Origin: Chlorokybus atmophyticus
Lineage: Eukaryota > Plantae > Mesostigma and Chlorokybus algae
Direction of reading: 5' to 3'
Length of the DNA: 64,000 bases
Assembly (NCBI GenBank): GCA_009103225.1
Contig: RHPI01002048.1
Span: 819,036-883,035 of the forward strand
The notes under the pieces: model-generated
What the model was told of the DNA's origin: nothing
What the model saw: the letters and a program-made list of their open reading frames with translations, nothing else
Database searches by the model: none
Translations under genes and position numbers: made by a program
Shown here: piece after piece, positions 1-64,000 of the stretch
Position numbering within the stretch: position 1 is the stretch's first letter
Layout: every line of letters starts with the position of its first letter

Positions 1-739
1 TGGGCTGACACTCGTGCACATCGTGCATGCAGCAATTGCTCTTTGAAGCCATCGAGTCCAACACTGGGATTCTGGCGGTATCGCTCACAAATACCCACCT
101 CAGCGAGCAATTACTATCAAAGTTCACAGCGGTATAGTATGGCGTGTTTGTGCATCGTGTGATGCCTGTGCACGGAGGGCAGTAACCTGCAGCATCCACA
201 CAGCTAACACCATGTGTACATATCTTCTTTTGCCAGATACTGGAGCTGCGGCGCAAAGCGATACCTGCCCGCGAGCCTACACATTGATGTGTGCAACAGC
301 CAGACACTTTTGGAGCATTAGAGTTATGTATTGACTGAAACCTGGTACATGCTCGGGGGCCGTAGCAGCAGTGCGGTTGTTGGCATATGTGTACGCTACC
401 TAGCTAAGGTACCTAGGTAAGCCAAGTGGCTTACACCAGGGGATGTCCAATACCAGCTCCATGTAGCATGCGTGCGGAGGACGCTAATTGTTGAACCAAT
501 GACGTGCAGCAACTGCTGCAAACTAGAATTGATTACTTGACTTCAACAGACAGCTGGAATCGCATGCCACTTATCATAAGTGGTTGTAGAGGTTAACAGC
601 AACACGACAATGTTATTGCTCTAACAAGCGTGTGCGCAGTCAAAGAGTACATGCAATGCCACAAGAACTAAACTCACTTAGTTCAAACTTACATGACACG
701 AAGAAAACCCAGCTATTTCCTACTGTCCGATGACGATGG

Positions 740-2468
740 CTACGCAGGAAGCTGCAACTTCTTGTTGTTCTTCCAACTGCAGTTCAACAACATCAGCCAG
801 TAGAAAGATGAACAGATAGATAGATAGACAGGCAAGCATGCTGACGTGCATGGCTCTCAAGACTGCACGGTGCGGTCACTCAACGTAGTACAGTGTACCT
901 CAAAATGTAGTAGTAGAAGAAGTCGCAGTAGATGCCAGTCTGCACAATTCCGGATAACCAAACTGCACAACATGATGGAGTAAGGAAGAAGAGGGAACCT
1001 CTAACCAAAGCCCCTAATGAGGTATGTAAGCAGGTATCCTCGTTCTCAACAAACAATCCGGTGGGGTTTGACCCGCACCAGAGTATGAGAGCTTTTGTTG
1101 ACAGAGGTATAATGTGCGCTTGCATGCGACAATCGCTTACCAAACCACTCTGGCCGGTGTTCCGATTCTGTCATGTAGCGGTAAATCCAGTTCAGCAGAT
1201 ACAAAGCGCGATAAGCCCTAACAGAGGTACAAGGTCAACATTGTCATATGTCACAGTTGTAGTGCGTCTGTGAACAGGGGCTTGGCTTGATGATGTGCGT
1301 TGCGAGGCACTCTGCTCAGCAGACTAACGATGCAACTCATGTACGCATCTCAGTACTACTCACCCCAGCATGAATATGTAGTTGCCTGTCAAGTTATCAA
1401 CGTTTCCTGTCCGTTGAAGAAGAACAAGTTGCGGCAGAATAGCAACGGCCTCCAGGTATATGGAAAACGCCCAAAGAATCTGCATTGCAACGCGAATGAG
1501 TATCCAGGAACGACCATGCTCTCTGTTGAATGATGCACATGTGCGTGGTCACGGAGAATTGCGATGGAGATCCGACAACCCCGCATAAAGTGCATAGCTT
1601 GCGATAGAGACCTAGTTCACAAAATGCACGGTATGCAGATTACAAGCTGTGTTGCAGCTTGTGGCATGTCAACTGCTGCAACGACGACATGCCACGCATG
1701 CACACATAGTAGCTTGTGCATTGCTTGCATAAGCACTTCAAGCATGCTTCTCACCTCAATCGCTAGCGTGGAGTGTTTGCCCGGAGTTGCGTGGAACAGC
1801 ACTGCGAGGACAGCAGCCGGCAGCAGCAAAAAGTAGGAGCGGAAGGTGTCCTGATCCTTGTCGTACGTTTGCGAGATAACTTTGTGCCTCCGCATGTAAT
1901 AAACGATCGCAAAGGCTGACCCCAGGAACACCAGCTTCATCACAGTGTTGTAGACGGACACGAAGTGGAATGTCAAATCTAGATACCGCGTCACGAAAAC
2001 AATAGCGTACAGCTCTTGCGTGCGCAATGAGACGCCTGGTCGCAACAAAAGAGCAGCTGAGATTCAATGAGAGGTTGTCCGTATTCTACTTGTATGATGG
2101 GGCCCGGTTGTACGTATTCTACTTGAGAGCCTCGGATCGTAAAGGCCATAGAGCGAGTTCAATTGTCCTACCCTCACCAATGACATGTGAACTTGAAACT
2201 ATACTGCCACGAGATTTCACACATGCTACTGGTGCACCAATCAAAATAAGCACAGAGCCTAGCAGGCAGCATTGTGCTCTGCATATTCTCAGGCATTGCA
2301 CGAGGGAACATGCACTTCGAAAGCATTGGCTATTTGGCGATTGAAGATGTGTCCAATCCAAAAGGCAGGCCACCTACCGGCACAGGACTTCGTGGCGTGT
2401 ATTTTCAGCAGCAGTATGAGAATGCTGGCCAGATGAGTCATGTCGCCGGCAAGCCTGAAGATGTTCAT
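740..2468 (-). CDS. ERD2: ER lumen protein-retaining receptor (KDEL/HDEL receptor), 6 exons, 221 aa
   Basis: Exons 2378-2468, 1755-2035, 1364-1479, 1141-1217, 899-962 and 740-776 join in frame (666 nt) with GT-AG ends. Translation: [44 protein letters not shown]...[18 protein letters not shown]...[14 protein letters not shown]...[12 protein letters not shown]. Confidence 0.95.
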
Positions 2469-2734
2469 TTTGGCTGCGACGCTGGTGCTCAGCCTCTGCT
2501 AGCAAGGCAACTAACTGACGCAGGGACTTTTGTTCGTCCTATGGTTATGGTTCTCCACTAATCTCACTAAGAGAGAGGCCCAAGCTGCGCTCAGACTGAC
2601 TGCTACTGCGACAAGCGACGGTCACATTGCAACCATTTCCAACTTCCCCTGTTGCTGCGCCTCCTCCTTCTCGTCCTCCGCCACCACCGCCGCCGATCTC
2701 CAGCCAGCAACGACCAGTGCAATATTCCTCCAGA

Positions 2735-2750
2735 TTAGGGTTAGGGTTTT
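2735..2750 (+). promoter_or_regulatory. Telo-box-like motif (TTAGGGTTAGGGTTTT) in the 319-bp divergent ERD2/aminotransferase intergenic region
   Basis: Contains TAGGGTTT, the reverse complement of the plant telo-box AAACCCTA, between two divergent ATGs. Confidence 0.5.
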
Positions 2751-2787
2751 GTGCTCTGGGTTTTGGCGTTGCAACTCGTTGTGTGCC

Positions 2788-5329
2788 ATGCAGGCTACCA
2801 GGGTGGCGGCGGTGCTTATGCCGGCGTTGACGTCCTGCCTCTCGTTGCGGGTCGCTGCAGTTGCTCCTCACTGGAATGTAAGCTGCCGACGCCAGTACCA
2901 AACATCATTCAGGTACGCCGCTTCTGACCTGCTCGGGTGTAGCCATCTTGTTTTGGAAAACTTTGAAGCTGGATGCTGCCATCGGTGCTGCTAAGGAAAA
3001 CGCAATGCACACTGCTGCTTGCCGCATACAACGCTGCGAGCTTGGCGCAAAGCGTGCAATTTGAGTTTTAGTACTGGGGGCAACTTTGCTCCTGTGTCTG
3101 CACGGGCCACCCCTGCTGTATGGATCACACTCAAACCGCAATGCATACTCGCATGTTGCAGGTTCGCCTCTCAGCCCCATCGTCCGGGCAGGCAAGGCGT
3201 GGCGGCACAGATGGCTGCTGCTGTGGACCCGAAGACGGCAGTGGTTCTGGTCAAGGACCGCCAGCCCGTCCCGTGCGACCAGGGTGCCGGAGACTTCCTT
3301 CGCACTGCTCCAAGGGGTGAGCAAGTTGTGCATTATCACATGTGGTTGTTCAAACTACCGTCACTGGTATGTGTGCCGGCGTGGCCTCAAGACATTGACA
3401 TTGTCATCTTGTTCCTGATTGCAACTTTATCAACGGCATATTAGGCTGCAACTAGCTCTAGTTGCCTCGTTTCAACCAAGCAGTATTGGACTCCTACTTT
3501 TTGCGTCCACAGTGGATGATCAACACACATCTGCAAGCGGTTGTGTCTTTAACACCCAATGCATGAGTTGCCAGTAGTATTTGTAAATCCAACTAATAGT
3601 CACCCAGTACGGCTTAGTACAGTCGCACTGGCTTCTGCAACTCTTGTATATATATTTGGCTGTGACCGTTTAACTCAACACTGAAATAGTCGTGCATTGA
3701 GTTAACGTACTATATGAACTGTGCAAAGAAGGCATTGATGTCACTGCGTGTCTTACCTCAGGGGCATATACGACAGTGCGCACCGTTGAAGGCAATGCTG
3801 TTTTCGAGTTTGACTTTCATGTCAATCGCTTGGGTGAGCACTGATGTGTGTCTCTGCTGGCATCATTGCATTGTAATTTGTATATGGCATAGCACCTTTA
3901 CCTCATAGCCCTTGCAAACGGCAGCTGCCTGTGCTCATAGGCCTTACACGTTGCTGACTACTGCATGTGTAACCAGCTGAGTCTGCACGACTAATGATGG
4001 AAGCAGACGCCAAAGCAGCCAACCAGGACCCAGACCATATCGTTTCGTTGCATCATGACCTTGTGCAGGTCCGCAAGATGCCCAACACCATGCTTGCATC
4101 AGTTCATCTTGAAACTACATAATTGCTGGTGAGCGTGGTGTGTGCCACACCGTCAACTCACTGTTTTGCTTCATCTGCAAAGCTTTCTGCAGGCAGAGAA
4201 AGTGCGACCACGTGTTATCAAAAGTTTCCAGGCAGCCGCTCAAGAATTCCGTAGCAAGTACCCATCTCTTAAAGATGAAGAGCTCAGAATAACCATCCTG
4301 GCGACCTGGCAAGGTGAGGTGCGACTACCTTGCATGAGCCCATGTGGTGTGAATGGGTATTGCTTTGTGCTTTTCTTGAATCAGCTGTGTGTCAGATGGA
4401 AAGCCTGCAGACACATGTAGGTGTGCTGCCAGCAAGACCTTCTCCCCCAGTACGTGTAGAAGTGCGGGGTGCTCCCAGGGTCAATGCTGCTGCCAAAGAC
4501 TCAGAGTGGGTGAGGTACGTCCCATAAGCCTTGGGCAGAGTCGAGCAGTCGCAGACAGATGATGCTGAGAATGTGGTCTTGCAACAGAGAACGGCAAGAT
4601 TTGGAGAAGGCCAAGGCACTTGGCGTGAATGAAGTTTGCCTTGTTGGGGATGATGGTTCTGTGATGGAGGGACTTACAAGCAACTTCTATGTTGTAAGTC
4701 AGCAGTCAACAAAGCCTAGTTGACGCCACCAACAACACTGCTCTCCTAGTCAAGCCTTGCTGGAAGTGCGCATAAAAGAGCTTCACTTGATCACCTGTTG
4801 ATTTGCTGAGTCGACGGCAGGTCATGAATGGTGCAGTGCATACTGCAGGCGAAGGAATCCTCCTGGGGTCTGTGCGCAAGATAGTGTTGGAAGTGTGCAA
4901 AAGAGAAGGTACGCATAGTCTGTGCGTGCTTGATAACCTCGGTGTTGATTGACTGTGGATTTCAGTGAATCGTAAGCATCACTTGGTGGAAGCAGGTATC
5001 CCGCTTGTGTTGAAGGCTCCCAACATTGGAGACCTGCATGCCTGGGAAGGTGCGCTGATTTCCAGCACTTCAAGAGTACTGCTACCTGTGGATGAGATCA
5101 CAGCGCATTGGAGAGCGGTAAGCATGCACGGGTATTGGCTTTTGGTTTTCAAGGGCATTGCCATGCACAACTGATGCTGATGTGCTGCACATTGTTTTGC
5201 TCCTGTTGAACATTCAATTCATGGTCACCACAGACAACGATGTCGCGTTCTTTTGGCTCGTCGCTCAGCCGATTGCTTGAAGGGCTCGTGTTGGAGGAAG
5301 TTGTGGCGAATAGTGTGCAGGTGTTGTAG
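2788..5329 (+). CDS. Class IV (D-amino-acid aminotransferase-like) PLP-dependent enzyme, multi-exon, with a probable N-terminal targeting peptide
   Basis: Spliced segments read FLRTAPRG|AYTTVRTVEGNAVFEFDFHVNRL, ELRITIL, PRVNAAAKDSEWV, EVCLVGDDGSVMEGLTSNFYV, GILLGSVRKIVLEVC and EGALISSTSRVLLPVDEI, ending ...VVANSVQVL* at 5329. EGxxSNF and LxGxxR are fold-type IV motifs. The N-terminal exons are less certain. Confidence 0.82.
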
Positions 5330-5738
5330 CTACAGGGACACTGTGAAACAGGACATGTTTCTCTGACAGTTATTATTGGCCTGTCATTGAGGTTGCTGGC
5401 ACTGTCAAGATGCCGGTACCGTGCGCATAATCTGTCATATTAGACACTGTTGTTGTACCGTACAAGAAGAGAGGCCTGTGTACAACTTGTACGCAGAGCT
5501 CTTCTCATCCCCCTTCTCTACATATACATATGACTCTTGCCTATATACCTACTGTACTTGTACTGTGCACACACATCTACAGAGCTCGGTTTCAGCACTG
5601 CTGCCATACAGCCAAATATATTGATCGCAGCCCCCATGTGGGCAGGTGATTACATCGTATTGCATATATGCTTGCTGATGACTAACGGGGTGGTGGTGTA
5701 GATAGTGCCTCAGATGTAGTAGTATAGCCGGTGGCCAA

Positions 5739-6200
5739 GTGAAAACAAAAGTGAGTTGCCTGTTGGTGGACTTGGTGGCCCCCGGTCGAGATACGCGCAT
5801 GCTCTTGGATGTCACAATCACCGCATGCGGCGAGCAACCGGGAGGCGCAGCGCAGGCGGCTGAGCAGGCGAAGCGGCGTAAATACCACGATCACCCCGTC
5901 GCCGACACATTTCATCCCCTCGCCGCCGAGACGCACGGCACCCTGGGCCAGAGTTTTCACGACGTCATCGACACATGCGCTAGGAGGGCACTGGCTGCAC
6001 GTGACCTGCCATTGCGCAGGTGATCGGGCTACTTGGCTCTGTACCGGCAGCGCGTGTCTTGCGCGCTGCAGCGCGCCCAGGGCATCACCATCCTGGAGCG
6101 GGGGGCGGCAGTCGTTGCGGCAGTACCAGGCTGGGGCCCGGTCCAGACGGCGGCGCCAACGGCGGAAGCGGACGCTGTGCTGGCAGCTGCGGCAGTGTAG
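5739..6200 (+). mobile_element. 5'-truncated non-LTR retrotransposon remnant encoding a restriction-like endonuclease (CRE/NeSL/R2-type C-terminus), with one in-frame stop
   Basis: Reads LVDLV...MLLDVTITA...AAQAAEQAKRRKY...FHPLAAETHGTLG, then TGA at 6021-6023, then in the same frame SGYLALYRQRVSCALQRAQGITI. This matches the DxT...E..K..KY...PLA.ET.G...QR.S.ALQR pattern of RLE domains. Confidence 0.65.
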
Positions 6201-7829
6201 TTGTGTAGGCGTGCTTGCATGCCGCTGGCATGCGTGTGAGTATGCTTGTGCAGTGATAGGCAGGGTTGACAGTACGTAGCTTGGTGTGACGATGTCGCTG
6301 TTAGTGTATGAGAGAGGGTATGTTGCGTGCTGCTGCTATGCTTGCATGTCATGCATGACATAATGCATGAACAACGACACTCCACATTGTGTTTGCACAT
6401 GTCGTCTTGCATGTGGCACGCGCATCACGCACATAGACCTGCACAGAGCAGTGTACTATCTCTCCTACACATTGCCAAGCACGGTCTCGCGTGGACTGTT
6501 ATTGCACGCCATCAAAGCACAAGGCAGTCCATTGCACCGCGCACTGTCCTCGAGGATATGGGCTATACTATGACAACATCCCCTTCTGCACAATTAGGAG
6601 GTCATATGTATAAGAGTAGTAGTAGTTGTAAATTGAGGTAGAAGTAATGCTGCACTCCGCCCGCTCCTGAAGTCCACATGTCACATTCATGATGAATCTG
6701 CTTTATTTTGTGCACACCTCTATTACATAGCTTGAGCTGTCAGCTACCATGCCTATCACGCACGCCGTCAGTCAACCACACATACACGCATAGATAGTGC
6801 TAATGAGCAGAATCGACTCTTGTATAGCGCAACCGCCATCGTCATGTCTGCCCATTGGTTAATCTGAGGTTGTCAAATGCTTGCAATGTGCTCGACTTGT
6901 CGGCAAAGTTAGTTGCTGACCGACTTGTATTGACTGCCTCTTTCTGCATTTGCTCATCATACACGGGCATTTTCAATGCACGTGAGCTACAAGGCCCAAA
7001 GAGTAATTTATATGTGTGACTTGCTTGCCATGTTGCTGTCACATACGTGAAGTCTACTTAAGTGCTCATTGTCATTGCGATATTTGTCATACATTGTTTT
7101 ATTATGCAAGAGTTAATATGTAGCTTATCAATGATAAGCACGTGCTGTACGCACATGTCCAATGCCGCCGCATACTTGGCGTTTTTCGTGTTTATCTATA
7201 AGACATAACAAGTGCTTGCATGTTACGGCACGGGCCCGTTACCAGCACAAAGCAAACCTAGGCACCGATGATGAATCATGTACGGGCGTAATCACATAAG
7301 ATGTGTATATGTTGTCCCGGCGCATGCTGTGCATTGAATACATACCTTGACGCTGTGAAGCGGAGGACAACATAGTGCGAGCGGACGTAAAAGATGATGG
7401 ACCTGTACCCAATAAGTGTGGAGGACTTTAAGTATTAGATGAGATTGTGAAATAAGATGCAAAAAAACAAGATGTTTGAACATTTTATTTGTATATCATT
7501 CACCTTGTTAAAAAAAAAAAACAAAGTGTCTCTCCGCATTGTGCGACAAAATTGTGCCACTGTGCAGCAGCACGTTCAATATGTGCAAGAATTTCAGCTG
7601 CAATTATGCCTCAACTATAACTACATCTTACATTAAGTGCGACTAAGCACGTTGCGACGATAACAACCATGTACCAGGTGTTCATCATATAAACGTCAAG
7701 TGCAATAGAAATGTAAAATTTATATTAAAGCAATAACAGGCCGTACATCATGATACCGGTGATACTCATGTCTCAAGGTACTCGTGTTTCACTCTCAACT
7801 AGCGGTGCGGCTGATTGGGCGGGATTGGG

Positions 7830-9010
7830 CCGGCCGGCCGGCGGGGAGGCCGGCATTAGGGCACAAAGACACATCACGCGCACTGAGGGCCATCACACAC
7901 GGCACCCGAAACTACATGCCTGCCGCGCATACCGAGCAGCCCGCCTGCCTCTCATTGGCTATGCGACGTTTATCAGCTATCGGCCATTCGATTTGTGTTA
8001 AACAAATCTCAATATTCCAAAGCACATCCCCATATCGTGCATTGCACAAAGTATATGCGAATGAATAAAAGAATCCATACATTTTGAGCACAATATGCAC
8101 GGTCACATATGCGTCATATGTGCGTTATACAGTCCACCCCCGCTAAAAGACTTGACTCCAAGAGAATAACCCCTTGTAGCATACGTTTTGAGATCACCGA
8201 CGATGCTACGGCAAATGTTGGTGCTTTAAAGAATATGACTAACCGCGAAGAGCATATTATTTTTCATAACATTTTTGCAAACGTAAGTGTGCAACGTAAG
8301 TGTTAACATTGAGGGAGTAGCGCGTGACGGGTTTGTCATCAGGCGTAATGAGTGTAATGGACAAGGCGTGATGGGTACAGTGCAACGCGTAATCAGCATA
8401 ATGAGCATGATGGCATAATAGACGTGACGTAATGCGCGTGATGTAATGGGTGTGATGGGCGTATTAAACTGCTTTATAGCATAGAGATGCTCTTAATGTT
8501 TAAGACCATATTATGCTCTTTATCGCCAAGAATATAACCCCGCCAGGAGCAAACTATCTTTAAAAATTAATAGTATGCTATTAAAGGGGGTAGACTGTAC
8601 AATAAATGTTTCAATGTAATTAGGTACAACTATGTACCTTAACTGTACAGTCTACCTCCACCATAAAATTCACGTGTATCTTTCAGCTTTCATTCCATCA
8701 ACGGGGTTATTCTCTTGGCGATTACAATAATATATACCCTTTTATTCTTTACCGGCCGGCCTGTCGGCATTCAACCTTCATCACACATCCCGCGGCAGGG
8801 CCATCACACGGCACCCGCGACTGCCGGGCTGCGCGGCAGTATGTGCGGCCCGCCTGCTTCTCATTGGCTAGGCGGCGAGAACAAGCGTTACACCGTTAGA
8901 TCTGCCTAACACGATCCTGGCCGTCCAAAGCACATCCAATCATGTAAGCGCATGCCAATAAATGTAACAATATGCACAGTTCTGCATACGTGGCCGCTTA
9001 TGGCTGCATA
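7830..9010. repeat. Two diverged ~280-bp direct repeats about 0.9 kb apart
   Basis: Colinear shared blocks in ~7830-8110 and ~8750-9010: GGGCCATCACAC(AC)GGCACCCG, GCCCGCCTGCYTCTCATTGGCTA, TCCAAAGCACATCC and ACAATATGCAC. Confidence 0.6.
8586..8659. repeat. 74-bp foldback: 16-bp inverted arms with a nested inner hairpin
   Basis: GGGGGTAGACTGTACA (8586-8601) versus TGTACAGTCTACCTCC (8644-8659), 1 mismatch. Inner AGGTACA...TGTACCT. Confidence 0.6.
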
Positions 9011-11603
9011 TTGATCATTTTAATGTGTTACATTAAAAAATTTGATAAATATGCTGCAATATGGCGCAATATGGTGCAATATGGCTAGTAACCTGCAGTT
9101 AAGTGTTACAAAACTTAATCCAGTGTAACGTTCACGCCACGGTACGTGCTGCAAAATTTCAGTTAATACTACCAAGGTTACAACCATGAAAATAATGCTA
9201 ACCTAAATTACCTTAACGTTAAGATTCAACTAAACGAGAAATTGCATCGTTAGGCCACCATCTGGTCACGCATGGGATTGATCAAATGGGATCGCAACGG
9301 TGACAACAGCCAGTTGCTCAAAAAGGCAGCGAAATGGCCAATCATTGCAAAAATGCGTAAAAGATGCTAAAAAATATCTCAGCGGCAACCGCTTACCAAC
9401 GGCGACTCAAAATTGCTAGGGATTTAGTGCAATTGCGGTACAGTTAGTGGTTATAACGGCCGCGTTTTTGGCGGTACGAGGTCGGGGCAGGCCTCATACC
9501 CCAAAGACATGCCGCCACTACTCATCCTCGTTCTAACTAATCCACTCTACCCTTTAACGCTAATTGATTACACACTATAGTTACTGCGTCATCAAACATG
9601 GTCAACAGCCGAACAAGCGTCATGTCACAATGCATGTAGCATTGCATAACGTCTCGCATTATCGCAGTACCGTATTATGTGATCTGTCATGTCACCCTTG
9701 ATGTAAGAGCACCAGACAGAACCTGTTATAAGAGACAACCAGGCCATAAAACTCCGCTGATACTTTAGGAGTCAGAGAATGCAAGGATAGCAGGCGTGAC
9801 CATTCAGCGCGGTCGTCATCATTCAACGAGAATTCCGCCTCGGACCGCCCCATGTGCTGTTGCATTTGTTGCAAAGAGATCACGAGGCTATCATTGGTGT
9901 CAGCTACCTGCTTGCACACCCGTAATAACGGCCTTTTATCATAACGGCTGCTGCTGATGATAAAACGCCGCAACAACGCGTGACTTATGAAAAACACTTC
10001 ACTAACCGAGTACCCGGTACTCAGTACCTCATGACACATTATTGCGTCAGACGCAAAATATGTTTTGCGCCAGTCCGGTGCATAAGGGACAGCCCGCGAC
10101 ACGATAAAAGATAACCTGCTTCACTGCAGTGCCTACCAGTGCTACCGACAGCCTGCTGAAGGCCGACCCGACCGGCCGATGGCTGGCTCTCGGTTGACCC
10201 CCTCAAGGCAGCAGGCCCGCAGCTTGCCGGCCGCAAGATTAGACCGTCGGCCACTAATGTTTTTCGCGCCATCGGGGTTCCCAGGCTCCGGAAAGCGACA
10301 AAGTGCTGGGAAGAGAAGATCTCGCCGCGGAAAGGCACGGAGTGACCCGCGGCGATGGCGCGCAAAATGGTATCTTTGCGACGCAGTTACAGAAGTTCAA
10401 AAGTGCGCAGGTCGTAGGAGTCAGCACAGGGAAGTCGGGTTGTCAGGGCACGTGTTGTGGTCAGGCGGCGAGTCGTGTCTTTTGCCGGGGCAACACGTGG
10501 CGGTCCTGCCCCTTTTTCTGTCGGCAATGAAATCGACGGTGCAGCACACAAGTTGCAAAGGGTTTTCCCCTATCCGCCACGGAGTTTGATTCGTGGCTAC
10601 AACCAACCGTACGCCGCCCCACCCTACTTTTCGGGCGGCCGAGTTGGATATTACAGCCCCCGTGGCAGGTTAGGCGTTTCTTTTGGTAACGGCGGCTGTG
10701 TGCAGGGTACCCAGTTGTAACCGTGGTCGGTTGGACACGCATGTTCTGGCTTCCATCGCACTGGAAAGTGCGGCTACACAGTGTATGCGCTACACACACA
10801 CTGTAGCGACTCCGCTGTAGCCGCTGTACCCACCATGCTACCGTCATTGCAATACGGGCCTTGCTCTACAACTTCGCTTGAGATACCTTCGGCCAGCAGC
10901 CGCGTGACGTATCGTAGCGCCTTTTCCGGGCTCGGAGCGTATATACATCACTGTCAGGCTAGGCCAAACTAGCTGCCCGCTTACGACAGGGTGTCCGCAC
11001 CGGCATTTGAAATCATTCCTCATCATTTATCAAGAGGGAGTTGGGAAGTTTGCTACCGTACCGATCTAGCCTGATCGGTTTTGAGTCGAGCCGCTCAGCA
11101 GAATGGAAGGCCAGAGGCCAGAGGTTGCCGGTTGCTTGCCGGTCTCTGCGCCGTCCTGTAGGCAACGCACACTGCTATCAGCAACACAACAGCAGGGCCC
11201 GTGCAGCGGGCCTGTGGCCAAACATTAGACCGATGGGCCTACCAAGCAGAGGATCTGGATCGGTGCGAGGTGCCAGTCGCGACGAGTCACTAGGCTTATC
11301 CCTGAACTCGGTTTGATTAGTCACAAGGTCTGGTCGAGTTAACCGTGAAAAGGGGCATTGCAGTTCAAATCGGCCGGCGCTTGCTGTTAGAGTTGTTGGT
11401 GGGAAGCTTAGCGGCGGCGGCAGTGGCATTGGCAGCGGCGGCGGCGGCGGCGGCGGCGGCTCTTTCTGGTCGACAGGGTGGTTGGTTTCAGGATCTTTAG
11501 GTACGCTTGACGTGAATTGACTTGCACGAAGACTCTTCAGTAGCCAAGCTGCTAGCATTGATGTCGTGAGGCGGCGGCGGCGGTGGCAGCGACAGCGGCG
11601 GCC

Positions 11604-12951
11604 ATGTACAGCGTTGGCAGCATAGCCGAGGTGGATCTGCTTCACGACTTCGCATCGACCTTGCCCACGCTTGAAGGTAAGCCAGCACCTCTGAGCAGGC
11701 CCCGATCTACCGCTGCTGCTGCCGGCTGTTGCTGCTTGCGCGCATGCATGCATTCTGTATGCTCACCTTGCTCAGCTTGCTCAGCCAACCTCTGCTTGCA
11801 CAGGTATTGCGGACGACAATGCTTGGAGCGACTGCTGGATGAACCTGGACAGTCCCCGCTTGGCTGAGGCTGTGCAGCCGAGCAGCCCTCCTCCTGGCGG
11901 GGCGGTGCTGCTGTCAGGTGCTGCCAGCGTCTTTGCCAGCTGCGCTCAGCAGAAAAAGAGGGTGCTGGTGCAGGGCGGCGGCCGGGTTCAGCCCGACAAT
12001 GCCTCCACCTATGCCATGCTGCGCACCTGCGAGACTGTCTGCTCCGCCGATCCCATGGACTCCTTTGCCTCGTGCTTCCTGCTCGATCCAGCCTTGCCTG
12101 GTAAGCGTGAGCATCATCAGCATCCATCGACTGTGCCTTAGCTCATGGATCATGTTCTGCTGGGCTGATCTGAGCAATTCGAGCTACCTGATCCACATGT
12201 GTGGTCGAATTGAGCCTGATCTCTTGCTTTTGAGCAACCAATGAGCATGACGCTGATCTGGTCGTGGTTGGTGTTTGCAGATTGCTTCGAGCAAGCGGCC
12301 ACGCTCAGTGCGAGCGTGATGACAGAGGAGGTGTCCGTGTCGGTGTCTGTGCCATGCACGCCGGTGAAGCGATCGCGGTCGGAAATGCAGGCCACGGATC
12401 AATCAACCACATCCACACCAGCCGCAAGGGCGGTCCGTACGCCGCAGCGCACACCGCGAGCAACCTCAGCAGCACAGCGAGCAAAGACGGCGTCCCCAAA
12501 GCCTCCAACCACTCCCAAATCCGCGCCACGAGGCGGCGCACGTGCGAGGTCCGGAAGCCTACGCCCTACAACCTCCAACATTGCTGAGCACATGGACGCC
12601 GCTCCCGCCATCACCCTGCAGCCGGAGGCGGGGACTATGCCGACGTGCTCATTGCTGGTGCGGTCGCACAGCGTGCCGTGCAAGCTCACGGAGTCGCCGT
12701 TCAGCAAGCCGATCCCCATCTTTGGTGGCCTGTTCAAGAAGGAGCCGTGCTTCGACGAGGGCGGCGACGACTGCTGTTCGCAGAGCAACGCCCTCGACGA
12801 GCTCAACGAGGGGCTGCAGAAGGTGGCCTCGCCCGGCCTCCTGCCCAAGATGCTGGTCACCACGCTGTCCGCGCCCTTGCCGGTGTTGCTGACCACAGCG
12901 CCAAAGGCTCGCCCGCCCGCCTCGCCGCTCCTCCTCCGTCGCGTACAGTAG
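11604..12951 (+). CDS. Hypothetical Ser/Pro/Ala-rich protein, 3 exons, 346 aa
   Basis: Exons 11604-11676, 11804-12100 and 12281-12951 join in frame (1041 nt), with GTAAGC donors and CAG acceptors. The sequence is GC-rich and coding-like, and I recognise no domain. Confidence 0.7.
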
Positions 12952-14018
12952 TTGCCGTGTGCGGTTCAGGTTAGCCACACGGCCCAAACCAACCCAAGGA
13001 TACATACCAAGCGCACATATTCAGGATTGCATGTACAGTAGTTGCACGCGCACGGGCGCCCCCAATTTGATCCTGTCAGTGAAGACAGTGTGAGTAGCCT
13101 TTTTGTCTTGTCTTAGAGCTTGTTAGTGTAGTGAGTGATATATTCTTCAAGTGGCAATGTACAGAGATGCCACGGCGGCGGCTTGCAATGAATCAGAGTT
13201 TGAGTGTATAAGTTTGTGTGAGTGTCTGTCATGCTAGGTGCGTGCAACATGCGTGATAGTGTCAGTGTATGGTGCTTTCCGTTTATGTGCCCGGCGTATA
13301 TAAGGGGTATGGTACTATGCCAACATGCATGGTTTGCGGGCAATGTTAGTGACATGCATGACAAGTCACCTTCACCACTCACATAACAATCACCACCGGG
13401 CTAGTGCTACTTACGCTATGCTATGCTAGTACTAGCCCGCCCCGTTAGACATACAGCGAGCATGCAGAAGCACAGTACCTGCCCACAAGGGCTGCGTCCC
13501 TTGCTAACAGGCCTGTGTTACATACTTGGGCACCATGCAGCTGCGAACTATGACCTGGTGGGCGCAACTGACAACTGCGGTGACAGTATCCCATGATCTT
13601 GCACACAACGACCAGGGCATCACTGCTGGCTACATTTGGTGTATATATATCCACCTGATTGCAACACTGTCGCACTGCATGCAATGTCGGTATCATTGTA
13701 CAATATGACTGTATTGTGCAGCCGGCAGTCGCTGCACAATACAGTACACTTGATGTCTGTTTGGCAAGGTAATCGCAGGATGTGGTGGTTGCCACACTTG
13801 CAGTGTCCCACAAATCACTGTCTGACATAATGTTCAACAGGTTTAGCTATTTGCTTGCATGCCAACAAAGGTGGGCTTGCACAATCAACCCCTCCTCCTG
13901 CCAGTACAGCACCGACAGACAGCAAATTGTACATAGTGCAACGCTGCTGAAGACAACGTCAGGTTGTTCGATCAACATGCACGCACCAAGACACACGCAG
14001 AGCGCAAGTCAACCGTCG

Positions 14019-17000
14019 TTATGTTGTCCGCTTCACGGATGCCACTACGAAATGCCTATGTGCACTGAGGTCAAAGCGCACTTGCCATGAGTCGCCAGCA
14101 CCAGCCGTGCGGTGAAGCAAGTGCAGAGCAACAGTGTTCTTGACAGCCACCTGAAACGGCATCACAAGTCGGGTAAGCGACACGCTGACACCACACACAC
14201 GTGGCAGACACAGCTCCTCACCTGCTCGAGTGCAGCCAACTCTTGCAGAGACTCAGACTGCTCCGCGATGCGGCCCGAGCGTGCCAGTCGGGCCGCACAC
14301 AACCTCGCGCGCATGAACAGCTCGACGGCGATGCTGTACTGGAGCGAAGGAGGCGCCATCTCCAGGCTCATCTCGTACTGCTGGTAGCTAACGACCGGCG
14401 GGTTGTACACCTTCCAGAAGTGCTGAAACCGCTGGTCGAAGCGCTCAGCCTCGGTGTTGAAAGGGAAGTTGTACTTAGGAAACGCGCCGTCACTTTTGAG
14501 CTCAGCTATCATCTGTTCAAGCAAGCACAGGAGCATTGTAGCCAATCACAAGGCTGACGAATGCTCACATCATCTCACCTGTACCAACGCTCTGCAGAAG
14601 AGGCCGTGCGTCTCCAGCCAGAGCATGCTTTCCGTGAGACTGGCCAGCTCCTGCGACAACTTCGCGCTGCGCGGCGCCGTGCGGTTCTTCTTGCTCGGTT
14701 TCTTCTTCCCTGACTTGGCTGCATGTACGCAGCACATCAGCACCTGCTGCAGACAACACGATCTCTCTGCTCAATCACAGTGCCAGCGTACCGGCCTCGG
14801 CATCTGCCAGCATGAGCTGCTGGTACTCAGCTTCTACCGCGACGCGCTGCGCATGGATGTCCTGGCAGAGGATGCCGTGCAGGTAGTCCATGTACCAGTA
14901 CACCATGCACAGGTCGGCGGGTGCGTACAGGTCAAGCTCAAACCCGAGCGATAGATGGTACAACAGACTGTGAACGGCTCCCTGCAGCGTCCACGAACTC
15001 AACGCCCTCTCCCTCAAACCCTGCAACACCCGTGAGTCACACCACACAATCGCATTGCAACCACAGCAGACACGAGTAGCGCTGTGTTTGGTGACTACAC
15101 AAAGATGATGATGTTGTGTACCTCTGCTGCAGTGCTGTTGCTTCTGAGCCACTCGCAGCAGTCGGTGTCTTGCTCCACATGGCTGGCGTCCGCTTGCAGA
15201 ATGTTCCAGTCTTCGAGCACGTGGACGAGCTGCCTGCGCTGGCGCGCCACGTTGCGGCAGTACAGCATGAAGAGGTTGTTGGCCACCTTGGCCGCGCTCT
15301 CCACAAAGGCTCGCAGCAGCGGCGGCGGCTCCAAGCGCGCGGGCTTGGCCGGCAGCCGTAGCAGCTCGCACACGGCATCCGGGACGGGGATACGCCCGTG
15401 GATCTTGCCGTCCTCCAGCGCCAGGAGCTGGAGGACAGCAAGGAGGGAAGATCTTGGTCAAACTGCACAACTGCAATGCAGCTGCAGTTGCGACATGTCG
15501 TAATCACAATGGCTTAACACACTTGTTACACTCACTCACCCGAACGCGCGCGAGAGCCACGGGACCCGGCTGACGTCTGGCATAGCGTATGAGAACGTCC
15601 TCCAACGCCGGGATCGTGGACACCTCCGTCACCGCCAGTGCGGCGTGCAAGTCGTCCAGCAAGCCGTCAAAGTGGTCGAACGCCTTCTCTGTCGGCAGGA
15701 TGTCCACCCGGCGGGGTGGTGCAGGCGCCAGCAGCTTGTGGTTGGCGGCAGGGTCGAAGCCGGGCACGCTGCTGCTGGACTGGGTCTCCGAGTCACCCGC
15801 CAGCGGTTGGCAAGCTTTTCTTGTGGTCCTCACGTCCGCGAGCTCTGCTTTAGCTGTTGCGATGTGCTTGCGCGCGGTTTCCAGGCCCTTGTGGCGAGGC
15901 TCGTCTAGAGCTGTCCACACGCTTTGCAAAGTCTGTCGCGAGGGCATGTTGGACACAATACCAATCACATGCAGCATGTGACGACTGCCAGCCAGTTGAT
16001 AACATTGGTAGCACAGCAGACACACGGCAGAGACAGTGAGTCGTGCCTTTCTGAAGCGTATGCGTGCGAGCAAAGCACTGCAGTACGCCTCTTCCAGCAA
16101 AGGATTTGCTTGCAGGGGCTCAAGATGCGCATCTGCAAGCTAGCAAGCGTGGAGTGAGCGAGCGGGCACACCAAACACACGCGACAACAACAAAAGCAGC
16201 TGTGCGTAAGGTCAAGCAGTAAAGTCCTTTCAATGGATGTGCTGTTGCTGCTTGGTCGTGATGAGAAAGGCACCTGCTTTCCTTCTGCTGCTGTCCCCGC
16301 CTTGCGCGAGCCGCAGCAAGCGCGTGAGTTGCTTCTCAGCTAGGTCCAAGAAGGCGGCCGTCTTCGCGTCCGTGCCTCCTGGGTCAACGGGAAGCCCAAA
16401 AGTGTGCGTCGCAAAGTCTTCCTCCTGCATCAAGAAAAGCTCTTGCAATGCTACCGCGCAAGGTACGCGTGCAAGATAATTGGTGTGCAGCATGATGATG
16501 ATGATGACGACGACGATGACGACGATGACGACGATGTGTGGTTGTAGGCGTCATGACATGACGCACCTCGTGCACGCGTGCTCTGTTCATGGCAGCGCAG
16601 ACGGTATTGCAGGCGGTGCGAACTGCGCAGCAGTACGCGTGCAGGTACAGGTTGGGGGAGGTAAGCTCTGGCCTGTGCATGTACAGACAGGTGTACACCG
16701 TCTGCGCCAACGAGTGGCCCTGATGCCACGTGGCCTGGCAGCAGACACACAGAAACATCAACATGCCTGCGCATGCATCATATCTCGTTAACGGTCATTG
16801 ATGAGTTGCTTGCCTACCTCGCATGAGAGCAGCTCGTCCATGACATCGATGGTTTGTGCAATGGACAAGTCAACGGGTGCGACGCTGGCCGCCAGCGCCT
16901 CATCTATGGACGGGTAGCCGCCACCATGCATGCCGGCATCCATCTTTGGGTCCATCATCTGGTTGGGTCCAGCACCAGCACACACAATCGATGACCCCCA

Positions 17001-17513
17001 CACACACAAACAACGCACTGGAGCCAGTTGTTGCAGCACGCATTCAGACGCATGAGCACGGAATCTTAGAGGAGTTTAAGTAAGCACATGCAGGGCGGGT
17101 ACATACCTCAAGTGCGGACATGGATTCGTAGAGGCTGAAGTTTTCTCCATGCAGCAGCTGGCCGACCTTCATCTCTGCGCAACAACAGAGCGCAATGCAT
17201 TCACTCTCATTGCACTGCGACAGCACCTGCGCAGTAGCGTCTTGTGCTGCATGCAATCTCACGGTGGCAAGCATGCGCATGAACAATCAACATGCTACAC
17301 AATTCGGTGGACGTTACAGAGCGGCAGCTTGGGCAGCCAACCTGCGCAGACCCGTTCGACGAAGCTGCTTGCGTCCGCCCATCTCGGTGCCCACGGGTCG
17401 GACGACAACGACGACATCCTGACGCCCCGTCCGCCGCTGTCGTCGGTTGCTTGCGGGAGGTCGCCTGCGGCGGTGTCGGCCAGGACGGCCAGCCCGCCCG
17501 TGTGCTCCCCCAT
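14019..17513 (-). CDS. NAA35: N-alpha-acetyltransferase 35, NatC auxiliary subunit (MAK10), multi-exon
   Basis: Spliced motifs MKVGQLLHGENFSLYESMSALE|...MMDPKMDAG, TIDVMDELLSCE, ATWHQGHSLAQTVYTCLYMHRP, ALLARIRFRK, GLETARKHI, FNTEAERFDQRFQHF. The last exon is VAVKNTVALHLL...VKRTT* (TAA at 14019-14021). The start codon is inferred. Confidence 0.9.
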
Positions 17514-17687
17514 GCCGCTAGGATTCTTGACTGTCCACAAGCGCGGCTGTTGGTTCGAGGAGTAGTAGTAGGGCTGCCCAGTCCCTCGCGTGCATGGCGA
17601 GGAGAGGCGAGGGAGAGTGCCGCTCAGGCGCCCAGGGCGGCGGCGGCGGCATGGCGGACGACATCCACGTTCCCGCCACAAACGTGA

Positions 17688-17725
17688 ACTCACTCACTCA
17701 CTCACTCGGAGTGAGTGAGTCACTC
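17688..17725. promoter_or_regulatory. (ACTC)5-G-(GAGT)3 quasi-palindrome in the NAA35/NDPK1 divergent promoter
   Basis: Read directly from the sequence. A regulatory role is inferred only from its position between two divergent start codons. Confidence 0.4.
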
Positions 17726-17945
17726 CCGAAGCAGGATCGCTGAACCCGCGAGAATGTGAGCGTGCAGGATCACCAACCGAACGCGACGGAATCTGGATCA
17801 GGGATCCGTCTGAACCGGACTCCAAACCACCGAACCGCCGCTGCCGCCGCCGCCGCCGCCTCAGGGGTGAGGACTTTGTCGTTGTTGGCGGCGGTGCACA
17901 CGAGACGACGACAGCGCAGGTCGATCAGCGACCACTACGTCAGCC

Positions 17946-18936
17946 ATGGCCAACCCCATTGAGGAGCGCACCTTCGTCGCGGTCAAGCCAGACGGTGTCA
18001 GCCGTGGCTTGGTGAGTGCAGGGGCCGACGGCTCCTTCGACTTGTTCTTTGCCTGACCTCGGAGTGCTCGTCGTTACTGGGGCTAGCAGCGCGTGCGTGT
18101 CTGTGTGCTTCGTACCCACCCTGCCATGCACTCATGCGGCTGTGTGCACCCGTGCCCGCCAGCGCTCGCTTGTGTGTGTGCATGAGCGGAGTGCGGTACA
18201 GTGCCTACATGCGTCATGCAACGCATCATGTCAGCAGTGCAGTGCAGCACCGTGTTTTGGTGATTGCGTGTCATAGGCGGCATGCGACGCCCACTGCATG
18301 CATACACATGTAAGGAAGGGCGAGTTGTGATAAGAATATACCGGCCAAAAGAACAACGTCGTGTGTATCTGTAGCGTTCGTGAGGATTGTCTCAACAGGG
18401 TACTGGGGCAGCTGTTGAGCATACCAACGCGTGTCTGCCTTCGTCACGCAGGTCGGCGACATATTCCAGCGATTTGAGAAGAAGGGTTACAAGCTGGTCG
18501 GTATCAAGGTGATGGTTCCTGGCGAGGAGCTTGTGAAGGAGCACTACTCCGAGCACTCTGCGCGTCCGTTCTACGCGGGTCTGGTGGGCTTCCTGACGAG
18601 CGGTCCCGTCGTGGCGATGGTGTGGGAGGGCAAGGGCGTCATCAAGGCCGCGCGCGCACTCATCGGAGCCACAAACCCACTCGCGTCCGCACCCGGAACC
18701 ATCCGTGGAGACCTCGCCATCGATGTCGGCAGGTGAGTTAGCCTAACGGCTTGGACGTCTTTATTGAGTTGCGCATGTGCTGCGGCTTTGTATTGACTGT
18801 TGGTTTGTGTGTGCGCAGGAACATCATCCACGGCTCAGACGGTGAAGAGTCTGCGCAGCGCGAGATCAACCTCTGGTTCAAGGCGGAGGAGCTCGCTAGC
18901 TACGAGCTTGACAACAAGAAGTGGCTCTACGAGTAG
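17946..18936 (+). CDS. NDPK1: Nucleoside diphosphate kinase, cytosolic type, 3 exons, 154 aa
   Basis: Exons 17946-18011, 18452-18732 and 18819-18936 (465 nt): [17 protein letters not shown]|[15 protein letters not shown]...[14 protein letters not shown]|NIIHGSD...KKWLYE*. The catalytic His motif is present. Confidence 0.96.
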
Positions 18937-19808
18937 GAAAGAGTCGGTATGATGAGGACAGCAGCGACTCTAAAAAAGTCGCAATTGTTCAGAACTCTAA
19001 GACCAATTTTGTTGATTCGCTCGTTCCTTAGAGTTGCGTGACACACCTTTACACATCCCTGTGATAATTCTTTGTGCGCTTGCGTGTTGTAGCATGTTGT
19101 AAGTGTACCACTGTGGGCAGTTCCCTCATTGACCTCAACAGAGTCCCTGGCGACGAGGACTGCCGCGAATGGCGCTGCAACAGTGCGCTGCCAATCGTGT
19201 ACCTTAATGGAGAGCATATCACGACCAGACACGTCAAACGAGATGCACAACTCGAAAGAGGTGGGATTGAGGTGTACAGGCACAGCGTGCGATCAAACAC
19301 ATGGTTGATGTGCTGTAACTCTGCAGCATTCAGTCTGCGGCGGGGAGGGGGGTAACTCTGTTGAGGCGACGATTGGCAAACCAGATTGCGGGTGCAGGGT
19401 TGTGGCGTTGGGGTTGCAGGCTGTATCGCCAGGTGGTTTGGATGCAGTTTGTTCTGCAAAACTATGTGCGCGGCGGCCTTGTGCGGTGCGCATGCACAAG
19501 CGTGCAGCAGGCAGAGACAGGCACACCAAGCACTATCTCATGCATGCGTGCACACGGCATGCGCGCACACGGCTTGCGCAGACAGCACCACACATTGGGT
19601 TGGGAGAGGGTGTGATTAATGGTAATCCCATTGGCTAATTAGCCAACAACCTAAGGGAGGCCACATTGAGAACTGGCACACAACAATGATGCACTGCAGC
19701 AGCCTGTTGGAATGTGACCGTGGATTGGAACTGAAGAACTCAATCTAATTAGCGACAACAGCAAAACTGTCAAGCTCGTTGCTTGTCAAAGCTACGCGCA
19801 TCCCATTA

Positions 19809-21051
19809 CTACTCGTAAATCCACTTTTTGCAATCGAGCTCGTAGTCGGCCAGCTCGTCTGGCTTGAACCAGAGCGCAATCTCCTCCGCAGCGGCGTCCT
19901 CGCCATCGCTGCCGTGGATGATGTTCCTGCACACAGAAAGACACTACAGTCAGACAGAGCAGAACGCACGATACCTACTGTAGCGTGTGCGCGTGCCAGC
20001 GAGTGAGGCATGGTCCTGATATAATCAAACTGAGCCAAGCACCCTCCCAGAGCGTGACACGCATGCGCACCTGCCGACATCGATGGCGAAGTCGCCGCGT
20101 ATGGTTCCCGGTGGTGACGCGAGCGGGCTTGTGGCTCCAATCATGGTGCGTCCGTACTTGACGACGCCCGCGCCCTCCCACACCATCGCCACCACGGGAC
20201 CAGACGCCAGAAAATCCACGAGGCCCCCATAGAAGGGGCGGGCCTTGTGCTCGGCGTAGTGCTGCTCCACCAGCTCGCGAGGAGGAACAATCACCTTGAT
20301 GCCAACGAGCTTGTAGCCCTTGCGCTCAAATCGGGCAATGATGTCCGCGACCTGTGCACGGATGGGCCTTGTTGCGTGCAAGCACGTGATACATGCTTGG
20401 GTACGCAGAAACATGGATGCTCGCGGTTACCAGTCCGCGGTTGACACCGTCGGGCTTGATGGCGATGAACGTGCGTTGGTGAGTGTCCGCTGCCGCAAGC
20501 GCGCCTCCGCCTCCTGCTCTTGCCGTAACAACACATGTCAACCATTGGAGAGGCGAAGACTGTTGCGTCATAAGTCATCATCTGCACGAGCATGCCAACG
20601 CAGCATGTCCAGCCCCGTGAGCAGCATGCATTCTTCGTGTTCTAGAGTAGCAGTGCAGGTGTTGCTCGCTGTTCGGTTTCGTGTATGTATGTGTAGATGA
20701 ACCGGTCATCTACAGTTGGGTCTGCACTCGACTTGTTTGTTTGTGCATTCCGCGATGGTTCCATCGCCCCAAACACACCTGCAGCTGCTGCGAGTGCGGC
20801 GGCGGGCAGGATCCACGCCAGAGCCGGGATCGCCGAGGAAGTCGATGGCGTCGCCGACGACACGGCTGCCGCTGCGGAGGCGGCGAAGCGCCTACCCGCC
20901 GGCGCCACCACTCTCGCTGCGTGCCAACCGAGAGTCGTCGTCGGTACGCACTCGTGCAGTCCCCCAACACGCACGCACGCACAGCACCCTTACCTTGGAT
21001 CAATGCCGCAGCGCGCAGAGCACGCACGGCCAACCTGCTGCCCGACGCCAT
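19809..21051 (-). CDS. NDPK3: Nucleoside diphosphate kinase with an N-terminal organellar targeting extension (NDPK3-like), 5 exons
   Basis: [19 protein letters not shown]|[18 protein letters not shown]...[15 protein letters not shown] (Arg/Ala/Ser-rich presequence plus a hydrophobic segment), then [16 protein letters not shown]|[12 protein letters not shown]...[11 protein letters not shown]|NIIHGSDG...KKWIYE*. The subtype assignment is inference. Confidence 0.88.
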
Positions 21052-21336
21052 GATGAGGAGTAGTTCGCCGCCGCCGCCGCCGCCGCCGCCGCTGCCTTCG
21101 CCACGGAGACGATGATACTCGGTTCGTTAGGAATCTACTTGACTGCCAACCCGGCACTAACGTTACAATCGGCACAGCAAGCGGTGGTGGCAGCGTCGAC
21201 GTTGACTCGAGCTGTTACATCGACAGTGCGAGTCCGAAAATGAAATGAAAGCAGCTGCCACGGCCACGACGAGGAGGAGGCGGGCCATTTGGCGGCGGCG
21301 GCGGACAGGGAGATCGGCAAGACACAGGTGGCCGCC

Positions 21337-22830
21337 ATGGGGCAGCAGCAGCAAAAGAAGAAGCCTCAGGACAGGATACGGGTGTACAAGCCTGCGGTGG
21401 TGGGGGAACTGCTGCAGGAGGCGATGATGATGGCTCAGGAGGAAGAGGCAGCGCTGCAGCAGCGCGCGACCAGAAGTAGGCCGAGGTCGCAGGTACAGAT
21501 CTATGTCTCAATCTTGCTGTCTGTCCGTTTGTGCAAAGCTGAGTGGTGAGAGGTTGGTTATTATGGCTAGCTGTTTGTGTACTGTCTGTCTACAAGTACG
21601 TGACGAACAAGACCCATTGCATCGACTCGACGCATCACCGATGTACCCCGCATTGCTTGCCGTGCCTCAACTGGTCAGTCCGTGGTGGACAGGCGATAGT
21701 CCTTTAATAAACTTAGCAGTGGGTCCTGGGTGGTCTCAGGACGACGACGACGAGCGTGCGCGGAGGAGCGCATCGGCCTCATCGTCGAGACCGTCGTCAT
21801 CCGCATCCTCGTTGTCGAGCGCGCGTTACCCCAAGGTCGACGAGGCCGTGGTCCGTGCTATGCGTGAGCGCAAGCGCGAGGAGTACGAGGCCTGGCACGA
21901 TCGCGCCCGTCGCGAGACGTCTCGTCGCATGGCGGAGGCGCGCAAGCGTCGCGAGCGCGCGTTCATGGAGATGTACGGCGCGGTGCTGGGCGGCATGGAG
22001 GGTCGCTCCGACCTGCTCAACCGCGTGTCCGCGACCGTCCGCGACCGCGACGAGGCCACGCGACGACGCACGCACCAGCGCCACGCGGACTGGGAGAACG
22101 CCGTCTTCCTCCCCATCCAGGCACAGCTCAGCCATCTGGATGATGCGGCGCGGGCCAGACGAGATGCGCGGCTGGGACTGTACGAAGAGTACCTCGCGGC
22201 CACGCGCAGCAAGGCGGGCGTGTTCAGAGACATCGTCATCGAGGCGGACTACGACCCCTTCAAGCACAGCGCCTGGGACCTGCGCTACGCGCGACCCAAC
22301 GCCGCCAACGACCCAACCAAGCGAGACCTGCTCAAGACCGCGCGCGAGAAGAGACTACTCACCGGGGGTGGGGGCGGGGAAGGCGAGGATGTTGAGGGGG
22401 AGGGTGGGGAGGAGGGGTACCTGAGGGCGCAGGCGCCCAGGGAGATGCTGGACGCGAGACTCTGGAGCAAGCTGGGGTTCCACAGCACGCCGCACGGACA
22501 CCTGTTCGACGAACATGGAAACCCGATCAACCTGCGCAACAACGCCGTGCGGGCCAAGTCGTCGGTCGTGTTCGACCAATACCGCGTACCGCACGGCAAC
22601 TGGTACGCCATGGCAGAAGTGCCAAAGGGAAAGAAGGTGCGCACGTCAACGCTTGCTACTCACTGCCTTGCATTGCAGCACAGACCAGTTGTAGTGCCAA
22701 CATGCAAACCTGAAACTATTGCCAACAGGTGTTCCCGCGCCGTGTCGCCGACGTGTACGTGCCGAGAGGGAAACGCGCCATCACCAACGTGCCCGCATGC
22801 CTTGACCACCTGGCCATCGACGCCTTCTGA
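21337..22830 (+). CDS. Coiled-coil protein resembling the FAM228 family (cilia-associated), 3 probable exons
   Basis: Probable exons 21337-21492, ~21740-22636 and 22729-22830. Motifs HADWENAVFLPIQAQL, YEEYLAATRSKAGVFRDIVIEADYDPF, DPTKRDLLK and REMLDARLWSK...STPHGH resemble FAM228-like proteins from memory only. Confidence 0.6.
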
Positions 22831-23018
22831 TATTGCTATATACGAACAACCCACATGTGCAGCACAACGGCAGATACAGAAAGTCAGGCTAGTGTCGCGC
22901 GCATTGGGCTGACACAATAGTAAACACTGACTCAACCTAGCAACCACCTGCTTGTGTTTGTTCATACAGCAGCTGTGTCCAAGCACGATGACAAATCCCC
23001 CCCTCCCCCCCCCCTTCC

Positions 23019-23953
23019 NNNNNNNNNNNNNNNNNNNNNNNNNNNNNNNNNNNNNNNNNNNNNNNNNNNNNNNNNNNNNNNNNNNNNNNNNNNNNNNNNN
23101 NNNNNNNNNNNNNNNNNNNNNNNNNNNNNNNNNNNNNNNNNNNNNNNNNNNNNNNNNNNNNNNNNNNNNNNNNNNNNNNNNNNNNNNNNNNNNNNNNNNN
23201 NNNNNNNNNNNNNNNNNNNNNNNNNNNNNNNNNNNNNNNNNNNNNNNNNNNNNNNNNNNNNNNNNNNNNNNNNNNNNNNNNNNNNNNNNNNNNNNNNNNN
23301 NNNNNNNNNNNNNNNNNNNNNNNNNNNNNNNNNNNNNNNNNNNNNNNNNNNNNNNNNNNNNNNNNNNNNNNNNNNNNNNNNNNNNNNNNNNNNNNNNNNN
23401 NNNNNNNNNNNNNNNNNNNNNNNNNNNNNNNNNNNNNNNNNNNNNNNNNNNNNNNNNNNNNNNNNNNNNNNNNNNNNNNNNNNNNNNNNNNNNNNNNNNN
23501 NNNNNNNNNNNNNNNNNNNNNNNNNNNNNNNNNNNNNNNNNNNNNNNNNNNNNNNNNNNNNNNNNNNNNNNNNNNNNNNNNNNNNNNNNNNNNNNNNNNN
23601 NNNNNNNNNNNNNNNNNNNNNNNNNNNNNNNNNNNNNNNNNNNNNNNNNNNNNNNNNNNNNNNNNNNNNNNNNNNNNNNNNNNNNNNNNNNNNNNNNNNN
23701 NNNNNNNNNNNNNNNNNNNNNNNNNNNNNNNNNNNNNNNNNNNNNNNNNNNNNNNNNNNNNNNNNNNNNNNNNNNNNNNNNNNNNNNNNNNNNNNNNNNN
23801 NNNNNNNNNNNNNNNNNNNNNNNNNNNNNNNNNNNNNNNNNNNNNNNNNNNNNNNNNNNNNNNNNNNNNNNNNNNNNNNNNNNNNNNNNNNNNNNNNNNN
23901 NNNNNNNNNNNNNNNNNNNNNNNNNNNNNNNNNNNNNNNNNNNNNNNNNNNNN
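23019..23953. other. Assembly gap (935 N) flanked by poly-C tracts
   Basis: Run of N with C homopolymers on both sides. Confidence 1.
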
Positions 23954-24191
23954 CGCCCCCCCCTTTTCACGCAGCCAACCCAAACCAATCTGATACACGC
24001 ACACACAAATACGCGGCAGCTAATAGTTGTCCTAGTGCCACAGGCTGTGGTCAGCAGCTAAGGCCCCATTGACACGAGCAGGGTTTACAAGTCCGGGAGC
24101 TGACATGTTGGTAGTCCAACAGGGCTATGATTTGGGCAGCTGGAACCCGGCTGTTGAACTCCTCCAGGGGTACAACTGTACCCTCGTCGTG

Positions 24192-24680
24192 TCAACAGGA
24201 CGACGAGTCACCTTGCAGCGAGGTGGTCCATAGCAAGTGGTTGTCTGCGCTCACCAGAACTTCGTCGCTCACAATCGCATTGGACGAACTCACGAGCACC
24301 CCAAACGCCAGCACACCATCACCTGCCCACCCAACAACAGCGCGTGTTGTCAACAACACGCACACACGAACGCAACCACACATAAACAGACATGGTGCGG
24401 CCGGGGGCGTGCTCACTTAGGTTGTAGCGTAGTCCGGCGGTGTTGACGTGGCGTGCGGGGGCGCCGACGGGGATGAGTCCGCAGATAGGTCCCTCGAGGC
24501 CGCGGTCCGGGACGACGATGTGGCGTCTCCCGCGCACGAGCAGGCGCGCAGAGTTTGTGTCGCTGAGGAGGACAACGCGCAGGTGTGCAAACCGGTGCAT
24601 GGTGCTGATGTTGCTGAGCTCATGGTCCAGCCGCCCGCCCAGCGAACCAACCACCACAATGTACTCCCCTCCCTCCTTCC

Positions 24681-24715
<35 letters not shown>

Positions 24716-25805
24716 TCAATCAGCTGGAGGCACTTGTGCATGTCCGTCGTGTCCTGGTCCGAGTCGTGCAGCACCACAGTCCCAAGCCTGCCCCACAGCA
24801 GCAACGTTTGTGCTTGTGCCGTCCGCGCATGATGCGCACTACAATCATGCCCGATGCACACAAGTAGTTGCAATACGGGAGGGTGTTGGAGTATACCTGC
24901 CTGCTATAGTAGTCGCGCACATCCGGTCGCAGCGAGTCCAGATCGCCCTTGATGTATTCCGGCACAAACCTGACACAGGCAGGGGACAGACAGGGAGGTA
25001 AATGCAACATGCAGGTGGATAGGCCCCCAGGAGCAATGCAGAATTCACAGCGCCGAACTGGTTCGAGGTGGGACACCGACACTCAGCTAGAACATAGTCT
25101 TGGTTCACCTGGTGCGCACCGTGTCGGCGGGGACACCCGGAAACCACCGGGGAATCTCGTCGTATAGCCTGTTGCTCGCGCCGTCCGCGCACACGCGTAT
25201 AGAGGCTGCTCAGCACAAACCAAGGGGATGAGTTGGGAGTGCCAGCTGTGAGCGTATTGACAATGCGCCTGCCACGACCGCATGCAACCTTCTGGGTTGG
25301 CTTCTTATCAAAGAGGCAATTGCAAAACGACAATCCAAGGCTGATTGGACGGGTCGTGCATGCTGCGCGGTGTGATGTGTGCTTGATGATGCGTGAAATG
25401 GTTTGCACAGCGCATCAGTCACGATCAGAAGCTGCACTGGGGCATAGCATGCCAGTAGAGTAGAGCATTACACGGAAAACGGCGCCCTCAGGGCCGCAAT
25501 GCACTTGCATGCATGAGCACGCGATTGTCGTGCTCGTGATGGACTCAGACAGGGAACATACCACTCGATTGGACATCAATATCGCAAGACGTGGAGCACG
25601 CATAATAGCAGCTGGCTCTGTGGTTGTGATGGCCATGCCTACCCCTTTTCCATAGCTCTGGTGTGTTTTTCGGTAGCGTGAAGTTGAGCAGCAGCAGCGC
25701 AAACCCCCCCGGCTTGTCTCCTCCGTCTCCGCGCAGGAAGTCCGACCTGTGCTCCATCACCTCCTCATCCTTGGGAGGCTGGTCGTGGCCGTGGCCCGCT
25801 GCCAT
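24192..25805 (-). CDS. TPK1: Thiamine pyrophosphokinase, multi-exon
   Basis: FALLLLNFTLPKNTPELWKR|ASIRVCADGASNRLYDEIP, PEYIKGDLDSLRPDVRDYY, DQDTTDMHKC, GSLGGRLDHELSNI, EGPICGLIPVG...TAGLRYNL, SSNAIVSDEVLVSADNHLLWT. Includes a (CAG)n poly-Gln insert. Confidence 0.93.
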
Positions 25806-26186
25806 GCTGCTGCTGCTGCTGCTTTTGCTTCTGCAGGAATGGAGGAGGCCGCACGCACGTCGGTGGGTGCATACAGCCGGGTTGGCGAGGGGAGACGGCG
25901 TCGCCCTCAGCGCCGCCGCGGCCACGGCAGCCAGTCTTGGCGCCCGCGTCAGCACCGGCATACCATAGGACGGGGGACGACAACGCCTCGGCCGCCGCCG
26001 TGCACGCGTTGAACATCGACGACGACGAGGACACGGACACGGGCAACTACCCTTGTCTGAGGCGGCGGCGCTCATCGCACACCTGTTCAACAGAGGAGCA
26101 CTGCCCTTGTTTACAGCAGCGGCAGCAGCTAGAGGTGCGAGGTGTGGCAGACAGCGGCCGTCGCTTCCGTCGGAAGCGCGGTGAGG

Positions 26187-29100
26187 ATGCAGGAGGCGCC
26201 ACCGCAGAAGGAGGAGGGGGAGACTCCTGGGCCCATCCGCACGACATCAGCAGCCGCCTCACGACATCCACAACAACAAACTCGCGCGGTACGACGGCTG
26301 CAAGCAAGCAAACGAACGAAGGGGCAGTATAAGCAACCCAAACCCCTGCTGCTCACATGCACGCCTCACAACAAACGCACGCGCATATACTGAAACGCTT
26401 ATACACCAATAGGAATGATGATTGATATGCTCGTAGGAGGTCACAAGCAGCTGCAACAGACCGTCATTTCCGACATGGGTAGCGTGCAACGGAGGCCTCC
26501 CCACATAGTAATGAACATGTTAGAGCAGGCAAACATACATTGGCGCATGCGTGCATCAAGATAGTATACGATTGGCAATGCGGTCGCTCATGTTAGTCGA
26601 TCTCTCATGTTCTTTGCTGTTGGGGACGTGCAATGCATGCTCTGAGAGTGTTACGGCAGGCGGTGCCTTGCCTGACTCGTGCGGCATGCAGGAGGAGCCC
26701 CATGCTACAAGGCAAGGCAGTCCGTGTTTCACATATGGATTGCCGTGCCTTCGGTTAGGGGCCATGGGTTTATCATTCATTGCGGTTGATGCACTGGCTG
26801 CTACTGTCTCTCAAGCTGGGACTGGGTCTTGCAAGGTTAAGGTTGCAGACGCACCACACCCGTCATCCTCATGTTGGTGGCCTGCGTGCCTGCGTGCGTG
26901 CGTGCTCTAAGACGTACGCACGTGCAGGCGGGTGCCGCAGCAGCGTCGTACGAGTATGTGCAGCTTGCGGCGGCTGCGGCCCAGCCGAAGAAGAGAGTGA
27001 ACGTGTACGGCGTCATAGTGGACTACGACCAGCCGCGACGCACCCAAGGCTCGGGTACGTGGATGGGTGGTGCCATGGAGGGATGCAAGTGTGCGGTTGA
27101 CATTGCAACGTACGCGCTCGCAGACGTTATGCGCACGGTGCATCTGATGGACCCGTCCTGCGACAAGCTGGAGTCGATCAAGCAGCGCGGATTCACCGTC
27201 AACGTGTTTGCTCCGAGCGAGGAGCTTCTTCCTCCCATCCGTGCCGTTGGCGACATCCTCAGACTCCACCGCTTCGACGTGCGTGCGTGAATGAGTGAGT
27301 GAATGTCACACGCTGCGTGCCCCATCTGCTGCGCAGTTGCGCAGTGTCACTGACCGCGCGTGGCCACGGCAGGTGAAGGTGGACGCGGACGGGCCGCTGG
27401 GCTCGGCCAGCACGGGCGGACCCCCACGCCAGTGCGCCTTTGCGCTATTCGATGGCGATGCGGAGGGGAACGGGGCAGAGGCGGTGGAGGCATACGCGTG
27501 GTCGGGGGAATCGTACACGCTCGCGCCATCGCACAACGGATACCTGTCCGTGCTACGCACCTGGAGACAGCAGAACCGCGGCAGCCACCTGAACAGGATA
27601 GGTGAGTGCGTGCGTTGTCTGGTCTGTGCCAGTCGTCGTCATTGTTGCCCAGTAATCCTTAGGTGCGTGCGCGCAGTGTTGGGCACGGCGTCCTACCAGC
27701 GGCAGCTCAAGGAGGTCTGCGGCTTTGCGGACAAGGAGTACGTCGATATCGTATGCAAGGTCAGCATGCAACTGCACTTCGATCTTCAGTGGCAAGCGAT
27801 GGTATGCATCATTGGCAACATGGCATCGGATACTGGTTTCTGGTTGCAGGTGTTGTACGTACGTGCATGGGGATTGCAGCAGGCCACGTTGCACGTGTGG
27901 GACGGGACGGACCTGCAGCCGTACAGGCTAAGGCAAGCAGCCGCGCCAATAGGCATAGGCATATCACTGCAAGCACAAGCTCTGACACACGCGCACGCGC
28001 ACGCACGAGCGCTCAATTATCCTGCATGATGTTAGTGTGGAAGGAGCATCTCTGGCGCCGTCAGTGCCTGCGGAGTGCTTTGGGGTGCCCTCCGCGACAC
28101 TGTCGGCGTTCCCGGGGCTGGGCTCGGTGGTGCCCGTGGTGGCGGCGGGCTCACACGTGAGGCTTGAGCTGCTGCCCAAGGCCGGGCAATGGGTGCACAT
28201 GCGCAACGTCCACGCGTGGGTCGCGCGGGAAGGGGGCCGACTCTGCGCCCTCTTCGACTTCAAGACGCGCTGGATACCGCTAACAGAGCACACCGCTGCC
28301 GTCGCAGAAAGAGAAGAGTAAGCACGTGCGCGCGCAGAGCGCAGTCACAGGGAGGCGTTGTTGTGCACAGCGTTTACGTGTTGACGATGACGCGTGCTCT
28401 GTGGCGATCGGGCAGGGCGTATGCTGGCCGGCTGGATCGCGTCAACACGTGGGTGGACGACACGGATCTTGCATCAGGTGCAGCACTGCTTGTTGGTCGG
28501 TCAGTGAGCACTTGTTGGCTGCTCGCACGGGCGTTGCAGTGCCTCACGTAACGGTAATGTCACCTTCGTCACTGGCAGTAACAAGCCACGACAGCGTTGC
28601 GTTCAGCTCCATCCGCCAAGTGCTCACTCACCCGCAGGTAGGGCTTCATCTTGGGTTTGGTGGATCTCGCCTGATGTCATGCACAGGCTCGCGCAGTCTG
28701 TCTGAGGTGATGCATGCGTGGTGGCTGTCTCTGTCGCTGTCGCGAACACAGGTGACGGGCAAATTCCGTTGTCTGGTGCGCGTGGTGGGTCACGCGCCCG
28801 CCGACACCAGACACTTCTGCACGGCTTCCCCTCCGCAAGTGTATGGAGTGACGACGCGTCATGCCGCCACGGACGACGAGCGCACGCGTGCGCCGCCCGT
28901 GTTTGCGGTCAGCCTGATGCTGCAGGACCCCACCGGCACGCTGGAAGCCCTTTTGCTCGACAAAGATGCGGTGAGTGGTGTGGCGGCAGGCAGCGCATGA
29001 ATGAGCCTCCAAGTTCACCACCCCGTGGCACTGGCATGTTCCTAAATGCTGACGCTGGCTGGCTGGCTGGCTGTATGTATGGCAGGAGAAATTCTTTGGG

Positions 29101-29322
29101 ATCCGTGCGCAGGACGCGGCGCAGTTGCATGGCAGCGTCGCAGTGCGCGCGAAGATGCAGGCGCTGCTGGCGGGCGGCGTCGGGCATGCGGACGGCAGGT
29201 CCCAATGGATTGCGTGCTGCCTCGTGGCGTATCGCATGCTGATTGACGGAGATGCGGAGCAGTCGCGTGATAACACTGCTCGCAGACGCTTTCGCATGTT
29301 TGCAACAAGGTTGAAGCTATGA
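26187..29322 (+). CDS. POT1: Protection of telomeres 1-like OB-fold telomere ssDNA-binding protein, multi-exon
   Basis: N-terminal OB fold YEYVQL...RVNVYGVIVDYDQPRRTQGS|DVMRTVHLMDPS...FTVNVFAPSEELLPPIRAVGDILRLHRF. A second OB region (GQWVHMRNVHAW). C-terminal KFRCLVRVVGHAP...SLMLQDPTGTLEALL...WIACCLVAY...FRMFATRLKL*. The first exon is tentative. Confidence 0.85.
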
Positions 29323-29839
29323 TGTAGGTCACACCTTGACAGAATGGACTGTTTGATATGGCGAATTTCATAATCATGTGCCTGCCATGTGCAGATAGCT
29401 ATGGACACGCAATCATGGGCAATCGTGCACAGGGTGGTCTTTTGTAGCTTGCATACAATCCACGGTTGCTTCATATACTCGTTCAGGTGCTGCTCATGTC
29501 GCTAATGAGCAGCACCAGCACGCGCTGCTACTCACATGTGCAAAGTTGTTTACTCTGTAATTTATTATGTGGTGAGAAGAGGATTGACTCGCGTGAGGCA
29601 ATCCCAGGGTTGGAAATTTAGATTGATGTCATATGCGAGCATGTAGCATTGTGTGCACGGTGACCTCCGAGGGCAAACGGCATGGATGGGCCTTAAGACT
29701 TCACCCTGTGTCATGTTACAGGGTTGATGCATAGGGTTTTCGCATTTCACACACAACAAGTCCTATTGAAAACGCGAGGGAGGTGTGTTCGAGGCATATC
29801 TACACAAAATGCAGAGCTCACAGCTTACATATACATATA

Positions 29840-29846
<7 letters not shown>

Positions 29847-29875
<29 letters not shown>
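29847..29875. repeat. (TG)n microsatellite
   Basis: Read directly from the sequence. Confidence 0.95.
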
Positions 29876-29877
<2 letters not shown>

Positions 29878-29918
29878 GGACCGTTTTGCAACTGTTTAAA
29901 ATATGACAAGAGCATTCT

Positions 29919-30423
29919 TGTCACAGCCCTCTCGACCATAAAAGGCTTGGTGCTTTTATGGTCAATTTATGGTGATCTAATGTGCCTTCCCGTTACATTC
30001 CCCCCCACTTAGGAACGCTGACGTCCTCGGCAGCTGGCTCCCATCAGCTGGGGCATCATCTAAGGGGTCTGATAAGGGTCGGTCATCGGCCCCACCACCC
30101 ACGGACCGGCCAATATAGGCCCATAGCGGTCAACGCGCGCATAGCGCACCGCTGCCAGCCCCACAGGTCGCATCGCGTCTTGCCGCGCCGATTAAACGCC
30201 GGCGCGGCTGCCATTAGGCAAGTCGTGACCCATCGATGATGGTACTTATGACCATTTACGATGTTTTTGGATTGAGAAACAACGACCGCGGAATTCGTGT
30301 GCAAGGCAAGAATCGAACCCGGGTCTCAAGCTCTAATACCAATGTCACAGCCCATCCGACCATAAAAGACTTGGTGCTTTTATGGTCGATTTGTAGTTTA
30401 ATATGATGTACCTTCCCGGTACA
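29919..30423 (-). mobile_element. TRIM (terminal-repeat retrotransposon in miniature), 505 bp, complete
   Basis: LTRs at 30343-30423 and 29919-29997 (TGTA...GACA on the element strand). PBS TGGTATTAGAGC (tRNA-iMet 3' type) after the 5' LTR. PPT AAGTGGGGGGAA before the 3' LTR. Identical 5-bp TSD ATTCT at 29914-29918 and 30424-30428. No convincing protein-coding ORF. Confidence 0.9.
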
Positions 30424-30935
30424 ATTCTCACCATTTGCTTGCACTACTTACCGTCCAATATACTAGTTGCAATCAAGTGCTACCATGCTCTTCTATGGGC
30501 TACCAAACGCTATAAAATGTATATACACAACACCAGCACGCCGTCGTCGCCGCTTGATATCTAGCAAGCGTTATGCCCAGTGTGAGCCCAACCAAGCATC
30601 TCACCGCCGCTGCCAGCACCAACACCATCTACTGCCACCGTCATTAGCGCCAGCATTGATGCCAGCGCCGATGGGCCGGCACACACCACCGATCCAGCGC
30701 CTACGTTGCGGCCGTCGTCAACACCCGGCAAGCGTGCCTTTGATGCCATGGCAGGCTGCCGCCCACATGTACACTATGACCAACTTACCTGTTGTTGAAC
30801 GCGATTGAAGTTTGAGGCGGCGGCAGTGATATAAGGTTGCAGGCACGGGGGTGGCAGCAGCGGCCACCCCGCGGCGTCTATATTTGGAGAGGTGGGGGCC
30901 ATTCATAGACACAGTACTACATGACACTGACGAGG

Positions 30936-33900
30936 CACTACAAGCGTTTGCCCCTTTTCAGATTGTCAAATCATGAGACACACTTGTACCAACTTGCAGT
31001 CTGTATTGGTTGACACAAGGTGATGTCAAATGTTGGGTAGTTTAACTCTCAGACTTTATTGTTGCTCGGCAGTCTGAACATGATTTTACTTTCAGTTAGT
31101 CAAAAATGTTTTTGTAAAAAGGGGGGGGTCTGACATATATATGAGGTGTCTGAAAGCTAAATCACATGTGAAGAGGTCTGACCATAAGACTTGTCAACAT
31201 CTGACTAGCAAGTAACTCATATTAATTGCAGTAGCAAGAGTCCGACTCTCAGTCATGGCACTATATGCATTGTTAGGAACATCTGACTATGAGGCAGCTT
31301 GGTCGCACGGTTTAGTAATTACCCAACCGGAACATCTGCAAATAAGCGTGTGTAAGTAAACAACATGTACATAAGACATTGTGACACAGTGTTTGACGTA
31401 CATGTTCAATGCACTTATGTACAAGGCAGGGTGGAGGTAGCTGTAGGGTCACATGCTGTCTTTGCTGCACCACAAGTCTTCTTCAACCTCCGCGCCTTTG
31501 GCTTCATCGATCGAAGAAATGCCCATCTCTTTGCGGGCTTCCTTGATGGACGACTTTGAATCCCTTCGGCAATGGTGTGGGCGCATTTGCAATTTGACAA
31601 CTTGGCAACTTGGCTTGGTCTGCTTTGGTGTTGGGAGCTCGTGCTTGAAGGCTTGTTTTTCAATAACAGCTTTGATATTCAAATGTTGCGCATTGGTGGA
31701 CACAAAGACCACCTGCGCAACGATGCGGTTGGGCTTGGCAAATGGTTTGTAACTATTCATCTTTTTGCAGACGTCCACGTAAAGCAGGCCAATGTCTGTC
31801 ACAGCCTGCTGCTGTTGCTTACACTCCGAGCGGAATCACTTGACCCGGAATATGTGTACCTACATCACAGCTAATGCAAGGTCAAATGTCGTTGCAGCCA
31901 GAGTGTGACAACTAGACTGCGGCATATGTTGACATGATGCACGTTCTTGCCATCATACTACCAAGGAAGACAAGCTGCAAAATATCCGCTAGCACACCTC
32001 AGTGGGGCAGAGTTACACCTTTGGGTTTCGTGTCCTGTTCATTGTGTCTGAATGTCTGCTTGAAGTATGCCTCGATGCCGCAATTGTATGACAAGTAGCC
32101 CTTATCGCACCGCTGAGTGCGGAAGAGCTGCTCTTCCAAGTACATACATTTATAGCTCATATTTGCTTTAGACAACCAAGCAATATGGCTTTGAAATTAA
32201 TGCTTGACTTTGTTGCGATTGGCTTTTAGCCATATGTACTTGGTTGTTCTCGTCTGCTGCCTCCATTGTCCCCCTCTCTTATGTCAATCCTCCGGCATAG
32301 CAATTTAAATCTGCTGGTATAACCTGCATGGCGGCATCGCAAGGCATAAAAAGCAACAATGTCGTGCAAGACTGCGCTGACTCCGATAATGCTTGAGAGA
32401 GATACACTGCACCAATAACATGGTTGACTTAATGGTTAAGTTGTCCTAGCTCTCGCACATTGTTGGTGAAGTATAAATCAGTATGGTCCTAGTCCACCTT
32501 CTTCAACTTGACAACCCTTGATCAGTTACCACCATCTTTTGGTGTTACGAGCTGTATGCCTGCAGCAAGCCAGCAATCGAGGGCTTGGTGTGCGCTTACT
32601 ATTATTTTGTTGCCTTCAAGGATGGTTGCGACACGGACTTCAGGTGCCTTTCGGCTGACAATCAATGTCCGAATGTCTTGCTGACTGCACTCCGCACCAA
32701 GCATCTACGATCATCATATTGGACCTGACTGCATGACCTCAGTGGTATGTAGCGAAAGGTGGCATATGATTGTGCAAACTAAGACTGAACAGTCGCATTT
32801 AATCAAGCACAACACTTTAATAATGTCCAGCTTCCATGCTTCCAGCGTTGCTGGGTCGGACGGCAGCCAGGGTGCTGCAACAAAGCTTAGACAATTGGAT
32901 AGCCGAACCGTGTACTGCATTGCTGCTCTTCTAATCAACCGGTGATACAAACCTGCATAAGCAGTGCGCCTGTTCGTCTGTTGTTGAGCAGCAGTTTGTT
33001 TGTATCATGCCAGTATGTGGACAATGGCTGACTGTCACAGCATGACTGCGTGCATTTTATCTATGTCGTGCCAATCGTGGGTCTTGACACAATAAGGGCC
33101 ATTGCCAGGCAGAACGCCAGCTTGATGCCTTTAAGTGGGGTGCTTTGTATTTGCCCATAGCTATGTAATGTCTTACTTGTCTTGAGATGTAAACACATAC
33201 GTTATTTGTGGCTTGTGTGTCATCTCTTTGCTCTTTTGGGTTGTCTTTATCGCCGGCCACAACTCGAAATGCATCCCGCACACCATCATCTCATATTTAT
33301 TTTCATGTCGTCTCCTTGCTTGTCTTACAGTCACACACATAGCCTGTGCATGCAATTGGCTGCAGTGTGCACGTGGTCCACTAGGTGACCCAGCATGTGC
33401 TCCCAACATGACAGCTCCATGCTCGCGGTGAGGCCTTTGACATTGGAATCCTCGGTCAGATTGTCCGGCATGTCACTAGTTTTCCCTTTACGGGCAAACG
33501 CGAGGTTGAACTGCAAAAGACCACATAACTAGTCTAATTGTCACCCCGAACATGATTCATGCTCTGGCTTTCCGACGGCTGGCATCTGACACAAGTGAAG
33601 GTGTCATACCTGGGTTTACACCCACCAACTATATGAGAGACTTCTTGAGAGAGACCAACCATGGCGGGATGTTTCAGCAGAACACAGATACTGGCTATAT
33701 GAATCAAGAACTCTATGTCGCGGGACCACGCTCAAATGGCCATGGGTTTGCCCCCTCGGTGGTGAACCTTAAGCGCAAGTAATTCGCCTTGGCATTGAAC
33801 TCAAGGTACCTCAACTCAATGTCCCTCCATATGGGGGAGTCGTGCATGGACGTCATGCACCCATCGGTTGAGCGGTAGGTTGCATGAAAACCAAACAGCT

Positions 33901-35635
33901 GCGCCCACATACAGAGTCTGAAGGTGCGCTTGATCCGAGGGATCAACGAGAAGCAGCGCAAAACCCACGGCTTGCGCTTGTTCTTGTCCTTATTCCGGGA
34001 CCTAGGTGCATTGCACTCCGGAAATGAGTTGCATCGACTTGCAATCGTTTTCATATATCATATCTATCCTTGCACACTCTAGCTTCATGTATGGCAACCT
34101 CAACTTGCTAAAGGGTTGACAAAAACGTGTTTGGAGGTTGGCAGCGAGTTGGGCTTGGGCAAATCAAATTCGTGCGAGACTCGCAGTAGAGAGTCCAATG
34201 ATACCTCGCTCTTGCAATGCCTTGTAGCCAAGTCGAGCAACATCAAATATATGACCAAGGTTGTCACTGCTGCCTTCATATGATGGCTCGTGCTCCAGCT
34301 GCGAGGGGTCTTCTCAAAGGTGTCTCTGTCATTGTTGTACTTTAACTATGGTTCCTTCTCCGAGAGCAAGCCTAGCCAAGCAATTGCGCACATAGTGAAC
34401 AAACTGCAACCACATAACAAGTATGGCAAACTTGGCGTATAGACAAATGCATGTGTTGGCATTCATCTCTCCTCAAGAGCTGTGCAAATGTGCAAACTAC
34501 AAGATGCATTGTAGTCCTGCATGACTTCTACACGCGCACTCAGCGTGTGATGACTAATCGTTTGGGATGCCATCATCAACGTCATTGGAAAAGTCAGAGG
34601 GAGCAACGCTGCTCGAGGATGGTGGCCGTGTAGAACATCCACTCATTATCATCTTCCTGATCGCGATGCAGACCCTGGCTGTTATTAATGCCGAGTATTG
34701 CATGCTCCTTCTGCAATGTTGCTATGCATTTGGAGGCGAGTGTGTGGTAAGGCATGCATTGCACAACACGCAGCATGATGCAAAAGATCAACCATCAATT
34801 ACTATTACACCAAGTAGTAATATTGCACGCAGCGTCTGTGTGCATTATTGCATTAGTGTACTGAAACACAACTTTACATTTCCCATCGCCTCTGTCAACT
34901 ATTGCCAATACCAGGCGACCGATTTGGCTGACGCCTACTCGTGTCACAAGTAGTGTATGAATCGGCGCAGCTTGGTCGTCCTTTTACCCGCTGGCGCGCT
35001 GCATTGACTGGCGCCTCAATGCCGACCACCTCGTCTTGGTCTCCCCACTTGCGACGAGTGCAGCAATGTTCGCTTCATATATTGGCATGACTTCCTTGCC
35101 ATTGCATCTTCAAGATGGGCATGGTACTCAGTTTGGGGTCCGCCCACCTGCACCTGCGCATAAAGCACCTGCGCATCCAAGTATATCAAATGTATTCCTT
35201 ATGATGCCGACGTGCACTTAAAGCACGCATGTTACAAGGCCATGCTACTTGTAATGTAATGGTGCTCGTGCCTTGTCACTTGTGAGTTGGTCCAATCAAC
35301 AACCCTCTCACCAAATTACGATATTCACACCTGAACCTTGCCCCCTTTGCCAAGCACACACGCGCGCCCCGCAACTCGTGCACGCACGCGCACACGCTCG
35401 AAGCTACATACCGACTTGTGCAGCGCCTTCAATTGTCACATAAGCGAGCACACCCTGGTGGACACACGCTTTAGCAGCCTTTGCTAACCACTACCAGGCT
35501 TGCACACACAAAAATAAGGAGCTAAAGATTGTATTGCATGTTGTGTATACCTACCAGTCTGCACATGCTATTGTTTAGACGATTTTCGTGCTACACAAAC
35601 TGGATGCAAAGATGTTATTGCAGATTCTTGTAGTA
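30936..35635 (-). mobile_element. Degenerate CACTA/En-Spm DNA transposon
   Basis: Broken transposase pieces: RCFSLIPRIKRTF...DGCMTSMHDSPIWRDI...YLRLRFTTEGANPW (Tnp2/Transposase_21-like), HLVDHVHTAANC, WKLDIIKVLCLI...ICHLSLHTTEVMQSGPI (DUF4218-like) and KPFAKPNRIVAQVVFV (DUF4216-like). Left end CACTACAAG at 30936 is followed by repeated TCTGA/TCAGA subterminal motifs. The candidate right end at 35620-35635 matches 12/16 with no matching TSD, so it is uncertain. Confidence 0.7.
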
Positions 35636-36522
35636 TACTTCTAGCCCTTTTGCGCATTAAAGGTCTCTTAATTAGGTGCTCATATGGTCAAGTTATACTA
35701 CTTGGCGCCACGCCCTTCCAAAAGTCTAGTTGAGCCCTTCTCGACACGTCCTCCATTTTCTAGCATCTTTTTGACTAGTCAAAGGGCCCTGGGTAATAGC
35801 CGCGACAACCTCATACCTTGCCGATATTTCCTCAAGTCATAAAAACATGGTGCTCGATAATTGGACCAAAACAGGTCATACACATGAAACTTGCCTCTAC
35901 TGTTCCACTATCAAAGCACCGCAGCAACCCACAAGGTTACCAGTCCTTTGACAGTTAAGAACCTTATAGCAAACACTGACGCAGCGAATCAGTGGTTGCT
36001 CCCTTCCAGCAGCACCCCCAACACCACAGTTGCCGCCGCAGTTTTCCAAGTGCAGCCGTGCTGTGAAAGAAGCATTCACGCCGCGACGCCGTTACTTTAT
36101 CGCACGCATAAGGCTGCGAGCAACACCGCCGATGCCATTACAGCCGCCAACACATATGCTAAAAGACACATGGCATCTGGCAACGATACACAATTGCTAC
36201 TACTGTCCTTGTGCTACCGCCGCACTTGCCGGTCTGCAGCTGAACCAGGCCATGTGTGCGTGCAAGTGTGTATAAAGGGGTGGATGCACTTTCAACCACT
36301 CGGTGCCAATTTGCGATAGGGCATCAATAGTCACCATTGCACTTGCCCATTGCAGATCCCATGAGCCGCATGTCATATAATACCGCGTTCACAGCCCGTT
36401 ACTGAGCACATTGGCAGGATAAACTGCGCCATAGTATGGTTCCATCCTGGCCCTTGATCACCATAGCCAATTCTTATCTCCGATGTTCAAGACTGAACGA
36501 ATAGACCGCCTTCAATGCTTTC

Positions 36523-36881
36523 TGTTAAGAGCTAGTGATGCGCCTAGTGTGTGTATTTGCCTCTTACATACAAGTGTGCACACACTAAGGACAAGTGCAG
36601 CAAGCACGCCAACTATGGAAACAAAGTGCGACCCACTGTATTAAGCAGTATACAGTGTCTTATATACTATGCTAGCAAGCACTAGTCAACTCTAGTCAAC
36701 TCTGGTCAAAGTCAACACCAATCAACATTGGTTAACGGTCAAAGTGAAAGTTGACCATGGTTGACCATAACTGCCGTAACTACGGTAACTCTCACAACTC
36801 CCGTAACGATTTAGCTGATCGCACCATCTACATGTAGGCGCCGCCTATACATGTACTTTCTACAACCTATAACATTTAACA
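36523..36881 (-). mobile_element. Solo LTR of the gag-only (TR-GAG-like) family
   Basis: TGTTAAGAGCTAGTGATGCGCC...CATTTAACA, colinear with the family LTRs. No flanking PBS/PPT and no clean TSD. Confidence 0.8.
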
Positions 36882-38326
36882 GCTATGTTCGCACATTGAA
36901 CATGCTGTCATAATGTACTGTTATTGCAGCATGAGATGAACAAGTTGGTCAATGCATACATGGACAGAGGCCTAACACTGAGCAAGGATTGCAGCAGCTT
37001 GGTGGAAGTGGTGCTCAGGTGAGTTTAACATGCGATTGCAACACCTAAGCTCTCAAAAAAAAGCTTTACTCATGCTCTGTTGGCCTGATGCCACCTCAGG
37101 TCCATTTGCCGCAATTTTTGAAGAAGACACTGAAGCAAGTGCGAGCTGCTCCCGTATGTCATATCAATGTACCGAGTGGTGCTTAGCACACAAGTTGTAT
37201 GGCTTGACTTCCTCTTAATTGGAGTTGTACGTCCTTGTGCTTGTGCATGAGTGTGCGGTGTCTACAAGCACGTAGGTGAGTAGCAATGTTTAATTGGTAT
37301 GGGCGCCATACTACAATTGCATCGCTTGCAATTATTGGCGTGTGCACCAGCTGCATTATGCATGTGTGGCTTGCATGCACAGCATGGTACAGTCTCATGC
37401 TGTTGTTGCATAGCCGTTGGTAGTTTAAATTGCTGCCTAGTACCGTGCATACGTGTCCATAGAAGGTGTGGGCCTTGTTTACGCTTAGACTGTGTGCTTT
37501 ATGCGCATTTTGCTGCCATGAGTGGCCTTGTTTATGCACTTGCTTGCTGCACTTGCTGCGCATATGTGCACGTGTGTATTGGCAAGCGTGCGCATGCGTG
37601 CATATAATATGCGGCTATTCTAGCTGCACGCACACTTGCTTGCTCAACATAGGCCATGTTCCATGTATATTAAACATTGGTTGTGTGCGTTTAAAGTTTG
37701 TGGGTGCTTCGCAAAAACGGTTGCATAATGTTGCACTAGATGCGCGAGTGCTTACGTTGCAGCTGTAGCGGTGACACCGTGTGGTGGTAGTCCAACCCAT
37801 AGTTTGATGGCTGAGTAGCTCCGTGCAGCACGTGAGGAGGTATTTTGTGTTGAAATTGGTGTCATAACCCCTCCATAATCGATAGCTATGGTAGTCACAA
37901 TGTGTGAGCAAGTAGCCATTGAAGGTTGCAACAAGTTGTTGTATAAACATGAGGCGGACATTGCATGTTTACATTTGCTAAGAGTTGACCATTCAGTGTG
38001 ACATGTTGATGCGTCTGTACATATAATGCAACATGGCCTTAAGTGTAGCCATAAGGCTATCGCTATTGCTTACGCATGCTCTCGTATATGAGGGGCATGA
38101 CCAAAGCAAAAAGCCATGCCATACGGCATGCAACAGGGATTGCCATTGAGTAGTTGCTTCATTGACCTTATCATACATGAGCAACGAGCTCATGATGACT
38201 TGATGTTCCATTCATCTTAATGCTAGTAGAATGAAAGTGGGGAGGAGCAACACTTGTTGTTAAGTCTGAAAAGTATCTCTATTAAGAGAGGTATGCAAGT
38301 TGCTACTAAAGTGGCTAGGTCCACAT

Positions 38327-41300
38327 TGTTGAGAATTAATGATGCACTTAGTGTGTGTGCATGTGCCTCGCACATACAATTATGCACACTTTAAGGATAA
38401 GTGCAACAAGCACGCCACTTATAAGAATAATGTGTGACCCATAGTATAAAGCAGCCTACAGTTTCTTATATACTATGCTACTAAGCACTAGTCAACTCTA
38501 GTCAAAGTCAACACTATTTAGCAGTAGTTAATGGTTGAAGACGACGATCATAATCAAAGGTGACCACGGTTAACCATAACTCCTATATCTCTTGTAACTC
38601 CCGTTTCTATGAAGGTTAAACTGATCACACCAACTACATACAGGCGCCGCCTATACATGTACTTACAACAATCTATAGCTTTTAACACTCCCATACGAGC
38701 AGCTTGACCTTGAACTCTAAGTTTTTCTTGCAAGCTTACTCGCATTAACTTATTCGACTCAACACTCTCACGGATGTGTTGCTCCCACTCCATAACACCA
38801 TCTTTCCTCACGTGCTGCCAGCAGGACTACAAGGTTTAAATACTCCTTGTTTCCTCTTCATAGTTGTCGCATCAGGTTTTACCACGCCACGCTTGACATT
38901 GCTCAGGTGGTTTCAAAGACTCTTTCAATGGCAACCTATGCTATACATTACATGGAGTTCTCTACCATAGCAATTCTGCACCAGAGTGTAGGCCATGTAA
39001 GGGTTGAACAGACCCTTCTACTAAAGGCAGCACCCCTCCCATCTCTTGTTAGCTAGCTATACAACTCAGTCCTTGTATGCCAATCAAGTGAAGTGCTCTA
39101 ACCAGTATCGCACACCTATGTGCCACCAAACAACTCCACAATAATGCAACCTCTAATGTATGAAGCTCTACACCAACAACTACTCATGGGCTAGCAGTAA
39201 CTCTCACAGACCTTTCTTTTTGCGACCTTCGTCTATGCATGTCCTTCACGCGCGCTTGCAGTGGGAGAGGGCGGACAGACACCATCCACTACAACTCCTT
39301 GAGGTCGTCATCAATTTTAGGAGGCAATCGCCAACGTGGCATGCTCCTCTTTGGTTGCCTCATTGTGGATCCTTTTCTGGCGCGCGCCAATGAAGTGGGC
39401 CTTCATCTTGCAGTAGTGACACTCTTTGCCATATGATGGCTTCCCACCACCTGCTTTGCTCCTGCTTCGTGTGTGTTGAGAACTTTAATCAGCAAGTGCG
39501 ACAGGTTATCCACCATTTCTCTATCCCGTGAACATCCAACTTGCCCTCCACAGCTAGCAGCTTGGGCACTACATCAGCAAACTTAAAACCACTTTGAGAA
39601 CTCCAACACAATCACTAGCGTAGCAAAGCTCTTTTATAAGCCAGCTAAGACTGCCCACATCACCTCTTCTTCCTTCCCCCATTGTAGCCCACTGCTGCAA
39701 GGTCTTGCCAAAGCTCCCTTGCACGCGATATATACTACTGGACTGGCTCCTTGTGCTCCATCTTTGAAGATGTCAGCTCGCGTCTTAGCTGCGACTTGCG
39801 CAAGTTGTTGTTGGCCTTAAAGAGGGTGTTGAAGACCTCCCACGCCTCACGTCCAGTCTTGCAATCCGTAATAAGAGGGAGATGGAAGTCTTGTATGTGC
39901 AAGCCTATCAGCGCAAAAGCTAATTGTGAGTTCTCTGTGTAGGTATTAGTGTCACATGTCCTTGGCCGCAATGATGTGGAGGAGGTGGGGTCGACAAAAC
40001 TCTAGAGCTCTTGCGGATCAGCATCAACTTCATCTTTGACAACCATGAAGCATTGTTGTGTAGATCAAGGGACTCGATGGGCATCCTATCTATGTCAGCT
40101 ATTGCTTGCTACACAATAGTGCAGCTCACCCTATCCCCAAGAACACTCCACTAACATGCGCCTATGCTCAACACTTTCCCTCACTAGCTTAAGCAATCTC
40201 ATAAGCAAGTGTGGGCCCATAACCTGGTAAGAACTACTGATGCGCCGTGTGTGTGTGTGTATGTGCATCTCACATATAAGTGTGCGCACACTAGGGACAA
40301 GTGCAGCAAGCACGCCAACTGTAAAGACAATGTGCGACCCATTATAATAAGTAGTATACCGTATCTTATATACTATGCTACTAAGCACTAGTCAACCCTT
40401 TGTCAACACTAGTCAACACTAGTCAATGGTCAAAGTCAACAGTCATAATGAAAGTTGACCATGGTTGACCATAATGGCGGTTGACCATAATTGCTATAAT
40501 TGTTATAACTCTCGTAATTCCCGTAGCTATCAAGGTTAAGCTCATCATACCAACTATATGTAGGCGCCGCCTACGCATGTACCTTCAACAACTTATAATC
40601 TTTAACACTCCAATGTGAGCAGCTTTACCTTGGATTCTAAATTGTTTTTTGCAAGCTTACCAACATCAATCTACTCCATTTAACAAGCCTGTGGGAGCAA
40701 CACTCTCATGGATGTGTTGCTCCCACAGACTTGATGCTTGTCCATATGACATCATCCTTCTCCTCATGCTGCCGGCAGGGCTACAAGGTTCCAATACTCC
40801 TCGGTTCTTCCTCGTAATTATTGCATCAGGCTCCACCACGCCATTCCTAACATTGCTCAAGTGGTTTTGACACTCCTTCAATGCCAAACCATGCTATAAA
40901 CTACACTAAATTCTTCACCTTAGCGATGCTGTACCAGAGTGTAAGCCGTACAAGGTTGATCAGGGTTGATCTACCAAGGAAAGCACCCCTCCCATCTCCT
41001 GATAGCTAGCTATACGGTTTATTCCTTGCATGCAATTTAAGTAAAGTGCTATACTCGGCACCGCACATCCATACATACTACCGAAATCAACTCCATAGCA
41101 ACACAACCTATATTTTATGCAGCTCAACACTAGCAACTACTCATAGGCTAGCAGTAACTTTCTCAGACCTTTGTGTCTACGACCTCCATCAACGCATGTT
41201 TTTCACGCCCCCTTGCAGTGGGATAGGACAGATGAACACCATACATTGCAATTCCTTGAGGTCCTCATTAATGCTGAAAAGTGATCGCCATCGGGGCATG

Positions 41301-42547
41301 CTCCTCCTTTGTTGCCTCACCGTGGATCCTGTTTTGGCACTCGCGAATGAAGTGGCCCTTCATCTTGCAATAGTGACACTCTTTGTCACATAATGGCTTC
41401 CCACCACCTGCTTTGCTCCTGCTTCGTGTGTGTTGAGAAGATAAGGCAGCAAGTGCGATAGGTTCTTCACCATTCTCTATCTCCTGAACATCCAACTTGC
41501 CTTCCACAACTAGCAGCTTAGGCACTACATTAGCAAACTTTCAAACCACATCTGAGGACTCCAACACAGTCACTAGCGTAGCAAAGCTCTTTCCTAAGCC
41601 AGCTAAGACTGCCCACATCACCTCCTCTTCCTTCACATCGTGGCCCACTGCTGCAAGGTCTTGCCAAAGCTCCCTTGCACGTGATATGTACTTCTGGATT
41701 GGCTCTTTGTGCTCCATCTTCAGAAGTGTCAGCTTGCGTCTCAGCTGCAACTTGCGCGAGTTGCTGTTGGCCTTGAAGAGGGTGTCGAAGACTTCCCACG
41801 CTTCACGTCCAGTCTTACAATCCGCAATAAGAGGGAGATGGAAGTCTTTGACGTGCAAGCCTATCAGCGCAAAAGCTGATTGTGAGTTCTCTCTCCAAGT
41901 ACCAGTGTCACCTGTTCTTGGCCGCAATGATGTGGAGGAGGTGGGATCGACAAAACTCCAGAGCTTCTTGCGGATCGGCACCAACTTCATCTTCAGCGAC
42001 CATGAAGCGTAGTTGTGCAGATCAAGGGACTCGATGGGCATCCTATCTGTGTCAGCCATTGCTTGCTACACAATAGTACAACTCACCCTCTCCCCAAGAA
42101 CACTCTACTAGTAGGCGCCTATGCTCAACAATTTCTTTCACTAGCACAAGCAATCACACAAGCGAGTGTGGGCCCATAACCTGTTGAGAACTAGTGATGC
42201 GCCTAGCGTGTGCCTAGGAGGCAAATAGACAAGTGCAGCAAGCACGCCAACTAAAGAGACAATGTGCGACCCACTGTATTAAGCAGTATACAGTGTCTTA
42301 TATGCTATGCTACTAAGCACCAATCAACTCTAGTCAATTCTGGTCAAAGTCGACACTAGTCAGCACTGGTCAATGGTCAAAGTCAACGGTCAGAGTCAAA
42401 GTTGACCATAATTGACCATAACTGCCGTAACTGCCGTAACTCTCCTAACTCTCGTAACTCCCATAACTATAAAGGTTAAGCTGATCGTACCAACTACATG
42501 TAGGCGCCACTTATACTTGTACTTTCAACAAGCTATAACATTCAACA
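38327..42547 (-). mobile_element. Tandem LTR-internal-LTR-internal-LTR array of two degenerate gag-only LTR retrotransposons
   Basis: LTRs at 38327-38687, 40225-40607 and 42182-42547. PBS GGTTATGGGCCC next to the second and third LTR. Broken gag ORFs (39735-39971; 41268-42059). No pol. Outer flanks CACAT/GTTAA do not form a TSD. Confidence 0.85.
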
Positions 42548-45500
42548 GTTAATCACCAACCCGCACAATGCTGCATCCGCTGTCACCACGGCCAGCGTAG
42601 AGGCATGCTCACCCTTTGAGCTGGCAGCAAATAGGAAGTCACCGATATATGGCAGAACGCTAATGCCTTGTATACGCCAATGGCGGACCAATTGCTTTAT
42701 TACATTTGTGAACACAAAGCACGCCGTGCTCATCCTTAATGGCAACGAGCAAAAGTTGTACACTTTGCCCGCGATCGAGAACTATAAATAGCCCTGGAAG
42801 GCGGGTTGTATGTCCATTTATTGGTATCCGGACTTTAAGTCTGTGGAGAACAACCAGTCCTCGGTCTGCAGCAAGTCCGTGATGCTGCGTACATCTTCAT
42901 ACTTGAACGGCGCGCTCACCAAGTAGGAGTTAACACAGCGCAAGTTTATAGTTAGGCGCAGCTTGCGGCCATCATTGACCACAATGAGTGGGGATTTTAC
43001 ACACACTTGTGCGGCCCCACTATGCACTAGATTAGCAATGGCAGCCGCAGTAAAGTCCGCATACTCATGCACACCCTTGTGGTTGGTCAATGCCCACTCC
43101 GAGGGTAGGTGAGCAGCCCATGGTAGTTCGTACCCGTATTCCACCCATGAGAGCACCATAATAGGCTCATAAATTTCATGCCATACCGGTAGGGCATCAC
43201 GCAGTTGATCTCACATATAAGGCCTCTTAACGATGAGGTTGGCAAGGACACGAGCAACCTAATGGTGCTTTATCCTGCCGTGCACAAGGTCCTCTTCCGT
43301 AACAATGTACATCACTACATACCACCATTGCTACTATGAGCGCATGTCAGCCCCCTCAACACACGTGCGTGTGCATTCGAATGCGCACACAAACACAACA
43401 TTTGCACATAATGTCGGAGTTAAATGAGCACCGCCTTATTGTGAAGCTGCTGGCCTCACAAAGTCAGCCACCAAGTTGCAGGTCATTAGGGCCTCATTCA
43501 TATTGCGACCTTCATATGGCAGTTTGCATCTTCATATCTTGCTCAATATGTGTTAGACACTGATTATGTTTTGTTTTGCATGATGCCATCCGCCTCATTG
43601 CAATGGTCTCAAAGTTCCATTCGGGGGCGTTTAAAGACCCCTAGCAAAAGTTACAAGTAAAGTAGCCATTTTGCTTTGGATAACGAAATTAGCACTTTTA
43701 TTCACTAAGCTTGGAGTTTTATTACTAAGGCAGCAGTTGCGAACATCGAAAGGTGCCCCACTGGGTTGTAGCATCAACAAGTGTACAAAGATTAGGCTGC
43801 CACAGCAGTTGCAGAGTTCTGCTATTGAACTTGTGGCCACCACGTTCTGCTGAGGGCTTGCAGCAATGGGCACGCAAGTGCCCCGTCTCTCCACAGCTGT
43901 AGTTGGTGCAAGAGTCACGTTGGCCCCCCATAGGAGCGGCCTAAGACTGCATAAGAGCGATCCTTTAACTGGTATGCCCCGCACCAGTTGCATAAAACTC
44001 AAAGTAGCGCGGGGGGGGGGGGGGGGGGGGGGNGAAGAGTGTAGGCCGCCTTTGCCTTGGGCTTGGGTTGCGCCGCAGCCGCCTCCTTGATTGCCTTTGC
44101 GAGGAGATTTGCCTCTGCATCGACCATAGCTAGAGGGTCTCTCGTGAGCTCCTCCACCACCTTCCAACTATGCTTGTTGGCGACTTCCACATGGTAGAAC
44201 CGCGTGCACACCTCGTCTAGCGCTTGTGCACAGAGCATAGTTCAGGAACATTGGTTGCAGGCATTCATATTCAGGCTCGCAGCCATTAGGTTAACGTCAG
44301 ACGCACCCACATTGGCATCACCACCACATACATGACATGCAAATGCAAACCTGTTGTGCAATCAACCTTGCTGTGTACATTATATATGATAGTCATAATG
44401 TGAGTACAGAGGTGGACATGCATGCGTGTTAAGTGCGGGTCCTCCCCCCTCACCGAAGATTGGGGGATGAGGAGTACGGAACAAATGTATTGATATAGGT
44501 GTCTGTGTATACATATAAATGCCTCTACATCGACAATGGGCCAGCCTTCATAAGGCCTATAATGGGCGAATGTGCATGTGTTGACGGGTGAGGTCCGCAC
44601 ACTCATGCATTTCTACATGTATGCACGTGCTTTATAATAAATGAGCCCACCTCTCATGTTCTCTATGCTGTCTTTGGTGAAGTGGGGATCATTGACGAGG
44701 TGCGCAGGCGCAAGACCGAACAAAGCCGCCAATGAGACAATATACGCCGCCACATTGATGTGTTGCCTAGCCCGCTTCATTTTGTTCTCTATTTAAGGGA
44801 CCACGAGATCTTTAAAGCAAGTGGCCAGTGCCTCCGCAAGAGCATTGGGTGTGGTGGAGTCGCCTTTGTCGCGATGAAGGATGCTTACATGAAGCGGGTA
44901 GTTGGGCTCGTCAACCGGCTTATTGCAAGGGATGGCGGGCGCCTTCCCACGCTTGAGGCGCATAATCTCCGCCTCCAACTCCTCCAACCTCCTTACTATG
45001 GCCTCCGTGGGTGTCATGAACGGGGTGCAAGAAGTAGAGAGCGGGCTTGCCTTCCTCTTCTTACGCTTGTACTTGATAAAGGGCGGGTCCTCATCGTCCT
45101 CCTCTTCCTCGCCACCATTGTCACTCTCCTTATTTACCTCAAGGGAGAGGTGCCCCTCCCCATGGGGAGGCGCACCTCTCCCTTCTCCCTCGCCGCTCTC
45201 CTCTCCTCCGTCTCACTCAAGGTGTGGCGACGCGAATTTGTAGCCCGCGCCGACCTATAAGCGGTAAGCCTAGCCGCCACGGTGGTGGCTTCCACGCTGT
45301 GACCATCATCAAGGGCACTTGCTTATATCCGGGTTGGAGGCATGGTGGAAGGCCGACCCTCCCCTACCTCCTCACCACACTCACTACCCACTACAGGTGG
45401 CGCCGCTGTGCTAGGGTTTAGAGCGACTAGATGAGGAGCTTGTGACTCGCAACTCACTCTAGTGAGTTGCGGGTCACCAAGTGCCTAGGGCACTAGGGGC

Positions 45501-45590
45501 ACAAGAGTCTCATAACTCATTAATGAGTTTTTGAGTTCATGAGCACGCATTTTATGCGCTTCATGATCTCATGTGACTCGAAGGGGATCT
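42548..45590 (-). mobile_element. DIRS-like (tyrosine-recombinase class) retrotransposon remnant: spliced gag-like ORF with a degenerate zinc knuckle and the N-terminal half of RT
   Basis: VLSWVEYGYELPW...SPLIVVNDGRKLRLTINLRCVN...FKYEDV...FSTDLKSGYQ and YNFCSLPL...VFTNVIKQLVRHWRIQGISVLPYIGDFLF are DIRS1-type RT motifs (YIDD decayed to YIGD). The knuckle reads CGETGHLRAHC. RT is cut by the LTR at 42547. No RNase H or YR was seen. Confidence 0.75.
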
Positions 45591-45593
45591 GAA

Positions 45594-46053
45594 TTGTGTA
45601 AGCCATTGCTTGCTACACAATAGTAAAACTCACCCTCTCCACAAAAACATTCTACTAGGAGGCTTCTATGCTCATCTAGGGTTAGTCTAGATTCTCTCAC
45701 TAGCACAAGCAGTCATACAAGTGAGTGGGGGCCTATAACTTGTTGAGAACTAGTGATGCGCCTCTCTCACCTACAAGTGTGCACACACTATAGAGACAAT
45801 GTGCGACCCATTGTAGTTTGCAGTACACAGTGTTTTATATACTATGCTATTAAGTACTAGTCAACTCAAGTTGAAGTAAACACCCGTCAACACTACTCAT
45901 AGTCAATGATCAAATTCAATGTTGACCATGGTTTACCAAAACAATGCTCATAATTGCCGCAACTCCTATAACTCTCGTAACTCCCATGTCTGTTAATGCT
46001 CAGTTGATCATACCAATCTTTTACCTTCAACAACCCGTAACCTTTGATAAACA
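45594..46053 (-). mobile_element. 5' LTR plus leader fragment of the gag-only family (truncated copy)
   Basis: Decayed LTR at ~45741-46053, decayed PBS, and leader up to the gag ATG region (AGCCATTGCTTGCTACACAATAG). Confidence 0.75.
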
Positions 46054-47355
46054 AATATGCTATGCTGGTAGGTAGAGTATCAACAAAAGAGTGTGTGTGT
46101 GTGTGTGTGTGCATATTTGCGTGCAATGTCAGCGGTGCCCACTTGTATTTAACGAAATTTGTTAGCTACCAGATTCCACCCATGTATTGGCTTACAAGCG
46201 ATGAGACGCTTGCGTGCCTTGTGCGTGTCTCTATGCTTGTTGCCAACGGCAGCACCAGTATTAATGTGTATATTCGTATGTGTCAGCAAGCCCCCTCCCC
46301 ACCCATAATTTCCCCTAAGTGTGCTAACAAATAGCAACACTCCCGCTCTCAGCTTCTTGAACATCTAACAGCTGTTGACTAACTATTTTATGAGTGACCT
46401 GCAAGCACAATTGCTGGAGAATTACACTTATTATGCAAGTGCTTATTATAATAACAACAATAGTGCTGATGCGTCAGTGCCCGCTCCCTCTTTTTATCCC
46501 TTATGGTTACTACAAAAGTAAGCAACTGCCTGTGTGACTTACGTGCACGGCGGCTAAAAAGTCACGTTCGTTATGCTAATACCTGCTACAACAGTCATGA
46601 CACAGCTGCTGCGTTAGCGCCCCCTCCCCCTTTCAATCCCTTAGCATCATCATAGCAGGTGAGCAACTGCATAGTATGTGACTTGCGTGCATAGTTGAAG
46701 AGTTATGTTTATTGGGTAGGTGCTTACTGCAACAGCACACAACATGGTAGCTGGGACAATGCCCCCTCCCCCTCCTCCTTCTCATGTGACATGGCTTGTG
46801 CACAAGAAGATACGGATGATCACGATGTTCAGCACGATAAGGATAACTTATATCATACTGCCTTATATGCTATAATTACAAAAATGACATTCTAAGTATT
46901 CCCATGCAACCATTAGTGAAAGGATTGACACTAGATAATGGACCGGACGCGGGGAGCTAAAGTGGTCAACACATAGAGGGTATACACTGACGTAATGAAG
47001 TAATCTTACAGTTATAGCTTGTGTATACATACTACACAATGCATTTATAGTCACAAGCACGCATGCATGTCGCGGGCATAAGGTTGAGAACTAGTGATGC
47101 GCCTAGTATGTATTTGCCTCCAGCATACAAGTGTGCACACACTAAGGACAAGTGCAGCAAGCACGCCAACTCTAGAGACAATGTGCGACCCACTGTATTA
47201 AGCAGTATACAGTGTCTAATATACTATGCTACTAAGTACTAGTCAACTCTAGTCAACTCTGGTCAAAGTCAACACTAGTCAACACTAGTCAATGGTCAAA
47301 GTCAATGGTCGAAGTCAAAGTTAAGCATGGTTGACCATAACTGCCGTAACTCCCG

Positions 47356-49688
47356 TGTTAGATGTTATAGCTTGTTGAAAGTACATGTATAGGCGGCGCC
47401 TACATGTAGTTGGTACGATCAGCTTAACCTTTATAGTTACGAGAGTTACGAGAGTTACGGGAGTTACGGGAGTTACGGCAGTTATGGTCAACCATGGTCA
47501 ACTTTGACCTTGACCGTTGACTTTGACCGTTGACTAGTGTTGACTAGTGTTGACTTTGACCAGAGTTGACTAGAGTTGACTAGTGCTTAGTAGCATAGTA
47601 TATAAGACACTGTATACTGCTTAATACAGTGGGTCGCACATTGTCTCTATAGTTGGCGTGCTTGTTGCACTTGTCCTTAGTGTGTGCACACTTGTATGTA
47701 AGAGGCAAATACACACACACTAGGCGCATCACTAGTTCTCAACAGGTTATGGGCCCACACTCGCTTGTGTGATTGCTTGTGCTAGTGAGAGAGAGTGTTG
47801 AGCATAGGTGCCTACTAGTAGAGTGTTCTTGGGGAGAGGGTGAGTTGTACTATTGTGTAGCAAGCAATGGCTGACACAGATAGGATGCCCATCGAGTCCC
47901 TTGATCTGCACAACTACGCTTCATGGTCGCTGAAGATGAAGTTGGTGCCGATCCGCAAGAAGTTCTGGAGTTTTGTCGATCCCACCTCCTCCACGTCATT
48001 GCGGCCAAGAACAGGTGACACTGGTACTTGGAGAGAGAACTCACAATCAGCTTTTGCGCTGATAGGCTTGCACGTCAAAGACTTCCATCTCCCTCTTATT
48101 GCGGATTGTAAGACTGGACGTGAAGCGTGGGAGGTCTTCGACACCCTCTTCAAGGCCAACAGCAACTCGCGCAAGTTGCAGCTGAGACGCAAGCTGACAC
48201 TTCTGAAGATGGAGCACAAAGAGCCAATACAGAAGTACATCTCGCGTGCAAGGGAGCTTTGGCAAGACCTTGCAGCAGTGGGCCACGATGTGAAGGAAGA
48301 GGAGGTGATGTGGGCAGTCTTAGCTGGCTTAGGAAAGAGCTTTGCTACGCTAGTGACTGTGTTGGAGTCCTCAGATGTGGTTTTGAAGTTTGCTGATGTA
48401 GTGCCTAAGCTGCTAGCTGTGGAAGGCAAGTTGGATGTTCAGGAGATAGAGAATGGTGGAGAACCTATCGCACTTTCTGCCTCATCTTTTCAACACACAC
48501 GAAGCAGGAGCAAAGCAGGTGGTGGGAAGCTATTACGTGACAAAGAGTGTCACCACTGCAAGATGAAGGGCCGCTTCATTCGCGAGTGCCAAAAGAGGAT
48601 CCACGATGAGGCAACCAAGGAGGAGCACGCCACGATGGCGATTGCTTTCTAGCAATGGTGAGGACCTCAAGGAGTTGCAGTGGATGGTGTTCGTCCGTCC
48701 TCTCCCACTGCAAGGGCGCGTGAAGGACATGCGTAGACGGAGGTCGCAGACACAAAGGTCTGTGAGAGTTACTGCTAGCCTATGAGTAGTTGCTGGTGTT
48801 GAGCTGCATACACTAGAGGTTGCATTGCTGTGGAGTTGTTTTGTGGTAGCACACAGGTGTGCGGTACTAGTTAGAACACTTCACTTGATTAGCATGCAAG
48901 GACTGAGTTGTATAGCTAGCTAACAGGAGATGGGAGGGGTGCTTCCTTGGTAGAAGGGTCTGATCAACCCTTGCACGGCCTACACTCTGGTACAGCATTG
49001 CTAAGGTAGAGAACTCAGTGTAGTTTATAGTATAGTTTGCCATTTAGGGAGTCTTCGAAACCACCTGAGCAAGGTCAGGCGTGGCGTGGTGGAACCTAAT
49101 GCGACAACTATGAGGAGTAAACAAGGAGTATTGGAACCTTGTAGTCTTGCTGGCAGCACGAGGAGAAGGATGGTATCATGGAGACAAGCATCAAGTCCGT
49201 GGGAGCAACACATCCGTGGGAGTATTCAAAGGAGTAAGTTATTGTGGGTAAGCTTGCTAGAAGATCTTGAAGTTCAAGGTCAAGCTGCTCGCGTGGGAGT
49301 GTTAGATGTTATAGCTTGTTGAAAGTACATGTATACGCGGCGCCTACGTGTAGTTGGTACGATCAGCTTAACCTTTATAGTTACGAGAGTTACGAGAGTT
49401 ACGGGAGTTACGGGAGTTACGGCAGTTATGGTCAACCATGGTCAACTTTGACCTTGACCGTTGACTTTGACCGTTGACTAGTGTTGACTAGTGTTGACTT
49501 TGACCAGAGTTGACTAGAGTTGACTAGTGCTTAGTAGCATAGTATATAAGACACTGTATACTGCTTAATACAGTGGGTCGCACATTGTCTCTATAGTTGG
49601 CGTGCTTGTTGCACTTGTCCTTAGTGTGTGCACACTTGTATGTAAGAGGCAAATACACACACACTAGGCGCATCACTAGTTCTCAACA
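47356..49688 (+). mobile_element. Intact gag-only LTR retrotransposon (TR-GAG-like), 2333 bp
   Basis: 389-bp LTRs at 47356-47744 and 49300-49688 (2 differences seen). PBS GGTTATGGGCCCAC at 47745. PPT CTCGCGTGGGAG. 5-bp TSD TCCCG at 47351-47355 and 49689-49693. Confidence 0.93.
47867..48652 (+). CDS. gag: Copia-type Gag protein (261 aa), stand-alone
   Basis: Uninterrupted ORF MADTDRMPIESLDLHNYASWSLKMK...KEPIQKYISRARELWQDLAAVG...CHHCKMKGRFIREC...AF*. It is colinear with the Gag part of the autonomous Copia at 57158-61009. The knuckle His is Arg here and intact (CHYCKMKGHFIREC) in sister copies. Confidence 0.9.
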   Translation: MADTDRMPIESLDLHNYASWSLKMKLVPIRKKFWSFVDPTSSTSLRPRTGDTGTWRENSQSAFALIGLHVKDFHLPLIADCKTGREAWEVFDTLFKANSNSRKLQLRRKLTLLKMEHKEPIQKYISRARELWQDLAAVGHDVKEEEVMWAVLAGLGKSFATLVTVLESSDVVLKFADVVPKLLAVEGKLDVQEIENGGEPIALSASSFQHTRSRSKAGGGKLLRDKECHHCKMKGRFIRECQKRIHDEATKEEHATMAIAF

Positions 49689-52600
49689 TCCCGTACCTCT
49701 CCTAACTCTCATAACTCCCGTAACTATAAAGGTTAACCTGCTTGTACCAACTACATGTAGGCGCCGCCTATACATGTACTTTCAACAAGCTATAACATCT
49801 AACACTCCCACGCGAGCAGCTTGACCTTAAACTCCAAGTTCTTCTCGCAAGCTTACCCACATTAACTTACTTCATTGAACACTCCCACGCATGTATTGCT
49901 CCCACGGACTTGATGCTTGCCTCCATGACACCATCCTTCTCCTCGTGCTGCCAGCAGGACTACAAGGTTTCAATACTCCTTGTTTCCTCCTCATAGTTGT
50001 CGCATCAGCTTCCACCACGCCACGCCTGACCTTGCTCAGGTGGTTTCGAAGACTCCCTCAATGGCAAACTATGCTATAAACTACACTGAGTTCTCTACCT
50101 TAGCAATGCTGTACCAGAGTGTAGGCCGTGCAAGGGTTGATCAGACCCTTCTACCAAGGAAAGCACCCCTCCCATCTCCTGTTAGCTAGCTACACAACTC
50201 AGTCCTTGCATGCCAATCAAATGAAGTGTTCTATCCAGTACCGCACACCTGTGTGCTACCAAAAAACAACTCCACAGCAATGCAACCTCTAGTGTATGCA
50301 CCTCAATACCAGCAACTACTCATAGGCTAGCAGTAACTCCCACAGACCTTTGTGTCTGCGACCTCCGTCTACGCATGTCCACCAATGCTAGAAAGCAATT
50401 GCCATCGTGGCGTGCTCCTCCTTGGTTGCCTCATCGTGGATCCTCTTCTGGCACTCGCGAATGAAGTGGCCCTTCATCTTGCAGTAGTGACACTCTTTGT
50501 CACGTGATGGCTTCCCACCACCTGCTTTGCTCCTGCTTCGTGTGTGTTGAGAAGATGAGGCAGCAAGTGCAATAGGTTCTCCACCATTCTCTATCTCCCG
50601 AACATCCAACTTGCTTGCGACTTGCGCGAGTTGCTGTTGGCCTTGAAGAGGGTGTCGTAGACCTCCCACGCCTCACGTTCAGTCTTGCAATCCGCAATAA
50701 GAGGGAGATGGAAGTCTTGACGTGCAAGCCTGTCAGCTCAAAAGCTGATTGTGAGTTTTCTGTCCAGGTACCAGTGTCACCTGTTCTTGGCCGCAATGAT
50801 GTGGAGGAGGTGGGATCGATAAAACTCCAGAGCTTCTTGCGGATCAGCACCAACTTCATCTTCAGCGACCATGAAGCGTAGTTGTGCAAATCAAGGGACT
50901 CGATGGGCATCCTATCTGTGTCAGCCATTAATTGTTACACAATAATACAACTCACCCTCTCCCCAAGAACACTCTACTAGAAGGCGCCTATGCTCAACAA
51001 TTTCTCTCATTTCTCTCACTCACACAAGCGAGTGTGGGCCCATAACCTGTTGAGAACTAGTGATGCGCCTAATGTGTGTTTGCCTCCTACATACAAGTGT
51101 GAACACACTAAGGACAAGTGCAGCAAGCACGCCAACTACAGAGACAATGCGCGAACCACCGTATTAAGCAATATACAGTGTCTTATATACTATGCTACTA
51201 AGTACTAGTCAACTCTAGTCAACTCTGGTCAAAGTCAACACTAGTCAACACTAGTCAATGGTCAAAGTCAACGGTCAAAGTCAAAGTTGACCATGGTTGA
51301 CCATAACTGCCGTAACTCCCGTAACTCTCCTAACTCTCGTAAGTCACGTAACTCTGCAGGTTAAGCTGATCGTATCAACTACATGTAGGCGCCGCCTATA
51401 CATGTACTTTCAACAAGCTATAACATTTAACACTCCCACGCGAGCAGCTTGACCTTGAACTCCAAGTTCATCTCGCAAGCTTACCCAAGTTAACTTACTC
51501 CATTGAACACTCCCACGGATCAATTGCTCCCACGGACTTGATGCTTGTCTCCATGACACCATCTTTCTCCTCATGCTGCCAGCAGGACTACAAGGTTCCA
51601 ATACTCCTTATTTCCTCCTCATAGTTGTCGCATCAGGTTCCACCACGCCACGCCTGACCTTGCTCAAGTGGTTGCGAAGACTCCCTCAATGGCAAACCAT
51701 GCTATAAACTACATCGAGTTCTCTACCTTAGCAATGCTGTACCAGAGTGTAGGCCGTGCAAGGGTTGATCAGACCTTCTTACCAAGGAAAGCACCCCTCC
51801 CATCTCCTGTTAGCTAGCTATATAACTCAGTCCTTGCATGCCAATCAAGTGAAGTGTTTTAACCAGTACCGCACACCTGTTTGCTGCTAAAAACAACTCC
51901 TCAGCAATGCAACCTCTAATGTATGGAGCTCAACACCAGCAACTACTCATAGGCTAGCAGTAACTCCCACAGACCTTTGTGTCTGCGACCTCCGTCTACG
52001 CATGTCCTTCACGCGCCCTTTACAGTGGGAGAGGATGGACAAACACCATCCACTGCAACTCCTTGAGGTCCTCACTAATGCTAGAAAGCAATTGCCATTG
52101 TGGCGTGCTCCTCCTTCATTGCCTCATCGTGGATCCTGTTTTGGCACTCGCGAATGAAGTGGCCCTTCATCTTGCAGTAGTGATCACTTTTTGTCACGTA
52201 ATGGCTTCCCACCACTTGCTTTGCTCCTGCTTCGTGTGTGCTGAGAAGATAAGGCAGCAAGTGCGATAGGTTCTCCACCATTCTCTATCCTGAACATCCA
52301 ACTTGCCTTCCACAGCTAGCAGCTTAGGCACTACATCAGCAATCTTTAAAACTACATCTGAGGACTCCAACACAGTCACTAGCGTAGCAAAGCTCTTTTC
52401 TAAGCCAGCTAAGACTGCCCACATCACCTTCTCTTCCTTCACATTGTGGCCCACTGCTGCAAGGTCTTGCCAAAGCTCCCTTGCACGCGAGATGTACTTA
52501 TGGATTGGCTCTTTGTGCTCCATCTTCAGAAATGTCAGCTTACGTCTCAGCTGCAACTTGCGCGAGTTGCTGTTGGCCTTAAGGAGGGTGTCGAAGACCT

Positions 52601-53375
52601 CCCACGCCTCACGTCCAGTCTTGCAATCCGCAATAAGAGGGAGATGGAAGTCTTTGACGTGCAAGCCTATCAGCGCAGAAGCTGATTGTGAATTCTCTGT
52701 CCAGGTACCAGGCTCACCTGTTTTTAGCCGCAATGATGTGGAGGAGGTGGGATTGATAAAACTCCAGAGCTTCTTGCGGATCAGCACCAACTTCATCTTC
52801 AGCGACCATGAAGCGTAGTTGTGCAGATCAAGGGACTCGATGGGCATCCTATCCGTGTCAGCCATTGCTTGCTACACAATCATACAACTCACCCTCTCCC
52901 CAAGAACACTCTACTAGTAGGCGCCTATGCTCGACACTTTCTCTCACTAGCACAAGCAATCACACAAGCGAGTGTGGGCCCATAACCTCTTGAGAACTAG
53001 TGATGCGCCTACTGTGTGTGTATTTGCCTCTTACATACAAGTGTGCACACACTAAGGACAAGTGCAGCAAGCACGCCAACTACGGAGACAATATGCGACC
53101 CACTATACTAAGCAGTATACAATGTCTTATATACTATGCTACTAAATACTACTCAACTCTAGTCAACTCTGGTCAAAGTCAACACTAGTCGACACGAGTC
53201 AATGATCAAAGTCAATGGTCAAAGTCAAACTGACCATGGTTGACCATAACTCCCGTAACTCCCGGAACTCTCCTAACTCTCGTAAGTCCCGTAAGTATAA
53301 AGGTTAAGCTGATTGTACCAACTACATGTAGGCGCCGCCTATACATGTACTTTCAACAAGCTATAACATTTAACA

Positions 53376-53789
53376 GTATGACTCTCACAGATAAGTCATG
53401 GCGAATATTTTGAGTGTTCGGCAACGCAGACCCGCAGTGGAGGAGATACATCCATAAATGGGGCAATCCCATAATCTGGCAAATGATTATGCAATGCTGA
53501 TCTTACGCCGTCACTACACCCAGTCGCTGGCAATTAACAGTGAACCAGCTCGCATACTTGTTGCTCACATTGAGCACTTTCAATTGCATTATTAGCATCA
53601 ATGACTAGAGAGAGGGGAGAAACCGCCAATGTACGTGATCACAAACAAAGTGCACAGCACAAGCTGATGGAAACCTGAAGGAAGCATATCTTGTTAAGGT
53701 ACTGAACAACCCACTAGGCTAGCCTCGCGCGAGTCAGCTGTCCAGTTCCTTAACACATCGTCGTCACGTGCGAGTTCAAGCGGCCCTAC
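53376..53789 (+). pseudogene. Decayed CACTA-like (CMC) transposase remnant, 5' of the Copia insertion
   Basis: Reads HIVVTCEFKRPY up to the TSD and appears to continue after 61489. Heavily degenerate. Confidence 0.35.
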
Positions 53790-54182
53790 TGTTGAGAGAT
53801 TGCACAGTAGCAAGCTAAGCACACAATGCACAAAGTGTGGCGCCAAGAAACAAAGCAAAGTGGATCTAGTGTAATAAGCAACACACAGTGGCTTATATAG
53901 TACACTAGTCAACCATAAGTGGTACTAGTCAAAGTCAACACTAGTACACAATGGTCAAAGTCAAAGCGTGACTTCTGTAACGGCAGTTGACCGTAACTCC
54001 CGTAACCTCCATAACTCCCGTAGCTCCTTTAACCACTAATTAAAGTCAAAGGTTGACCAGAGTTGACTTGTAACGACTGTAACCGCCGTTTGACCATAAC
54101 TGCTAAAAGATAAGTTGATCGTAGAAAAGTGACACGAAGATAATGGCTGACTCCATTCCTTCAACATCCCCACGCGAGCAAC

Positions 54183-56765
54183 TTAACCTTGTAGTCCAAG
54201 TCCACCGCAGCAGGTTTTGAACTTGTTGGGTGGAAGTGGCTTGGTCATGCAGTCAGCTAGCATGTCCTCTGTACTGCAATACTTGAACTCCACTTCACCA
54301 CGTGCAACTCTCTCTCTCACCATGTGGTGCATAATGTCAATATGCTTTGTCCTGGTGGATGTGATGGGGTGCATACTCAACTTGATTGCGCCCTGGTTGT
54401 CACAAAGGATTGTGACACAGCTCAGTGCATGTCCCAAGTCAGTAATAAGCTTGCGAAGCCACAATGCTTCCTTTATTGCAGATGAAGCCGCCATGTACTC
54501 AGCCTCAGTGGTTGATGCAGCAACGGTAGGCTGTAGTCGGCTGTTCCAGCTGACGACGCCTCCTCCCATTAGGAAAGTGTATCCTGTGGTAGACCTCCTT
54601 GTGTCGAGGTCCCCCGCATAGTCCGCATCACAATAACCCTGTAATGCAATGTCTGTTGTCCTCCCAAATGTGATACCCACGTTCAAGGTGCTGCCAAGGT
54701 AGCGAAGAACTCCTTTTGCCGCCCTCCAGTGCTCCATGGTTGGTGCTGACATGTGTCTCGCCAAGACTCCCACGGCTTGTGCGATGTCAGGCCTCGTGCT
54801 GATGGACAAGTAGATGAGGCTCCCAACTAGCTCACCATATGGATATGTAGCCTTGTCAAGCACAGTGGTAGTGTCCTGTGCCTTGAGTAGATGTACTCCC
54901 ACGCTCAGTGGTGTTGCCTTGCCCTTGGCGTCTTGCAACTTGAACTTCTTAAGTACATCCAAGACCATCTGCTTCTGGGTGATCTTGATTGTCCTTGCAA
55001 CTCTGTCTCTGGTGATGACAATGCCGAGAAACAAGCGTGCATCGCCAAGATCTCGAACCTCAAAAGCAGATTGCAGTGTTACCTTGATGTGTGACATCGC
55101 TGCAGTGTCGTTTGATGCCAAGATGATGTCGTCCACGTACACCAGCAACCACACTTGGCTGTCCTTACTGATGAAGAGCCCGGGATCTGATGATGACTGC
55201 TGAACGCCCATCTTCTCTAGCTCCTTGCTGAGCCGAATGTGCCAGACTCTTGGCGCTTGCTTAAGCCCATAAAGAGCCTTATGTAACAAGCAAGCCTTTC
55301 CTGAGCCTCCCTCCTCGTAACCTTGAGGTTGCTGCACGTAGATCTGCTCATCCAACTCTCCATAGAGAAAAGCGGTCTTCACGTCCAGGTGGTGCAGCTC
55401 CAAGTCCTCTACAGCAACCTTTGCAAGTAGCGACCTGAAGGTTGTGTGCTTACTGGCAGGCGCAAACACCTCCTTGTAATCAACGCCCTCCTCCTGTAGG
55501 AAACCCTTTGCCACAAGTCGCGCCTTGTAGCGCTCAATGTTGCCCTTGCCGTCACGCTTGATTTTGTACACCCACTTGACAGGTATAGGCTTGACGCCTT
55601 GTGGAACCTGCTCAAGTACCCAAGTCTTGTTGGCGTGTAGCGAAGCAATCTCCTCATCCATGGCCTTGCGCCACAACTCAGCATCTGGAGCTGTATTGGC
55701 CTCATGGTAGGTGCTTGGCTCCTTCTTCTCAGTGGTTTCAGCGCTCATGGCCTGGAACCTTTGGTAAAATCGAGGTGGCGCTCTGTTTCTCATAGGGTAG
55801 CGCCTCTCCTGCTCATCCACAGGTGCAATCTCGTCCTCCTCAAGGTGTGGCGCACCATTAGGAACCTCCACGTTGGCAGATGGTATGGTGATGACCTCTG
55901 GCTCCTCAGCAAGGTCATTGTTCACAGGCGTAGAAGGTGTTGTTGGTGAAGTCGCCACCATCTTCTCGTCGAAGACAACATCCCTTCGAACCACAATCTT
56001 CTTGCTGTCCTCAAGCAAGATCCTGTATGCCTTGGAGTTGGGCTCGTACCCGACAAAGACACCCATCTCCCTCACGTTCTCAAGCTTCCTTCTTAGCTGC
56101 TTGTGGATGTGTGGATACGCCTTGGCTCCAAACACACGCATGTGCGTCACATCAGGCTTTGCACCGTAGAACAACTCCCACGGGGTCTTGGCTTTGTTGC
56201 TCGTAGGTGACCTGTTGCGGATGTAATTGGCCGTGACAAACGCCTCAGCCCACAAAGCTTTTTCCAGCTTTGTATCTGTAAGCATGGCACGCACGCGCTC
56301 AACAAGCGTGCGGTTGAGACGCTCTGCAGCACCGTTTTGCTCAGGGGTGTAGGGTGCAGTAGTCTCATGCTTGATGCCGTGCTCATCCAGGTAGCTCTTC
56401 AAGGTGTGGTTGAGATACTCAGAGCCTCGATCACTTCTCAACGCCAACACCTTTGTCTTTGCTTGTGTAGCCAGCTGAGTGAGTGTCCTCTTAACTACAG
56501 CAGCAACATCCGACTTCGCAGCAACTGGAATGATAGCAGACAGCTTGCTGAAGTCATCTATGAAAGTGGCAACGTACCAACTCCCTCCAGTGGACGCAAC
56601 TGGCATGGGACCGCACACATCCATGTGCACGAGCTGCAAGGGTGCTGTACTGGTGCGGGAAGAGGTAGGAAAAGGCTGCCTAGGCATTTTGCTCAGCACG
56701 CACGTCTCGCACAAATCACCTTTTACTGCCTTGATGTCCTCCGCTTTGATGTTGATCCCTTCCAT
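54183..56765 (-). CDS. Gag/protease-less Copia ORF: partial integrase, RT and RNase H (860 aa), with a junction-created ATG
   Basis: Open from the ATG at 56765-56763 (MEGINIKAEDIK...CETC...LVHMDVCGP...LRSDRGSEY...LLVYVDDII...GYCDADYAGD) to TAA at 54183. About 15 substitutions versus the full copy. Confidence 0.8.
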   Translation of the reverse strand: MEGINIKAEDIKAVKGDLCETCVLSKMPRQPFPTSSRTSTAPLQLVHMDVCGPMPVASTGGSWYVATFIDDFSKLSAIIPVAAKSDVAAVVKRTLTQLATQAKTKVLALRSDRGSEYLNHTLKSYLDEHGIKHETTAPYTPEQNGAAERLNRTLVERVRAMLTDTKLEKALWAEAFVTANYIRNRSPTSNKAKTPWELFYGAKPDVTHMRVFGAKAYPHIHKQLRRKLENVREMGVFVGYEPNSKAYRILLEDSKKIVVRRDVVFDEKMVATSPTTPSTPVNNDLAEEPEVITIPSANVEVPNGAPHLEEDEIAPVDEQERRYPMRNRAPPRFYQRFQAMSAETTEKKEPSTYHEANTAPDAELWRKAMDEEIASLHANKTWVLEQVPQGVKPIPVKWVYKIKRDGKGNIERYKARLVAKGFLQEEGVDYKEVFAPASKHTTFRSLLAKVAVEDLELHHLDVKTAFLYGELDEQIYVQQPQGYEEGGSGKACLLHKALYGLKQAPRVWHIRLSKELEKMGVQQSSSDPGLFISKDSQVWLLVYVDDIILASNDTAAMSHIKVTLQSAFEVRDLGDARLFLGIVITRDRVARTIKITQKQMVLDVLKKFKLQDAKGKATPLSVGVHLLKAQDTTTVLDKATYPYGELVGSLIYLSISTRPDIAQAVGVLARHMSAPTMEHWRAAKGVLRYLGSTLNVGITFGRTTDIALQGYCDADYAGDLDTRRSTTGYTFLMGGGVVSWNSRLQPTVAASTTEAEYMAASSAIKEALWLRKLITDLGHALSCVTILCDNQGAIKLSMHPITSTRTKHIDIMHHMVRERVARGEVEFKYCSTEDMLADCMTKPLPPNKFKTCCGGLGLQG

Positions 56766-57157
56766 GTTGAGAGATTGCACAGTAGCAAGCTAAGCACACA
56801 ATGCACAAAGTGTGGCGCCAAGAAACAAAGCAAAGTGGATCTAGTGTAATAAGCAACACACAGTGGCTTATATAGTACACTAGTCAACCATAAGTGGTAC
56901 TAGTCAAAGTCAACACTAGTACACAATGGTCAAAGTCAAAGCGTGACTTCTGTAACGGCAGTTGATCGTAACTCCCGTAACCTCCATAACTCCCGTAGCT
57001 CCTTTAACCACTAGTCAAAGTCAAAGGTTGACCAGAGTTGACTTGTAACGACTGTAACCGCCGTTTGACCATAACTGCTAAAAGATAAGTTGATCGTAGA
57101 AAAGTGACACGAAGATAATGGCTGACTCCATTCCTTCAACACTCCCACGCGAGCAAC

Positions 57158-60100
57158 TTAACCTTGTACTCCAAGTCCAACGCAGCAGGTTTTGAACTTG
57201 TTGGGTGGAAGTGGCTTGGTCATGCAGTCAGCTAGCATGTCCTCTGTACTGCAATACTTGAACTCCACTTCACCACGTGCAACTCTCTCTCTCACCATGT
57301 GGTGCATAATGTCAATATGCTTTGTCCTGGTGGATGTGATGGGGTGCATACTCAACTTGATTGCGCCCTGGTTGTCACAAAGGATTGTGACACAGCTCAG
57401 TGCATGTCTCAAGTCAGTAATAAGCTTGCGAAGCCACAATGCTTCCTTTATTGCAGATGAAGCCGCCATGTACTCAGCCTCAGTGGTTGATGCAGCAACG
57501 GTAGGCTGTAGTCGGCTGTTCCAGCTGACGACGCCTCCTCCCATTAGGAAAGTGTATCCTGTGGTAGACCTCCTTGTGTCGAGGTCCCCCGCATAGTCCG
57601 CATCACAATAACCCTGTAATGCAATGTCTGTTGTCCTCCCAAATGTGATACCCACGTTCAAGGTGCTGCCAAGGTAGCGAAGAACTCCTTTTGCCGCCCT
57701 CCAGTGCTCCATGGTTGGTGCTGACATGTGTCTCGCCAAGACTCCCACGGCTTGTGCGATGTCAGGCCTCGTGCTGATGGACAAGTAGATGAGGCTCCCA
57801 ACTAGCTCACCATATGGATATGTAGCCTTGTCAAGCACAGTGGTAGTGTCCTGTGCCTTGAGTAGATGTACTCCCACGCTCAGTGGTGTTGCCTTGCCCT
57901 TGGCGTCTTGCAACTTGAACTTCTTAAGTACATCCAAGACCATCTGCTTCTGGGTGATCTTGATTGTCCTTGCAATTCTGTCTCTGGTGATGTCAATGCC
58001 GAGAAACAAGCGTGCATCGCCAAGATCTCGAACCTCAAAAGCAGATTGCAGTGTCACCTTGATGTGTGACATCGCTGCAGTGTTGTTTGATGCCAAGATG
58101 ATGTCGTCCACGTACACCAGCAACCACACTTGGCTGTCCTCACTGATGAAGAGCCCGGGATCTGATGATGACTGCTGAACGCCCATCTTCTCTAGCTCCT
58201 TGCTGAGCCGAATGTGCCAGACTCTTGGCGCTTGCTTAAGCCCATAAAGAGCCTTATGTAACAAGCAAGCCTTTCCTGAGCCTCCCTCCTCGTAACCTTG
58301 AGGTTGCTGCACGTAGATCTGCTCATCCAACTCTCCATAGAGAAAAGCAGTCTTCACGTCCAGGTGGTGCAGCTCCAAGTCCTCTACAGCAACCTTTGCA
58401 AGTAGCGACCTGAAGGTTGTGTGCTTACTGGCAGGCGCAAACACCTCCTTGTAATCAACGCCCTCCTCCTGTAGGAAACCCTTTGCCACAAGTCGCGCCT
58501 TGTAGCGCTCAATGTTGCCCTTGCCGTCACGCTTGATTTTGTACACCCACTTGACAGGTATAGGCTTGACGCCTTGTGGAACCTGCTCAAGTACCCAAGT
58601 CTTGTTGGCGTGTAGCGAAGCAATCTCCTCATCCATGGCCTTGCGCCACAACTCAGCATCTGGAGCTGTATTGGCCTCATGGTAGGTGCTTGGCTCCTTC
58701 TTCTCAGTGGTTTCAGCGCTCATGGCCTGGAACCTTTGGTAAAATCGAGGTGGCGCTCTGTTTCTCATAGGGTAGCGCCTCTCCTGCTCATCCACAGGTG
58801 CAATCTCGTCCTCCTCAAGGTGTGGCGCACCATTAGGAACCTCCACGTTGGCAGATGGTATGGTGATGACCTCTGGCTCCTCAGCAAGGTCATTGTTCAC
58901 AGGCGTAGAAGGTGTTGTTGGTGAAGTCGCCACCATCTTCTCGTCGAAGACAACATCCCTTCGAACCACAATCTTCTTGCTGTCCTCAAGCAAGATCCTG
59001 TATGCCTTGGAGTTTGGCTCGTACCCGACAAAGACACCCATCTCCCTCACGTTCTCAAGCTTCCTTCTTAGCTGCTTGTGGATGTGTGGATACGCCTTGG
59101 CTCCAAACACACGCATGTGCGTCACATCAGGCTTTGCACCGTAGAACAACTCCCACGGGGTCTTGGCTTTGTTGCTCGTAGGTGACCTGTTGCGGATGTA
59201 ATTGGCCGTGACAAACGCCTCAGCCCACAAAGCTTTTTCCAGCTTTGTATCTGTAAGCATGGCACGCACGCGCTCAACAAGCGTGCGGTTGAGACGCTCT
59301 GCAGCACCGTTTTGCTCAGGGGTGTAGGGTGCAGTAGTCTCATGCTTGATGCCGTGCTCATCCAGGTAGCTCTTCAAGGTGTGGTTGAGATACTCAGAGC
59401 CTCGATCACTTCTCAACGCCAACACCTTTGTCTTTGCTTGTGTAGCCAGCTGAGTGAGTGTCCTCTTGACTACAGCAGCAACATCCGACTTCGCAGCAAC
59501 TGGAATGATAGCAGACAGCTTGCTGAAGTCATCTATGAAAGTGGCAACGTACCAACTCCCTCCAGTGGACGCAACTGGCATGGGACCGCACACATCCATG
59601 TGCACGAGCTGCAAGGGTGCTGTACTGGTGCGGGAAGAGGTAGGAAAAGGCTGCCTAGGCATCTTGCTCAGCACGCACGTCTCGCATAGATCACCTTTTA
59701 CTGCCTTGATGTCCTCCGCTTTGATGTTGATCCCTTCCACCACCATGTCCTCAGCCACCAGTCTTGCCAGGTTGTCCCATCCAAGATGTCCAAGTCTTCC
59801 GTGCCAAAGATGAGCTTTGTCCGATGCAGTGACTGTCGCAGACAACGCATGCTGCCGAACCAGTGTGATGCAGTACAAGCTCTCTTGCAATGTGCCCTCC
59901 ACAACAACAATGTTGTTCACCTTGACTTGACACTTCTGAGCAGTGAAGTCAACTTTGGCGCCTGCGCTTGTAGCTCTTCGAACGGAGAACAGGCTGGAAG
60001 CTAATCCTGGCACATGGATCACCTCCTTCAGGGCCACTTCGTGTGTAGCGCCCGCCACCACAGTGTGTAGGATGACGGTGCCCACTCCCACAGCTTGCAA

Positions 60101-61009
60101 GTGCAGCTTGTTGCCAAAGCTCACTTTCACACCAGCAGCATTGCTCAGAGCATGATATTCCTGGAACTCATGTCTGTGTGGGGTCATATGCTGTGTGCAC
60201 GCAGAATCGAACAACCAAGCGCTTTCGATAGCAGTGGTGCTAGCAGCAAGTGCTACAGCTTGTCTATCAGAACCTTGTTTCTGTTGCTGATCGCGCTTCA
60301 ACTTTCGACAGTCCTTCTTCAGGTGTCCCTTCTTGTCGCAGTAGTGGCAGGTACGCGTCTCCTTCTTCCCACCACCGTTGTTGTTGTTGGGGCGTGGATT
60401 GGATTGTGCCGCGAATGCCACAGCTTCAGCCTCGTCCTGGCGTGAAGTGGATGCTCGTTGCTCGACTTGAAGTAGGCGTGGGGTGATGGCCTCGAGGGTG
60501 AGCTCCTCACTGGTTGACTCCATGATGGTGACAGTCATCTCGAACTCCTTGGGCAAGCCAGCAAGGATGACCCAGACCACCTCCACCTCCTTCACTTCAT
60601 GTCCAATGGCAAGCAAGTCGTCCCACAGCTGCCTGGCTCGTGAGATGAACTTGATGACAGGTTCAGCAACATCCTTCCTCAAAGCATTCAACTGCTTCCT
60701 CAACTGCAACTTCCTAGCATTGTTCTTAGCCTTGTAAACCTCAGCAAACTTCTGCCACAACTCTCTAGCAGACTTGCAACGTGCAACAAGCGCTAAGTGA
60801 TGCTGTACTACATTCAACCCTATCAAAGCAAGTGCCTGATTTGATCTTCTTTTTGTGGGTGCGTCCTCCATGTCGAGAGGGCGCTCTGTGGGATCCACCA
60901 CTGACCATAGATCCTTGTGCATGAGTAGCATCTGCATCCGGATGCTCCATGTCCCATAGTTGTCGAGGTCCAGTGGCTCAATGTTCACCTTGTCATAGCT
61001 GGTCGCCAT
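57158..61009 (-). CDS. Complete Copia Gag-Pol polyprotein (1283 aa from the first ATG)
   Basis: Single ORF: Gag with CHYCDKKGHLKKDC, protease WLFDSACTQHM, WHGRLGH...CETC zinc finger, integrase D-D-E (HMDVCGP, RSDRGSEY, NGAAER), RT YVDD and RNase H DADYAGD, in Copia order PR-IN-RT-RH. Confidence 0.97.
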   Translation of the reverse strand: MATSYDKVNIEPLDLDNYGTWSIRMQMLLMHKDLWSVVDPTERPLDMEDAPTKRRSNQALALIGLNVVQHHLALVARCKSARELWQKFAEVYKAKNNARKLQLRKQLNALRKDVAEPVIKFISRARQLWDDLLAIGHEVKEVEVVWVILAGLPKEFEMTVTIMESTSEELTLEAITPRLLQVEQRASTSRQDEAEAVAFAAQSNPRPNNNNGGGKKETRTCHYCDKKGHLKKDCRKLKRDQQQKQGSDRQAVALAASTTAIESAWLFDSACTQHMTPHRHEFQEYHALSNAAGVKVSFGNKLHLQAVGVGTVILHTVVAGATHEVALKEVIHVPGLASSLFSVRRATSAGAKVDFTAQKCQVKVNNIVVVEGTLQESLYCITLVRQHALSATVTASDKAHLWHGRLGHLGWDNLARLVAEDMVVEGINIKAEDIKAVKGDLCETCVLSKMPRQPFPTSSRTSTAPLQLVHMDVCGPMPVASTGGSWYVATFIDDFSKLSAIIPVAAKSDVAAVVKRTLTQLATQAKTKVLALRSDRGSEYLNHTLKSYLDEHGIKHETTAPYTPEQNGAAERLNRTLVERVRAMLTDTKLEKALWAEAFVTANYIRNRSPTSNKAKTPWELFYGAKPDVTHMRVFGAKAYPHIHKQLRRKLENVREMGVFVGYEPNSKAYRILLEDSKKIVVRRDVVFDEKMVATSPTTPSTPVNNDLAEEPEVITIPSANVEVPNGAPHLEEDEIAPVDEQERRYPMRNRAPPRFYQRFQAMSAETTEKKEPSTYHEANTAPDAELWRKAMDEEIASLHANKTWVLEQVPQGVKPIPVKWVYKIKRDGKGNIERYKARLVAKGFLQEEGVDYKEVFAPASKHTTFRSLLAKVAVEDLELHHLDVKTAFLYGELDEQIYVQQPQGYEEGGSGKACLLHKALYGLKQAPRVWHIRLSKELEKMGVQQSSSDPGLFISEDSQVWLLVYVDDIILASNNTAAMSHIKVTLQSAFEVRDLGDARLFLGIDITRDRIARTIKITQKQMVLDVLKKFKLQDAKGKATPLSVGVHLLKAQDTTTVLDKATYPYGELVGSLIYLSISTRPDIAQAVGVLARHMSAPTMEHWRAAKGVLRYLGSTLNVGITFGRTTDIALQGYCDADYAGDLDTRRSTTGYTFLMGGGVVSWNSRLQPTVAASTTEAEYMAASSAIKEALWLRKLITDLRHALSCVTILCDNQGAIKLSMHPITSTRTKHIDIMHHMVRERVARGEVEFKYCSTEDMLADCMTKPLPPNKFKTCCVGLGVQG

Positions 61010-61489
61010 GCTTCCCTTGCTAGGTTGCAATGAAGACGGCGCCTCCCCAAGCTAATCACCAACTTGTTATCCTATTGTGTAGCTAGTGCTAGTGTGGGCC
61101 CATAACCTGTTGAGAGATTGCACAGTAGCAAGCTAAGCACACAATGCACAAAGTGTGGCGCCAAGAAACAAAGCAAAGTGGATCTAGTGTAATAAGCAAC
61201 ACACAGTGGCTTATATAGTACACTAGTCAACCATAAGTGGTACTAGTCAAAGTCAACACTAGTACACAATGGTCAAAGTCAAAGCGTGACTTCTGTAACG
61301 GCAGTTGACCGTAACTCCCGTAACCTCCATAACTCCCGTAGCTCCTTTAACCACTAGTCAAAGTCAAAGGTTGACCAGAGTTGACTTGTAACGACTGTAA
61401 CCGCCGTTTGACCATAACTGCTAAAAGATAAGTTGATCGTAGAAAAGTGACACGAAGATAATGGCTGACTCCATTCCTTCAACACCTAC

Positions 61490-61960
61490 AATGTGTCATT
61501 AAATACCTGATATTTCACATGCTGACAGAGCTGATGCACTGAACAGAGACATACACCCTGTTTGGTAGCACGACACTGAGCTCTGAACGGCATAGCTACA
61601 TCTTGAATAGGCGCTCTTGCACCACCTGCAATATCCGAATTATGCTGACAGAAGCTCTGTGCAAGCCCTCAGCGAGAAGAAACTTGCACATGCTGAGTGG
61701 GCAGCATATGCAAAAATAGCTGTGCCGGAGCTTGGCATGCGTTCTTGCACCTTTAATCTGCATATGATCTGCCAATATGCCAGCGAACAACAGCACGAGG
61801 CTAGGTAGCTGTTTGTAAACATCGAGTGGTGGGTGGAGCGGTACAATGGACGAGATAAGCGCAGCTGCAAGTACAGGGTCAACTCCTACCCAAAGAAGAT
61901 CATTGCAGAAGACATGGTGCAAGACCAGCGGATGATGCTGCTGGAGCCTTGACAGGCATC
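61490..61960 (+). pseudogene. Decayed CACTA-like (CMC) transposase remnant, 3' of the Copia insertion
   Basis: HAEWAAYAK...MRSCTFNLHMICQ...IEWWVERY resembles the C-terminal CT.NLH...E.W.ER block of CMC-type transposases. Contains stops. Confidence 0.45.
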
Positions 61961-62250
61961 ACATCATGAGCTTTTCCCCCAGCATGTATTTGCAGGCTTC
62001 ACCGTCGCATTTGAAGAGAACTGCGATTTCCTGCTGCTGTCCATGCATAAGCGGCACACTCTCAAGAACTGTTTGTGTGTGAGTGTAAGAGGTCGGGGGG
62101 TGCTGCCGCCCCCTTTGCTTCCCTACCCCAACACCACCACCAGCCACGCCGCCGTCTCACACCACCGCCGCCGCTACCAGGGCAGCTGCAAAAGATGCTC
62201 TGCCTATGGCGGCCGCTGCGTTAGCAGTGCCGCCATGCGGCTTATATGGG

Positions 62251-63190
<940 letters not shown>

Positions 63191-63599
63191 GTCACATCAT
63201 GCCGCCCCCAGCAACGTCGCACACACACCAACACCAATAAGCCTGGCTTGGCAGTGACTGCCAGTCACTGCCACACTGTTGCCACAGCCCGCGCTTGTCT
63301 CCACTAACGTCGCCGCCGTAGTACCTCGGCTGCCGCTCCCGCCGCTGCTGACCAGTGCTGCTGCACTGGCAACCTCAAAAAGGCTGCAGTTGGCCTTTTC
63401 AAGCCGCCGACCGGTGTTGGCCGATTGCGGCCAGCTTTTACCATTGTTTTTGGGGTTTTCCGGCCTCAAATTCGGCCTTTCCTCATTTTGCCAGCCGCAA
63501 GTCGCAGGGCCATCGATCTTATCCGACGGTCACCATAAGTTCGCGCGGCTTGCGAATCATGCCGCGGAAGGCCCTTTCTGGGCCTTTTTAGGCCCTGTT

Positions 63600-64000
63600 T
63601 GCAGCATCAGCTGCGCCCCTAACTTTGAAGGGGGTAATTCTCTCCACATTCACTGTTTCTTGCTTCAAAGAAGCTATGTGCTCAACTAAGATAGTTGTTT
63701 TGGCCGTGTTGTATATCTTCTTGATCACATAACCTCCTTTTCAATTGCCAGCAGCCCCTGCTGCTCTGGGACCGGTTCTCAGCATCACAGTTTGCCCAAC
63801 CTGCAACCACGCTAGTTGAGTTGGGTCAAGTGGTTGCTTCTTTTTGCAAAGTCCTCAATCTGCTTTTGCTGAGCTTGCTCAATATTCATCAGAGCTCGAT
63901 CATAAAGCCTGCTCACAGACTCTTGGCGTTTCAGTAGCAATGCAGCTAAGTCCGCCTCTCCCATTGTGGCATGATCCAATTCCTCTATCTCTGAGTTGCT
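63600..64000 (-). mobile_element. Second decayed Gypsy-like integrase C-terminal remnant (runs off the window)
   Basis: ALMNIEQAQQKQIEDFAKR and N*KGGYVIKKI...TVNVERITPF match the post-catalytic integrase pattern. Confidence 0.5.

Follow-up and report, generated by a model that had tools for sequence, protein, structure and literature searches.

How a retrotransposon that encodes nothing but Gag could come to be inserted in a genome, and which partner would provide the enzymes that it lacks, is the question raised by a short element in the streptophyte alga Chlorokybus atmophyticus. The window, by which we mean the whole stretch of DNA analysed, comprises 64,000 nucleotides, and the element, called E in the following, occupies positions 47356-49688 on its plus strand (2333 bp), as delimited by self-BLAST against the window, direct reading and LTR alignment. 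Its two LTRs have TG..CA ends and differ by two mismatches only (LTR positions 37 and 49; 99.5% identity), and short tandem repeats are found in the U3 of the 5' LTR. A previous sequence-only reading of this locus had described a complete element of this length in an alga, with near-identical LTRs of 389 bp, a TCCCG target site duplication (TSD) and a gag ORF of 261 codons; the host is indeed an alga, and coordinates, alignment and Pfam match all agree with that description. That the window derives from Chlorokybus atmophyticus is shown by the ORF at 21503-22909, whose product shares 100% identity over 302 residues with the EukProt entry jgi/Chlat1/8488. All features are compiled in Table 1.

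The product of the gag ORF matches PF14223 (gag polypeptide, LTR copia type) with an E-value of 2e-29, covering profile positions 1-168 of 172, and shows weaker matches to PF03732 (E-value 5e-6) and DUF4219. No protease, integrase or reverse transcriptase was detected in E by a Pfam domain search. When the 1290-aa polyprotein of the neighbouring autonomous Copia was compared with all copies of the family by tblastn, only residues 13-261, i.e., Gag, found a match, and when the 3' internal region (647 bp) was compared with the same neighbour by tblastx, only the last ~33 bp beside the LTR matched. The absence of the three enzymes, as claimed in the sequence-only reading, is therefore borne out by searches that leave gag matches only. 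Pol remnants in the 3' internal region were also sought by tblastn with 100 Copia polyproteins; this gave scattered chance matches on both strands, none of them colinear. The filler that takes up most of this region matched no family in Rfam, and its predicted RNA folding was no better than that of shuffled sequences (z -0.03).

Table 1. Positions, within the window, of the gag-only family, its older copies and the neighbouring autonomous Copia.
Feature	Positions	Strand	Details
Isolated LTR	36522-36881	-	No recognisable internal region; self-BLAST and profile search
Array 1	38327-42547	-	LTR, B, LTR, A, LTR
Copy A	40230-42547	-	In array 1
Four older internal regions	38688-40229, 40608-42181, 49805-51047, 51433-52989	-	Colinear with E, 84-93% identity
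Truncated copy	45569-46046	-	LTR, PBS, leader and first 38 nt of gag
Array 2	47054-53375	-	LTR, C, LTR, D, LTR split by E, ~30 bp of PBS/leader, then break
Array 2, parts	49694-49804; 51048-51432; 52990-53375	-	Remainder of split LTR, then D; LTR, then C; LTR; units ~92-94% alike
Distal piece of the host LTR split by E	47054-47355	-	With ~30 bp of PBS and leader (47054-47082) beyond the LTR
Left TSD	47351-47355	+	TCCCG, read directly; identical to 49689-49693; inside AGTTACGGG repeat of host LTR
5' LTR of E	47356-47744	+	389 bp; starts TGTTA, finishes CAACA
TATATAAG in 5' LTR of E	47599-47606	+	Sequence reading
PBS of E	47745-47761	+	GGTTATGGGCCCACACT; alignment; conserved in all copies and in autonomous Copia
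gag ORF of E	47867-48652	+	261 aa; sole long sense ORF of E
Zinc knuckle of E Gag	48548-48589	+	aa 228-241; C-X2-C-X4-R-X4-C
3' filler	48653-49265	+	~610 bp; non-coding; common to all family copies, absent from autonomous Copia
Conserved block	49266-49299	+	PPT GGGAG as its 3' end; 89% identical to autonomous Copia
PPT of E	49295-49299	+	GGGAG; short; adjoins 3' LTR
3' LTR of E	49300-49688	+	389 bp
Right TSD	49689-49693	+	TCCCG, read directly
Autonomous Copia, candidate helper	53790-61484	-	Three-LTR tandem inside one TSD (CCTAC); ~4 kb from E
ORF of autonomous Copia	57158-61030	-	Intact, 1290 aa; gag, beta-barrel/protease region, integrase and RT domains
gag of copy A			No indels; one premature stop, stop codon lost
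gag of copy B			Many lesions; heavily decayed
gag of copy C			Two frameshifts
gag of copy D			Two large deletions

Elements of this kind have been described as TR-GAG: they are smaller than 4 kb, possess LTRs, PBS, PPT and a 5-bp TSD, and carry a single Gag ORF and no pol (Chaparro et al. 2015, PMC4350172). In that study, candidates had direct LTRs of >200 bp and a total length of <~4 kb within a search window of 1-6 kb, and the Gag often contained PF14223 (UBN2) with a zinc finger. E displays each of these structural traits, namely LTRs and size in the given range, PBS and PPT, a 5-bp TSD, and one ORF with a Gag domain in the absence of RT, IN and PR. With regard to copy number and activity, the copies of this window amount to five colinear internal regions, among them a single young insertion; the published TR-GAGs occur in several copies with signs of recent mobility (PMC4350172). 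A copia-type Gag, TG..CA ends and the 5-bp TSD place E within Ty1/copia, but the Pol order PR-IN-RT-RH of that group is missing, so that E, being without pol, is a derivative and not an autonomous member. The reported hosts are angiosperms (TR-GAG1-5 of Coffea, banana, cacao) and, with four predicted families, the brown alga Ectocarpus, while a red alga and Drosophila yielded none (PMC4350172); to the earlier statement that TR-GAG is described mainly from angiosperms, it has to be added that a brown alga had already been reported. The papers mentioning TR-GAG deal with angiosperms, and we found no literature report of it in green or streptophyte algae. The E family belongs to this class, which is already described, and represents it in an alga.

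The signals for reverse transcription deserve a closer description, since PBS and PPT are both present in E as claimed, but the PPT consists of no more than GGGAG and the PBS does not correspond to a tRNA 3' end. It directly follows the terminal CA of the LTR and lacks an initial TGG; instead, it holds the complement of a CAU anticodon in a GGGCCC context, and it appears to fit the anticodon arm of eukaryotic tRNA-iMet. The window contains no tRNA gene for comparison. Half-tRNA priming with the anticodon arm of tRNA-iMet is known from Drosophila copia, yeast Ty5 and some Copia lineages (PMC10886601, PMC5371799). Like the PBS of Drosophila copia and yeast Ty5, that of E appears complementary to this arm of the initiator tRNA-Met and includes the CAU complement; those two elements are autonomous, however, and E is not. 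Compared with the published TR-GAGs, the E family differs in its host, a streptophyte alga, and in its PBS, which is apparently of the tRNA-iMet anticodon-arm type.

The Gag of E shows 41% identity to the Gag of the neighbouring Copia. In a quick maximum likelihood tree of 70 Gag regions, E and copy A form a pair on a long branch among full-length Copia polyproteins and are not sister to the neighbour, whose Gag pairs with P0006 (support 98); about one change per site separates the E/A branch from all pol-bearing relatives. In the same tree, P0046, a Klebsormidium protein and three short proteins fell together with E/A, at a support (86) that is weak and not reliable. A HMMER search against 1.84 billion representatives gave a best identity of 46% for hits of >200 aa, and 48% for one 118-aa fragment. 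No closer pol-bearing relative was found by a word search (143-457 aa; <=43%) or among the Gag regions of 95 Copia polyproteins (<=43%), but the public libraries evidently do not include the TE proteins of this genome, and absence from them says little about Chlorokybus. Judged by its sequence, the family Gag is a distinct lineage, and this independence holds for gag only. The proposal of an independent lineage was right for Gag, in agreement with the phylogeny against autonomous families suggested in the same reading, but not for LTR, PBS and PPT, which are homologous to those of the neighbour.

This neighbour has the layout LTR-int-LTR-int-LTR, with LTRs of 377 bp that show one to three differences, as against two in E, giving both elements about the same age. 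The named relatives of its polyprotein belong to the green lineage (Haematococcus, Klebsormidium, angiosperms). In a global alignment, the LTRs of E and Copia are 62% identical, compared with a mean of 43% and a maximum of 47% for shuffled sequences, and both begin with TGTT and end with TCTCAACA. The PBS is identical at 17/17 nt. The PPT block of ~35 bp, 89% identical in Copia, overlaps the last pol codons of the latter, whose ORF terminates at a distance of 16 bp from the LTR. TTGAC/GTCAA words number 12 in the U3 of E and 11 in that of Copia, as against a density of 4 per kb over the window, and nhmmer with a family profile revealed a colinear match to Copia from the LTR through gag (E-value 1e-58). 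LTR termini, PBS and PPT are hence shared with the Copia at 53790-61484.

The gag nucleotides of E and Copia, on the other hand, are only 52% identical, and at 37.5% the third codon positions are saturated. Any neutral sequence dating back to the split between the two Gags would be unrecognisable by now, which means that the cis elements were either selected or acquired by later recombination. In the case of selection, they may have been held for recognition by the enzymes of Copia and by shared transcription factors. Judging from the sequence comparison, either reading makes the 53790-61484 lineage the likely best candidate helper, although this PBS and these LTR ends might also occur in other Copia families of Chlorokybus. 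An adjacent candidate helper with matching cis signals at 41% Gag identity, together with LTR-int-LTR arrays, further sets this locus apart from the published TR-GAGs.

How E arrived can be read from its surroundings. An older family member on the minus strand has E inserted, in inverted orientation, within its LTR, and if the two halves of this host LTR (47083-47355 and 49694-49804) are rejoined without E and one TSD, the result aligns with no indel at the junction. This seamless paralogous empty site is the strongest evidence for the integration of a gag-only cDNA. Four further gag-only internal regions, a lone LTR and a truncated copy had been listed in the sequence-only reading, and all were recovered here; self-BLAST and profile search agree that the older copies are colinear with E over its full length. 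The segment that separates the isolated LTR from array 1 (36882-38326) shows no relationship to the family, even in the profile search. Since five colinear copies with ~5-20% divergence all share the gag-only layout, it is heritable and not a one-off deletion, as had been argued. The amplification itself has to be viewed differently, because the older copies are units of tandem arrays instead of dispersed insertions, do not count as independent insertions, and leave E as the sole proven transposition in the window. In the same way, the family looks active insofar as its youngest copy was transposed in gag-only form, as evidenced by TSD, LTRs and empty site, but this remains one proven insertion.

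LTR identity amounts to ~92-94% inside array 2 and ~78-81% inside array 1, and each of the old LTRs has the LTR of E as its nearest relative. On the basis of these distances, such a pattern would arise if the source lineage changes slowly and E was recently copied from it, while the other copies decay. Copy A is a mosaic: over E positions 400-1100 (~700 bp) it is 96-100% identical to E, and over the remainder 76-88%, which points to probable gene conversion, with a young member of the family or its cDNA as donor, and additionally confounds inferences drawn from distances. An assembly duplication of the units was ruled out, as they are too different from one another, and N runs occur in the window only at 23019-23953 and at 44033. 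No TSDs were found flanking the arrays or the isolated LTR (flanks CTTTC and GCTAT). In array 2, the PBS and leader beyond the split LTR (47054-47082) show that the array once extended further, and because it is truncated, a missing TSD there says little.

In principle, all copies could be the product of local tandem duplication and recombination of one deleted Copia, with no retrotransposing family behind them. The older copies would suit such an origin, for they lie in one 17-kb cluster, in a single orientation, and in LTR-int-LTR arrays without TSDs. E does not, being inverted relative to the cluster and equipped with its own TSD, LTRs of 99.5% identity and a seamless empty site, features that together are the signature of an integrase-mediated insertion of gag-only cDNA, and we regard this origin as very improbable. 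What the family's Gag contributes is a separate matter. The claim that it is kept to package the family's own RNA was not supported, and the gag ORF could instead be a decaying relic in a LARD- or TRIM-like element whose RNA is packaged by the Gag of the helper via the cis signals, its own Gag being unused. We consider this possible, though on the unlikely side. In its favour, gag is intact in E only and broken in the other four of the five copies, and even the young, mobile E has lost its zinc-binding His (CCHC to CCRC; Arg codon CGC at 48572, CAC for His in copies A-D). The changes private to E, this zinc ligand among them, are six non-synonymous to two synonymous; two residues past the first knuckle Cys, E has His where the dead copies have Tyr. 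The dN/dS comparison across gag copies proposed in the sequence-only reading did not reveal significant constraint either. Pairwise NG86 values for the copies of this window range from 0.33 to 0.63 but are biased by the excess of transitions (kappa ~7), which make up ~70% of the substitutions, with decay directed from GC to AT. Under the codon model GY+F3X4 in IQ-TREE, the maximum likelihood estimate of omega is 0.74 (kappa 7.0, lnL -1724.35), and compared with the best fit at omega fixed to 1 (lnL -1725.64), purifying selection on gag among these copies is not significant (2dlnL 2.6, p ~0.11). For the pairs E-C and E-D, gag divergence is also about equal to that of the non-coding LTR and filler. 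Against the relic, it has to be said that most differences among copies are post-insertion decay, neutral whatever the function of the protein, which leaves the omega test with low power, and that the ancestor, despite its long branch, had retained a Gag matching PF14223 over its full length together with the canonical C-X2-C-X4-H-X4-C knuckle that is still present in all four dead copies.

By analogy with the copy-number control of Ty1 by p22 or with Gag-derived restriction factors, the family Gag might also act as a competing or poisoning capsid against the autonomous Copia; its divergence (41% identity) combined with helper-like promoter motifs in the LTR would give co-expression of both proteins. 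Signs of host domestication are absent, however, with the gene lying between LTRs, many copies decayed and no detectable constraint, and such a role is hardly to be expected. A broader proposal would see a mosaic parasite whose cis signals track one Copia lineage while its Gag is long separated, whether through private capsids that capture foreign Gag-Pol or through competition with the helper, and would add that LTR elements of Chlorokybus, parasite and helper alike, may habitually enter or persist as tandems via cDNA/LTR recombination and not as simple integrase-made singles; taken as a whole, this is clearly unlikely.

We favour the reading that E represents a non-autonomous TR-GAG family of the Ty1/copia type in Chlorokybus atmophyticus which probably obtains Pol in trans, with the 53790-61484 lineage as the best helper candidate. 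Transcription would start from the LTR of E, where a putative TATA box and the TTGAC-rich U3 are located, and the resulting RNA would carry the PBS, the gag ORF, the filler and the short PPT. The missing enzymes (protease, reverse transcriptase, RNase H and integrase) would have to come from an autonomous Copia, presumably of the 53790-61484 lineage, with which E has LTR ends, U3 motifs, the PBS and the PPT block in common. Since the Gags of E and this helper are only 41% identical, co-assembly of the family Gag with the helper Gag-Pol is uncertain, and the family's own Gag may or may not have a part in this cycle. Integration would then generate the 5-bp duplication. After insertion, copies would persist locally and multiply as LTR-internal-LTR arrays through LTR-LTR recombination, and they may also exchange sequence by gene conversion.

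Three-LTR and tandem LTR retrotransposons, as seen in plants and in Ty1 multimers, arise by unequal recombination between LTRs. The arrays of the E family consist of the same head-to-tail units (LTR-int-LTR-int-LTR), and the autonomous Copia is built in the same way, with one TSD enclosing the whole. Altogether, three structures of the LTR-int-LTR type lie within 25 kb, which suggests that this route may be unusually common in Chlorokybus. With regard to dependence on a partner, BARE-2 of barley, LARDs and TRIMs are comparable, as they likewise need an autonomous element and conserve the parts recognised by its proteins, namely LTR ends, PBS and PPT (PMC4350172). BARE-2 is without functional Gag and uses that of BARE-1, and LARDs and TRIMs are non-coding (PMC4350172), whereas the E family is the converse case in which gag is kept and pol is missing.

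The E family adds a host among the earliest-branching streptophyte algae to the angiosperms and the single brown alga from which TR-GAG has been published; this suggests that the gag-only strategy is old, or repeatedly arising, in the green lineage. Here, a young parasite lies beside an equally young and intact candidate helper whose cis signals match its own but whose Gag is very different. The locus thereby offers a compact system for the question of which parts of LTR retrotransposons must match for mobilisation in trans.

The older gag-only copy A (40230-42547), which belongs to array 1, is a mosaic. A tract of about 700 bp, equivalent to positions 400-1100 of the gag-only element E (47356-49688) and taking in the leader together with the initial two thirds of gag, matches E at 96-100%, and outside this tract the identity is just 76-88%. 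This looks like gene conversion, with a young member of the family or its cDNA as the donor. Between gag and the conserved PPT block, which precedes the 3' LTR of E, lies a family-specific filler, in which a search for protein, RNA-family and structural signals found none.

The autonomous Copia next to the gag-only family, its candidate helper, displays 377-bp LTRs that differ from one another at just 1-3 sites. One of its two internal regions is complete and carries an ORF of 1290 aa, while the second, devoid of gag and protease, carries an ORF of 865 aa starting at residue 427 of the polyprotein. TTGAC/GTCAA words are dense in the U3 of both the gag-only and the helper LTR, with 12 and 11 per LTR, respectively, versus 4 per kb across the window, and are set out as short tandem repeats (AGTTACGGG, 5.6 copies, and GTTGACTAGT, six copies). 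TTGAC is the core of the plant W-box, and these U3 regions may act as a common transcription-factor landing pad.

Features of the window with their coordinates
Feature	Position	Strand	Remark
NAA35-like host gene piece	14778-15476	-	TPR repeats
Host exon	21503-22909	+	identical to Chlorokybus protein jgi/Chlat1/8488
POT1A-like host gene piece	28326-28997	+	OB fold
Gag-only array 1	38327-42547	-	three-LTR tandem
Gag-only array 2	47054-53375	-	three-LTR tandem
TTGAC/GTCAA-rich U3 of E	47435-47585 and 49379-49529		gag-only LTR
Filler	48653-49265		~610 bp
Autonomous Copia	53790-61484	-	LTR-int-LTR-int-LTR (int, internal region); whole tandem within single TSD, CCTAC
TTGAC/GTCAA-rich helper LTR	61108-61484		example

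Array 1 and the truncated copy are separated by a stretch of unrelated sequence (42548-45568), within which an ORF at 42818-43159 (-) resembles a fragment of a retroelement polymerase. An assembly gap of 935 N at 23019-23953 accounts for the bin of low GC there and for the occurrence of ORFs in four frames; a single N is found at position 44033.

Altogether, three separate three-LTR tandems are located inside 25 kb, and LTR-internal tandem arrays may be commoner than usual in Chlorokybus.
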